From Stellaceae bacterium (GTDB lineage Bacteria > Pseudomonadota > Alphaproteobacteria > ATCC43930 > CGMCC-115725): a DNA stretch of 51,716 nucleotides. Positions 1-51,716 of this stretch are shown here, in pieces. The notes under the pieces were generated by a model, which saw only the letters and a program-made list of their open reading frames with translations, was not told where the DNA came from and did no database searches. The stretch's first letter is position 1, and each line of letters starts with the position of its first letter. The position numbers and the translations under genes were made by a program. The stretch spans positions 1 to 51,716 of the forward strand of contig DASWRT010000236.1 of the NCBI GenBank assembly GCA_036403035.1, written 5' to 3'.

Positions 1-91
1 CGAGGCGATGCTGTGGCACCGCCGCTTCGACAACCAGCCCGGCCACCGCTGGCTGCGCGAGACGATCGTTGCCGTGAGCCGGGCGCTTTGA
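1..91 (+). CDS. 3' end of an unidentified CDS (partial at window edge)
   Basis: The frame is open from the window edge (..EAMLWHRRFDNQPGHRWLRETIVAVSRAL) and ends at TGA 89-91. Third codon positions are G/C-rich. No family recognised. Confidence 0.3.
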   Translation, partial: EAMLWHRRFDNQPGHRWLRETIVAVSRAL

Positions 92-520
92 AAGCTCGGC
101 GATCGAGCGTTGCCGAACGTCCGGTCGATGTGCGATGGCCCGATCGAACCGTTTGGAACGCCAGCCCATCGAAGCCGACGGGCGTGAATATAACTAAACG
201 CCGCCGCGATCGCCGACCGTAAATCCACCTTGGTTGCGGGTGTGCTCGTGGGAGCGTGTGTCGAGGCTTGTTGCACGCCCGCCGGCGGGGGCGTGGTGGG
301 GCGAGTTGCACCGCATCGCCGGTCTGCAAAGTCTCGGGCGGGCTGTCGATCACCCGAACCGTGGGCGAGAGGCCGGCCGTTACAGATCAAAAGAACCCCA
401 ATTCATCACTCGCATGCTCTCGTGCAGAGAATGCATTTCAAATAATCAAAAGCCGGCGCATCTCTCCTTCAGCACGCCAGCCAATAGTGGCGGACGTGAC
501 CTTCCCACGGAGATGCCATC

Positions 521-745
521 ATGTCGAAGCAATTCATCCTGAGCGCCTGTACCGCACTCGCGATCCTCGGCGGCGCCGCTGCTCCCGCCTTTGCCCACGC
601 GCACCCGCAGGACCAGCCGCAGGAAACCTATTACAACTGGAACACCGGAAAGTCGGTGAAGCAGCAGGCCGACAAGAACGTCCCCGAACAGGCCGTCACG
701 TTCGACGGCGAAGGATCGGCGGCCGTCGCGCTTGGCAGCCACTGA
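521..745 (+). CDS. small secreted protein, unknown function (74 aa)
   Basis: The ATG is preceded by GGAGA. There is a clear Sec signal peptide, MSKQFILSACTALAILGGAAAPAFA. No family recognised. Confidence 0.5.
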   Translation: MSKQFILSACTALAILGGAAAPAFAHAHPQDQPQETYYNWNTGKSVKQQADKNVPEQAVTFDGEGSAAVALGSH

Positions 746-898
746 TCGGGCCGGCGGTATGAGCAGGAAGCCGCAAGGGAGGGCGCCCCCGCCGCTTCCT
801 CTCACCGCCTCTTCCTCAATCTCACCTCGGCCCCTGTGGCTCGCCAAAACTCATGACTCCACGCGACCGAACAGGGTTTTTCCGACAGAGGATCGATC

Positions 899-1255
899 AT
901 GAAACGGACGACCACGAAAACAACGCCGCGTGCCATGGCCGCGGCAGCCGCCCTCGCCACGATGCTTGCCGTTGCCTCGGGCAGTACGGCCGCGCTTGCG
1001 GCCTCGCCCGGCGTCGGCACCGGAGCCGCCTACGCGGGCTCGGTTCCCGGTGTCACGTCGTTCGGCAGTGCGGCCTATGCGGGTTCCGTACCGGGAATAC
1101 CCGGCACCGTGCAGAGCCGCGCATCCGGACAGTCCAGCCAGGGACTCGGGACTTTCGATGGTGCGCACAGGCCGACTTTCTCGGACACCGTCGGCATGTC
1201 GGCCGGCAGCGGGAATGCTTCAGCCGTATCAGGAGCCATGGCAGGCCGCGAGTGA
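899..1255 (+). CDS. secreted Ala/Gly/Ser-rich protein with an internal AAYAGSVPG repeat (118 aa)
   Basis: The ATG is preceded by GAGGA. The N-terminus is basic and followed by a hydrophobic signal (MKRTTTKTTPRAMAAAAALATMLAVASG). The motif AAYAGSVPG occurs twice in tandem context. Confidence 0.5.
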   Translation: MKRTTTKTTPRAMAAAAALATMLAVASGSTAALAASPGVGTGAAYAGSVPGVTSFGSAAYAGSVPGIPGTVQSRASGQSSQGLGTFDGAHRPTFSDTVGMSAGSGNASAVSGAMAGRE

Positions 1256-1681
1256 CGCCAGCGCCGAAGACGGGCACCGGCGCAGACGGCAGTTTCGGCG
1301 CGTTCAGTGCCGCACGACGGCGCGTGCATTAGCTTCAGCTTGTGAATTGATCTGATACCAATGGTCGATGAGCCTGGTACATCGGCCGTTGGTTAGGAGT
1401 TCTTAGCCCGCGCGGCGCTTGGAGCGTAACCCGCTCGGCATCGGTCAATCCAAGGCCGATGGTATGACAGTACGGGCATTCCCATGCCGGGCCGCGCTTA
1501 ACCCGTCGCGTGCAGCCAGAGGATGTAGGGCTGCATCGCTCGGCAGCATCCGACAACTGGTGTCAGCGAAATGGAACCGCCGGCAGTACCGGGCTGGAGA
1601 ACAACCCGGCCGCAATATTCCAACGATAGCTGAACCGGCAATAGCGGCCGTTCGTCCACATTCGCGTCACGGAGAACAGTT

Positions 1682-1804
1682 ATGAAACGGCGGATTCTCG
1701 CGGCACTTCTGCTTTCCATCAGCGTATCTGCACTGTTGCCGGCATGCACCGGAGGCTTTCAGCATGTTGCCGGCTACAAGCCGAACGGAAGCGGGACTCG
1801 GTAA
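1682..1804 (+). CDS. putative small lipoprotein (40 aa)
   Basis: Below the size cutoff of the ORF track. ATG 1682 is preceded by GGAGA. The peptide MKRRILAALLLSISVSALLPAC has a lipobox-like LLPA-C. Stop is TAA 1802-1804. Confidence 0.4.
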   Translation: MKRRILAALLLSISVSALLPACTGGFQHVAGYKPNGSGTR

Positions 1805-2163
1805 ACTCGCCACGACACGCTCGGGCACCGATCTGCCGCCTTAATGAAAGCCAAGCGGCATCCACTTCACCTTTTCCGCACGCCAGACTTTCATTCGCTC
1901 GGATCGGGCTCTGGCTAGATTTACATCAGGGAAGCGCATTTCGTGATGGAAATGCGCTCACCATCAAGAGCGACGCGTTCGATCTCGACCTGCCGATCGT
2001 GTTTGAGGCGGTATTGACAACGCTGCCTGCACCGGATCGGCAGCACGGAACCATTCGGCAGGCGCATCTCCACGTGAAGACAATGCATTTGCCGCATTGC
2101 GGCGCCAGTGCCAACTTGTCGATCAGCGGACCAATCCCGGCCGCACCCAGAGGAGATAATGTT

Positions 2164-2574
2164 ATGACGATGTCGACAAAGATCCTTGCTGCAATGGTGC
2201 TGGCGAGCATCGCCGCCGCAGCACCCGCGTTCGCCCAGTCGACGGACGTTTCCCAGAAGCCGGAGCGGCTTGAGCCGGAACTGTGGGCGGGAACATCTCT
2301 CGGGCCGCCGTCAGCGTCGCTAACCGACAACCCCACGCGGTTTGGCGACTATAGCTACAAGCGTGCCGATCGCGACGCCGGCAACCTCGTCGAGAAGACG
2401 TGGACGAGCCGGCACCCCGAAGCAAGCAATCCGGCGACGGCGGCCGACGTGCGCGATCCCAACCACGTGGTCCGCGTGCCCGGCCCGCTGCCGGCCGACC
2501 GCAACGCGGCGTACTATGGCAGCCTCTCGGCGTTCTTCGCGGGGACACCGAGCAAGCCGGCGCAGCGGTCGTAA
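2164..2574 (+). CDS. secreted protein, unknown function (136 aa)
   Basis: This is an internal ATG of ORF 1744..2574, preceded by AGAGGAG. Signal peptide MTMSTKILAAMVLASIAAAAPAFA-QS. The upstream part of the long ORF looks non-coding. Confidence 0.55.
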   Translation: MTMSTKILAAMVLASIAAAAPAFAQSTDVSQKPERLEPELWAGTSLGPPSASLTDNPTRFGDYSYKRADRDAGNLVEKTWTSRHPEASNPATAADVRDPNHVVRVPGPLPADRNAAYYGSLSAFFAGTPSKPAQRS

Positions 2575-2739
2575 CCGCTTGGGCCGCGGGTGCCGGCGCC
2601 TCGGAGCATCGTTGGCCGCGCCATGAGAACGCAACGGCGCCTGAACGGGTGGGCGAGCGGCGGCCCACGATCCCGGAGGAGCGCCGTCCGTTCGCCTCGT
2701 CCGGCGCCGTCGGGCGCCGGGAGTTAGGAAGTCCTGCCT

Positions 2740-3546
2740 ATGCTCAGTTGGACACATGCCACGACGCCGATCATCGCCGCGTTCCTGGGCTCGCTGGTGG
2801 AGTTCGTCGAAGCCCTGACCATTGTTCTCGCCGTCGGCACGGTCCGGGGCTGGCGACCCGCCCTGCTTGGCACCAGCGCCGGAACCGTGCTGCTGGCGGT
2901 GCTCGTGGTCGCCCTCGGCCCCGGCTTGCAGGCCGTGCCGCTCAACGCGCTTCAACTCGTGGTCGGCCTGCTGCTCCTGCTGTTCGGCCTGCGCTGGCTG
3001 CGCAAAGCCGTGCTTCGGGCCGGCGGCGTCATCGCGCTGCATGACGAGGACGAGGCTTTTGCCAGGGAAACCGCGGCGCTGCGCGACGGCGGCGCTGGCG
3101 GCGCCGGGCGGACGCGCACGTGGGACAAGGTCGCGATCGCAACGACGTTCAAGGCGGTCGTGCTCGAAGGCCTGGAGGTCGTCTTCATCGTCATCGCCGT
3201 GGGAGCGGTCGGGAACATGCTCGTCCCGGCGAGCCTCGGCGCGGTTGCGGCGCTCGTGCTGGTGATCCTCTTGGGCGTCGCGCTCCACAGACCGCTGGCG
3301 CTCGTGCCGGAGAACACGCTGAAGTTCGCCGTGGGCGTCATGATTTCGTCGTTCGGCGTGTTCTGGGTCGGCGAAGGCTTGGGATTCGCATGGCCTAAGG
3401 ACGATCTGTCGATCCTCGGCCTCGTCGCTGCGTTCCTCTTGACGTCCCTGCTCTCGATCCGAGTCGTGCGGCGGCAGACGGCGAGCCGAGCCGGGCAAGC
3501 GGCGGCAGCAGCAGCGGCGGCGGCACGAACCGCCCAGGAGGTCTGA
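2740..3546 (+). CDS. polytopic membrane protein with an internal two-fold repeat (COG4280-like, function unknown)
   Basis: The ATG is preceded by AGGAAG. There are several hydrophobic helices. Two related segments, LVEFVEALTIVLAVG and VLEGLEVVFIVIAVG, are separated by a hydrophilic loop. Confidence 0.7.
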   Translation: MLSWTHATTPIIAAFLGSLVEFVEALTIVLAVGTVRGWRPALLGTSAGTVLLAVLVVALGPGLQAVPLNALQLVVGLLLLLFGLRWLRKAVLRAGGVIALHDEDEAFARETAALRDGGAGGAGRTRTWDKVAIATTFKAVVLEGLEVVFIVIAVGAVGNMLVPASLGAVAALVLVILLGVALHRPLALVPENTLKFAVGVMISSFGVFWVGEGLGFAWPKDDLSILGLVAAFLLTSLLSIRVVRRQTASRAGQAAAAAAAAARTAQEV

Positions 3547-3548
3547 AC

Positions 3549-3767
3549 ATGAGATGGCTGTCCGCCACCGCGCGGGAGCTTGTCGGCCTGTTCGTCGATG
3601 ACGGCAGCCTGGCGGTTGCCCTGGTCACTTGGATCGTCGCCGTCGCGCTCGTGCTGCCGCGCGTGCCCCTCGACGGGCGATGGGATGCCCCGATCCTGTT
3701 CGCCGGGTGCATCCTGGTCCTGGTCGAGAACGTCCGGCGAACGGCACGGCGGAAGAAATCGGTCTAG
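3549..3767 (+). CDS. small membrane protein (72 aa), likely partner of the upstream membrane protein
   Basis: The ATG lies 2 nt after the upstream stop and is preceded by GGAGG. Two hydrophobic helices are visible. Confidence 0.55.
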   Translation: MRWLSATARELVGLFVDDGSLAVALVTWIVAVALVLPRVPLDGRWDAPILFAGCILVLVENVRRTARRKKSV

Positions 3768-3769
3768 CT

Positions 3770-5110
3770 CTACGCCTTGTAGTACCGCAGCGCCCGCCGC
3801 TCGGCTTCCTGCGCCGCCTCCTTCGGCGTCCTCTGGCCGGAGGCGGCCTGGGCGAACATGTCGACGACGACCCAGTCGGCGAGCACCGCCGCCGACGCCG
3901 GTCCGAGCGTCCCGGCATAGCCGTGCGGCAGCAGCCGGCCGAGGAGGTCGCGGAACGGCAGCAACTTCGGGTCGGACGTCCAGAACGGCGTCTCGCTATA
4001 CGCTTTCAGCGGATGGCTGATGTAGCCGAGCGACGCCTCCTGCCACGGGACGTACTGGTCCTTCTCCCACATGAAGCGGAGATATTCGCGGGCGGCGTTT
4101 GGGTATTTCGAGTACTTGAAGACGTAGGCCTGCGAGAGCAGGTGCAGTTCGGTCGGGCGGCCGATCGGGCCGACCGGCATCGCCGCATGGTCCATGTCCT
4201 CGGCGAGCGTGCGGTACTCCGGCCGGTCCGACTTCTTGGCGGCGTAGTAGATCGAGATGCCGTTCGAGGTGAGGCCGATCTTGCTTTCGAGAAAGGCGTT
4301 GTTGTTGCTGACGCCGGTCCAGGCATACACGCCCTCGATGAAGGTCGAAGCCAGCTCCTTCATGTATTCCAGCGCCTGGATCGTCTCCGGGCTGTTGATG
4401 ACGACGTTGTTCCCTTCGTCGACCATCTTGCCGCCGAAGCCCCAGAGGATGTTGTGCATCCAGGTCTCGCTGTCGCCGGTGGCGTGACTCAGCGCAAAGC
4501 CGGCGGGGTGGCCGTTCTTCTGCAACGCCTTGCAGAGCTTCAGGTAGTCGTTGAAGTTCGTCGGGAACGCGTCGAACCCGGCCTCGCGCACCCACGATTT
4601 GCGGTAGTTCAGGAGCGCGCCGCTCGCGCCGAGCGGCAGGCCGATCCATTGGTCCTTCCCGTCCTTGCCCTTGCGGCTGCCGTACTGGCGTGCCGCGTCG
4701 TACCAGCCGCCGTATTTGCCGCCGAGATATTCGGCGAGTTCGGTAAGGTCGACGAGCTTGTCGGCGAAGAGATGCGGCTCGTCGAGCCAGCCGATGATGG
4801 CGTCCGGCCCCTGCCCGACCGTCGCGGCGACGGTCGCCTTCGGCTTGATCTGCTCCCAGTCCTCGGTGTCGACCTTGACCTTGATCCCGGTCTGCTGGGT
4901 GAACTTCTCGGTGTTTTGCGTCCAGAGCTGCTCGTCGCCCTGGACGAAGCGTTTCCAGCGCAGGATGCGCAGGCTGGCGCCCGGCTCCGGCGCGAAGCTC
5001 TTGTCCGGCACTGCCGCCGCGGCTGCGCCGAGCGGCGTTCCCAGCGTGGATGCGACGACGCCTGCTGCCGCGCCCGCCTTCAACACGTCGCGCCGCGTGA
5101 ACTCGCCCAT
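3770..5110 (-). CDS. ABC transporter substrate-binding protein (sugar-type, family 1), Tat signal
   Basis: The N-terminal twin-arginine motif is MGEFTRRDVLKAGAAAGVVAS. Length and sequence look like a family 1 extracellular solute-binding protein. No cognate permease or ATPase lies adjacent. Confidence 0.9.
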   Translation of the reverse strand: MGEFTRRDVLKAGAAAGVVASTLGTPLGAAAAAVPDKSFAPEPGASLRILRWKRFVQGDEQLWTQNTEKFTQQTGIKVKVDTEDWEQIKPKATVAATVGQGPDAIIGWLDEPHLFADKLVDLTELAEYLGGKYGGWYDAARQYGSRKGKDGKDQWIGLPLGASGALLNYRKSWVREAGFDAFPTNFNDYLKLCKALQKNGHPAGFALSHATGDSETWMHNILWGFGGKMVDEGNNVVINSPETIQALEYMKELASTFIEGVYAWTGVSNNNAFLESKIGLTSNGISIYYAAKKSDRPEYRTLAEDMDHAAMPVGPIGRPTELHLLSQAYVFKYSKYPNAAREYLRFMWEKDQYVPWQEASLGYISHPLKAYSETPFWTSDPKLLPFRDLLGRLLPHGYAGTLGPASAAVLADWVVVDMFAQAASGQRTPKEAAQEAERRALRYYKA

Positions 5111-5188
5111 GCCGTTCCTCCCTCCCGTCTTGTCGTTGTCGCCAGATGCACGTGCGCCTTCTTGCGGGCGCGCCGTGCCGCCAGGATC

Positions 5189-6094
5189 CTACGTCGCGGC
5201 GGCTTGCCGCGGCGGCGCGTCCCCCCGCACGTCGAAGTAGCGCCGCTTCGACGCGCTCTGGTTCTCGTAGATCGATCCCTGGTTGCGCGCCGGCGGCAGC
5301 GGCATCCGGACCGGCACGGGTTCGAGCCGCGGCGTATTCGTGCTGCTCCCGGCGACGAGGCGGGCGTCGAACGTGGCGAAGTCCGGCACGCCGACGAGCG
5401 GCCACGCATCCGCTGCGGCGAACTCGTAGAGCAGCAGCGCACGCGGCTTGTCGGAGACGTTCTGCGCCGACCCGTGCACGAGCCGGACGTGGTGGAAGCT
5501 CATCGACCCCGCGGGTCCGATCACCGGCACCGCCTTCGCGAAATCGAGATCGCGGCATGCGTCGGGGTCCATCGCGCCGCAGAAATAACCGCCGGAATCG
5601 TGGTGGTCGTACACCGGCCCCTTGTGGGTCCCCGGCAGCACCAGCATCGCACCGTTCTCGACGGTGCAGTCGTCGAGCATCACGCCGACCGCGAGCAGGT
5701 CGTCGTTCGTGTGCGGGTAAAAGGCCCAGTCCTGGTGCCACTCGACCGGTGAGCCGTAGCGCGGCGCCTTGATGTTGATCTTCGAGCCGTGCAGCCGCAC
5801 GCCCGACGGCCCGAGCAGGCGCTGGAGGATCGGCGCCATCGCCGGCAGGCGCGCCAGCTCGACGAAGAACGGATCGTGCAGATGCGGCGTCTTGATCCGG
5901 CGGACGCGCGGCGCGTCCGGCCGGTGCGTCGGCTCCAGATCATAGATGTCGGTGTGCCCCGCGAGCCCCCGCGCGCCCTCCAGTATTTCCGCGATCCGCT
6001 GCCGCACCGCGCTCAACGTCGGGCGGTCCATCACGCCCTCGACTAGCACATAGCCGTTCTCGCGGTAGAATTCGATGTCGCGGTCGGACAACAT
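5189..6094 (-). CDS. phytanoyl-CoA dioxygenase (PhyH) family Fe(II)/2OG oxygenase
   Basis: This is an internal ATG (MLSDRDIEFYRENGYVLVEGV) preceded by AAGGAAG. WHQDWAFYP and GSMSFHHVRLVHGS are typical PhyH motifs. The longer ORF 5189..6406 runs through the divergent lacI promoter. Confidence 0.85.
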   Translation of the reverse strand: MLSDRDIEFYRENGYVLVEGVMDRPTLSAVRQRIAEILEGARGLAGHTDIYDLEPTHRPDAPRVRRIKTPHLHDPFFVELARLPAMAPILQRLLGPSGVRLHGSKINIKAPRYGSPVEWHQDWAFYPHTNDDLLAVGVMLDDCTVENGAMLVLPGTHKGPVYDHHDSGGYFCGAMDPDACRDLDFAKAVPVIGPAGSMSFHHVRLVHGSAQNVSDKPRALLLYEFAAADAWPLVGVPDFATFDARLVAGSSTNTPRLEPVPVRMPLPPARNQGSIYENQSASKRRYFDVRGDAPPRQAAAT

Positions 6095-6122
6095 GACAGC
6101 GCTTCCTTCGGCTCTTTGCCTG

Positions 6123-6140
6123 AATGTTAGCGCTAACATT
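6123..6140. promoter_or_regulatory. perfect 18-bp palindrome AATGTTAGCGCTAACATT, LacI-family operator candidate
   Basis: The palindrome is perfect and centred on CG. It lies between the divergent PhyH (start 6094) and LacI (start 6159) genes. The architecture resembles LacI/GalR operators. Confidence 0.5.
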
Positions 6141-6158
6141 GAGGGGCGGTCAACGCGG

Positions 6159-7205
6159 ATGGCGGACAGGGATCGGGATATCGAGAGCGGCGGGACGGCT
6201 CCCATAGCCGCGGATCGCAAGCCGCCGCGTCTCGCGGACGTCGCGGCGCATGCCGGGCTCACCAGCATGACGGTGTCGCGCGCGCTGCGGCAGCCGGACA
6301 AGGTCTCGCCCGCGACGCGCGAGCGGGTGATGCAGGCGATCAGCGAGCTTGGATACATCCCCGACCTCGCCGCGAGCAGCCTCGCCTCGCGCCGCAGCCG
6401 CATCATCGCCGTGGTGGTGCCGACGATCGCGAACTCGGTCTTCGCCGATACCGTGCAGGGCCTGTCGGACGGCGTGGCCGCCGCGGGATATCAGCTCCTG
6501 CTCGGGCAGACCGGCTATTCGGAGACGGCGGAGCACGCGCTCGTCGCGGCGCTGATCGGACGGCGGCCGGATGCCGTCGCGCATATCGGGATCGTGCGCG
6601 ACCCGGCGCTGCGCGACCTGCTGCGGCGGGCCGCCGTGCCAATCGTCGAGACTTGGGACCTGACCGCCGATCCGCTCGACCTGCTCGTCGGCTTCTCGAA
6701 CGAAGCTGCCGGGCGGGCGATCGGGGAATACCTGATCGGGCGCGGCTACCGCCGGATCGCGTTCGTCGGCGGCCGCGACGACCGCGCCGCGGCGCGGCGG
6801 AGCGGCCTGCGGGCCGCGCTCGACGCCGCCGGGCTCGACGCGTCGCGCGAGGCGATCACCGACGAGCCTCTGTCGTACGGCGCCGGCCGCCGCGCCCTTG
6901 CCGCGCTGCTCGACGGCGGCGGCCCGCCGGACGCCGTGTTCTTCGCGACCGACGTGCTCGCGGTCGGCGGGCTGATGGAGTGCCGCCGCCGGAAGCTTTC
7001 GGTGCCGGGGCGGATCGCGATCGCCGGGCTCGGCGACTTGGAGATCGCCGCCGAACTGACGCCCGCGCTCACCACCGTCCGCGTGCCGTCCTACGAGATC
7101 GGCCGGCGCGCCGCCGACATGCTGCTCGCCCGCATCGAAGGCGAGCCGATCGCGTCGCCGATCGTCGATCTCGGCTTCGAGATCGTGCAGCGCGAGAGCG
7201 CGTAG
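6159..7205 (+). CDS. LacI family transcriptional regulator
   Basis: The HTH is RLADVAAHAGLTSMTVSRALR, followed by a periplasmic-binding-protein-like sugar-binding core. The start was chosen at the ATG after the operator palindrome. Confidence 0.85.
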   Translation: MADRDRDIESGGTAPIAADRKPPRLADVAAHAGLTSMTVSRALRQPDKVSPATRERVMQAISELGYIPDLAASSLASRRSRIIAVVVPTIANSVFADTVQGLSDGVAAAGYQLLLGQTGYSETAEHALVAALIGRRPDAVAHIGIVRDPALRDLLRRAAVPIVETWDLTADPLDLLVGFSNEAAGRAIGEYLIGRGYRRIAFVGGRDDRAAARRSGLRAALDAAGLDASREAITDEPLSYGAGRRALAALLDGGGPPDAVFFATDVLAVGGLMECRRRKLSVPGRIAIAGLGDLEIAAELTPALTTVRVPSYEIGRRAADMLLARIEGEPIASPIVDLGFEIVQRESA

Positions 7206-7211
7206 CGCAGC

Positions 7212-9419
7212 TCAGCTCCGGACGTCGGCGTCGAGCCGGAAACACGACCGGAGGGGCAGGTCGGCGACGTTCGGACCGGCGGCGATCTCGAACTCGCCCG
7301 GCTCGGGACCGACGGTCATGTCGCGGCGGATGAAGGCGAAGTCGTCCGGCGTCAACCTGAACGACGCCGTTCCGGTCTCGCCCGGCGCGAGGCGCAGCTT
7401 GGCGAAGCCGCGCAGCTCGCGGACTGGACGCGCGACGCTGGCGACGAGGTCTCTGACGTAGAGCTGCACCGTCTCCTCGCCGTCGCGCGGCCCGGCGTTC
7501 GTCACGTCGACCGCGATATTGATTCCGGCCGCGTCGCCGATCGCCAGACTGTCCGCCGACAGACGCAGCGCGTCGTAGCGGAAGCGCGTGTAGGACAGGC
7601 CGAAGCCGAAGGGGTAGAGCGGCTCGGCCTGCACGTCGAGGTACTTGCTCGAATACCAGTTGTCGCTGGGCGGGCGGCCGGTCGGGCGCTGGTCGTGGTG
7701 GATCGGCACCTGACCCAGCGAGCGCGGGACCGTGACCGGCAGCCGGCCGGACGGGTTCCAGTCGCCGAACAGCACGTCGGCGACGGCGTGTCCAGCCTGC
7801 GATCCGAGAAACCACGTCTGGAGGATCGCCGACGCTCGCGCCTCCAGCCAGGGCAGCGCGAGTAGACGGCCGGAGGTCAGCGCGACGATCACGGGAACAC
7901 CCCGCTCGGCCGCCGCGTCGAGCACCGCCTCGGCGAGCGCCTGCTGCCCGCCCGGCAGGTCGAGCGAGGAGCGGCACGCCGCCTCCCCGCTCATCCACGC
8001 CGACTCGCCGATGCAGAGCACGACGGCGTCGGCCTGCCGCGCGAGAGCGACGGCGGCGGCGATGTCCTCGCCCTCGCCGCCCTCGATCGGACAGCCCGCC
8101 GCGTGCAGGACGCGCGTTCCGCTCGTGGCCAGCGCCGCCTTGACCCCGGCGAGGATCGACACGGCTTTCTCCGGATCGCCCGCGCCGGCCCAGGAGCCCA
8201 GCATTTCGCGCCCGGCGTCGGCCAGCGGCCCGACCACCGCGAGCGTGCGGAGTGCGCTACCGCCGCCGCGCGGCAGCGGCAGCGCCTCGCCTTCGTTGCG
8301 CAGCAGGACGATCGAGCGGCGGGCGGCGTCCCGCGCCGCTTCGGCGAGATCTTCCGCGGGCGCGGCCGACTCGCGGCAGCGGCGGTACGGGTCCTCGAAC
8401 AGGCCGAGGCGCGCCTTCAATTCGAGCACCCGGCGCACCGCCGCGTCGATCCGGGGGAGCGAAACAGTCCCGTCGCGGACGCCGTCGCCGAGATGCGCGA
8501 TGAAGGTCGCGCTCTGCATATCCATGTCGAGGCCGGCAGCGAGCGCCTGCCGCGCCGCGTCGGCATTGTCGGCGGCGATGCCGTGCGCCTTAAGCTCCTC
8601 CACCGCCTCGTAATCGCTGACGAACAGCCCGCCGAAACCCCACTCGCCGCGCACGATGCCGTCGAGCAGCGCCTCGTTCGCGGTCGCCGGGACGCCGGCC
8701 AGATCGTTGAAGGACGGCATGATCGAGGCGACGCCGGCCTCGACTGCCGCCCGGAACGGCGGCAGGTAGATTTCGCGGAGCGTGCGCTCGGAAACATCGG
8801 CGGTTTCGTAGTCCCGGCCGGCGCGCGGCGCACCGTAGGCGCCGATATGCTTCGCGGTCGCCGCCAACGCATCGGGCGCGGCGAGGTCGCCGCCCTGATA
8901 GCCGCGCACCTTGGCCCGCGCGATTCGCGCGCCGAGAAAGGCGGACTCGCCCGGTCCCTCGACGATCCGTCCCCAGCGCGGGTCGCGGCAGACATCGAGC
9001 ATCGGCGCGAAGGTCCAATGCAGCCCCTCCCCCGCCGCTTCGGCGGCGGCGAGGCGCGCGGTGCGCTCCATCAGGTCGAGATCCCAGCTCGCCGCCTCAC
9101 CGAGCGGGACCGGGAAGATCGTGCGGTGGCCGTGGATGACGTCGAAGGCGAAGAGCAGCGGCACGCCGAGCCGCGTCTCCTCGACCGCGAGACGCTGCAT
9201 CTCGCGCGTGAAGTCGCGGCCGTACGCGTTGAACAGGCCGCCGACGCGGCCCTTGCGGATCTCCTCGACATAGTCGCCGCGGACGCTCGGCCCGGTCGTC
9301 GCGAGATCGGCGGTCAGCAGGTTGAGCTGCCCGAGCTTTTCCTCGACCGTCATGCGGGACAGGAGGTCGTCGATGCGGGCGCGGTCGGCGGGCGAGAGGG
9401 GGGCGTCGGCGGCGGTCAT
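7212..9419 (-). CDS. bglX: glycoside hydrolase family 3 beta-glucosidase (no signal peptide)
   Basis: 735 aa. GH3 N- and C-terminal domains are recognisable (EEKLGQL, GFGGLFVSDYEA nucleophile region, fibronectin-like C-terminus). Confidence 0.9.
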   Translation of the reverse strand: MTAADAPLSPADRARIDDLLSRMTVEEKLGQLNLLTADLATTGPSVRGDYVEEIRKGRVGGLFNAYGRDFTREMQRLAVEETRLGVPLLFAFDVIHGHRTIFPVPLGEAASWDLDLMERTARLAAAEAAGEGLHWTFAPMLDVCRDPRWGRIVEGPGESAFLGARIARAKVRGYQGGDLAAPDALAATAKHIGAYGAPRAGRDYETADVSERTLREIYLPPFRAAVEAGVASIMPSFNDLAGVPATANEALLDGIVRGEWGFGGLFVSDYEAVEELKAHGIAADNADAARQALAAGLDMDMQSATFIAHLGDGVRDGTVSLPRIDAAVRRVLELKARLGLFEDPYRRCRESAAPAEDLAEAARDAARRSIVLLRNEGEALPLPRGGGSALRTLAVVGPLADAGREMLGSWAGAGDPEKAVSILAGVKAALATSGTRVLHAAGCPIEGGEGEDIAAAVALARQADAVVLCIGESAWMSGEAACRSSLDLPGGQQALAEAVLDAAAERGVPVIVALTSGRLLALPWLEARASAILQTWFLGSQAGHAVADVLFGDWNPSGRLPVTVPRSLGQVPIHHDQRPTGRPPSDNWYSSKYLDVQAEPLYPFGFGLSYTRFRYDALRLSADSLAIGDAAGINIAVDVTNAGPRDGEETVQLYVRDLVASVARPVRELRGFAKLRLAPGETGTASFRLTPDDFAFIRRDMTVGPEPGEFEIAAGPNVADLPLRSCFRLDADVRS

Positions 9420-9550
9420 GGCGGGCGGGCTCGTCGCGTGTGGCGGAAAGGACGGCGGCGGTCGTTATAGCCAACGCCGCCCGGCGGCGTGCAACCCGCT
9501 GCAAGTAGCGGGCAGTCGCGTTCGTCTCGACTGGCTGCTAAACTAACCAA

Positions 9551-10267
9551 ATGGAGAGTTTCGCACGCAAGATCCGCAAGGAGCCGCCGCCGACCGCCGC
9601 CGATGCTCAGGGCGTCCGCGCCGAGGCCAGGAACGATCAGCAGATCCGCAAGCACGATCCCGAGCGGACCAAGCAGGACATCCTGAAAGTCGCGACCGAG
9701 GAATTCGCCGAGCACGGGCTGAGCGGCGCGCGCGTCGACGCGATCGCGACCCGCATGCGCACGACCAAGCGCATGATCTACTACTATTTCGGCAGCAAGG
9801 AAGGGCTCTACGAGGCGGTGCTGGAGAAGTCCTACGCCGACATCCGCGCCGTCGAGACCGAACTCCGGCTCGACAGCCTGGAGCCGGAAGCGGCGATCCG
9901 GCGTCTGGTGGAGTTCACGTTCGACTACGACGAATCCCACCCGGACTTCATCCGGCTGGTGACGATCGAGAACATCCACCATGCCAAGCACCTTGCAGGA
10001 TCCCTCAAGATCCGCGACGTCAACGTCGCCGTCATCGAGACCCTTTCCGCGATCCTGGAGCGCGGCCGCAGGAGCGGCGTCTTCCGCGCCGACGTCGATC
10101 CGATCGACGTGCACATGATGATCAGCGCCTTCTGCTTCTTCCGCGTCTCGAACAAATCGACGTTCGGCGCGATCTTCGACCGCGACCTCTCCGCGCCCGA
10201 ACACCGCGAAAGGCATAAGCGGATGATCGGCGACGCCGTCGTCCGCCTGTTGAAGAAGGAAGCGTGA
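9551..10267 (+). CDS. TetR family transcriptional regulator
   Basis: TetR HTH TKQDILKVATEEFAEHGLSGARVDAIATRMRTTKRMIYYYFGSKEGLY. Confidence 0.85.
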   Translation: MESFARKIRKEPPPTAADAQGVRAEARNDQQIRKHDPERTKQDILKVATEEFAEHGLSGARVDAIATRMRTTKRMIYYYFGSKEGLYEAVLEKSYADIRAVETELRLDSLEPEAAIRRLVEFTFDYDESHPDFIRLVTIENIHHAKHLAGSLKIRDVNVAVIETLSAILERGRRSGVFRADVDPIDVHMMISAFCFFRVSNKSTFGAIFDRDLSAPEHRERHKRMIGDAVVRLLKKEA

Positions 10268-10338
10268 GGCAGCGGACGGCGGAGCGTCGATTTTTCACAA
10301 TCGGCGAGCAAGCGCGGAAATCACCATGCGTCGAGCTT

Positions 10339-10454
10339 GCCCCTGACGTAGGGGCGGCCCTCGGGCCGCCTCTCGCCGGATCTTCGATCCGGCTGGCGGC
10401 AGGCGGAACTATGTTCCGCCGAGAGCCCGCGGGCGGGGCAAGCCCCGCCCCTAC
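10339..10454. repeat. REP/MITE-like structured intergenic element (five consecutive GC-rich hairpins)
   Basis: The hairpins are gcccct/aggggc, ggcggccc/gggccgcc, ccggatc/gatccgg, ggcggaac/gttccgcc and gcgggg/ccccgc. The outer inverted repeat is gtaggggcgg (10349-10358) with ccgcccctac (10445-10454). Confidence 0.4.
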
Positions 10455-10491
10455 AATCAGGTAAAGCGCTCAAGATCCTGCCACCTTCGCC

Positions 10492-11358
10492 TCAACTGCC
10501 CCGTAGTTCGGCGAAATGGGCGAGCATCCGCTCGCTGTCGGGCTCGACGCCGGTGAACAGCCGGAACGCTTCGACCGCCTGGAATACGGCCATGCCGCCG
10601 CCGTCGAGCGTGCGCGCGCCGAGCGCGCGGGCGCGCTTCAGCAGCTCGGTCTCCAGCGGGAAATAGATGATCTCGGCGACCCAGAGGTCCGGGCGCAGCA
10701 GCTCCGGCGGCAGCGGCGTGCCGGGATATTTCTCCATGCCGACCGGCGTCGCGTTGATGATCCCGTCGGCCACCTCGACGGCGGCGGCGAGATCCCCGCC
10801 CGCGACCGCGCGGCCGGCGCCGAAGTGATCCGACAGGTTCGCCGCGAGATGCGCGGCGCGCTCGGCGTCCACGTCGAAGACCGTCAGTTGCCGGGCGCCC
10901 AGCTTCAAGGCGGCGTGCGCGACCGCCGATCCGGCACCGCCTGCGCCGAGCTGGACCACCCGGTCGCGCTTCACGTCGGCCATGTGGCGGCGGAACGGCT
11001 CGGCGAAGCCCATCCAGTCGGTGTTGTGGCCGATGCGCTTGCCGTCCCGCAGGACCACGGTGTTGACCGCGCCGAGCGCCCGCGCGTCGTCGGAGAGCTC
11101 GTGCAGCAGCGGGATCACCGCCTGCTTGCAGGGATGGGTGATATTGAGCCCGTTGAAGCCCATGCGCTCGGCGGCGGTCAGCAAATCCGGCAATGCCTCG
11201 ACGCCGAGGCCGAGGGCGGTGAGGTCGATCCGGCGATAGAGGTATCGGAACCCCTGCTCGTCGCCTTCGCGCTCGTGCATTGCCGGCGTCAGCGATCCCT
11301 GAATGCCGGCGCCGATCAGGCCGCAGAGAAAGGCCGGGCGGTTCGAACGGGTAATCAT
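10492..11358 (-). CDS. quinate/shikimate dehydrogenase (AroE/YdiB family)
   Basis: Starts at an internal ATG ([28 protein letters not shown]). Motifs include NITHPCK and the GAGGAG Rossmann motif. The start overlaps the aroQ stop as ATGA. Confidence 0.85.
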
Positions 11359-11804
11359 GCCGCCTGCTCCCCGATCAGGTGTGCAAGGCGCTGGAGCGCG
11401 AGCGTGTAGCCCTGCGTGCCGAAGCCGCAGATCACGCCCTGCGCAACGCGCGAGACATAGGAGAAGTGCCGGAATTCCTCGCGGCGGTGGATGTTGGAGA
11501 TATGCACTTCGAGGATCGGGCAATGGCAAGCCGCCAGCGCATCCGCCACCGCGACCGAAGTATGGGAAAATCCGGCCGGGTTGATGATGATGCCGCCCGC
11601 TGCCTCGCGGGCCTCGTGAATCCAGTCGATCAGCAGGTACTCGGCGTTGGTCTGCCGGAAGTCGACGGCGAGACCCAGCGCGTCGCCGGCGCGCCGACAC
11701 GCCGCCTCCACATCCGCCAGCGTTTCGCGGCCGTAGATCTCCGGCTCGCGCTTGCCCAGAAGATTCAGGTTCGGTCCGTTGAGGATGAAGACGGTGCGCG
11801 TCAT
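11355..11804 (-). CDS. aroQ: type II 3-dehydroquinate dehydratase
   Basis: [31 protein letters not shown] and [12 protein letters not shown] are hallmark type II DHQase motifs. Confidence 0.9.
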
Positions 11805-12154
11805 CGAGCGTTCCCTTCCCTCGAAATTCGTTCTTGATCCAAAACTAACTAACTGGTACGTTCACGTCAATAAGAAACATTTCACCATGACCGGGCAGCC
11901 CCTCCTCGTCGTAGACGGAGCCGGCGGCAGGATAGAGGAGGGAACATGCGCCTGAACCGGACGCTCCGATGCCGCTCCAACGGTGGCCTGTGCCGGCGCT
12001 CGGGCGCAGGGGCCATGCACCCCGGCGACTATCCGGGACTGTCGACGTTCCTTCCAGAAAAGCGGAGAAGCGGCCTACCGCGAACGCATGGCCGGCCGAG
12101 TGGCCGAAACTCTGCTCTGATCGCCCCCTGAGCCGCATCGCACCGGATGGAACA

Positions 12155-13777
12155 ATGAGTGGGAAAAGGACGACCCCGGACGCTGCGACGGTCACCGTAC
12201 GGCAGGCCGTATTCGATCTGCTCCGGGACGTCGGGATGACGACCGTATTCGGCAATCCGGGCTCGACGGAGCTGCCTTTCCTGAACGAATGGCCGGACGA
12301 TTTCCGCTACATCCTCGGCCTGCAGGAGGCTTCCGTCGTCGCGATGGCGGACGGCTATGCCCGCGCTACCGGAAACGCCGCGTTCTGCAACCTGCACTCG
12401 GCGGTCGGCATCGGCCACGCGCTCGGCAATGTCTTCACCGCCTTCCGCAATCAGACGCCGCTGGTCATCACGGCAGGCCAGCAAGTGCGCGGTCTATTGC
12501 CCATCCAGCCATTCCTCTGGGCCACCGACGCCCCCGAGTTCCCCAAGCCCTACGTGAAGTGGAGCTGCGAGCCCGCGCGGGCGGAGGATGTTCCGGCCGC
12601 CCTCGCACATGCCTACCACGTCGCCATGCAGCGGCCCTGCGGCCCGACGTTCGTCTCGATCCCGATCGACGACTGGGAGGCGCAGACCCGCCTTATGGCA
12701 TCGCGGGCCGTGAGCCGCGACGCGGCGCCGGACCCGCAAATGCTCGACGCGCTCGTCCGCGCCCTCGCGGCAGCCGAGCGCCCCGCCTTCGTGATCGGCC
12801 CGGAGGTGGACATGGAAGGCGCGGGCGAGGCGGCCGTCGCGCTCGCCGAGCGGTCGCGCGCAGCGGTCTGGGCTAGCCCGACCTCCAGTGCCGTGAGCTT
12901 TCCGGAAGACCATCCGCTCTTCGCCGGGTTCCTGCCGGCCGTGCCGGAGCCGGTGTCGAACACGCTTTCGGCGTACGACCTGATCGTCGTTTTGGGCGCG
13001 CCGGTCTTCACCTTTCACGTCGCCGGGGAATGCGCCCTGTTCCGGAGCGGCATTCCGCTCTTCCAGATCACCACGAACGGCGATTCCGCCGCTTCATCCC
13101 CCGTCGGGACCGCGATCGTGGCCAGCCTCCGGCTCGCCCTGACCCGGCTCGGCGAGCTGCTGCCTGCGACCGACCGGACGCCCCCTACGCGGCGCAAGCG
13201 CAAGGCGCAGCCGCCCGCTACCGACCCGATCCTCGTCGAGTTCCTGATGCACACGATCGACGTCACCCGCCCGGAGGACTCGATCGTGGTGGAGGAAGCG
13301 CCGTCGCACAGGCAGGCGGTGCATGATTACCTGCCGATGCGCACGTTCGGCAGCTTCTACACGATGACCAGCGGCGGTCTCGGCTACTCGCTGCCGGCCT
13401 CGGCCGGCGTGGCGCTCGCACGCCCCGGACGCCGGGTGATCTGCCTGATCGGCGACGGCTCGATGATGTACTCGGTCCAGGCTCTGTGGACCGCCGTGCA
13501 GCATGAGCTGCCCGTCACGGTCGTGGTCGTCAACAACGGCGGCTACGGCGCGATGCGGGCCTTCAGCCGGGTGCTCAACGTGACGAGCCCGCCTGGGATC
13601 GACCTGCCCGGGCTCGATTTCGTCAGCCTCGCCGCCGGGATGGGCTGTCGGGGCCGGCGCGTGACCAAGGCGGAGGATCTGCGGGCGGCACTGGAAGGAG
13701 CATTCCGGACAGCCGGGCCGAGCCTGATCGACGTCGCGGTCGATCCGACGATCCCGAAACTCTACGACGAGGGCTGA
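12155..13777 (+). CDS. mdlC: thiamine-diphosphate enzyme, benzoylformate decarboxylase-like
   Basis: TVFGNPGSTELPFLNEWPDDFRYILGLQEASVVAMADGYA closely parallels Pseudomonas MdlC. The ThDP motif is GDGSMMYSVQALWTAVQHELPVTVVVVNNGGYG. Confidence 0.8.
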   Translation: MSGKRTTPDAATVTVRQAVFDLLRDVGMTTVFGNPGSTELPFLNEWPDDFRYILGLQEASVVAMADGYARATGNAAFCNLHSAVGIGHALGNVFTAFRNQTPLVITAGQQVRGLLPIQPFLWATDAPEFPKPYVKWSCEPARAEDVPAALAHAYHVAMQRPCGPTFVSIPIDDWEAQTRLMASRAVSRDAAPDPQMLDALVRALAAAERPAFVIGPEVDMEGAGEAAVALAERSRAAVWASPTSSAVSFPEDHPLFAGFLPAVPEPVSNTLSAYDLIVVLGAPVFTFHVAGECALFRSGIPLFQITTNGDSAASSPVGTAIVASLRLALTRLGELLPATDRTPPTRRKRKAQPPATDPILVEFLMHTIDVTRPEDSIVVEEAPSHRQAVHDYLPMRTFGSFYTMTSGGLGYSLPASAGVALARPGRRVICLIGDGSMMYSVQALWTAVQHELPVTVVVVNNGGYGAMRAFSRVLNVTSPPGIDLPGLDFVSLAAGMGCRGRRVTKAEDLRAALEGAFRTAGPSLIDVAVDPTIPKLYDEG

Positions 13778-13910
13778 TTCCGTACGAACACCAGGAGGCG
13801 GCAACGACAAGGGAGGAAACGAATGTACGGCGAGTTTTTGCTCATCGGCGACCGTGACGCTCCCTCGTCCGGCGGCGCTGGGGCACACTGACGCGCGGCG
13901 ACAAAATCGC

Positions 13911-16153
<2,243 letters not shown>

Positions 16154-16156
16154 GCC

Positions 16157-16789
16157 ATGCCGCAGCCCGACACCTACCTGAAGGAAACCCCGTCGCAGAC
16201 GGCCGGACCCTACGTCCATATCGGCCTGATCCCGCATCAGGCGGGCTTCGACATCTTCGAGAAGAATTTCAGCCATGTCCTGGTGCGCCCCGAAACGAAG
16301 GGCGAGCGGATCCGCATCGAGGGCCGCGTCCTCGACGGCACGGGCGCCCCGACGCGGGACATCCTGCTGGAGATCTGGCAGGCGAATGCGGCGGGCCGGT
16401 ACAACCACCCGGCCGACCGCCAGGAAAACAAACCGATCGACGAGAGCTTCCGGGGCTGGGGCCGCACCGGCACGGACTTCGAAACCGGCCTCTACACCTT
16501 CGAGACGATCAAGCCCGGCCGCGTCGTCGGGCGGCACGGGCGGCGGCCGATGGCGCCGCACGTCAACTTCTGGATCGTGGCGCGCGGCATCAACATCGGG
16601 CTCAGCACCCGCATGTATTTCTCCGACGAGGCGGAAGCCAACGCCGAAGATCCCGTCCTCAACATCGTCGACCCGCCGGAGCGGCGCGCGACGCTGATCG
16701 CGCAGCGGCAGGAGCGCGGGAAGGAGGTCGTCTACACTTTCGACATCCGCCTCCAGGGTGAAGGCGAGACGGTGTTCTTCGACATCTGA
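16157..16789 (+). CDS. pcaG: protocatechuate 3,4-dioxygenase alpha subunit
   Basis: Starts 3 nt after pcaH. Motifs are IWQANAAGRYNH and APHVNFWI. Confidence 0.92.
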   Translation: MPQPDTYLKETPSQTAGPYVHIGLIPHQAGFDIFEKNFSHVLVRPETKGERIRIEGRVLDGTGAPTRDILLEIWQANAAGRYNHPADRQENKPIDESFRGWGRTGTDFETGLYTFETIKPGRVVGRHGRRPMAPHVNFWIVARGINIGLSTRMYFSDEAEANAEDPVLNIVDPPERRATLIAQRQERGKEVVYTFDIRLQGEGETVFFDI

Positions 16790-16866
16790 GCGCCGCAGCG
16801 CGCAGCGGCTGTCGGCGGCGGCGATGCGCGCAAGAACGAACGATGACGAAAATAGGAGAGGAAATC

Positions 16867-17703
16867 ATGTCTGACCCCTGCATCATCAGCGTCGCGATCA
16901 CCGGGTCGGTCCCGAAGAAGAAGGACAATCCGGCGGTGCCGGTCACCATTCCCGAACAGATCGAGTCGACGCACGAGGCCTACGAGGCCGGCGCCACGCT
17001 GTGCCACCTGCACGTGCGCGACGAGGAGGAGAAACCCAGTTCCGACGTGGACCGCTTCGCGGCGCTCCAAGAGGGCATCCGCAAGCACTGCCCGGACATG
17101 ATCATCCAGCTCTCGACGGGCGGGCGCGGGCGCGGCCTGGAGCAGCGCGGCGCCATGCTGGGCCTCAAGCCGGACATGGCCTCGCTGGCGACCGGGTCGT
17201 GCAACTTCCCGACCATCGTCTACGAGAACCCGCCGGACTTCGTGCGCGGCTTGGCCAAGCAGATGCAGGAGCTCGGCATCAAGCCGGAGATCGAGGTCTT
17301 CGACCTCGCCATGCTCTACAACACCGCCGACCTGGTGGCCGAAGGGCTGCTGGAGCCGAACACGCACGTGCAGTTCGTGATGGGCGTGCGCAACGCCCTG
17401 CCGGCGCGCCGCGAGATCCTGGAATTCGAGGTCGCGCAGCTCAAGAAGGTGCTGCCCCAGGCGACCTGGGTGGCGGCCGGCATCGGACGCCATCAGATCG
17501 AAGTGAACAACTGGACGCTGGAGATGGGCGGGCACTGCCGCACCGGCCTGGAGGACAATGTCCGCTGGGACAAGACGACGCTGGCGGAGAGCAACGCCCA
17601 GCTGGTCTCCCGCGTCGCGGACCTGTGCGCCCAATACGGACGGCCGGTCGCGACGGCGACGCAGGCGCGGGAGATCCTGGGGCTGCGCCCGGCGGCGGCC
17701 TGA
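16867..17703 (+). CDS. beta-keto acid cleavage enzyme (BKACE, 3-keto-5-aminohexanoate cleavage enzyme family)
   Basis: The ATG is preceded by GGAGAGG. The N-terminus is ISVAITGSVP and the metal site is CHLHVRD. The protein has the length of a TIM barrel. Confidence 0.85.
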   Translation: MSDPCIISVAITGSVPKKKDNPAVPVTIPEQIESTHEAYEAGATLCHLHVRDEEEKPSSDVDRFAALQEGIRKHCPDMIIQLSTGGRGRGLEQRGAMLGLKPDMASLATGSCNFPTIVYENPPDFVRGLAKQMQELGIKPEIEVFDLAMLYNTADLVAEGLLEPNTHVQFVMGVRNALPARREILEFEVAQLKKVLPQATWVAAGIGRHQIEVNNWTLEMGGHCRTGLEDNVRWDKTTLAESNAQLVSRVADLCAQYGRPVATATQAREILGLRPAAA

Positions 17704-17751
17704 CAGGATCGCCCGCCCCTTCTCCGCCCCTCCGTCCTCATGGAGCGAACC

Positions 17752-19656
17752 ATGCCCGACCTGCCGACGCCGCGGCCGAAATCCATCGCCACCGTCTCGC
17801 TGAGCGGGACGCTGCCGGAGAAGCTGGAAGCCGCCGCGGCGATCGGCTTCGACGGGGTGGAGATCTTCGAGAACGACCTGCTGACGTTCGACGGCTCGCC
17901 CGACGACGTCCGGCAGATCGCGGAGGGGTACGGGCTCGCCATCACGATCTTCCAGCCCTTCCGCGATTTCGAGGCGATGCCGGAACCGCAGCGCGCCCGC
18001 AACCTGGACCGCGCGGAACGCAAGTTCGACGTGATGCAGGCGCTCGGGACCGACCTTGTGTTGGTGTGCAGCAACGTGCAGCCGTCCGCGTTGAACGACG
18101 ATGCGCGGGCCGCCGCCGACCTCGCGGAGATGGCGGAGCGTGCGGCGCGGCGCGGGTTGCGTGTCGGCTACGAGGCGCTGGCCTGGGGCCGGCACGTCAA
18201 CCGGTGGGGCCATGCCTGGAAGATCGTGCAGGAGGCCGGCCACCCGGCGCTCGGACTGATCGTCGACAGCTTCCATACCCTGTCGCTGGACGACGATTTC
18301 TCCGGCATCGCCTCGGTACCGGCCGACAAGCTGTTCTTCGTGCAGCTTGCGGATGCGCCGCGGCTTGCGATGGACGTGCTGTCCTGGAGCCGCCATTTCC
18401 GCAACTTCCCCGGCCAGGGGCAGTTGCCGGTGACCGGGTTCCTGCGCGCTGTGCTCGCCTCCGGCTATGCGGGGCCGCTGTCGCTGGAGATCTTCAACGA
18501 CGAGTTTCGCGCCGCGCCGGCTCGCCTCACGGCGCGGGACGGGCTGCGCTCCCTGATCTTCGCCGAGGCGGAGGCCGGCGGCGCCGACCTGCCCCCGCCG
18601 CCGACGTTCGACGGGTTCGAGTTCCTGGAATTCGCGGTCGACGAAACGGCGGGAGCGGAGCTGGCCGGCTTCCTCGGACGGCTCGGCTTCCATCGGGCCG
18701 GGCGGCACCGGTCCAAGGATGTCGACCTCTACCGGCAGGGGCGGATCAACCTCGTGCTCAATAAGGAGCCGGACAGCGCGGCGTCAGAGCATTTCCAGCT
18801 TCACGGACCGTCGGTCTGCGCGATGGCGCTGCGGGTCGACGATGCGGGGCGCGCCATCGACCGCGCCAAGGCTCTGCTCGTTCCGGAGTGGCGGGAGCGC
18901 GTCGGCGAAGGCGAGCGCCGCATCCCCTCGGTCCGCGCGCCGGACGGGACGCTGATCTATCTCGTGCAGCCCGATCCCTCCGGCCGCAGCATCTACGAGG
19001 ACGATTTCGACCTGTCGGAGCCGCCAGCCGGTGAAACGCCGGTCCTGGACTGTATCGACCATGTCGTGCAGGCCCTGCCGTACGGGCGGATGGACAGTTT
19101 CGTGCTGTTCTACCGCGCGCTGTTCGGCTTCCTGCCCGAGCAGCTTTGGGAGCTGCCGGACCCCTACGGCCTGATCCGCAGCCGGGCGATGGTCAGCCGG
19201 GACCGCACCGTGCGCCTGCCGCTCAACATCTCGGAGAGCCGCCGGACGGCGACGGGCCGCTTCGTCTCGGCCTATGCCGGCGCAGGCGTGCAGCAGATCG
19301 CCTTCGCGGCGGCCGGCGATACCGCGCGGGCGGCGGCCGCCGTCGCGGGTCTCGGCGCCGACATGGTCCCGATCTCCGCGAACTACTACGACGACCTCGG
19401 CGCGCGGCACGGCAGCCTGGACGACGCGGCGCTTGCCGAGTTGCAGCGGCTGAACCTGCTCTATGACCGGGACGAGGGCGGCGGCGAGTTCGTCCACGCC
19501 TACACCGGCAGCTTCGACGGCCGGTTTCACTTCGAGATCGTGCAGCGCCGCGGCGGCTATCGGCAGTTCGGAGCGGCGAACGCCGGCGTGCGGATGGCGG
19601 CGCAAGCCCAGCAACGGGAAGACGAGCATCTCGCCGTCCGGCTGGAGACGCACTGA
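17752..19656 (+). CDS. quiC: 3-dehydroshikimate dehydratase, fused xylose-isomerase-like TIM barrel + HPPD/VOC-like domain
   Basis: The N-terminal sugar-phosphate isomerase/epimerase-like domain contains GFDGVEIFENDL. The C-terminal dioxygenase-like domain contains FEFLEFAV and HFEIVQRRGGY. An alternative ATG is at 17740. Confidence 0.8.
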   Translation: MPDLPTPRPKSIATVSLSGTLPEKLEAAAAIGFDGVEIFENDLLTFDGSPDDVRQIAEGYGLAITIFQPFRDFEAMPEPQRARNLDRAERKFDVMQALGTDLVLVCSNVQPSALNDDARAAADLAEMAERAARRGLRVGYEALAWGRHVNRWGHAWKIVQEAGHPALGLIVDSFHTLSLDDDFSGIASVPADKLFFVQLADAPRLAMDVLSWSRHFRNFPGQGQLPVTGFLRAVLASGYAGPLSLEIFNDEFRAAPARLTARDGLRSLIFAEAEAGGADLPPPPTFDGFEFLEFAVDETAGAELAGFLGRLGFHRAGRHRSKDVDLYRQGRINLVLNKEPDSAASEHFQLHGPSVCAMALRVDDAGRAIDRAKALLVPEWRERVGEGERRIPSVRAPDGTLIYLVQPDPSGRSIYEDDFDLSEPPAGETPVLDCIDHVVQALPYGRMDSFVLFYRALFGFLPEQLWELPDPYGLIRSRAMVSRDRTVRLPLNISESRRTATGRFVSAYAGAGVQQIAFAAAGDTARAAAAVAGLGADMVPISANYYDDLGARHGSLDDAALAELQRLNLLYDRDEGGGEFVHAYTGSFDGRFHFEIVQRRGGYRQFGAANAGVRMAAQAQQREDEHLAVRLETH

Positions 19657-19672
19657 GGCGCAGGTACAGAAG

Positions 19673-19698
19673 CCCTCCCCCGCCGCGTGCGAGGGAGG
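19673..19698. terminator. hairpin between convergent quiC and phaC (possible bidirectional terminator)
   Basis: ccctccc (19673-19679) pairs with gggaggg (19692-19698). No clear U-tract on either strand. Confidence 0.3.
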
Positions 19699-19762
19699 GT
19701 TGGGTGGGGACATCCGGCGCCGAGATCAGGACCGAGATTAGGACTACGCCTCGTCCCCTCGC

Positions 19763-21790
19763 CTACTTCTCCAGCACGTACGTTCCCGGCGCGTCGACTA
19801 ACGGCGGGTAGGCGGCGCTGCCGACCTTCGGCGCGGGGACCATCTCGCCGGAGCGCGCGGCGAGCCATTTCGCCCAATCGGTCCACCAGCTCCCCACGTG
19901 CTGCTTGGCGTCGCGGAGCCATTCCTCGGGCGTGCGCGCCGCCATCGCGTCCGGGCTCTCGTTGGTCCAGTGGCCACCCTTCGCCTTAGCCGGCGGATTG
20001 ATCATGCCGGCGATGTGGCCGCTCGCCGCCAGGACGAAGCGGATCCTGCCGCTCGCCAGCTGCGTGATGCGCCATGCCGACCGCCACGGCACGATGTGGT
20101 CCTTCTCGGCGCCGACCGCATAGATGTCGTTCCTGATGCGGCTCAAGTCGATCGGAACGCCGAGCATCTTGATCTTGCCCGGCTTCACCAAGTTGTTCTC
20201 GAGATAGGTGTTGCGCAGATAGAAGCTGTGCGCGTCGCGCGCCATGCGCGTGCCGTCGCTGTTCCAGTACAGCAGATCGAAGGCCGGCGGCTTGTTCCCG
20301 AGCAGATAGTTGTTGACCACCGTGCTCCAGATCAGGTCGTTCGAGCGCAGCAGGTTGAACATGTTCGACATGTGGCTGCTGTCGAGGTAGCCGCGTTCGA
20401 GCATCTGCCGCTCCATGTACTCGATCTGCGGCTCGTCCATGAACATGGCGGTGTCGCCGACCTCGGCGAAGTCCTGCAGCGACACCATGAAGGTGACGGC
20501 GCCGAAGCGGTCGTCCTTCCGAGCGGCGAGGTAGGCGAGAGTCGTCGCGAGCAAGGTGCCGCCGATGCAGTAGCCGACCGGGTTGACCCGCTCGGAGCCG
20601 GTGATCTCGCGGATGGCGTTGCTTGCCGCGAGCGGCCCCTCGGTCATGTAGTCCTCGAAGGTGACGTCCTCCATCGACGCATCTGGGTTCTTCCAGCTGA
20701 CCATGAAGACGGTAAAGCCCTGGTCGAGGAGGAACCCGACCATGCTGTTCTTCGGCTGCAGGTCGAGGATGTAGTACTTGTTGATCCAGGGCGGCATCAC
20801 GAGCAGCGGCACCGCATGCGTCTTCTCGGTGCGCGGCGAGTACTGGATCAGCTCTAGGATACGGTTGCGGAACACGACCTTGCCGGGCGTCAGCGCCAGG
20901 TTCTTGCCGGGCGCGAAGGCCTGGGTGTCGGTCAGGCTGAGCCGCCCCTCGCGCATGTCGGCGAGCAGGTTGCGCATTCCGTCAGCGACGCTGCCGCCGC
21001 CGGTTTCCAGCGCGCGGCGCAAGGCCGCCGGATTGGTCGGCAGGAACAGCGTCGGGCTCATCGCGTCGACGAACTGGCGGATGTGGAAGAGCAGCCGCTG
21101 CCGCTCCGCCGGATCGACATCCTCCCGGTCCGCTTCCTTGAGGAGTTGCTCGGAGGCGGCGATATAGGTCTGCTTCAGCAGGCGGAAAAACGGATGGTTT
21201 TCCCATTCCGGCGCGTCGAAGCGCTTGTCGGTCTCGCCGCCGCCCCTTCCCGCGTGCTGCTGGTCGGCCGGCGACGCGCCCCAGAAGCGCGCGGTCGTGG
21301 ACAGCCAGGCTTCCGCGGTCTCCTGCCACATCCTGATGCCGAAATTCGCGGCGGCAGCCGTCGCATGGAACGGATCGGTCATGGCGCGGGTGGAAAGGGC
21401 CGACAGCGCGCGCGTGATCTCGGTCCAGTCCACCGGCAGCAGCTTGTTTAACGGATTGACATCCCGGAGCTGGTCGGCGACCGCCGTCGGCAGCATGTCG
21501 AAGCCGCCGGCCGCCGCGGGCTCGTCGCGCCGCGGCTGCGGCATCGTCCGCGCGCCGCCCCTCCCTGCCTCCGGCGTCTGCGGGCTGTCGCCGCCGCCCC
21601 TGGCGGCGCGGTCCGACTCGCCGACGCGGCCGACCGAGAACACCTGATCGGCCGGCGCGGCCTCCGCCGCCATCCGCCGCCGGCGCGTCGCCGCGGCGCC
21701 GGCCTTCGTGCGCTTCGCCTCCCGCCGCCGCTTCGGCTCCGGCTGCTCCTCGATCCCACCCGGCAAGCCCGGCTTACCTCCTTCGTCCAT
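19763..21790 (-). CDS. phaC: class I poly(3-hydroxyalkanoate) synthase
   Basis: Lipase-box-like GYCIGG and overall PhaC similarity. ATG 21790 is preceded by GGAGGGA. The N-terminal ~100 aa are basic and low-complexity. Confidence 0.9.
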   Translation of the reverse strand: MDEGGKPGLPGGIEEQPEPKRRREAKRTKAGAAATRRRRMAAEAAPADQVFSVGRVGESDRAARGGGDSPQTPEAGRGGARTMPQPRRDEPAAAGGFDMLPTAVADQLRDVNPLNKLLPVDWTEITRALSALSTRAMTDPFHATAAAANFGIRMWQETAEAWLSTTARFWGASPADQQHAGRGGGETDKRFDAPEWENHPFFRLLKQTYIAASEQLLKEADREDVDPAERQRLLFHIRQFVDAMSPTLFLPTNPAALRRALETGGGSVADGMRNLLADMREGRLSLTDTQAFAPGKNLALTPGKVVFRNRILELIQYSPRTEKTHAVPLLVMPPWINKYYILDLQPKNSMVGFLLDQGFTVFMVSWKNPDASMEDVTFEDYMTEGPLAASNAIREITGSERVNPVGYCIGGTLLATTLAYLAARKDDRFGAVTFMVSLQDFAEVGDTAMFMDEPQIEYMERQMLERGYLDSSHMSNMFNLLRSNDLIWSTVVNNYLLGNKPPAFDLLYWNSDGTRMARDAHSFYLRNTYLENNLVKPGKIKMLGVPIDLSRIRNDIYAVGAEKDHIVPWRSAWRITQLASGRIRFVLAASGHIAGMINPPAKAKGGHWTNESPDAMAARTPEEWLRDAKQHVGSWWTDWAKWLAARSGEMVPAPKVGSAAYPPLVDAPGTYVLEK

Positions 21791-22013
21791 GATGCTCCCT
21801 CCACTGTTGCGCGCAAGGGTGGGCCGTCCCCCGCGGACCCGTCAAGGGTAGCCGCCCTTCCCTTCCGCGCTCCATCCTGCCAACGCCGGCCGGCGCCCGC
21901 CGGCCCCGCCGGCGTGTCGATTAACCTATCGTTAACCATCGGCCGCGATAAGCGGTGGATCGCCGTTGCCGCACCCGCTGCGGCATGCGCCAACGCCCCG
22001 CCCGGACGCGCCC

Positions 22014-22898
22014 ATGTCCCTCGTGCATTTCGTCGAGCGCCCGGCAATCCGGGCATGCTTCAACCGCGTCCATCTCCGTCCTGGCCTCGCCTGCGCCGAG
22101 GCCGATCTCGACGGCCGCCAGCCGGTCCGGCCGCTGTCTACGCGGTACACGCTGATCGGAACGGCGTTCGATTATCTCGCGCGCTTCAAGACCGCGCACG
22201 TGCTGGGGAGCCGGAACGGCGGCGCCGTCGACATCATCGACGGCGTCTGGATCGCCGAGCGGTCGGTCGAGGCGATGCGGAACCGCCCGGAGTTCGACGA
22301 GCACTACGAGACGTGCCGGCGCCGCCTCGACAATATCCGCCGCGCCGTCGGCGCCTATGCCGGCGGCGATGCGAGCCGGCTGCGCGAGGCGGCGGCCGGC
22401 GCGCAGTGGCTGGCCCATGTCGACGCGCTCCACAGGACCGGCGAGCTGCGCAACCCGGATGCGCGGCTCGACGTCCGCGTCCATGATGAGTTGCTGGCCC
22501 TCGCCGACGCGTTCGAGCCGGAGCGCCTGTTCGCGGGTGCCCGTCGCATCCTGCTCAACCCGACCTACGCGGAAGCGTCGCGCGTCGGCGGCGCCGATCC
22601 CGACCTCGTCGTCGACGACGGCATCGTCGACATCAAGACGACGACAAAGCTGCGCGTCGACCCCGCCCATCTGCGGCAGCTCGCGGGATACGCGGCGATG
22701 CAGCGGCTTGGCGGCATCCGCCTGCCCGACGGCGCGCTGCACGACGCCCCGGCCGCCTGGATCGGCATCTACTTCGCGCGGCACGGCCTGCTGCAATGCT
22801 GGAGGCTGGAGGACGTGCTGCCCGAACCTGCCTTCGACCAGTTCTACGCGGCGTTCCAAAGCGAGATGGACGCGCTCGCCCTGGCAAAGGCCGCTTGA
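22014..22898 (+). CDS. RecB/Cas4-type PD-(D/E)xK nuclease-fold protein, unknown function
   Basis: The ordered motifs are IGTAFDYL, then GGADPDLVVDDGIVDIKTT (D..D-x-K), then QLAGY (QxxxY). The start is uncertain (ATG 22014 lacks an SD; TTG at 21966 is the alternative). Confidence 0.65.
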   Translation: MSLVHFVERPAIRACFNRVHLRPGLACAEADLDGRQPVRPLSTRYTLIGTAFDYLARFKTAHVLGSRNGGAVDIIDGVWIAERSVEAMRNRPEFDEHYETCRRRLDNIRRAVGAYAGGDASRLREAAAGAQWLAHVDALHRTGELRNPDARLDVRVHDELLALADAFEPERLFAGARRILLNPTYAEASRVGGADPDLVVDDGIVDIKTTTKLRVDPAHLRQLAGYAAMQRLGGIRLPDGALHDAPAAWIGIYFARHGLLQCWRLEDVLPEPAFDQFYAAFQSEMDALALAKAA

Positions 22899-22979
22899 CG
22901 CCGACACCAGGGCCTTGCCCGTCACGGCGCGGCCGGCGTATGCCGGACGCAGCAAGACCGGACGGGAGGGAAGCAGGCC

Positions 22980-24026
22980 GTGCGCACGAACCGGGTCATC
23001 ACCGTCGTCGGCTGCCACGCCGAAGGCGAGATCGGGGACGTGATCGTCGGCGGCGTCCTGCCGCCGCCGGGCGCCACGATGTACGAAAAGATGCGCGCAA
23101 TGGAGCGCGACAACGACGATCTGCGCCGGCTCCTGCTGCTGGAGCCGCGCGGCAAGGTCTCGCGCAACGTCAACCTCGTCGTCCCGCCGACCCGGCCCGA
23201 CTGCGACGCCGGCGTGATCATCATGGAGGCGACGGAGTACGTGCCGATGTCCGGTTCGAACGCGATGTGCACCGCGACGGTCCTGCTGGAAACCGGGATG
23301 GTGCCGATGCGCGAGCCGGAGACGGTACTGACGCTCGACACGCCGGGCGGCCCGGTGCGCGTCATTGCCGCCTGCCGCGACGGGCGCGTCGAGTCAGTCG
23401 AGCTGACCAACGTGCCGAGCTTCGCCGACCGGCTCGACGCGCCGCTGGAGGTCGAGGGCATCGGCACGATCCGGGTCGACGTCGCCTATGGCGGCATGTT
23501 CTATGCGATCGCCGACGCGGAGGCGCTGGGCTTTGGGGTGACGCCGGACGAGGCGCGCGACTTGGCCGCGACCGGCGAGAAGATCCGGCTCGCCGCCCGC
23601 GCGCAACTCCCCTGCGCGCATCCCGACAACCCCGGCATCTCCGGCGTCACGATCGTGCAGATCGCGCGGCCGTTCAACGGCCCCGGCGTCCCGACGCGTA
23701 ACACCTGCATCATGGCGCCCGGCCGGTCCGACCGCAGCCCGACCGGGACCGGCACCTCGGCGCGGATGGCGGTGCTGCGCGCCCGCGGCCAGATGCGGCC
23801 CGGCGATACGCTGATCCATGAATCGATCATCGGCTCGCGCTTCATCGGCCGCATCCTGTCCGATACAACGGTCGGCGGAGGAAGCCGGCCGGCGGTCGTC
23901 AACAGCCTCAAGGGGCGCGCCTGGACGACCGGCCTGTTCCAGTACTTCGTCGATCCGGCCGACCCGTTCGCCAACGGCTATCTGGTGAGCGACACCTGGG
24001 GCGTCACCGGCACGGCTACGCAGTAG
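22980..24026 (+). CDS. proline racemase / hydroxyproline epimerase superfamily protein with a Ser/Thr catalytic pair
   Basis: The GTG start is preceded by GGGAGGGAAG. PMSGSN occupies the position of the MCGHG motif, and DRSPTGTGTSA that of DRSPCGTGTSA. Confidence 0.85.
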   Translation: MRTNRVITVVGCHAEGEIGDVIVGGVLPPPGATMYEKMRAMERDNDDLRRLLLLEPRGKVSRNVNLVVPPTRPDCDAGVIIMEATEYVPMSGSNAMCTATVLLETGMVPMREPETVLTLDTPGGPVRVIAACRDGRVESVELTNVPSFADRLDAPLEVEGIGTIRVDVAYGGMFYAIADAEALGFGVTPDEARDLAATGEKIRLAARAQLPCAHPDNPGISGVTIVQIARPFNGPGVPTRNTCIMAPGRSDRSPTGTGTSARMAVLRARGQMRPGDTLIHESIIGSRFIGRILSDTTVGGGSRPAVVNSLKGRAWTTGLFQYFVDPADPFANGYLVSDTWGVTGTATQ

Positions 24027-24190
24027 CCCTCATGGTGCGGCGCAGCAGGAATCTGCCGCCGCGACGCCGCTTTGCATCCGCGGCGCCCATCCCCATTATG
24101 AGGTAGACGACCGGCTTTGCCGCCGCCGCCGAGCGGGAGCGGCATGCCGGCGGCATTCCTTTTCGATCCCGCAGACGCGATGAGGTGACG

Positions 24191-25624
24191 ATGTACCCGG
24201 AAATTTCGCTGTATATCGACGGGTCCTGGTGCCAGAGCACCGGCGGCCGGTCCCAGCCGGTGCTCAACCCGGCGACCGGCGAGGAGGTCGGCCGCGTCCC
24301 CTACGCCGAGCGCGGCGATCTCGACCGGGCGCTCGCCGCCGCGGAAAAGGGATGGCAGGCGTGGCGCCACGTCTCGGCCTTCGACCGCTACAAGCTGATG
24401 CGCAAGGCCGCCGACATCGTGCGCAGCCGCGCCGACCAGATCGCGACGATCATGACGGTCGAGCAGGGCAAGCCGATCATGGAGGCGCGGCTGGAGACGC
24501 TCGCCGCGGCCGACATCATCGACTGGCTCGCCGAGGAGGCCCGCCGGACCTACGGCCGCGTCGTCCCGGCGCGCGCCGAAGGCGTCTATCAGCTCGTCGT
24601 CAAGGAGCCGGTCGGTCCGGCCGCCGCCTTCACGCCGTGGAACTTCCCGATCAACCAGGCAGTCCGCAAGATCTCGGCGGCGATCGCCGCCGGCTGCTCG
24701 GTGATTCTGAAGGCCCCCGAGGAGACGCCGGGGAGCCCCGCCGAGCTGGTCCGCGCCTATGCCGACGCCGGCCTGCCGCCGGGCGTGCTGAACCTCGTGT
24801 TCGGCGTCCCATCGGAGATCTCGGAGTACCTGATCCCGCATCCGGTGATCCGCAAGATCTCGTTCACCGGCTCGACCCCGGTCGGCAAGCATCTCGCCGC
24901 GCTCGCCGGCCAGCACATGAAGCGCGTGACGATGGAACTCGGCGGACACGCGCCGGCGATCGTGTTCGAGGATGCCGACATCGACGTCGCAGCGAAGCTG
25001 CTCGCCGCGAACAAGTTCCGCAACGCCGGACAGGTCTGCGTCTCGCCGACGCGCTTCCTCGTCCATGAGCAGGTGTACGGGCCGTTCGTCGAGAAGTTCG
25101 TCGCCGCCACGAAGGCGGTGAAGGTCGGCAACGGCCTCGACAAGGAGACCCGGATGGGTCCGCTCGCGAACGCGCGGCGCGTCGACGCGATGGAAGGGTT
25201 CGTCGCGGACGCCGTCGCCAAGGGAGCCAAGGTGCAGACCGGCGGCAACCGGATCGGCAACAAGGGTTTCTTTTTCGAGCCGACTGTCATGACCGACGTG
25301 CCGCTCGACGCCCGCATCATGAACGAGGAGCCGTTCGGGCCGCTTGCGCCGATCGTGCCGTTCAGCAGCTTCGACGGGGTGGTCGAGGAGGCGAACCGCT
25401 TGCCATACGGGCTTGCCGCCTACGCCTACACGCGCTCGGCGAAAACCGCTGCGGCGATCGGCGCGGCGGTCGAGAGCGGCATGGTGTCGATCAACCATCA
25501 CGGGCTCGCGCTGCCCGAGGTGCCGTTCGGCGGCGTCAAGGATTCCGGCTACGGGTCGGAGGGCGGCTCGGAGGCGATCGAGGCGTACCTCAACACGAAG
25601 TTCATCAGCCAGACCGGGCTCTGA
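24191..25624 (+). CDS. NAD(P)-dependent aldehyde dehydrogenase (semialdehyde dehydrogenase-like)
   Basis: The ATG is preceded by GAGG. ALDH motifs are FTGSTPVGK, ELGGHAP and NAGQVCVSPTR. Confidence 0.9.
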   Translation: MYPEISLYIDGSWCQSTGGRSQPVLNPATGEEVGRVPYAERGDLDRALAAAEKGWQAWRHVSAFDRYKLMRKAADIVRSRADQIATIMTVEQGKPIMEARLETLAAADIIDWLAEEARRTYGRVVPARAEGVYQLVVKEPVGPAAAFTPWNFPINQAVRKISAAIAAGCSVILKAPEETPGSPAELVRAYADAGLPPGVLNLVFGVPSEISEYLIPHPVIRKISFTGSTPVGKHLAALAGQHMKRVTMELGGHAPAIVFEDADIDVAAKLLAANKFRNAGQVCVSPTRFLVHEQVYGPFVEKFVAATKAVKVGNGLDKETRMGPLANARRVDAMEGFVADAVAKGAKVQTGGNRIGNKGFFFEPTVMTDVPLDARIMNEEPFGPLAPIVPFSSFDGVVEEANRLPYGLAAYAYTRSAKTAAAIGAAVESGMVSINHHGLALPEVPFGGVKDSGYGSEGGSEAIEAYLNTKFISQTGL

Positions 25625-25639
25625 TACCGGTTCAGGTCT

Positions 25640-25752
25640 TACCGCAGAGGACGCGGAGGGACGCAGAGAAACGCGGAGGTTGGCTCATTGCGCGCCGCGG
25701 GCACGCATCGAATTCCTCTGCGAACCTCCGCGTCTTCTCCGCGCTCTCGGCG
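25640..25752. repeat. REP-like imperfect palindromic element
   Basis: A perfect 11-bp stem joins acgcggaggtt (25671-25681) and aacctccgcgt (25723-25733). It is flanked by repeated gcagag.acgcggagg units on the left arm and their complements on the right arm. Confidence 0.35.
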
Positions 25753-25962
25753 GTAAAAGCGTTCTTTTCCTTCTAGCCCCAACTCCTCGTATCAGGTTCC
25801 GTTGTTGCTGATACCGCCGCTTCCGGCTCGCTCGCTGCTTCCGTCACTGCACCGGGAACATCGGCAACGTGCGGCGTTGCCGCACGGCAGGGCACCATAT
25901 ACGGTGGCGTGACGGCGCCGGACCGCACGCTCCGGTTCCCGCACTCTCCACGGACGGCAAGA

Positions 25963-26658
25963 ATGAAGAGCCCGCGCCTCGCTCAGGACATCATCGACGG
26001 CTACATGAACGTCTCGACGTCGAACGTCTCGGACGCGCTCGACCGGCTGGCGATCCGCGGCGCGCCCGCCGGATTGCTGCCGCTCTTCCCGGACTGCCGC
26101 AAGATCGTCGGCGCGGCGGCGACGATGCGGCTGGTGCCGAACGGCGACCCCGCCGCGTCGGCCGAGACGACGCCGGTGATCGGCACCCTGCGCGCGATCA
26201 TGGAGGCGCATCCGGGCGACGTGCTGGTGATCGACTTCGGCGGCCAGCGCGAGATCAACAGCTTCGGCGGCGTGGCCGGCGCGACGACTCAGCATTTCGG
26301 CCTCGCCGGGGTCGTCACGGACGGCGTGTCGCGCGACATCGACGAATTCAAGGCGCTCGGCCTGCCGGTCTACGGCAAGGGCTTTATCCAGACCTCGATC
26401 CGCGGCCGTTGCGCCTTTGCCGGGTACGGCATTCCGGTGCATCTCTCGGGCATTCCCGTCCGTCCCGGCGATCTCGTGATGGCGGACGAGAACGGCACGG
26501 TCGTCGTCCCGCAGGAGCGCGTGGGCGAAGTGCTCGACGTCGCGGCGGCATGCAAGGCGACCGAGGACGGCGTGATCGCCGCGATCCGCGCCGGGGCCGA
26601 CCCGATCGAGGCGCACGAGCGGGTACGCTACGACGCGATGCTGAAGCCGCAGCGATGA
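25963..26658 (+). CDS. RraA / 4-hydroxy-4-methyl-2-oxoglutarate aldolase family protein (paralogue 1)
   Basis: GDVLVIDFGG...GVVTDGVSRD is the RraA-family core. The start was chosen at the internal ATG (MKSPRLAQDIIDGY). Confidence 0.8.
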   Translation: MKSPRLAQDIIDGYMNVSTSNVSDALDRLAIRGAPAGLLPLFPDCRKIVGAAATMRLVPNGDPAASAETTPVIGTLRAIMEAHPGDVLVIDFGGQREINSFGGVAGATTQHFGLAGVVTDGVSRDIDEFKALGLPVYGKGFIQTSIRGRCAFAGYGIPVHLSGIPVRPGDLVMADENGTVVVPQERVGEVLDVAAACKATEDGVIAAIRAGADPIEAHERVRYDAMLKPQR

Positions 26659-27476
26659 CGGCGCCGCCCACACCGGCGACCGGCGAGGAGGCTGCGGCGC
26701 TGCGGGCGAGGCTCGCCCGCGTCGGGACCTGCGCCGCGATCGACATCCTGCGCAAGCACGGCGGAGCGGAGCGTATCCCGGTGGAGCGCCTCGTGATCCG
26801 GGATGTCCGGCCGCTGCTGCCGCTCGGCGGCCGCGGTGCGCCGTCGGTTGCCGGGCCGGCCCGCACGCTGCGCTTCCTGCCGGCGCGCGACGATGTCGCG
26901 GCCTCGCCGAACGGGCGGGTCAATTTCGACCTGATCGACGGCGTCCGGCCGGGCGAGGTGCTCGTGTTCGATACCGCGCGCGGCCTCGGCGGGTCGGTGC
27001 TCGGCGACATGCTCGCCCTCCGGGCCGCCCGCAACGGCGCGGCCGGCGTCGTCACCGACGGCGTCATGCGCGACCTCGCGGGGCTCGCTTCGGTCGGGCT
27101 GCCGGTCTTCGCCTCCGGGGTCCGGCCGTACCCGTTCATCGGCACGCTGATCCCGTGGGAGGCCGACGTGCCGATCCAATGCGGCGGCGCGCTCGTGCTG
27201 CCGGGCGACTGGATCCTCGCCGATGCCGACGCCGTCCTCGTCCTGCCGCGGACCCTCGCCGGGCTCGTGGCGGACGGCGCGGATGCGCTGGCGAGCGAGG
27301 AGGCGTTCTGCCGGGCGCTGCTCGAACGCGGCCATCCGTTGCGGGAGGCGTACCCGATGCCGCCGGGTCTGCGCCCGCATTACGAACGCTATCTGCGCGA
27401 CGGCGTGCTGCCGGGCCCCGACGAGGTTTCGCGGGCTGCGGCTACTGGCATGGGGCCGACACGCGAGGTATCTTAA
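26655..27476 (+). CDS. RraA / HMG-aldolase family protein (paralogue 2, C-terminally extended)
   Basis: The ATG overlaps the upstream stop as ATGA. The core is GEVLVFD...GVVTDGVMRD. About 60 extra residues sit at the C-terminus. Confidence 0.75.
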   Translation: MTAPPTPATGEEAAALRARLARVGTCAAIDILRKHGGAERIPVERLVIRDVRPLLPLGGRGAPSVAGPARTLRFLPARDDVAASPNGRVNFDLIDGVRPGEVLVFDTARGLGGSVLGDMLALRAARNGAAGVVTDGVMRDLAGLASVGLPVFASGVRPYPFIGTLIPWEADVPIQCGGALVLPGDWILADADAVLVLPRTLAGLVADGADALASEEAFCRALLERGHPLREAYPMPPGLRPHYERYLRDGVLPGPDEVSRAAATGMGPTREVS

Positions 27477-27567
27477 GAGGCTGTCTCAGCACGCCTTTGG
27501 CTTCCCGGCACTGTCGCGCCGGTGCCGCGACATCCGCGATGCGGCGCAAAGCCGATTGCAATGAATG

Positions 27568-27589
27568 CCAGTTTGGTATACCAAACTGG
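27568..27589. promoter_or_regulatory. perfect 22-bp palindrome CCAGTTTGGTATACCAAACTGG, GntR/FadR-type operator candidate
   Basis: The palindrome is perfect and lies about 80-100 nt upstream of GntR gene 27671. The half-site TTTGGTATAC recurs at 40694 and 49126. Confidence 0.55.
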
Positions 27590-27670
27590 GATAATGAACG
27601 TTCGGGCATGTGCGGCATTGCTCGCCAACAATAGAGGCGGCACGCACGCACCACTCGGGAGGAACGATTC

Positions 27671-28333
27671 GTGTCGCAAATGCGGCTCGCCTACGAGAAT
27701 CTGCGGGATCTCATCCTGACGCTGGAGCTGGCTCCCGGCGAGAGATTGAGCGAACGCTGGCTCGAGACGCGCTTCGAAGGATCGCGCACGCCGATCAGGG
27801 CGGCGCTTGTCAGGCTTGAGACCGAAGGGCTGATACAGCGCGAAGGCCGCGGCTATATCGTCGCGCCGATCCAGCTCGGCGAGATCGAGCATGTCTTCGC
27901 CTTCCGCGAGACGGTGGAGATCGGGGCGGCCCGCCTCGCCTGCGAGAGCGCGACGCCGGCCGATATCGACGTCATCGATGAAATGCTCGACTCCTGCCGT
28001 TCCGACACGCCGCGCGAGGAATGGCACCGCGTCGGCAACGAATTCCACGTCGAGCTTGCCCGCCTCTCCGGGAACCCGTTCTTCGCGCGGTCGCTCGACG
28101 ACATCATGACGCGACTGTCGCGGGCGCGCTGGCTGGAGATCTGGAACGAGGCTGCGCGCGACCGCGCCTGGGGCGAGCACCGGCGGATTCTCGAGCTGAT
28201 GCGCGCGCGCAAGCCCGATCGGGCGGCGGCGGCGATATCCGCGCACATCCGCGGCTCCTGCGACCGGCTGCTGACCTCGGTGTCGGAAAACCGGCGCGGC
28301 CTGCGGGCGCGCGGCTTCTCGGTGGTCAACTGA
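27671..28333 (+). CDS. GntR family (FadR/FCD subfamily) transcriptional regulator, paralogue 1
   Basis: The GTG start is preceded by GGGAGGA. The winged HTH is LSERWLETRFEGSRTPIRAALVRLETEGLI, followed by an all-helical FCD-like C-terminus. Confidence 0.85.
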   Translation: MSQMRLAYENLRDLILTLELAPGERLSERWLETRFEGSRTPIRAALVRLETEGLIQREGRGYIVAPIQLGEIEHVFAFRETVEIGAARLACESATPADIDVIDEMLDSCRSDTPREEWHRVGNEFHVELARLSGNPFFARSLDDIMTRLSRARWLEIWNEAARDRAWGEHRRILELMRARKPDRAAAAISAHIRGSCDRLLTSVSENRRGLRARGFSVVN

Positions 28334-29595
28334 TGGCCGGGGATACTCGAAGCAAGACCGGACCCGGACCGGGCACGGCGGCAACGGCGCCCGGTCCGCT
28401 CGCCGGCGTGCGCGTGATCGAAATGGGGTCGTTCATCGCCGGCCCTTACAGTGCCCAGCTGCTGGCCGACCTCGGCGCCGACCTGATCAAGGTCGAAGCG
28501 CCGGGCAGCGGCGATCCGATGCGCGTCTGGGGCGCCCAGGCCGCCAACGGCGCATCGCTCTGGTGGCCGGTGATCGGCCGCAACAAGCGCTCGATCACGC
28601 TCGACCTGCGCCGTCCGGAGGGTCAGGCGCTGGCGCGGCGGCTCGTGCTCGATGCCGACGTGCTGATCGAGAATTTCCGGCCCGGGACGCTGGAGGGGTG
28701 GAACCTCGACCCGGAGGACCTGCGGCGCGAGCGGCCCGGCCTCATCGTCGGCCGCGTCTCCGGGTTCGGACAGACCGGACCGTACCGCGAGCGCGCCGGC
28801 TTCGCCGCCGTCTCCGAGGCGATGGCCGGACTGCGCAACCTCACCGGCTACCCCGACCGGCCGCCGACCCGCGTCGGCCTGTCGATCGGCGACACGCTGG
28901 CCGGGATGTTCTGCGTCATCGGCGTCATCAGCGCGCTCTATGCCCGCGACCGCGGCACGGGCGGCGGCACCGGAGCCGGTCAGACGGTCGACGTCGCGAT
29001 CACCGACAGCGTGCTCGCCGTGCTGGAGAGCGTCATCAGCGAGTTCAGCAGCATCGGCCGCATCCGCGAGCGTACCGGCACCGCGCTCCCCGGCATTGCC
29101 CCGTCTAACCTCTACCCGACGCAGGACGGGTCCTGGGTGGTGATCGGCGCCAATGGCGACGGCCTGTTCCGGCGGCTTGCCGCGGTGATGGGCAAGCCGG
29201 AACTTGCCGACGACGAGCGCTATGCGACGCACCGGGCGCGCGGACGGAATCAGCAGGAGGTCGACGATCTCGTCGCCGACTGGACCCGGACACTGCCGCG
29301 CGATGCGATCCTCAGTCGCCTCGACGAAGCAAAGATCCCCGCCGGACCGGTCAGCACCGCGGCGGACATCGTCGCCAACCCGCATTTCCGCGCCCGCGGG
29401 AGCGTCGTCGACGTCGATGCGGGCGAACTCGGGACGCTCGCGATGCAGGGCGTGGTGCCCCGCCTGTCGGACACGCCCGGCGAGATCCGCTGGACCGGGC
29501 CGGCGCTCGGCGCGCACAACGCCGAGATCTACGGCGGGTTGCTGGGTCTCGATGACGCGGAGATTTCCCGTTTGCAAGCCGAAGGAATTATCTGA
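28333..29595 (+). CDS. family III CoA-transferase (CaiB/BaiF family), copy 1
   Basis: The start overlaps the gntR stop (TGATG). GPLAGVRVIEMGSFIAGPYSAQLLADLGADLIKVE is typical of the family. Confidence 0.9.
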   Translation: MAGDTRSKTGPGPGTAATAPGPLAGVRVIEMGSFIAGPYSAQLLADLGADLIKVEAPGSGDPMRVWGAQAANGASLWWPVIGRNKRSITLDLRRPEGQALARRLVLDADVLIENFRPGTLEGWNLDPEDLRRERPGLIVGRVSGFGQTGPYRERAGFAAVSEAMAGLRNLTGYPDRPPTRVGLSIGDTLAGMFCVIGVISALYARDRGTGGGTGAGQTVDVAITDSVLAVLESVISEFSSIGRIRERTGTALPGIAPSNLYPTQDGSWVVIGANGDGLFRRLAAVMGKPELADDERYATHRARGRNQQEVDDLVADWTRTLPRDAILSRLDEAKIPAGPVSTAADIVANPHFRARGSVVDVDAGELGTLAMQGVVPRLSDTPGEIRWTGPALGAHNAEIYGGLLGLDDAEISRLQAEGII

Positions 29596-30464
29596 TGGCG
29601 AAGCCGCAGCTGGTGGTTTCCGTCGAGAACGGGCCGCGCGCCGCTGAGGCGGTGCATGCCTTGGCGCTCGAGGATGTGACGATCTCATTCGGTTCCGCGC
29701 AGTCCCGAGGCGGCGCGGTCTACACGGCGATCCGCGACGCGACGCTGCGGGTCAAGGACGGAGAGTTCGTCTCGATCGTCGGCCCGACCGGCTGCGGGAA
29801 ATCGACGCTCCTCAACGTCGCGGCCGGGCTGCTGCTGCCGTCGAAGGGCCGGGTCAGCGTCTTCGGACAGAAGCTTCAAGGACTCAACCGGCAGGCCGCC
29901 TACCTCTTCCAGACGGAAGCGCTGATGCCCTGGAAGAACGCTCTCGACAACGTCGCGATCGGCCTCGAGGTCCGCGGCGTGCCGCGCCGCGAAGCGGTCG
30001 GACGCGCTCAGGAATGGCTGGTGCGGGTCGGGCTGGCGCGCTTCGGCGACCGCTACCCGCACCAGATGTCCGGCGGCATGCGGAAGCGCGTGGCGCTCGC
30101 GCAGACGCTGATCCTCGACCCGAAGATCATGTTCATGGACGAGCCGTTCAGCGCGCTCGACGTGCAGACCCGGCAGCTCATGGAGAACGAGCTGCTCGAC
30201 CTCTGGGCGGCCGACCGCAAGTCGGTCCTGTTCGTGACGCACGACCTGGAGGAAGCGATCTCGATGTCCGACCGCGTCGTCCTGCTGTCGGCGGGACCGG
30301 GCGCACGGATCATCGGCGAGTACGCGGTCGACCTGCCGCGCCCGCGGGACGTTTCCGAGATCCGCATGACGCCGGGCTTCCTCGATCTTCACAAGCGCAT
30401 CTGGGCCGACCTCAAGGAGGAGGTCCTGAAGGGCTATGCGCAGCAGCAGAGCCGGAGGGATTGA
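29595..30464 (+). CDS. ABC transporter ATP-binding protein (NitT/TauT family)
   Basis: Walker A is GPTGCGKST, the signature is MSGGMRKR and Walker B is MFMDEP. The start overlaps the upstream stop. Confidence 0.9.
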   Translation: MAKPQLVVSVENGPRAAEAVHALALEDVTISFGSAQSRGGAVYTAIRDATLRVKDGEFVSIVGPTGCGKSTLLNVAAGLLLPSKGRVSVFGQKLQGLNRQAAYLFQTEALMPWKNALDNVAIGLEVRGVPRREAVGRAQEWLVRVGLARFGDRYPHQMSGGMRKRVALAQTLILDPKIMFMDEPFSALDVQTRQLMENELLDLWAADRKSVLFVTHDLEEAISMSDRVVLLSAGPGARIIGEYAVDLPRPRDVSEIRMTPGFLDLHKRIWADLKEEVLKGYAQQQSRRD

Positions 30465-30469
30465 GAAAG

Positions 30470-31306
30470 ATGGCCGTTACCGGAAACTCCCTTGCGATGC
30501 GGCTCCACTCCGACCGCCGGGCGCTGCTCGCTCTGCAGCTCATCGTGCTGGTCGCGTTCTTCGCGCTCTGGTACGTGCTCACGGCGACCAAGATCCTCGA
30601 TCCATTCTTCTTCGGATCGCCGGTCGAAGTCGTGCGGCGCACCATCGACGATTTCGTATCCGGCGCGATCTACCGCCATCTGTGGATCACGCTGCTGGAG
30701 ACGATGCTCGCCTTCTCGATCGGCACGGTCAGCGGGATCATCTTCGGGTTCTGGTTCGCCCGCGCGCCGCTCGTCTCGGCAGTGTTCGATCCGTACATCA
30801 AGGCGGCGAACGCCATCCCCCGCGTCGTGCTGGCGCCGATCTTCGCGCTGTGGCTGGGACTCGGGATCTGGTCGAAGGTCGCGCTCGGCGTCACGCTCGT
30901 GTTCTTCATCGTGTTCTTCAACGTCTACCAGGGCGTCAAGGAGGTCAGCCCGGTCGTGCTGGCCAACGCCCGCATGCTCGGGATGAACGGACGGCAATTG
31001 CTGCGGCACGTCTACCTCCCGTCGGCGCTCTCGTGGGTGTTCTCCAGCCTGCATACGGCGGTCGGCTTCGCCCTGGTCGGCGCGGTGGTCGGCGAATATC
31101 TCGGCGCCTCCGCCGGGCTCGGCTACCGCATCGCGCAGGCAGAGGGCGTGTTCGATACCAACGGCGTGTTCTCCGGCATGCTGATCCTCACCGCCTTCGT
31201 GATCCTGCTCGACGCGCTGGTCAGCGCAATCGAGAAGAAGCTGCTGGTATGGCGGCCGACCACCGCATCGACCACCGTCGCCGCCGCGGCGGGCGCCCAG
31301 GGCTGA
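30470..31306 (+). CDS. ABC transporter permease (NitT/TauT family)
   Basis: An internal ATG sits 5 nt after the ATPase stop. About six hydrophobic helices are present. The long ORF 30014..31306 is an out-of-frame upstream extension. Confidence 0.85.
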   Translation: MAVTGNSLAMRLHSDRRALLALQLIVLVAFFALWYVLTATKILDPFFFGSPVEVVRRTIDDFVSGAIYRHLWITLLETMLAFSIGTVSGIIFGFWFARAPLVSAVFDPYIKAANAIPRVVLAPIFALWLGLGIWSKVALGVTLVFFIVFFNVYQGVKEVSPVVLANARMLGMNGRQLLRHVYLPSALSWVFSSLHTAVGFALVGAVVGEYLGASAGLGYRIAQAEGVFDTNGVFSGMLILTAFVILLDALVSAIEKKLLVWRPTTASTTVAAAAGAQG

Positions 31307-31448
31307 ACGCGCAAGTCCGCCCGCCCCTGCCCTTCCTTCCGCTGCCCCCCGACAGTCGAGCGGCAGCGGCGGGACGGAGCGGCGCCGGGCGGATGCCATG
31401 CGGCGCGGACTACGTCAAGCAATCAACAAACGCTTCAGGGAGAAACGC

Positions 31449-32498
31449 ATGCAGAGGACAGGCTTGACTGCGGCGACCGCTTGCGCGCTCGCGCTGGCGG
31501 CGGCGGTTCCCACGGCGACCGCCGCCGAAGATCTCGCTGTCCGCGACGTCGGCAGCTTCTATGTCGGCGGGCGCGAGGTCGTGCTGTCCGGGCTGCCGTC
31601 GCGGGAGATCAGCTTCACCGCCGGCATGACGCCGCTGAAGGTCGACCCGAACGGCGAGTTCGAGGTCGAGCAGATGTACGTCCAGTACGTGAAGCTCGCC
31701 AAGCCGAAGGCGAAATACCCGCTGCTGCTGTGGCATGGCGGCGGGCTCACCGGCGTCACGTGGGAGACCAAGCCGGACGGGCAGCCGGGCTGGCAGAGCT
31801 ATTTCCTCCACGCGGGGCACGACGTCTATGTCTCGGATGCGGTGGAGCGCGGCCGCGCCTCCTGGGCGCGCTATCCCGAGATCTTCAAGACCGAGCCTTT
31901 CTTCCGGCCGAAGAAGGAGGCATGGGAGCTGTTCCGCATCGGTCCGGCCGACTCTTACCGCCCGAACGCGGCCGAGCGCGTCTCTTTCCCCGGCACGCAG
32001 TTCCCGGTGGCCGCGTTCGACGAGTTCGCGAAGCAGTCGGTGCCGCGCTGGGCGACCAACGACGAGGCGACGCAGAAGGCGTACGACGCTTACGTGCAGA
32101 AAGTCTGCCCGTGCGTGATCATCGTGCACAGCCAGGGCGGCAATTTCGCCTTCAACGCGGCGCTGCACGCGCCCGACAAGGTCAAGGCGGTGGTGGCGAT
32201 CGAGCCGTCGGGGGCTCCCGACCCGGCCAAGGTCGACGTCGCGTCGATGAAGGGCGTCCCCCACCTCTTCGTCTGGGGCGACCATCTCGCCGACTCGGCG
32301 CCGTGGCAGAAATTCATCGGTCCGCCGACGAAGTACCGCGACGCGATCGTCGCGGCCGGCGGCACGGCCGACTGGATCGACCTGCCGAAGCAGGGCATCG
32401 CCGGCAACACGCACATGATGATGATGGACAGGAATTCCGACCAGATCGCGGCGCTGGTCCAGGAATGGTTCGTGAAGCAGGGGCTCGCGACGCCATGA
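31449..32498 (+). CDS. secreted alpha/beta-fold hydrolase (esterase-like)
   Basis: The ATG is preceded by GGGAG. The signal peptide is MQRTGLTAATACALALAAAVPTATA. The nucleophile elbow is VHSQGG. Confidence 0.8.
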   Translation: MQRTGLTAATACALALAAAVPTATAAEDLAVRDVGSFYVGGREVVLSGLPSREISFTAGMTPLKVDPNGEFEVEQMYVQYVKLAKPKAKYPLLLWHGGGLTGVTWETKPDGQPGWQSYFLHAGHDVYVSDAVERGRASWARYPEIFKTEPFFRPKKEAWELFRIGPADSYRPNAAERVSFPGTQFPVAAFDEFAKQSVPRWATNDEATQKAYDAYVQKVCPCVIIVHSQGGNFAFNAALHAPDKVKAVVAIEPSGAPDPAKVDVASMKGVPHLFVWGDHLADSAPWQKFIGPPTKYRDAIVAAGGTADWIDLPKQGIAGNTHMMMMDRNSDQIAALVQEWFVKQGLATP

Positions 32499-32555
32499 GC
32501 TCGGAGCCTGCTCCGGCAGACTCTCAGAACGCAAACAAGCTCAAGGGAGAGAACG

Positions 32556-33599
32556 ATGAGGAAGACCATTGGAAAGATCGCGGCGGCGGCGGCCGTCGTG
32601 GGACTTGCGTTCGGGATGGCTGCGCAACCGGCGGCGGCGCAGAACGCGAAGCCGGAAAAGCCGTCGCTCAAGATGTCGGTCGGCGGCAAGTCGCTGCTCG
32701 TCTATCTGCCGCTGACGATCGCGGAGCGGCTGGGCTACTTCAAGGATGAGGGTCTCGACATCGAGATCAGCGATTTCCAGGGCGGCGCCAAGAGCCTGCA
32801 AGCCCTGATCGGCGGCAGCGTCGACGTGACGACCGGCTTCTACGAACACACGATCCAGATGCAGGCAAAGCACCAGCCGCTCGTCGCGGTCGTGGAAATC
32901 GGCATCTCTCCCGCCATCGTTCTCGCCGTCACCAAGGCGAAGGCCGCGTCCTACAAGGGGCCGCAGGACCTCAAGGGAATGAAGATCGGCGTCACGGCGC
33001 CCGGCTCGGCGACGAACTTCATGGTCAACTACATCCTCCAGCAGAACGGCATGAAGCCGGAGGACGTGTCCTTCATCGGCGTCGGCGGCGGCGCCAGCGC
33101 GGTCGCCGCCGTGAAGCACGGCGACATCGATGCGATCTCGAACATCGATCCGGTGATCAGCCAGCTGGAAAGCACGGGAGACATCAAGGTCGTCGCCGAT
33201 ACGCGGACTCCCGAAGGGACCAAGGCGATCTATGGCGGGCCGTATCCGGCGGCCGTGCTCTACATGCCGCCGGAGTTCGCGAAGCAGAACCCGAACACGA
33301 CGCAGGCGCTGGTCAACGCCTACGTCCGGACGCTGAAGTGGATCCAGCAGAACCCGGCGGAGAAGATCGCCGACGCGATGCCGCCGGAGTACGCGCTCGG
33401 CAACAAGGAACTCTACGTCGAGGCGATCCGCCACTCGATCCCGACCTTTTCCAAGGACGGCCGGCTCACCAAGAGCAGCGGCGAGAACGCGTATAGGGTG
33501 CTCTCCGCCTTCGATCCGTCCGTCGCAGCTGCGAAGATCGACATCGACGCAACGATGGACGAGCGGTTCGTCGACAAGGCGCTCGCCACGATCAAGTGA
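32556..33599 (+). CDS. ABC transporter substrate-binding protein (NMT1/SsuA/TauA-like)
   Basis: RBS is GGGAGAG. The signal peptide is MRKTIGKIAAAAAVVGLAFGMAAQPAAA. The sequence looks like a NitT/TauT-family binding protein. Confidence 0.85.
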   Translation: MRKTIGKIAAAAAVVGLAFGMAAQPAAAQNAKPEKPSLKMSVGGKSLLVYLPLTIAERLGYFKDEGLDIEISDFQGGAKSLQALIGGSVDVTTGFYEHTIQMQAKHQPLVAVVEIGISPAIVLAVTKAKAASYKGPQDLKGMKIGVTAPGSATNFMVNYILQQNGMKPEDVSFIGVGGGASAVAAVKHGDIDAISNIDPVISQLESTGDIKVVADTRTPEGTKAIYGGPYPAAVLYMPPEFAKQNPNTTQALVNAYVRTLKWIQQNPAEKIADAMPPEYALGNKELYVEAIRHSIPTFSKDGRLTKSSGENAYRVLSAFDPSVAAAKIDIDATMDERFVDKALATIK

Positions 33600-33611
33600 T
33601 CCCGACCGGGA

Positions 33612-33640
33612 GGGGCTGACCGCGACCGGCGGTCGGCCCC
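33612..33640 (+). terminator. GC-rich hairpin after the binding-protein gene (terminator-like)
   Basis: ggggctgaccgc (33612-33623) pairs with gcggtcggcccc (33629-33640) at 11 of 12 positions. A second hairpin, gccggca/tgccggc (33653-33671), is followed by a T6 run at 33684-33689. Confidence 0.35.
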
Positions 33641-33950
33641 GGGTCCATACAGCCGGCACTGTTATGCCGGCCGCACTGAAACATTTTTTGCCGAGCGTTA
33701 TTCGAATACTACTCACGATATTTTTGCGATCGCCGGCTTAAGACGCATCGATTTGCTCTGCGAGTCGTATGTCTTATGACCGAAGCGGCCTGGCAACTCC
33801 TCGCAGAAGTTGAGATTTTCTCATGCTCGCATGGAGATAATCCCGTTTGCGTCGGACAAGGGGCAAGGGTTCTCTATAAGGCAAACTGCCCGACTTCCGG
33901 CCCGTCGCCGACGCGTTCTGGCGGTCGCCCACCGATATCGTGAGGTCATA

Positions 33951-35171
33951 ATGCAGGTTGAAAAAAGCGCCGGACCGCTTGCCGGGCTACGCGTCATCGA
34001 GATGGGGTCGTTCATTGCCGGCCCGTTCTGCGCCCAGATCCTCGCGGACATGGGCGCGGAGGTCATCAAGATCGAAACGCCCGGCAGCGGCGATCCGATG
34101 CGGCAGTGGGGCGTCAACCTGAAGGACGGCAAGTCCGTCTGGTGGCCGGTCATCGGGCGCAACAAGAAGAGCGTCACGCTCGACCTGCACACGAGCGACG
34201 GGCAGGACATCGCGCGCCGGCTGATCATGGCGGCGGACATCCTGGTCGAGAATTTCCGGCCGGGCACGCTGGAGCAGTGGAACCTGGGCCCGGAGGAGCT
34301 GCGCCGCGAGCATCCCGCGCTGATCGTGGCGCGCGTCTCCGGCTTCGGCCAGACCGGCCCCTATCGCGAGCGGGCCGGGTTCGGCTCGGTCGCCGAGGCG
34401 ATGGGCGGGCTGCGTACCCTCGCCGGCTTCCCCGACCGCATGCCGCCGCGGGTCGGCATTTCGATCGGCGACTCCCTCGCCGGGCTGTTCGCGGCGCTCG
34501 GGGTCATGGCCTCGCTGCACGCCCGGTCGGCGTCCGGCACGACCGGCGGTCGCGGTCAGGTCGTCGACGTCGCGATCACCGAGTCGGTGATGGCGGTGCT
34601 GGAGAGCGTCATCAGCGAATACAGCGCGACCGGCATCAAGCGGTCGCGGACCGGATCGATCCTTCCGGGGATTGCGCCGTCGAACCTGTATCCGACGAAG
34701 GACGGCGACTGGGTCGTGATCGCGGCGAACGCGGACGGCGTGTTCCGACGCCTCGCCGCCGCGATGGAGCGCCCGGATCTCGCCGCCGATCCGCGCTATG
34801 CGACGCACCGCTCCCGCGGCGTCAGCCAGCTGGAGCTGGACGAGATCATCGCCGAGTGGTCGGCCGCGCTGCCGGCGGCGACGGTCGTCGAGCGGCTCAC
34901 GGCGGCCGGCGTTCCCGCCGGTCCGGTCTACGACGCGGCGGGCGTCGCGCAGGATCCGCATTTCCGCGACCGCGGCGCGGTGATCGACGTCGAGACCGAG
35001 GATTTCGGCGTCCTGACGATGCAGGGCGTGGTCCCGCACTTCTCGGACACGCCGGGCTCCGTCCGCTGGCCGGGCGCCAGCCTGGGCCAGCACAACGAGG
35101 AGGTCTACGGCGAGCTGCTGGGCTTCTCGGCATCCGACATCGCCCGGCTCCGCGAACGCGGCGTGATGTAG
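33951..35171 (+). CDS. family III CoA-transferase (CaiB/BaiF family), copy 2
   Basis: The ATG is preceded by GAGG. GPLAGLRVIEMGSFIAGPFCAQILADMGAEVIKIE. The protein is collinear with copy 1 over its full length. Confidence 0.9.
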   Translation: MQVEKSAGPLAGLRVIEMGSFIAGPFCAQILADMGAEVIKIETPGSGDPMRQWGVNLKDGKSVWWPVIGRNKKSVTLDLHTSDGQDIARRLIMAADILVENFRPGTLEQWNLGPEELRREHPALIVARVSGFGQTGPYRERAGFGSVAEAMGGLRTLAGFPDRMPPRVGISIGDSLAGLFAALGVMASLHARSASGTTGGRGQVVDVAITESVMAVLESVISEYSATGIKRSRTGSILPGIAPSNLYPTKDGDWVVIAANADGVFRRLAAAMERPDLAADPRYATHRSRGVSQLELDEIIAEWSAALPAATVVERLTAAGVPAGPVYDAAGVAQDPHFRDRGAVIDVETEDFGVLTMQGVVPHFSDTPGSVRWPGASLGQHNEEVYGELLGFSASDIARLRERGVM

Positions 35172-35223
35172 CGCGTTCCGCCGAGCACGACGACATGCCG
35201 CAACCGATTGCGTGGAGGAGACG

Positions 35224-36123
35224 ATGACCGCCGGACCGTTCGGGAACCTGCCGCGGCGGGTCCGCATCAGGGACATGACGCTACGCGACGGGCTGCAAAG
35301 CCTGCCGCAGGTGCTGCCGCTCGCGGTGAAGCTGGAATTGTACGAGGCGCTGGCGAAGGCGAACGTCACCGACTTCCAGGTCACCTCGTTCATGAACCCG
35401 GCGCGCGTGCCGCAGCTCGCGGATGCGGAGGCGCTCTGGCAGGCGCTGGAGGGCCGGCCGGGGCACCGCGACGTGCTGATCGCCAACCCGCGCGGTCTCG
35501 ACCGGGCCATCGCGGCGAACGCTCGCGAGGTCGAGACCGTGATATCCGCCAGCGCGGCCTATAACCTCAAGAACACGCACCGGTCGCGCGAGGACTCGAT
35601 GGCCGAGATCGTGGCCATGACCAAGGTCGCGCACGATGCCGGGGTGCAGTTCAGCGCCTCCGTGGCCAACTGCTTCCACTGCTTCTTCGAAGGCCGGATC
35701 GATTCCGGCCTCGCCCTCGACATGATCGGGCGCCTGACCGAACTCGGCATGACGGAGATCGGACTCGCCGACACCACCGGCTATGCGACCCCGGACACGG
35801 TCTACGACCTGTTCGCACGCGCCAAGGCGGCATACCCGACGGTCGCCTTCGGCGCCCACCTCCACGATACGCAGGGGCGCGGGCTGGCGAACGCAGTGGC
35901 CGCGCTCCAGGCCGGCATCGACTGGTTCGACGCGGCGCTGGCCGGGCTCGGCGGCTCGCCGTTCACGCCGGGCGTCGGCGGCAATCTCTCGCTCGAGATG
36001 CTGGTCGACACGCTCGGCGAAATGGGCATTGCGACCGGCATCGATCCGGGCCTCGCGATCGAGGCGGGCAAGGCGGCGGCGCGGCTCGTCGGCAGCGGCG
36101 GGACGACGCCCGCCGCTGCCTGA
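35224..36123 (+). CDS. HMG-CoA lyase-like (DRE-TIM metallolyase) protein
   Basis: The ATG is preceded by GGAGGA. Motifs are DMTLRDGLQS and HLHDTQGRGLAN. The loop reads GLGGSPF where canonical HMG-CoA lyases have GGCPY. Confidence 0.85.
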   Translation: MTAGPFGNLPRRVRIRDMTLRDGLQSLPQVLPLAVKLELYEALAKANVTDFQVTSFMNPARVPQLADAEALWQALEGRPGHRDVLIANPRGLDRAIAANAREVETVISASAAYNLKNTHRSREDSMAEIVAMTKVAHDAGVQFSASVANCFHCFFEGRIDSGLALDMIGRLTELGMTEIGLADTTGYATPDTVYDLFARAKAAYPTVAFGAHLHDTQGRGLANAVAALQAGIDWFDAALAGLGGSPFTPGVGGNLSLEMLVDTLGEMGIATGIDPGLAIEAGKAAARLVGSGGTTPAAA

Positions 36124-36140
36124 CCGCATTGGCGTGGGGG

Positions 36141-36539
36141 TCAGCATGCCGGCGCAGGCGACTGCGTCTCGGGGACGAGCCAGGCCGCCTGAAACCGCTG
36201 CAGGCGCGGGATGAACCAGCGCATCGCGAAGGTCAGGAGCATGCTGACCGTGAGGACGCGGGCGGGCGGGCCGGCCTCGAACTGCGCCATCGTCCGCGCG
36301 ATCCGCTCGAAGCCCTCGCTCAGGTCCGGCAACAGCAGCCGGCCCTCGTCGCTCAACACGATGCCGCGCCCGGTGCGGCGGAACAGCGAGGCCCCGAGCA
36401 CATCCTCCAGTTGCCGGACCTGGTGGCTGACGGCCGATAGCGTGACGCCGATCTCGTCGGCGGCGAGAGCGAAGCTCATGTGGCGTCCGGCGGCCTCGAA
36501 GGCGCGGAGGGAATTCAGCGGCGGCAGGCGTCGGCGCAC
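36141..36539 (-). pseudogene. truncated LysR-family regulator (HTH plus start of effector domain only, 132 aa)
   Basis: LNSLRAFEAAGRHMSFALAADEIGVTLSAVSHQVRQLE is a LysR (GcvA-like) HTH. The frame ends about 170 aa short of a normal LysR. The space where the rest would lie is occupied by the convergent HMGL-like gene. Confidence 0.6.
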
Positions 36540-36726
36540 GGTTCAGGACATGAGCGGTTTTCAACTTGCTGCGGCTGCCGCCGCGATAGGCCGCGCATGC
36601 GGAAAGGCGGAAACCTAGTCTATCGTACGATAGATCGGAGAGCGGTCCCACCACTCATAATGGCAGCGACGCCTGGACGCGCCGCATGCCGCCGGAGGAC
36701 GAGGGGCGTGATGCGATCGTCGCCGG

Positions 36727-37893
36727 TCAGGAAAGTAACGAGGGACGGGCCGCCGCCCCCTGCCCTTGTCGCCCCAGCGGAATGATGGCGTCGCCGGGGA
36801 TCGACAGCAGCACCGGCTGACCGGCGTGGAAGGTTTCGCTGCGCACCTGCACCGTGCGCAGCTCGACACCTTCGACATCGACCACAATCTCCTGCGTGCG
36901 TCCGAGGAAATAGGCGGCGCGCACCGTCCCCTCGAAGAGGTTCTCGGCGCGGTCGCCCTGCCCCGGCGCGAGAATGCGGATCACCTCGGGATGGACGGCC
37001 AGCGTAGCCGCCTCGCCCTCGGCCGCGCCTGCCCATGCCCGCACGGCGAGCGTCAGCCCTCCGACGCGGACCCGGCACCGCGCCGGTGCTGCTGCGGCGG
37101 CATCGGCCGCACTGTCCGTCGCCGCGGCGGCGACGATGCTCCCCTGCAATAGATTGGCGGCGCCGACGAACTGCGCGACGAACTCCGTCCTGGGGCTGCG
37201 ATAGATCTCCTCCGGGGCGCCGATCTGTTCGATCCGCCCCTGCCGCATCACGACGACGCGATCCGACAGGGACATGGCTTCGACCTGATCGTGCGTGACG
37301 AGCACGAAGGTGGCGCCGATCAGCTTGTGGAGCCGGCCGATCTCGCGTCGCAGGTCCTCGCGAAGCGCGACGTCGAGGTTGCTCAGCGGCTCGTCGAGCA
37401 GCACCAAGCGCGGCCGGTATACGAGGGCGCGGGCGAGCGCGACGCGCTGGAGCTGCCCGCCGGAGAGCTGATGCGGGTCGCGGTCGGCGAAGCCGTCGAG
37501 GCGGCAGAGCTGGAGCGTCTCGTCGACACGGCGGCGGATCTCCGCTCCCGGCACCTTGCGCACCCGGAGCGGCAGCTCGATGTTCTTGCGGACCGACATA
37601 TGCGGCCACACGGCATAGCTCTGGAACACCATGCCGATGTCGCGCTTCTCCGGCGCGACGTGGGCGGAGGCCGCGGACAGCACGCTGCCGTCGAGCCGGA
37701 TCTCCCCGGCGTCCGGCCGCACGAAGCCGGCGATCGCCCGCAGCGTCGTCGTCTTGCCGCAGCCGGAAGGGCCGAGCAGCGTGATGAACTCCCCGCGCCC
37801 GATCGCGAGACTGCAATCGGTCAGCGCGACGACGCCGTCGTACTCCTTGCGGAGGCCGTCGAGTTCGAGGAAAGAGGCCTGCTGCGTCGCCAT
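36727..37893 (-). CDS. ABC transporter ATP-binding protein (Fe3+/polyamine PotA/FbpC type)
   Basis: Walker A is GPSGCGKTT, the signature is LSGGQLQR and Walker B is VLLDEP. A C-terminal TOBE-like regulatory domain is present. The start is at the internal ATG (MATQQASFLELDGL). Confidence 0.9.
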   Translation of the reverse strand: MATQQASFLELDGLRKEYDGVVALTDCSLAIGRGEFITLLGPSGCGKTTTLRAIAGFVRPDAGEIRLDGSVLSAASAHVAPEKRDIGMVFQSYAVWPHMSVRKNIELPLRVRKVPGAEIRRRVDETLQLCRLDGFADRDPHQLSGGQLQRVALARALVYRPRLVLLDEPLSNLDVALREDLRREIGRLHKLIGATFVLVTHDQVEAMSLSDRVVVMRQGRIEQIGAPEEIYRSPRTEFVAQFVGAANLLQGSIVAAAATDSAADAAAAAPARCRVRVGGLTLAVRAWAGAAEGEAATLAVHPEVIRILAPGQGDRAENLFEGTVRAAYFLGRTQEIVVDVEGVELRTVQVRSETFHAGQPVLLSIPGDAIIPLGRQGQGAAARPSLLS

Positions 37894-37895
37894 CG

Positions 37896-39596
37896 CTATA
37901 CCTTGATGCCCGTCAGGGAGACTTTGAGAAGCCGGCCCGCCACGGCGAGCCCGCCGAACGTGAGGACGAGGAGCAGGATCGCGGCCGCGGCCGTCTTCTC
38001 GTAGCTGCCGCCCTCGAAGTAGGTGAAGACGCGGACGGCGAGCGTCTGCGTCTCCGCGCTGTAGACCATCGCGGTCAAGGAGAACTCCTTCACCACGAAT
38101 AGGAAGACCAGGACGAAGGTGGTCAGCAGCCCGTTCTTCATCAGCGGCATCAGGACGTACCGCCATGCCTGGAGCTGCGAGCAGCCGACGATGTGCGCGG
38201 CCTCGGCGAGGCTCGTATCGATCTGCCCCCGTGCGGCCTCGCAGGTCTTCAGCGCGTAGGGAAGCATCACCAGCACGTAGCCGAAGGCGAGGATCCAGAG
38301 CGTACCGCCGAGGTGGAACGGGCTACCGTACCACGCCAGGATGACCAGCACGCCGGCAACGACGTGCGGCAGCCCGAGCGGGAACTCCGAGAGCTGCCGC
38401 AGGAACCGCTTGCCCAGCGTTTGCGGCCCGGACAGCACGATCGCGAGAACGCCGCCGAGCAGCGCCATCACGGCGCCGATCCCGACGGACAGAAGCGCGC
38501 TGTTCCAGACGGCCAGCCGGGTCTCCTGGTCGCTGAAGAGATAGGCGAAGTTGGCGAGCGTGAAGTTGTCCGGATCGAGGCCGCGCCACCACTGGTCCAT
38601 CAGCGCCGCCGCGAGCAGCGTCAGCACCGGAAGGCCGAGCGACAGCATCACCGGGATCAGCGCGAGCAGCATCATCGGGAAGCGCCAGCGGCCGAGATCG
38701 ATGATCTCGCTGCGTGCGCCCTTACCGGAAAGCACTGCGAACCTCGCCGACCCGGCGCCGCCGAGCAGGCGGGCCTGGAGCCAGAGCAGCAGCACGGTGA
38801 TCGCCACCAGCGGAAGGCTGAGCGCGACCGCCGCCGGCAGGTTGGGGTTCATGACGATGGTCGCGTACATCTCGGTCGTCATGAAGCGGAGCCCGACCGG
38901 TGACCCGAGCACCAGCGGCCCGGCCAGCATCGTCAGCGACTCCGCGACCGAGAACGCGACGCCGGCCATCACCGACGGCAGGATCGCGCCGAGCGTGATC
39001 CGGAAGAACACGGCGACCGGCGACAGGCCGCAGATGCGTCCCGCCTCCTCCAGTTCGGGGTTGATCTTGCTGAGGCCCGACAGCGTCGTGAAGAAGATCA
39101 GCGGATAGCTGTGGAGGACCGCGATGAAGACCACGCCCGAGAACGAATAGATGTCGTACAGCGGCGCGCCCAGCACGCCGTAGAACAGGACGTTGACCAG
39201 CCCGGAATTGCGCCCGAACAGAAAGACGTAGGCGATCGAGGTCAGCAGGTTCGGGATCACGAACGATACCGAGACGAGCAGCCCGATCGCATTGCGGCCC
39301 GGCAGGTTGGTCCGGGCGCACAGGCAGGCGAGCGGCACGCCGAGCACCGCCGCCGGCACGATCGACAGCGCCGCGGCGAGCAGAGAGTTGAGCAGCGGCT
39401 CGACGTTCTGCGCGCTCAGCAGCCGCGCGAATGCGGCGGGCTCGAAGATCCCGAGCCCGGCCGCAACCGGATAGCCGACGAAGCCGACGACGAGAGCGCC
39501 GATGACCAGGAGCGCCGGATTGGACGGTGCGAGGACCGGCCGCCAGCGCCGTGCGGCGACGAGAGGCGGCCGGGCCGGGTTGTCGGTGACGGCCAT
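37896..39596 (-). CDS. ABC transporter permease, duplicated two-domain type (FbpB/ThiP-like)
   Basis: About 12 helices in two repeated halves. The start was chosen at ATG (MAVTDNP), 4 nt downstream of the binding-protein stop. Confidence 0.85.
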   Translation of the reverse strand: MAVTDNPARPPLVAARRWRPVLAPSNPALLVIGALVVGFVGYPVAAGLGIFEPAAFARLLSAQNVEPLLNSLLAAALSIVPAAVLGVPLACLCARTNLPGRNAIGLLVSVSFVIPNLLTSIAYVFLFGRNSGLVNVLFYGVLGAPLYDIYSFSGVVFIAVLHSYPLIFFTTLSGLSKINPELEEAGRICGLSPVAVFFRITLGAILPSVMAGVAFSVAESLTMLAGPLVLGSPVGLRFMTTEMYATIVMNPNLPAAVALSLPLVAITVLLLWLQARLLGGAGSARFAVLSGKGARSEIIDLGRWRFPMMLLALIPVMLSLGLPVLTLLAAALMDQWWRGLDPDNFTLANFAYLFSDQETRLAVWNSALLSVGIGAVMALLGGVLAIVLSGPQTLGKRFLRQLSEFPLGLPHVVAGVLVILAWYGSPFHLGGTLWILAFGYVLVMLPYALKTCEAARGQIDTSLAEAAHIVGCSQLQAWRYVLMPLMKNGLLTTFVLVFLFVVKEFSLTAMVYSAETQTLAVRVFTYFEGGSYEKTAAAAILLLVLTFGGLAVAGRLLKVSLTGIKV

Positions 39597-39600
39597 CGCG

Positions 39601-40656
39601 TTACTTCCGCGCGGCCTGGGCGATCGCATTGAATTTGTCGAGCAGCTCCTGTCTCGGCAGGGGAGACGGCACCTCCTTGTAGGCGACCTTCAGCTCGCTG
39701 GCCGGCGGGAACCCGGACGGCCCCGCGACGTCGCCGCGGGTGGAGAACCAGCCGTACTTGCGATACAGCTCGCCTGCATCCTTCGAGAGCAGGAAGTCGA
39801 CGAGCAGCTCGGCGCCCTCGGGGTTCGGCGCCTCGGTGATGATGCTCGCGGTCAGCGGCGAGATGAACAGCACGCCGTCGCTGGCGATCGCCACCGGCGC
39901 GTGCTTCTGCATGATCTCGGACGTATACGATGTCACCGCGGTCGCGACCGGACGCTCGCCGTTGGCGACCGCCTGATCGATGCCGGGCGCGATCGCGATC
40001 ACCAGCGGGTCGTTGCGCATCAGCTTCTCGACCCACTCCCACCCGTTCTCATGGACCATCGCCTTGAGGAAGAGGAGCCCGGCGGCGCTTCGCGAAGGAT
40101 CGGAGATCGCGACCTTCGACTTCCACTTCGGGTCGGCAAGCTCGCTCCAGCTCTTCGGCGCGGCGTCCTTCTGCACCAGCCGCGAGTTGTACTCGATCGC
40201 GAGACCCCAGAAGGTGATGCCGTACCATTTCCCGTCCGGGTCCTTGTAGGCGGGGTCGACGGCGGAGAGATCGGCCGGCTTGTAGCCGCGCAGCACGTTG
40301 TCCTTGATCAGGTCGCCGACGAGATCGGTATCGCCCAGGGTCACGACGTCGACCGCAAACGACTTCGTCTTGCGTTCCGTCGTCAGCCGGCTGAAGACCT
40401 GTCCGGTGCCGCCGTAATACGAGTTGACCTCGATCCCCGTGCGCTTGGTGAATTCATCGATCAGGCCCTTGCGCAGCTCGTCGGGCGACACCGAGGTGTA
40501 CCACGTCACCTTGCCCTTCGCCCGCGCCGCCTCGATCCGCGGATCGGCGGCGGTCTGCGCACCTGCCGCTTGCGGAAGGATCAGGACCGCGGCGAGCGCC
40601 GCAACGGAGGCCAATACCGAAAGTCGACGTCCCAGGCGCGTTCTTTTTCCCTGCAT
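39601..40656 (-). CDS. ABC transporter substrate-binding protein (Fe3+/family 1 type)
   Basis: The ATG is preceded by AGGAGGA. The signal peptide is MQGKRTRLGRRLSVLASVAALAAVLILPQAAGA. Confidence 0.85.
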   Translation of the reverse strand: MQGKRTRLGRRLSVLASVAALAAVLILPQAAGAQTAADPRIEAARAKGKVTWYTSVSPDELRKGLIDEFTKRTGIEVNSYYGGTGQVFSRLTTERKTKSFAVDVVTLGDTDLVGDLIKDNVLRGYKPADLSAVDPAYKDPDGKWYGITFWGLAIEYNSRLVQKDAAPKSWSELADPKWKSKVAISDPSRSAAGLLFLKAMVHENGWEWVEKLMRNDPLVIAIAPGIDQAVANGERPVATAVTSYTSEIMQKHAPVAIASDGVLFISPLTASIITEAPNPEGAELLVDFLLSKDAGELYRKYGWFSTRGDVAGPSGFPPASELKVAYKEVPSPLPRQELLDKFNAIAQAARK

Positions 40657-40693
40657 GATCTTTCCTCCTGACGACGCGCCGTGGCGCGCGGGG

Positions 40694-40726
40694 GATTTTG
40701 GTATACCCGAACTGTGTACCAAAATC
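40694..40726. promoter_or_regulatory. composite GntR-type operator GATTTTGGTATACCC-N-GTGTACCAAAATC
   Basis: A perfect 10-bp inverted repeat joins gattttggta (40694-40703) and taccaaaatc (40717-40726). It lies 40-70 nt upstream of binding-protein start 40656 and has the same architecture as 49126-49152. Confidence 0.5.
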
Positions 40727-40852
40727 GGCATGACCTCAAAAGCCTGTTGTCGCGTGCACGGCGCCGTGGCCGGCCTCCCTCTCTCGTGTACCCGGCCGCG
40801 CACTGAGCGCGGGATCCCCCGGCGCAGCTTCGGCCGATTCCGGCGCCGCCGG

Positions 40853-42073
40853 TCATCCCTCCGCAGGCTGCGCCACGCTCGACGACGCCGTACTGAACAG
40901 CACGCCGATCACCAGGACATAGATGACGCACAGGATCAGCATGGTCGCTTGGAACCCGTGTTCGGCCAGCAGGTAGCCGCCGATGAACAGCAGGATTCCG
41001 TTGTAGACGCCGAAATTCCGTTCCATCGTCCCGAGCAGCCGCGGCCGCTGCTCGGGCGGGAGCGCGGCGAGGTTGATGTTCCCCATCGTCACCGGCCGCA
41101 CGCCGCCCGATCCGAGGCCAAGGAGCCCGATGGCGACGAGGCCGACTAGGAAATAGTCGATCCCGTGCAGCGAGAACCATTCGCTGAAGCCGAACAGGAG
41201 CATCGAGCCGACCATGCTGACGAGCGTGCCGGCGAGCAGCGCGGAAAGTCCGAAGCGCTTCAGGAAGGCGTTGCTGTAAAGCGCGGTGATGAACCCGGCC
41301 ATCGTGAAGAGGCCGAGCACGGACCCGAACAGATACGGGTCGACCTGAAGCTCGATGAAATAGAACGGCAGGATGCCGATGAAGGGCGCCAGCGTGAAGG
41401 CGCGGGACAGCGAGTAGAAATTCATCCAGAAAGTCTGGCTCGCGTCGAGCTGGAGCTTCGGCTTCCCGCCGCCGGCCGCGCCCGGCGCGGCCGCTTTCTT
41501 CTGAGGAGCCGGCTTCTTCTCCTCATGCACCATGAAGACCAGCAGCGACGAGGTCAGGCTGACGCACATCGACGCGTAGAAGGGCCAGTGCACGTGGTAA
41601 TCGTAGAGGATGCTGCCGAGGCTGCCCGCGACCAGCGTCGCGATGAACATCATGCTCTGCGACTTGGTCTGCACGCGCGTGAACAACTCGTTGCCGCCGC
41701 TCGCCGTGATGTTGCGCAGCACGCCCGCATCCATCGAGATCGCGAGGCTGAAGCCGCAGCCGCCGATGATCTGCGCGATCAGCACTTCCCAGAAATCGAC
41801 GCCGCCGAGACTGGTGCCGTGGATCAGCACTGCAAGCCCCACGACCTTCAGCATCTCGCCCGACGCGACCAGATCCTTCTGGCGCATGTAGGGCATCAGC
41901 GTGCTGCCGAGATTGGCCGTCACCGTCGTGATCAGCCCATAGACCGCGAGCAGGACGATGACGTTGTAGAGCCCCATTTCCACGTTGTAGAGGTGCAGAA
42001 ACAGCACCGGCAGATGGAAGTAGAGCCGCGAGATGACGCGGTAGCAGTAGAAAAGCCTGACGTCGCGCGACAC
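40853..42073 (-). CDS. MFS-like 12-helix transporter with a Lys/Pro/Ala-rich central loop
   Basis: Hydrophobic helices run throughout. GTG 42073 is preceded by GGGAGG at 9 nt. The longer form to 42274 has about 52 percent G/C at third positions over its first 42 codons by hand count, which looks atypical for coding sequence here. Confidence 0.7.
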   Translation of the reverse strand: MSRDVRLFYCYRVISRLYFHLPVLFLHLYNVEMGLYNVIVLLAVYGLITTVTANLGSTLMPYMRQKDLVASGEMLKVVGLAVLIHGTSLGGVDFWEVLIAQIIGGCGFSLAISMDAGVLRNITASGGNELFTRVQTKSQSMMFIATLVAGSLGSILYDYHVHWPFYASMCVSLTSSLLVFMVHEEKKPAPQKKAAAPGAAGGGKPKLQLDASQTFWMNFYSLSRAFTLAPFIGILPFYFIELQVDPYLFGSVLGLFTMAGFITALYSNAFLKRFGLSALLAGTLVSMVGSMLLFGFSEWFSLHGIDYFLVGLVAIGLLGLGSGGVRPVTMGNINLAALPPEQRPRLLGTMERNFGVYNGILLFIGGYLLAEHGFQATMLILCVIYVLVIGVLFSTASSSVAQPAEG

Positions 42074-42288
42074 GGCCGTCAGCCTCCCGCGCAAAGAAGA
42101 GGACGCGCGGAGGCCGCCGGCACGCAACGGCAGGATCGACGCCGCCGCAGAAGCGCCGGCATAGCCACCTGTCCGTATGCATCGCGGGAGTTCATCACCG
42201 CCAACTTCTCCCGGTCCGAAGACCGCATTGATGGCAACCGGCGCTGCGCGCGCTACTACGGATGGCGAGCGCACGCTATGGGCCGCCT

Positions 42289-43644
42289 TTATTCCGGGAC
42301 GACCTCGACGCTGGTCCCGGCGAAGCAGAAGCGCTCGGGAACGAGGTCATTCCCCCAATCGACCTTGATGCGCGCTGTAATGACCCGCACCGGCAATTGC
42401 CGGCGCGCGATCTCAGGCGGCGGGTCGACGACGTACTGCCCGACAGTGACCCGTCCCGCGCCGGCACGCATCGTCTCGATCGTGCCGTGCCACGCCTTGT
42501 CGCCGTACAGCATCCGCACCTTCACCCCGTGCCCGACTGCCAGCCGCCGCGTGTCCGCCTCGTCGAAGAACGCCTCGACCCACACGTTCTGGCAGCTCAC
42601 CACCTGGAAAATCGGCGCGTTCGCCGCCACGTTCTCGCCCGGCTGCCCGTCGATCGACCACACCACCCCGGCGTTCGGCGTCCGCACCGACGCCGTATGC
42701 TGCCCGTGGAGTTCGTTGCGCACACCCGCAAGCTGGGCGCGTGTCGTCTCGATCGTCCGCCGCAGATCCGACGCCTGCTCCTGAAGATCGACGATCTGGG
42801 TGCGTAGTTCGCGCAGCCGGCTCTCCGGCTCGCTCAGCGTGCGCGGACCATCGAGTTGCAGGCCGGCGTTATAGGCCTCCAGCCCGACGTCGAACTGCAC
42901 GACCCGGGCGCGCTGCGCACTGACTGCCGCGGCCGCTTCGCGCGCCGCGCCGACTGCGCGGTCGAGCGCCTGCCGGCTGGTGTTGCCGCGATCGAACAGT
43001 TGCTGCGTCCGCTTCACCTCGGCGTCGGCGACCTCAGCCGCCGCGATCGTCCGCTGCAGGTCCTGGTGGCTGGTGTCGAGCTGCGCCTTGAAATACTTGC
43101 CCGCAAGCTGCTGCTGCTTGTTGTTCTCGGAGCTGTATAGCCGGACGAGATCCTGCCGCTCGGCGATCCGGCGCTCGACGCCGGCCAATTGCTGCTCCTG
43201 GTTGGCGATACGCGCTGTCAGATCGTTTTCCTGAAGCTGGAACTGCGAGACCAGCGGGTTCTCGACGTCGGCGACGATCCGCCCGAGTTCCTCCGACGCG
43301 GCCACCACCTTGCCGACGCTCACTTCCGGCGACAGCGTCAGCTTGCCGGACACCGGCGCCCGCACCGCGACCACCGCCGTGTTGACGAATGCCTGGATGC
43401 TGTGCGGCGCCCGGATCGCGAACCAGTAATACAGGCACACCACGATCAGCAGCAGCGCCGGCAACAGCGCCCACAGCCGGCGCTGAAACAGCAGCCGCTT
43501 CACCGCGCCGAGCGGCTTGGCCAACCCCGATCGCGGCGGCTGGAAGTTCTGCGCAAGACGGCCGGCGGCACTGTCCTGCGGCGGCGATCCCGTCGTGGTG
43601 GTCCCCGAACTCAATCCCTTCCCCTCCGTCGACGCGGCAGCCAA
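42289..43644 (-). CDS. HlyD-family membrane fusion (periplasmic adaptor) protein
   Basis: One N-terminal TM (LWALLPALLLIVVCLYYWFAI), split lipoyl-like segments (VRAPVSGKL / VRTPNAGVV), a long coiled coil and a beta-barrel C-terminus. The start is uncertain (TTG 43644; TTG 43614 after GGAGG). Confidence 0.8.
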   Translation of the reverse strand: MAAASTEGKGLSSGTTTTGSPPQDSAAGRLAQNFQPPRSGLAKPLGAVKRLLFQRRLWALLPALLLIVVCLYYWFAIRAPHSIQAFVNTAVVAVRAPVSGKLTLSPEVSVGKVVAASEELGRIVADVENPLVSQFQLQENDLTARIANQEQQLAGVERRIAERQDLVRLYSSENNKQQQLAGKYFKAQLDTSHQDLQRTIAAAEVADAEVKRTQQLFDRGNTSRQALDRAVGAAREAAAAVSAQRARVVQFDVGLEAYNAGLQLDGPRTLSEPESRLRELRTQIVDLQEQASDLRRTIETTRAQLAGVRNELHGQHTASVRTPNAGVVWSIDGQPGENVAANAPIFQVVSCQNVWVEAFFDEADTRRLAVGHGVKVRMLYGDKAWHGTIETMRAGAGRVTVGQYVVDPPPEIARRQLPVRVITARIKVDWGNDLVPERFCFAGTSVEVVPE

Positions 43645-43765
43645 GTCGCCACGCGTGGCGACGCGCTACCGCTTGCGGCGCATACGGTTTCTTCACGACC
43701 GGCGACGCCGTGCGATACCGAGAGTCCGGTGAGACGCCTCCTGCCGGGCTCTCGGCCGAAAGTGG

Positions 43766-44422
43766 TCACGCCGCGCCCCGCGCCTCCGGCAGCCCGAGCG
43801 CCTGGGCGATCCGCGACCAATTCAGGTCGCCCTCGCGCAGCAGCTTCGGTTCGTCGATCACGGCGACGATCGTCGTCGACTTCGTCGTGTTCTGCGCGCC
43901 GCCCTCGACGATCAGGTCGACATCCTCGCCGATCTGGCCGAGGACGAAGTCCATGTCGACGAGCCGGTCGTCGGCCGTTCCGGAGATGTTCGCCGAGGTC
44001 AGCGCGAGCGGCTTCCCGGACTGAGCGACGATCGCGCGGGTTGCCGTGTTCGACACGCACGAGATCGCGATCGTTGTCTGGCCGCAGAGCATCGGCGTCC
44101 GGATCGCTTCGCGCGCCTCGGCGATGATGTTCAACGGCCCGGGCCAGAACCGCCCGGCGAGAATGTCGATCTGCTCGACCGCCGCCGGAGAGCCTGTCCC
44201 GTATTCCCGCCACTGCTCCGGCCGGTCGATGTAGAGGGTGAGCGGCTTGATGGCGGCGCGGCGCTTGATCGCGAACACCCGATCTATGGCGGCGAGGTTC
44301 CACGGATCGACCGCGAGCCCCATGTTCGTGTCGGTCGGAATGACCACGACGCCGCCGTTCCGCACGATCGAGGCGGCTCTGGCGATCCCCGCTTCGTCAG
44401 CGGCTACGATTTTGTTCCTCAT
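43766..44422 (-). CDS. stand-alone YrdC/TsaC (Sua5/YciO/YrdC) family protein
   Basis: The ATG is preceded by GAGGCGG. Motifs are VVIPTDTNMGLA, AIKRRAAIKPLTL (KxR) and LTSANISG (SxN). 218 aa with no Sua5 C-terminal domain. Confidence 0.85.
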   Translation of the reverse strand: MRNKIVAADEAGIARAASIVRNGGVVVIPTDTNMGLAVDPWNLAAIDRVFAIKRRAAIKPLTLYIDRPEQWREYGTGSPAAVEQIDILAGRFWPGPLNIIAEAREAIRTPMLCGQTTIAISCVSNTATRAIVAQSGKPLALTSANISGTADDRLVDMDFVLGQIGEDVDLIVEGGAQNTTKSTTIVAVIDEPKLLREGDLNWSRIAQALGLPEARGAA

Positions 44423-44444
44423 GTCCGCCTCGTTCGCCCAGGTG

Positions 44445-44879
44445 TCATGCCGACGCGCCGGCAAGCGCGGCGTCGATGCCTTTCCGGGCGATCTCCATGT
44501 CCTGCTTGAAGTAGCCGCCGCTGACGCCGACGGCGCCGATCGTCGCATCGCCGGTGCTTACCGGGTAGCCGCCGCCGACGAGCAGCACCTTCTCGGCATG
44601 CGGAAGCGCCAACCTCAGGTGATCGTCGGACGCGATGAAGTCGTGCAGCTTGTCGGTCGGCATGCCGAACGCCGCCGCCGTGGTGGCCTTGCTGATCGCC
44701 ACCTCGATCGCCGAGGTCATCGTGCCGTCGGCCCGCCCGAACGCAACGAGATGTCCGCCGGGATCGCAGACGGCGACCGCGGCCGGAACGCCGATCCTGG
44801 CGGCGTGGGCAAGCGCCTCCCGCACGATGCGGGAGGCGCTCTCGTAGGAGATCGTCTTCATTTCCAGATACGCCGTCAT
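44445..44879 (-). CDS. GlcG/HbpS-like (DUF336, haem-binding/degrading-like) protein
   Basis: The ATG is preceded by GGAGA. GGHLVAFGRADG, GGGYPV and IGAVGVSGG are typical of the family. Confidence 0.85.
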   Translation of the reverse strand: MTAYLEMKTISYESASRIVREALAHAARIGVPAAVAVCDPGGHLVAFGRADGTMTSAIEVAISKATTAAAFGMPTDKLHDFIASDDHLRLALPHAEKVLLVGGGYPVSTGDATIGAVGVSGGYFKQDMEIARKGIDAALAGASA

Positions 44880-44934
44880 GTCATCTCCGTTGCACGGGCG
44901 GGTCGCGCCGGCTCGGCCGACCCGGATTTCGCCG

Positions 44935-45960
44935 TCAGGCCGCCTCGCGCACCAGCCCCGGCAGACGGTCGACATAGTCGGGCCGGAACCGGTCGCGCGC
45001 CGCGCTGGAGCGGAACGAATAGGCCTTCAGCAGCCAGCGCTCCTTCTGCGCCTCCTGATCGCGGATCGCGCGCAGCTGGCGCGAATGCAGCCCCATCTTG
45101 TTGGGGAAGCAGAACAGGCCGCCGTTCTCGATGGTCGTCTCGACGCGCGGAGTCGCCTCGATCGCCGCACGCAGCGCGAGCACCGCCTCGGCGGCGCGGG
45201 CCGGGGAGTCGGCCGCCGCGATCGTGCGCTGATCATAGTACCGGAGGCACGTCTCCTCCTCGATGATCGTATGCTTTTCGGACTCCATATGGTTGCGGTT
45301 GCTGTCGCGGGACAGCAAATCGAACGGCGTCACGAACAGCGGCTCGGAGAGCGTCTGCCGGACATCCGCCGGCAGCCTGTCGAGCACGTGGCGGCCGTGC
45401 GTATAGGTCGTCACGATCTCGTTCTGAGGCGGGCAGCGCAGGCCGAGCAGCAGCAGATAATCGGCGCGGATCGGATGCGCGGTCCGGTCATTGTGGTAGT
45501 ACAGTTCGCCGTCGGTCTTCTGGGTCTGCGTGTTCGTGTACTTGGCCTGACTCAGCACGTCATGAAAGAAGTGCCCGTCGTTGCGCGTCTCGTAGGCCAA
45601 CGGCGGATTGTCCAACAGCTTCATCAATAATTGCAAAAACGCCTCGGAGACGAACGTCCGCTTCTTCAGCAGCTTATCGGCCACGGGATTCTCGTGGTCG
45701 AGATAAGGGACGGTTTCGTCGATCGGGCAATTCACTAAATAGTGGGCGTGGCGATCCTCGGCCCGGTCGGCCTTCATCCCCTCGACAATATCGTACAGGC
45801 CGTCCGGAAGGCTTCCCCACCGCGACAGCGAATCGATTTCGGCATCGAACGCCGCGAAGTCGGCATAGGGACTTACATTCACCTTCCCAAGCTCGGCCAA
45901 GAGCCTAAGTCGGTCGTCCTCCGTGAACCGGAAGGTCTTCGGCGTGCAAATCTCAGACAT
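44935..45960 (-). CDS. clavaminate-synthase-like Fe(II)/2-oxoglutarate oxygenase (AsnO/VioC-like amino acid hydroxylase family)
   Basis: The ATG is preceded by GGAGGA. YYHNDRTAHPIRADYLLLLGLR parallels FHNENAFHEHRPDFVMLLCLR of AsnO. The distal motif NKMGLHSR...ERWLLK is also present. GC content is lower than in neighbouring genes. Confidence 0.8.
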   Translation of the reverse strand: MSEICTPKTFRFTEDDRLRLLAELGKVNVSPYADFAAFDAEIDSLSRWGSLPDGLYDIVEGMKADRAEDRHAHYLVNCPIDETVPYLDHENPVADKLLKKRTFVSEAFLQLLMKLLDNPPLAYETRNDGHFFHDVLSQAKYTNTQTQKTDGELYYHNDRTAHPIRADYLLLLGLRCPPQNEIVTTYTHGRHVLDRLPADVRQTLSEPLFVTPFDLLSRDSNRNHMESEKHTIIEEETCLRYYDQRTIAAADSPARAAEAVLALRAAIEATPRVETTIENGGLFCFPNKMGLHSRQLRAIRDQEAQKERWLLKAYSFRSSAARDRFRPDYVDRLPGLVREAA

Positions 45961-46514
45961 GTCTTCCTCCGTTCGTGAGATCGCGACAGTTGCCGCAGAC
46001 GCTCGGAAAGCGCACTCCTGTCCGCGTTTATTCGCCACCGCCCGTGCTCCCAAGACGCTGTCGAACACCGGACGGTAGCCGGGCCGTTCGCGCACCAGCG
46101 GCGACGAGGCACTCTTTCCAGTACATTCGGTAGGTTACCGAACCCTGTCTGCGTGCTCAGAAAGTTACAGGACCTCAACACATCGTCAAGTCAAGCTTAT
46201 CGCTTTTTCAGTGTATTATCAAAAATTTCATCGATCAATCGGAAGAAAAGCCTCCTGAACACAAGAAAGGCGGCAAAAAAGCAAAGAACACTCCTCACTG
46301 CGTGAAGAAATATTCACGCACTGCTGATCGACAGTCGCAATGTTTGTTCGGCGATGACACGCCCGCGGCATGGTGAATGCGAAACAAGTCGCCGGAGTCG
46401 CGCCAGCCGGAGCGCCGACGCATGCCGCGGAATGTCAGACGATCGGTGAAGCCGTTCGGGAAAACCTCCTGCGTGTTCTCCGTGGTTACCGCCGGTCCTT
46501 AGCCCAAGCGCCGC

Positions 46515-47051
46515 CTATGCAGCCGACGAGACGCCGCCGCTTCCGCTGCCGCCGCCGCCGCTCCGTTCAGCCAGCCGCCGGCGCACATACGGCGTAAGTC
46601 CGCCCGAAGCGACGACCTGCCTGAGAAAATCGGGCAACGGCTGCGCCTTGAACCGTGCACCGTCCAACTCGATCTCGCCGGCGGACAGGTCGACCTTGAT
46701 CGAGGCGCCCTCGCGTGCCGCATCCGCCACCTCCGGACATGTCAGCACCGGAAGACCTTGATTCAGGGCGTTGCGGAAGAAGATGCGGGCGAAGCCGCGT
46801 GCAATGACGCAGGACACGCCGACGCCCTTCAGCGCCAGGACTGCGTGCTCGCGCGACGAGCCGCAGCCGAAATTGCGTCCGGCGACGATCACGTCGCCGG
46901 GCCGCACGCGGTCGGCGAAGTGCGGGTCGAGCGGCTCCATGCAATGCCGGCCGAGCACTGCCGGGTCGCGCGAGGCGAGATAGCGCGCGGGAATGATGAC
47001 GTCGGTGTCGACGTCGTCGCCGAATTTACGGACGGATGCGTCGATGATCAT
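46515..47051 (-). CDS. aconitase-family dehydratase small subunit (LeuD-like), second copy
   Basis: [13 protein letters not shown] motif. The start overlaps the large-subunit stop as ATGA. The C-terminal tail ERSGGGGSGSGGVSSAA is Gly/Ser-rich. Confidence 0.85.
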   Translation of the reverse strand: MIIDASVRKFGDDVDTDVIIPARYLASRDPAVLGRHCMEPLDPHFADRVRPGDVIVAGRNFGCGSSREHAVLALKGVGVSCVIARGFARIFFRNALNQGLPVLTCPEVADAAREGASIKVDLSAGEIELDGARFKAQPLPDFLRQVVASGGLTPYVRRRLAERSGGGGSGSGGVSSAA

Positions 47052-48322
47052 TGCCCCGTCACCTCGCTCGGATCGATCAATTCGCCCGCCACCGCCGACG
47101 CGGCGGCGACATAGGCATTGGCCAGATAGACGCGGGAACTCGCGGCGCCCATGCGTCCCCGGTAGTTGCGGTTGGTCGTCGCGACGGCGACCTGCTCCTC
47201 GCCGAGGACGCCCATATGCAGGCCGGCGCAGGCGCCGCAGGTCGACGGCGCGATGATCGCGCCGGCATCGAGGAGCGTTTCCAGCAGCCCTTCGCGCATC
47301 GCCTGCCGGTAGATCTCGCGCGTCGCCGGGACGACGACGCACCGGACGCCCTTGGCGATCTTGCGCCCGGCGAGGATCTCCGCGGCCTGACGGAGATCGG
47401 TCATGGTGCCGTTGGCGCAGTTGCCGATATACGCCTGATCGATGCGGACGCCGCTTGTCTCGGCGACCGGCGCGACGTTGTCCGGCGAATACGGCCGGGC
47501 GCAAAGCGGCGTCAGCGCCGAGGCGTCGAAGGAGAGCGACGAGGCGAAGGCGGCGTCCTCGTCCGAGCTGACCGCCGCCGCGAGCCCGGCGTCGCCATGC
47601 GTCGCGCGCGCCCAACTCCGCGTCGTCTCGTCCGGCGGCACGAAGCAGGTCTTCGCGCCGCCTTCGACGGCCATGTTGCAGAGCGCCATCCGCTCGTCGA
47701 GGTTGAGGCCGGCGATGGCGTCGCCGACGAACTCGATGCAGCGATACGTCCCGCCGTCGACGGTGATCTCGCCGAGCAGCCGCAGAATCAAGTCCTTGCC
47801 GGTGACGTACCGCCGCCGCTTCCCGCTGAAGGCGACGCGGATGGTCTCCGGCACCATGAACCACAGCTCGTCGAGCGCCATCGCCGCCGCGATGTCGGAC
47901 GATCCCATCCCCGTCCCGAGCGCGCCGAAGGCGCCGGCCGTGCAGGTGTGGGAGTCGGTGCCGATCACGAGGTCGCCCGGCCGCAGCAGCCCGCGTTCCG
48001 GAAGCAGCGTGTGCTCGATGCCCTCGCCGTTCACGAAGAGATGCGGGATCCCGTTCTCGGCGGCGAAGCGGGCCATCAGCGAGAGGAGCCCGGCGGCGGC
48101 GGGGTCCGGCGGCGGCGAGTAGTGGTCGCCGACCAGAACCACCTTGTCGGGAGCCGCAACCCGTTCCGCCCCCATCGCCTTGAGCTGATCGATCGCGAGC
48201 GGCCCGGTGATGTCGTGCAGCAGGATGCGGTCGACGCTCGCGGTGACGATCTCCCCTGCGTGTGTCCGCTCCTTGCCGGCATGAGCGGCGAAGATCTTTT
48301 CCGCCGCCGTCATTCCTCCCAT
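47048..48322 (-). CDS. aconitase-family dehydratase large subunit (archaeal-type LeuC/HacA-like), second copy
   Basis: Motifs are GTDSHT, CNMAVEGG, YIGNCANG, STCGACAG and TTNRNYRGRMG. At about 420 aa it is the short LeuC type. Confidence 0.88.
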   Translation of the reverse strand: MGGMTAAEKIFAAHAGKERTHAGEIVTASVDRILLHDITGPLAIDQLKAMGAERVAAPDKVVLVGDHYSPPPDPAAAGLLSLMARFAAENGIPHLFVNGEGIEHTLLPERGLLRPGDLVIGTDSHTCTAGAFGALGTGMGSSDIAAAMALDELWFMVPETIRVAFSGKRRRYVTGKDLILRLLGEITVDGGTYRCIEFVGDAIAGLNLDERMALCNMAVEGGAKTCFVPPDETTRSWARATHGDAGLAAAVSSDEDAAFASSLSFDASALTPLCARPYSPDNVAPVAETSGVRIDQAYIGNCANGTMTDLRQAAEILAGRKIAKGVRCVVVPATREIYRQAMREGLLETLLDAGAIIAPSTCGACAGLHMGVLGEEQVAVATTNRNYRGRMGAASSRVYLANAYVAAASAVAGELIDPSEVTGQ

Positions 48323-48421
48323 CGACCTATTCCCTTCCCGTTCGTCTTCTCGTTCCTCGCCTCTTCTCCTATCGGAGATGGGCGTCCCGTGCCGCCGTGC
48401 CGTCCGCCCGGCCGGCGGTGC

Positions 48422-49084
48422 TCATCCCGAGACCAGCGCGATGCGCCGTGCGCGCAGCCCGCGCCGTTCGGTGCGCAGCGTGTCGAGCAGGCGGTCGCGC
48501 GAGCGCGTCAAATGCGTGCGGATCTCATCGGCGGCGGCGTCGCCGCGTCCCTGCCGGATGAGGTTCAGCACCCCCTGGTGCTCGGCAAAGGCGCGCTCGC
48601 GTCCGCCGCGGCTGTTGATCTCCAGCCAGCGCGCCCGCGACAGCCGCGTCAGCACGTCTTCGAGCGACCGCACGAAGAAGGCGTTCCCCGACAGCCGCGC
48701 CAGCTCGACGTGGAACAGCGTCGCGATGCTGTAGGATTCCTCAACTGCCTGATCCTCCGGGATATGGATCATGCTCTCGATCGCGTCGATGTCGGTCCCG
48801 CTCGCGCGCTCCGCGGCAGCCCGGATTGCTGCGACTTCGATCACTTCCCGGTATTCGCAGGCCTGCTCGATCTCGGAGATGTCGATCGGGGCGACGACGT
48901 AGCTCCGTCCCTGCCGCTGCACCAGCCCTTCGGTCTCCAGCCGGAGCAAGGCGGCGCGGATCGGCGTGCGCGAGCTATCGAACCGCGTCTCCAGCAGACG
49001 CTCGCGGAGAGGCTCGCCCGGCATGAGCTCGACGGACAGGATCGCATCGCGAATGCTGTTGTATGTCGAGATGGTCTGCGACAA
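48422..49084 (-). CDS. GntR family (FadR/FCD subfamily) transcriptional regulator, paralogue 2
   Basis: The TTG start is preceded by GGGAGG. It is collinear with the regulator at 27671 (MSQ.., LETRF..SRTPIRAAL.RLETEGL.QR, FHVELARLSGN.FF.RSL.D..TRLSRARWLEI, RRGLRAR). Confidence 0.85.
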   Translation of the reverse strand: MSQTISTYNSIRDAILSVELMPGEPLRERLLETRFDSSRTPIRAALLRLETEGLVQRQGRSYVVAPIDISEIEQACEYREVIEVAAIRAAAERASGTDIDAIESMIHIPEDQAVEESYSIATLFHVELARLSGNAFFVRSLEDVLTRLSRARWLEINSRGGRERAFAEHQGVLNLIRQGRGDAAADEIRTHLTRSRDRLLDTLRTERRGLRARRIALVSG

Positions 49085-49125
49085 GCGCCGGGCCTCCCTA
49101 AGCGAGCGCCATTCAGGTGCGCTCG

Positions 49126-49152
49126 TTTGGTATACCCAGCTTGCATACCAAA
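49126..49152. promoter_or_regulatory. composite GntR-type operator TTTGGTATACCC-N-GCATACCAAA
   Basis: An inverted repeat joins tttggtat (49126-49133) and ataccaaa (49145-49152). It lies 42-68 nt upstream of the GntR paralogue 2 start, in the divergent region toward leuC. Confidence 0.5.
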
Positions 49153-49273
49153 AAGGGATGCGGAAGAAAAGTATCTTCTGCGGGGTAGGTCCGAATCAGC
49201 CACAGATAAGCTGCAAGCCAGTATGAGCCCGATCGGCAGATGAGATATTTTCATCCGCGCGGCGAGATAAACT

Positions 49274-49305
49274 CGTTTGCGAATACGGCCGCAACGCGTT
49301 TTTTT
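49274..49305 (+). terminator. intrinsic-terminator-like hairpin plus T7 run in the leuC upstream region
   Basis: cgtttgcg (49274-49281) pairs with cgcaacg (49290-49296) with one bulge. Two nt later comes TTTTTTT (49299-49305). A T7 run looks unusual in this GC-rich DNA. Confidence 0.4.
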
Positions 49306-49592
49306 GTTGCACGATGCGAGCCTCCGGTGAAACCTTTGATCTCGGTCCGTCGCATTTCGGCAAGGCTGTGGCCGGCCGCATGAGACCGGCTCGATCAAAG
49401 GATTGACGGGCTTCGCCGCTCCGACACTTGCCGCCGGAGCCGGCGATGACGACTTGCCGGCACGTCGGGATATCCCCCGCGTGCAGGCGCGGCCGGCAAT
49501 GGATGAACCGGGCACGGCAGTAGACCGCTTCGGCCGTCGATGGAGGCCGGCATTGCCCCGGTCGGATGAACGACCCTGGAGTATTGTGTGAC

Positions 49593-51023
49593 ATGACGAC
49601 AAGCAACGGGCAGCAACCGCAAAAACCGCGCACCCTGTACGACAAGATCTGGGAGGCGCACGTCGTCTCGCGGAAGGACGACGGCACGTGCGTGCTCTAT
49701 ATCGACCGCCATCTGCTCAACGAGGTGTCGAGCCCGCAGGCGTTCGAGGGGCTTCGCCTTGCCGGGCGCAAGGTGCGGCGGCCCGAGCTTGCGCTTGCCG
49801 TTGCCGACCATGACGTGCCGACGGACGACCGCAACAAGCCGATCGTCGATCCGGAGGGCGCGCTGCAGGTCGAGACCATCGAGCGGAACGTCGCCGAATT
49901 CGGCGTGCCGTATTTCGGGCTGCACGACATGCGCCACGGCATCGTTCACGTGATCGGCCCCGAGCAGGGCTTCACGCTGCCGGGCACGACGATCGTCTGC
50001 GGCGACAGCCACACCGCGACGCACGGCGCGTTCGGCGCGCTCGCCTTCGGCATCGGCAGCTCGGAGGTGGAGCACGTGCTGGCGACGCAGACCATGCTGC
50101 AGCGCCGCTCCAAGAACATGCTGGTCCGCGTCGAAGGCGAGCTGGCGCCCGGCGTCACCGGCAAGGACATCGTCCTCGCGGTCATCGGCAAGATCGGAAC
50201 GGCGGGCGGCACCGGCCACGTCATCGAGTATGCCGGCAGCGCGATCCGCGGCCTCTCGATGGAAGGCCGGATGACTGTGTGCAACATGACGATCGAGGCG
50301 GGCGCCCGCGCCGGCCTCGTGGCGCCGGACGAGAAGACCTTCGAGTACCTGAAGGGTCGGCCGCTCGCGCCGAAGGCCGGCGCCTGGGAGCAGGCGGAGG
50401 CGTTCTGGCGGACGCTGCCCTCCGACCCCGGAGCGCGCTACGACACGGTCGTCGAGATCGACGCCTCGTCGATCACGCCCCAGGTGACGTGGGGCACCAG
50501 CCCCGAGGACGTGCTGCCGATCACCGGCCGCGTGCCGAACCCGGCGGAGATCGCCGACCCGGCCCGCCGCGCCGCGACCGAGCGGGCGATCTCCTACATG
50601 GCGCTCGAACCGGGCATGCCGCTGCAGCAGATCGCGATCGACCGGGTGTTCATCGGCTCCTGCACCAACGCGCGGATCGAGGATCTGCGCGAAGCCGCGA
50701 AGATCGTCGAGGGCCGCCGCGTCGCGGAAGGCGTACGGGCGATGGTGGTGCCGGGCTCCGGGCTCGTGAAGCACCAGGCCGAGGAGGAAGGGCTCGACCG
50801 GGTCTTCCTGGCGGCGGGCTTCGAATGGCGCGAGGCCGGCTGCTCGATGTGCCTCGGCATGAACGAGGACAAGCTGAAGCGCGGCGAGCGCTGCGCCTCG
50901 ACCTCGAACCGCAATTTCGAGAACCGGCAGGGTCCGGGCGGGCGCACCCACCTGCTCAGCCCGGCGATGGCGGCGGCGGCGGCGATCCGCGGCCGGCTCG
51001 CCGACGTGCGCGACTTCATCTGA
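49593..51023 (+). CDS. leuC: 3-isopropylmalate dehydratase large subunit
   Basis: Motifs are [35 protein letters not shown] and [12 protein letters not shown]. An alternative ATG is at 49566. Confidence 0.92.
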
Positions 51024-51039
51024 GCGGAGGACGCCGACG

Positions 51040-51666
51040 ATGGAAAAATTCGTGAGGCTCACCGGCGTCGCGGCGCCGCTGCCGATGATCAACGTCGACA
51101 CCGACAAGGTCTTCCCGGCGCAGTTCATGGTGACGATCACCCGCAAGGGGCTCGGCCACCGGCTCTTCACCCGCTACCGCTACAACCCGGACGGGACGGA
51201 GAACCCGGACTTCGTGCTCAACAGGCCGGCCTACCGGCAGTCGAAGATCCTGGTCACCGGCGAGAATTTCGGCTGCGGCTCGTCGCGCGAGCACGCGCCG
51301 TGGTCGCTGCTCGATTTCGGCATCCGCTGCCTGATCGCGCCGTCCTTCGCCGACATCTTCTTCAACAACTGCTTCAAGAACGGCATCCTGCCGATCGTCC
51401 TGCCGCAGGCGGAGGTCGACCTGCTGATGGACGATGCGCAGCAGGGCGAGCACGGGGCCACGCTCACGATCGACCTGGAGAACCAGGAGATCGTGCGCCC
51501 GAACGGCGAGAAGATCCCGTTCGACGTCAACCCGTTCCGCAAGCACTGCCTGCTGAACGGCCTCGACGATGTCGGGCTCACGCTCCAGGATGCCGGCGCC
51601 ATCGAAGCCTTCGAGCGGCGGCACGACCGGCAGCAGCCCTGGCTGCCGCTGCGCGCGGCCGGGTGA
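51040..51666 (+). CDS. leuD: 3-isopropylmalate dehydratase small subunit
   Basis: [15 protein letters not shown] motif. It lies immediately downstream of leuC. Confidence 0.92.
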
Positions 51667-51716
51667 TCGGGAGCTAACGGACGGCGGCGAGGTCGACGAG
51701 GCATCGAGCCTCTTCG

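What the first reader, a model, noticed from the sequence alone, without database searches (positions are those of the whole stretch)
40853..46514. Candidate undescribed export-coupled amino-acid tailoring module: CAS-like 2OG oxygenase, DUF336, stand-alone YrdC/TsaC-like, HlyD adaptor, MFS-like pump
Five co-directional minus-strand genes follow a roughly 0.5 kb AT-rich leader. Gaps are short within the first three genes (55 and 22 nt). I do not recognise this gene combination as a described pathway. The oxygenase belongs to the AsnO/VioC/clavaminate-synthase-like group, whose characterised members beta-hydroxylate free or tethered amino acids. YrdC/TsaC enzymes use ATP and bicarbonate to turn L-threonine, itself a beta-hydroxy amino acid, into a carbamoyl-adenylate. 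A beta-hydroxy amino acid made by the oxygenase would therefore be a plausible substrate for the accessory YrdC-like enzyme. The product could then be exported by the HlyD/MFS pair. The 5' end of the module is compositionally foreign: 54 of 100 bases are G+C at 45601-45700 and 40 of 100 at 46201-46300, against 68 of 100 at 43001-43100 (hand counts). That fits a later acquisition or a strongly regulated leader. The function is inference only.
Basis: partly seen in the sequence, partly recalled or inferred. Interest (0 to 1): 0.82.

Follow-up and report, generated by a model that had tools for sequence, protein, structure and literature searches.

The report
Orphan oxygenase–LeuCD–YrdC–efflux gene cluster
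The five genes are real, but they are only part of a larger, rare gene cluster found in many bacterial phyla. The cluster joins an amino-acid hydroxylase, leucine-pathway-type isomerases, extra copies of a tRNA-modification enzyme (TsaC/YrdC) and a dedicated pump, probably to make and export a small molecule nobody has yet identified.

Summary
All five minus-strand genes, the 55- and 22-nt gaps, the 554-nt AT-rich leader and the GC counts check out. The MFS gene starts at 42073, not 42274.

The oxygenase belongs to a small, distinct clade of clavaminate-synthase-like free-amino-acid hydroxylases. The YrdC gene is an accessory TsaC paralog. It keeps the ATP- and threonine-binding residues but has three family-specific active-site changes.

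The proposed trio is not the conserved unit.
- DUF336 is absent from the 49 other oxygenase loci tested.
- The oxygenase's steadiest partner is a LeuC/LeuD pair (39 of 46 loci). In the window this pair lies just upstream (46515-48322), behind a GntR gene.
- The YrdC paralog follows the unusual MFS pump, with a HlyD adaptor in Gram-negatives, in 28 of 28 loci. It does so even in clusters that have no oxygenase.
- Most relatives also carry a PEBP protein and a second YrdC family. The window has neither.
- The window's DUF336-YrdC-HlyD-MFS block resembles that of a polyketide-like cluster type, so the locus is a mosaic.

No Kae1-type transferase is present, and I found no paper on this cluster. 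My best reading is an undescribed biosynthesis-and-export locus. The chemistry is inferred, not shown.

The parts
40853..42073 (-). Unusual MFS pump ('MFSx'), 406 aa, GTG start
   Evidence: PF07690, 56 bits. The N-terminus matches the 98%-identical P0104. The family is small: 65 hits among 5.8 billion proteins. Start confirmed. A YrdC paralog lies beside it, or separated only by the HlyD gene, in 28 of 28 oxygenase-anchored loci that have it.
42289..43644 (-). HlyD/EmrA-type periplasmic adaptor, 451 aa (TTG start; exact start uncertain)
   Evidence: PF13437 and PF16576. TIGR00998 EmrA/EmrK scores 74.9 bits, below its cutoff. Orthologs at 34-55% identity in Gram-negative loci only.
43766..44422 (-). 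Stand-alone TsaC/YrdC paralog ('Y1'), 218 aa
   Evidence: PF01300, 132.8 bits. TIGR00057 scores 119.8 against a cutoff of 123.2. KxR, SAN and the S/T...R positions are kept, while AVRxPxH has become ISCVSN. N33, N98 and the other family invariants are listed.
44445..44879 (-). HbpS-like/DUF336 (GlcG-type) protein, 144 aa; not a conserved member of the cluster family
   Evidence: PF03928, 114.5 bits. Absent from the 49 other oxygenase loci fetched. Present in L055 and L056 (95% identity) and, at 49% identity, at the head of type D locus L057.
44935..45960 (-). Fe(II)/2-oxoglutarate oxygenase, 341 aa, of a distinct clade of the clavaminate-synthase-like amino-acid hydroxylases
   Evidence: PF02668. 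H156-x-D158...H292 and R308 are invariant in 22 homologs. AF2 pLDDT 91. Foldseek top hits KDO1, AsnO, NapI and VioC at TM 0.72-0.79. 54 representative clusters at E<=1e-30 among 1.84 billion.
45961..46514 (.). 554-nt AT-rich intergenic leader, with palindrome CAGTGCGTGAA-N6-TTCACGCAGTG at 46296-46323
   Evidence: GC 56.5% overall, core about 40%. Same length and 98% identity in L055 and L056. No Rfam match. No sigma-70 consensus hit. Palindrome found; it is weak as a terminator.
46515..47051 (-). LeuD-like small subunit (archaeal/DmdB type), 178 aa; overlaps the LeuC-like stop by 4 nt
   Evidence: TIGR02087, 201.8 bits against a cutoff of 109. Coordinates.
47048..48322 (-). LeuC-like large subunit (HacA/archaeal IPMI family), 424 aa
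   Evidence: NF001614, 543 bits against a cutoff of 385. The LeuC equivalog TIGR02083 is not reached (482 against 611). 36-40% identical to the LeuC-like genes of the Burkholderia, Enterobacterales and Xenorhabdus loci.
48422..49084 (-). GntR/FCD regulator, 220 aa, heading the LeuC/D-like genes
   Evidence: PF00392 and PF07729. A GntR gene in the same position in L006, L008, L012 and L026.
49566..51666 (+). Canonical leuC (49566-51023) and leuD (51040-51666), divergent from the GntR gene; probably housekeeping, possibly functionally linked
   Evidence: TIGR00170, 781 bits, and NF002458, 286 bits. 75-79% identical to LeuC of Rhodospirillales MAGs. Canonical-type LeuCD is the cluster-associated pair in Actinobacteria, Geobacillus, L026 and types B and C.
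36727..40803 (-). ABC importer 49 nt downstream of the MFS gene (binding protein 39601-40803, fused permease 37896-39629, ATPase about 36727-37881); membership uncertain
   Evidence: Pfam. No NCBIfam cutoff reached; the best, weak hits are 2-aminoethylphosphonate/thiamine/polyamine-type. Also next to the cluster only in L055 and L006 (62-63% identity).

Best explanation
The five genes are the downstream half of a larger locus running at least from 40853 to 49084: GntR, LeuC-like, LeuD-like, leader, oxygenase, DUF336, YrdC paralog, HlyD, MFS. It belongs to a rare, horizontally scattered family of small-molecule biosynthesis-and-export clusters.

Proposed mechanism (inferred):
1. LeuCD-type isomerase chemistry, helped by housekeeping or cluster-encoded LeuA, LeuB and aminotransferase functions, supplies a leucine-pathway-type skeleton, most likely a free amino acid.
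2. The clavaminate-synthase-like oxygenase hydroxylates it, probably at C-beta, giving a threonine-like compound.
3. The TsaC-like paralog spends ATP, probably with CO2/bicarbonate, to form an N-carboxy(carbamoyl)-adenylate of an amino acid bound the way TsaC binds threonine.
4. No Kae1/TsaD-type transferase is encoded. The adenylate would therefore be resolved within the molecule (for example to a cyclic carbamate) or by an unidentified acceptor.
5. The product leaves through the MFS/HlyD pump and an outer-membrane channel encoded elsewhere.

DUF336 is a lineage-specific passenger. It arrived with a YrdC-HlyD-MFS cassette of the kind seen in polyketide-like clusters.

Shown: gene content, family assignments, conserved residues and co-occurrence. 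Inferred: every chemical step and the direction of transport.
For: Family assignments.

Co-occurrence in 46 oxygenase-anchored loci spanning Alpha-, Beta- and Gammaproteobacteria, Actinomycetota, Bacillota, a cyanobacterium and Bdellovibrionota: LeuC 39, LeuD at least 32, PEBP 30, YrdC 29, MFSx 28, second YrdC family 18, HlyD 17 (Gram-negatives only).

The LeuCD partner is of three non-orthologous kinds. That argues the activity is needed, rather than one inherited gene pair.

Type B and type C relatives add a LeuA-family synthase. Type B also adds aminotransferases. This fits 2-oxoacid/alkylmalate chemistry feeding an amino acid.

The oxygenase has an intact HxD...H triad and the 2OG-binding Arg. 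Its model matches only free-L-amino-acid hydroxylases and desaturases at the top. In the RWLLK motif, Lys312 occupies the position of the Arg in the RWLHR (clavaminate synthase) and RFLSR (KDO1) motifs.

The YrdC paralog keeps KxR/SxN and the T/S/R threonine-contact positions (PMC10321239). All 16 members tested hit the TsaC model. The family-invariant changes N33, N98 and the loss of the Arg and His of AVRxPxH suggest altered specificity.

The pump family is tiny and specific to these clusters. Outer-membrane factor genes are present in several relatives.

The oxygenase clade is rare. A close relative preserves the whole arrangement.
Against: - No product, transcript or enzyme activity is known.
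- The oxygenase and the YrdC/pump cassette each occur without the other, so a direct hand-off between them is not required by the data.
- The window lacks PEBP and the second YrdC family that most type A loci have, so it may be a reduced or non-functional hybrid.
- No LeuA, LeuB or aminotransferase lies in the window's locus.
- The position where related enzymes have the alpha-carboxylate-binding Arg holds Lys, and the substrate could be a hydroxy-acid rather than an amino acid.
- GntR/LysR control and a neighbouring ABC importer also fit catabolism.
- The absence of any Kae1-like transferase departs from all characterised YrdC-type systems (PMC6594144).
Confidence: 0.5

Rival explanations
1. 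The YrdC-HlyD-MFS block (plus DUF336 here) is an autonomous cassette that can be attached to unrelated pathways. Its YrdC paralog does not act on the oxygenase's product. It either serves the pump's cargo in a generic way, or it is a drug-insensitive spare TsaC that protects t6A synthesis from a threonine-like antimetabolite made by the cluster (target-replacement self-resistance).
For: - The cassette occurs with ACP/KS/KR/DH/AMP-ligase genes and no oxygenase or LeuCD in L052 and L057.
- The window's four cassette genes are closer to those loci (45-64% identity) than to type A loci (37-59%). They also share the type D order YrdC-HlyD-MFS.
- The YrdC paralog is almost a bona fide TsaC: 119.8 against a cutoff of 123.2, with some members scoring higher.
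- A type B locus carries an extra GAPDH gene, a pattern typical of self-resistance copies.
Against: - Enterobacterial loci carry up to three YrdC-family genes. One has lost KxR and SxN, and another is a 260-aa family with an insertion. That is hard to explain as spare TsaC.
- The family-invariant pocket changes point to a different substrate.
- Type C loci place YrdC paralogs among the enzymes, away from the pump.
Confidence: 0.2
2. A self-contained five-gene module in which the oxygenase makes a beta-hydroxy amino acid from a common amino acid, the YrdC-like enzyme carbamoyl-adenylates it, DUF336 assists, and HlyD/MFS exports it.
For: - Domain assignments and short gaps.
- The oxygenase's structural neighbours are beta- and gamma-hydroxylases of free amino acids.
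- Threonine-contact residues are kept in the YrdC paralog.
- Oxygenase and YrdC co-occur in 29 of 46 loci.
Against: - DUF336 is absent from the 49 other oxygenase loci tested.
- LeuCD, the oxygenase's commonest partner, is left out.
- The YrdC paralog follows the pump, not the oxygenase.
- A 554-nt leader after the LeuD-like gene does not mark a functional boundary in relatives, where LeuCD, PEBP, HlyD, oxygenase, YrdC and MFS lie in one run (L006, L008, L012, L020).
Confidence: 0.12
3. A catabolic or detoxification locus. Under GntR control, the LeuC/D-like hydratase and the oxygenase degrade an imported amino or hydroxy acid brought in by the adjacent ABC importer. The pump removes a toxic by-product.
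For: - GntR/FCD and LysR regulators are typical of catabolic operons.
- An ABC importer lies 49 nt downstream, and also next to the cluster in L006.
- The rest of the window is catabolic.
Against: - The importer is present in only 2 of more than 50 other loci and has no assignable specificity.
- The dedicated MFS/HlyD/outer-membrane-factor export sets, the LeuA-family synthases and aminotransferases in sister clusters, and plasmid carriage in Staphylococcus and Streptomyces look biosynthetic.
- A TsaC paralog has no obvious catabolic role.
Confidence: 0.1
4. The YrdC gene is simply the organism's housekeeping tsaC, lying by chance among unrelated genes.
For: It is near the TsaC equivalog cutoff. 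The rest of the genome is not available.
Against: - The same paralog sits in the same cluster across phyla and is always beside the special MFS.
- Some loci hold 2-3 copies.
- The motif AVRxPxH, shared by the four TsaC/Sua5 reference sequences compared, is lost.
Confidence: 0.03

Closest known systems
Clavaminate-synthase-like free-amino-acid hydroxylases (AsnO, VioC, OrfP, NapI, CmnC, KDO1/KDO5)
   Same: Same fold (TM 0.72-0.79), the HxD/E...H iron triad, the RWL 2-oxoglutarate Arg, and the R-x-DY motif.
   Different: Only 16-21% identity. No equivalog model is reached (42-57 bits against cutoffs of 345-450). Family-specific invariant motifs TRN(N/D)GDFF and TQTQKTD. Lys in place of the Arg that follows the RWL motif. 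Substrate unknown. Constant pairing with LeuCD is not, to my knowledge, described for any of these enzymes.
TsaC/Sua5 L-threonylcarbamoyl-AMP synthase (t6A pathway)
   Same: PF01300 fold. The KxR/SxN tetrad and the T/S/R threonine-contact positions are kept (PMC10321239). The TIGR00057 score is just under the cutoff.
   Different: It sits in a specialised-metabolism-like cluster beside a pump, not in a t6A context. There is no TsaD/Kae1 partner. The Arg and His of AVRxPxH are lost, and N33 and N98 are invariant. It co-occurs with a 260-aa second family and a degenerate paralog.
YrdC-like plus Kae1-like carbamoyltransferases (TobZ, HypF, CmcH/NodU family)
   Same: Use of a YrdC-type adenylate-forming domain in small-molecule or cofactor tailoring (PMC6594144).
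   Different: Those enzymes fuse or pair the YrdC-like domain with a Kae1-like transferase and start from carbamoyl phosphate. Here the protein is stand-alone and more TsaC-like than HypF-like (1 of 16 members has a weak HypF hit). No Kae1-like gene appears in any gene table.
YciO (TsaC paralog of unknown function)
   Same: A TsaC paralog that is not the t6A enzyme (PMC12506659).
   Different: YciO is the weakest of the ten PDB hits listed (41 bits). YciO clusters with rnm (PMC12506659), not with pumps or oxygenases.
EmrAB-TolC-type MFS tripartite efflux systems
   Same: An MFS pump plus a HlyD/EmrA-family adaptor. Outer-membrane-factor genes are present in several relatives.
   Different: The MFS is a small divergent family, and neither protein reaches a named family cutoff. 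A YrdC paralog is embedded in the operon. There is no outer-membrane-factor gene in the window.
Leucine-pathway-derived natural-product clusters (belactosin/cystargolide; Xenorhabdus/Photorhabdus ioc/leu beta-lactone). From my own recollection, not checked here.
   Same: Recruitment of LeuA/LeuCD-type enzymes to build a small bioactive acid.
   Different: Those pathways use ANL-type ligases or beta-lactone synthetases. As far as I know they have no clavaminate-synthase-like oxygenase, YrdC paralog, PEBP or this pump. No homology test was run.

Membership tests
Clavaminate-synthase-like Fe(II)/2OG amino-acid hydroxylases | TauD/TfdA-type double-stranded beta-helix fold | tested here: met
   PF02668, 30.7 bits against a cutoff of 27. 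AF2 pLDDT 91. Foldseek TM 0.72-0.79 to KDO1, AsnO and VioC.
Clavaminate-synthase-like Fe(II)/2OG amino-acid hydroxylases | HxD/E...H iron triad and the 2OG-binding Arg after the distal His | tested here: met
   H156, D158, H292 and R308 are invariant in 22 sequences. They align to the HTE, HGR and RWL motifs of NapI, CAS, KDO1 and OrfP.
Clavaminate-synthase-like Fe(II)/2OG amino-acid hydroxylases | Arg four residues after the 2OG Arg, which binds the substrate alpha-carboxylate (role recalled for VioC and AsnO) | tested here: inconclusive
   The position holds an invariant Lys312 (RWLLK) where clavaminate synthase has RWLHR and KDO1 has RFLSR. Lys could still bind a carboxylate.
AsnO / VioC / GntD / clavaminate synthase (named equivalogs) | Score at or above NCBIfam's equivalog cutoff | tested here: not met
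   57.2 against 345, 42.7 against 418.6 and 42.2 against 450.
TsaC/Sua5 threonylcarbamoyl-AMP synthase | PF01300 domain with the KxR/SxN tetrad | tested here: met
   132.8 bits. K53-R-R55 and S143-A-N145 are invariant in 16 family members.
TsaC/Sua5 threonylcarbamoyl-AMP synthase | Threonine-binding T33/S181/R195 (Pa-Sua5 numbering, PMC10321239) | tested here: met
   By alignment: PTDT (Ser in a few members), S182 and R196.
TsaC/Sua5 threonylcarbamoyl-AMP synthase | Equivalog score (TIGR00057 at or above 123.2) and the AVRxPxH motif | tested here: not met
   119.8 bits. The motif reads ISCVSN in the window and IS(V/L)VCN or VSVVHN in the family. Some relatives would pass the score cutoff (best E-value 3.6e-41).
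TsaC/Sua5 threonylcarbamoyl-AMP synthase | Being the genome's t6A enzyme (sole copy; complements a tsaC depletion) | not testable with these tools
   Only a 51.7-kb contig is available, and no second PF01300 gene lies in it. Homologous loci hold 2-3 paralogs each.
YrdC-like carbamoyltransferase systems (TobZ/HypF type) | A Kae1/TsaD-like transferase domain or partner | tested here: not met
   No such family in the window genes scanned or in the Pfam-annotated gene tables of 13 related loci.
LeuCD (3-isopropylmalate dehydratase) for 46515-48322 | Aconitase-family large and small subunits; LeuC/LeuD equivalog score | tested here: inconclusive
   Subfamily models are passed (NF001614, 543 against 385; TIGR02087, 202 against 109). 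Equivalogs are not (TIGR02083, 482 against 611; TIGR02084, 187.5 against 246). The substrate-loop motif reads YLAS, which I could not assign to a specificity class.
MFS/HlyD tripartite efflux | MFS pump, membrane-fusion adaptor and outer-membrane factor | tested here: inconclusive
   Pump and adaptor domains are present. There is no outer-membrane-factor gene in the window, although relatives have one (L001, L010, L014, L022, L024, L057, L058).
HbpS-like/DUF336 | PF03928 domain | tested here: met
   114.5 bits against a cutoff of 25. It is not a conserved member of the cluster family.

The most novel reading that the evidence does not exclude
Stand-alone TsaC/YrdC paralogs are a previously unrecognised class of metabolite-activating, adenylate-forming enzymes in specialised metabolism. 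They work without a Kae1-type transferase and are tied to a dedicated MFS/HlyD pump. In this cluster family they would convert a hydroxylated, leucine-pathway-derived amino or hydroxy acid into a reactive or cyclised product (a cyclic carbamate, N-carboxyanhydride or beta-lactone-type antimetabolite) that is exported at once.
Probability: 0.2. Interest if true: 0.85.

Novelty: new variant of a known kind. Interest (0 to 1): 0.62.

Why it matters
TsaC/Sua5 is a universal enzyme whose only established job is the first step of t6A tRNA modification. The role of its paralogs, such as YciO, is an open question (PMC12506659).

This cluster family shows at least three diverged TsaC-type lineages recruited, across phyla, into what looks like secreted-metabolite production. 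It gives a concrete, testable entry point. Several carriers are culturable genera or species (Providencia stuartii, Enterobacter mori, Burkholderia, Streptomyces, Geobacillus).

If the chemistry is confirmed, it would add a new way of using carbamoyl- or acyl-adenylates in natural-product biosynthesis. It would also assign a function to an orphan clade of amino-acid hydroxylases and to bacterial PEBP proteins. And it would show how leucine-pathway enzymes are repeatedly co-opted.

If instead the YrdC copy is a resistance paralog, it would point to a natural inhibitor of t6A synthesis.

Tried and rejected
- Riboswitch or sRNA in the leader: no Rfam hit at gathering threshold or at E<=1. The three available leader copies are 98% identical, so covariation cannot be tested.
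- Sigma-70 promoter scan: no hits.
- Terminator reading of the 46296-46323 palindrome: weak, z = -1.8.
- Genomic island: no tRNA in the window or in L055. An integrase lies beyond leuCD in L055 only. Gene-level GC3 is not deviant.
- Metallophore idea, from the neighbouring ABC importer: no iron-type assignment, and the importer is not conserved.
- LeuD specificity loop: the window reads YLAS, type A Gram-negative loci read EYLK, and neither could be assigned a specificity.
- E. coli genomes: no homologous locus.
- Literature: nine searches with combinations of YrdC/TsaC/Sua5/PF01300, aconitase/isopropylmalate, TauD, PEBP/YbhB, HlyD/MFS, isochorismatase and cupin found no description.
- Filing the oxygenase as AsnO, VioC, GntD or CS, and the YrdC gene as bona fide TsaC: rejected, because the equivalog cutoffs are not met.

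Full report
**1. What is in the sequence**

The window is 68% G+C. GC3-guided ORF calling and profile searches confirm five minus-strand genes.
- Oxygenase, 44935-45960, 341 aa, with a good GGAGG ribosome-binding site upstream.
- HbpS-like/DUF336, 44445-44879.
- YrdC-family protein, 43766-44422.
- HlyD-type adaptor, 42289-43644.
- MFS protein. Its real start is GTG 42073 (406 aa), not 42274.

The gaps run 55, 22, 121 and 215 nt.

Upstream of the 554-nt leader, on the same strand, lie a LeuD-like gene (46515-47051), a LeuC-like gene (47048-48322) and a GntR/FCD regulator (48422-49084). Divergent from these is a canonical leuC-leuD pair (49566-51666). Downstream, 49 nt after the MFS gene, is an ABC importer.

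The canonical LeuC is 75-79% identical to LeuC proteins of Rhodospirillales, Stellaceae and Azospirillaceae MAGs. The contig therefore comes from an uncultured alphaproteobacterium.

**2. The oxygenase**

Homologs at 35-50% identity form a small family. There are 86 hits in the 5.8-billion-protein collection and 54 representative clusters at E<=1e-30 among 1.84 billion. The carriers are scattered: Paraburkholderia, Burkholderia, Trinickia, Xenorhabdus, Providencia, Enterobacter, Erwinia, Dickeya, Streptomyces, Streptacidiphilus, Rathayibacter, Geobacillus, Trichodesmium and others.

Twenty-two sequences share H156-x-D158, H292 and R308, plus the family-specific motifs TRN(N/D)GDFF and TQTQKTD.

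An AlphaFold model (pLDDT 91) matches KDO1 lysine 3-hydroxylase, AsnO, NapI, OrfP, VioC and CmnC at TM 0.72-0.79 and 16-21% identity. All of these act on free L-amino acids. No named equivalog is reached.

**3. Neighbourhoods**

I fetched 44 loci from one-genome-per-species contigs and further loci by exact-protein look-up. I then clustered all ORFs.

Among 46 oxygenase-anchored loci, many of them truncated, the recurring families are:

| Family | Loci |
|---|---|
| LeuC | 39 |
| LeuD | at least 32 |
| PEBP (YbhB/YbcL type) | 30 |
| YrdC | 29 |
| The same unusual MFS | 28 |
| A second, 260-aa YrdC family | 18 |
| HlyD adaptor (Gram-negatives only) | 17 |
| LysR | 16 |

DUF336 has no hit in the 49 other oxygenase loci fetched by then. 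The proteins that carried no Pfam annotation in the first gene tables are orthologs of the window's HlyD and MFS.

The conserved unit is therefore oxygenase + LeuCD + YrdC + MFS (+ HlyD) + PEBP. It is not oxygenase + DUF336 + YrdC.

**4. Several architectures**

- *Type A.* This is the window's type, also found in Burkholderiales, Enterobacterales, Streptomyces, Rathayibacter and Geobacillus. Its content is as described in section 3.
- *Type B.* L038, L040-L042 and L048, a Staphylococcus epidermidis plasmid and a Streptomyces plasmid. These combine the oxygenase and LeuCD with a LeuA-family synthase, an isochorismatase-family hydrolase, a cupin, an ordinary MFS, a 640-aa FAD/NAD(P)-binding protein and aminotransferases. 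They have no YrdC.
- *Type C.* L053 and L054, found through the MFS. These have citrate synthases, a LeuA-like synthase, two YrdC paralogs, an amidohydrolase, a CADD/heme-oxygenase-like protein, LeuCD, HlyD and the special MFS. L053 also has a PEBP gene. They have no oxygenase.
- *Type D.* L052 (Skermanella stibiiresistens) and L057. These have ACP, thioesterase, ketosynthases, reductases, a dehydratase and an AMP-ligase, followed by YrdC-HlyD-MFS(-OMF). L057 is headed by a DUF336 gene.

The window's DUF336, YrdC, HlyD and MFS are closer to type D (49, 45, 48-55 and 62-64% identity) than to type A loci of Burkholderia (37-39, 44-45 and 55-59% for YrdC, HlyD and MFS). They also share the type D order YrdC-HlyD-MFS, not the type A order HlyD-(oxygenase)-YrdC-MFS.

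The window's locus is thus a mosaic. An oxygenase/LeuCD-like part has been joined to a type D-like export cassette, and PEBP and the second YrdC family are missing.

**5. LeuCD**

The window's cluster pair is of the HacA/archaeal-IPMI and LeuD/DmdB subfamilies. It passes the subfamily cutoffs but not the LeuC/LeuD equivalog cutoffs. From the translation, it carries Cys residues in IGNCANG and CGAC segments. I recall these as the aconitase-family [4Fe-4S] ligand motifs.

The LeuCD next to the oxygenase is of this kind in Burkholderia, Enterobacterales and Xenorhabdus. It is of the canonical kind in Actinobacteria, Geobacillus, L026 and types B and C. Both kinds are present in the window, L006, L008 and L012.

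Non-orthologous replacement implies that the isomerase activity itself is what the oxygenase needs. In some Streptomyces loci the YrdC gene overlaps the stop of leuD by 4 nt.

Together with the LeuA-family and aminotransferase genes of type B, this points to leucine-pathway-type 2-oxoacid/alkylmalate chemistry feeding the oxygenase. That is an inference.

**6. The YrdC paralogs**

The window's protein scores 119.8 bits on TIGR00057, against a cutoff of 123.2. All 16 family members tested hit that model, some more strongly.

Alignment to Sua5 and TsaC shows that KxR, SxN and the threonine-contact positions (T33/S181/R195 of Pa-Sua5, PMC10321239) are kept. The AVRxPxH segment has become IS(V/C)V(C/S)N, and N33 and N98 are family invariants. 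The Sua5 rows come from the alignments printed.

The 260-aa second family keeps KxR and SAN and has an insertion of about 25 residues. A third, 197-aa enterobacterial paralog has lost both motifs.

The first paralog lies beside the special MFS, or separated from it only by the HlyD gene, in all 28 oxygenase-anchored loci that have the MFS. It lies in the same gene run in all 5 MFS-anchored loci.

No Kae1/TsaD-like gene appears in any annotated gene table, whereas every characterised YrdC-type system has one (PMC6594144). This is an accessory enzyme family. Its substrate is probably an amino acid held as threonine is held, and its adenylate has no known acceptor.

**7. The leader**

It has the same length and is 98% identical in two close relatives. 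There is no Rfam match and no sigma-70 consensus. It contains an 11-nt-arm palindrome at 46296-46323, which is weak as a terminator and is imperfectly conserved in L055.

I read the region as a promoter/operator separating a GntR-LeuCD-like transcript from the oxygenase-to-MFS transcript. This is inferred only.

**8. Explanation and rivals**

Best explanation (confidence 0.5): a biosynthesis-and-export locus for an unidentified small molecule.
- LeuCD-type chemistry provides the skeleton.
- The oxygenase hydroxylates it.
- The TsaC-like enzyme makes a carbamoyl- or acyl-adenylate that is resolved without a Kae1 partner.
- MFS/HlyD exports the product.

Rivals:
- An autonomous YrdC-pump cassette, including a spare-TsaC self-resistance reading (0.2).
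- A catabolic or detoxification locus (0.1).
- Chance adjacency of a housekeeping tsaC (0.03).

**9. Comparison with what is known, and novelty**

Each part belongs to a known superfamily, but none reaches a named functional family. I found no description of the combination. I rate it a new variant of a known kind: an orphan biosynthetic cluster with export.

Its unusual feature is stand-alone TsaC paralogs tied to a pump. Interest is 0.62. The comparative signal is strong and the TsaC-paralog angle is new and testable, but the product and the chemistry are entirely inferred, and the window's copy is a reduced mosaic.

Noticed in passing
L050 (Staphylococcus epidermidis plasmid pML7049-5, NZ_CP118847.1), locus 6137-18648: A type B sister cluster sits on a staphylococcal plasmid: hisC, LysR, LeuA-family, isochorismatase-family hydrolase, oxygenase homolog, cupin, MFS, leuC, leuD, FAD/NAD(P)-binding protein and an aromatic aminotransferase. 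It ends with an extra type I GAPDH gene, which may be a self-resistance copy.
   Followed up: partly
L053 3188-11236; L054 3356-11215: A sister cluster in which the 2OG oxygenase is absent and a CADD/heme-oxygenase-like protein, an amidohydrolase, citrate synthases, a LeuA-like synthase, a nitroreductase and two YrdC paralogs accompany LeuCD, HlyD and the same MFS.
   Followed up: partly
L052 1-10910 (Skermanella stibiiresistens SB22); L057 1-12609: A polyketide- or fatty-acid-like cluster (ACP, thioesterase, ketosynthases, reductases, ApeI-like dehydratase, AMP-ligase) ends in the same YrdC-HlyD-MFS cassette. L057 adds an outer-membrane factor and starts with a DUF336 gene.
   Followed up: partly
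window 46296-46323: Palindrome CAGTGCGTGAA-N6-TTCACGCAGTG in the leader, possibly an operator. Its right arm differs at two positions in the close relative L055.
   Followed up: partly
window 36144-36539 (-): A 132-aa ORF with only the LysR-type HTH domain and no substrate-binding domain. It looks like a truncated regulator.
   Followed up: no
L055 1-1262: In the close relative, a phage-type integrase (with DUF6538) lies about 3 kb beyond the canonical leuCD. There is no tRNA nearby. The window ends before this point.
   Followed up: partly
window 36727-40803 (-); L006 14571-17203: An ABC importer of unassignable specificity follows the MFS gene by 49 nt. A 62-63% identical importer lies next to the cluster in one betaproteobacterial-type MAG. 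It is not seen in the other loci.
   Followed up: partly
L004 726-1319; L013 2665-3270 and equivalents in Enterobacterales: A third YrdC paralog (197 aa), next to the LysR gene, has lost both the KxR and SxN motifs. It is probably non-catalytic.
   Followed up: partly
window 1-36000: The rest of the contig carries ordinary catabolic and transport genes: a GH3 glycosidase, a PhyH dioxygenase, a TPP enzyme, BKACE, an HPPD-like protein, PhaC, a proline-racemase-like protein, an aldehyde dehydrogenase, an RraA-like protein, two family III CoA-transferases and an HMGL-like lyase. None recurs next to the cluster elsewhere, apart from the ABC importer and the HMGL-like and CoA-transferase genes, which reappear downstream of the cluster in L055.
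   Followed up: partly
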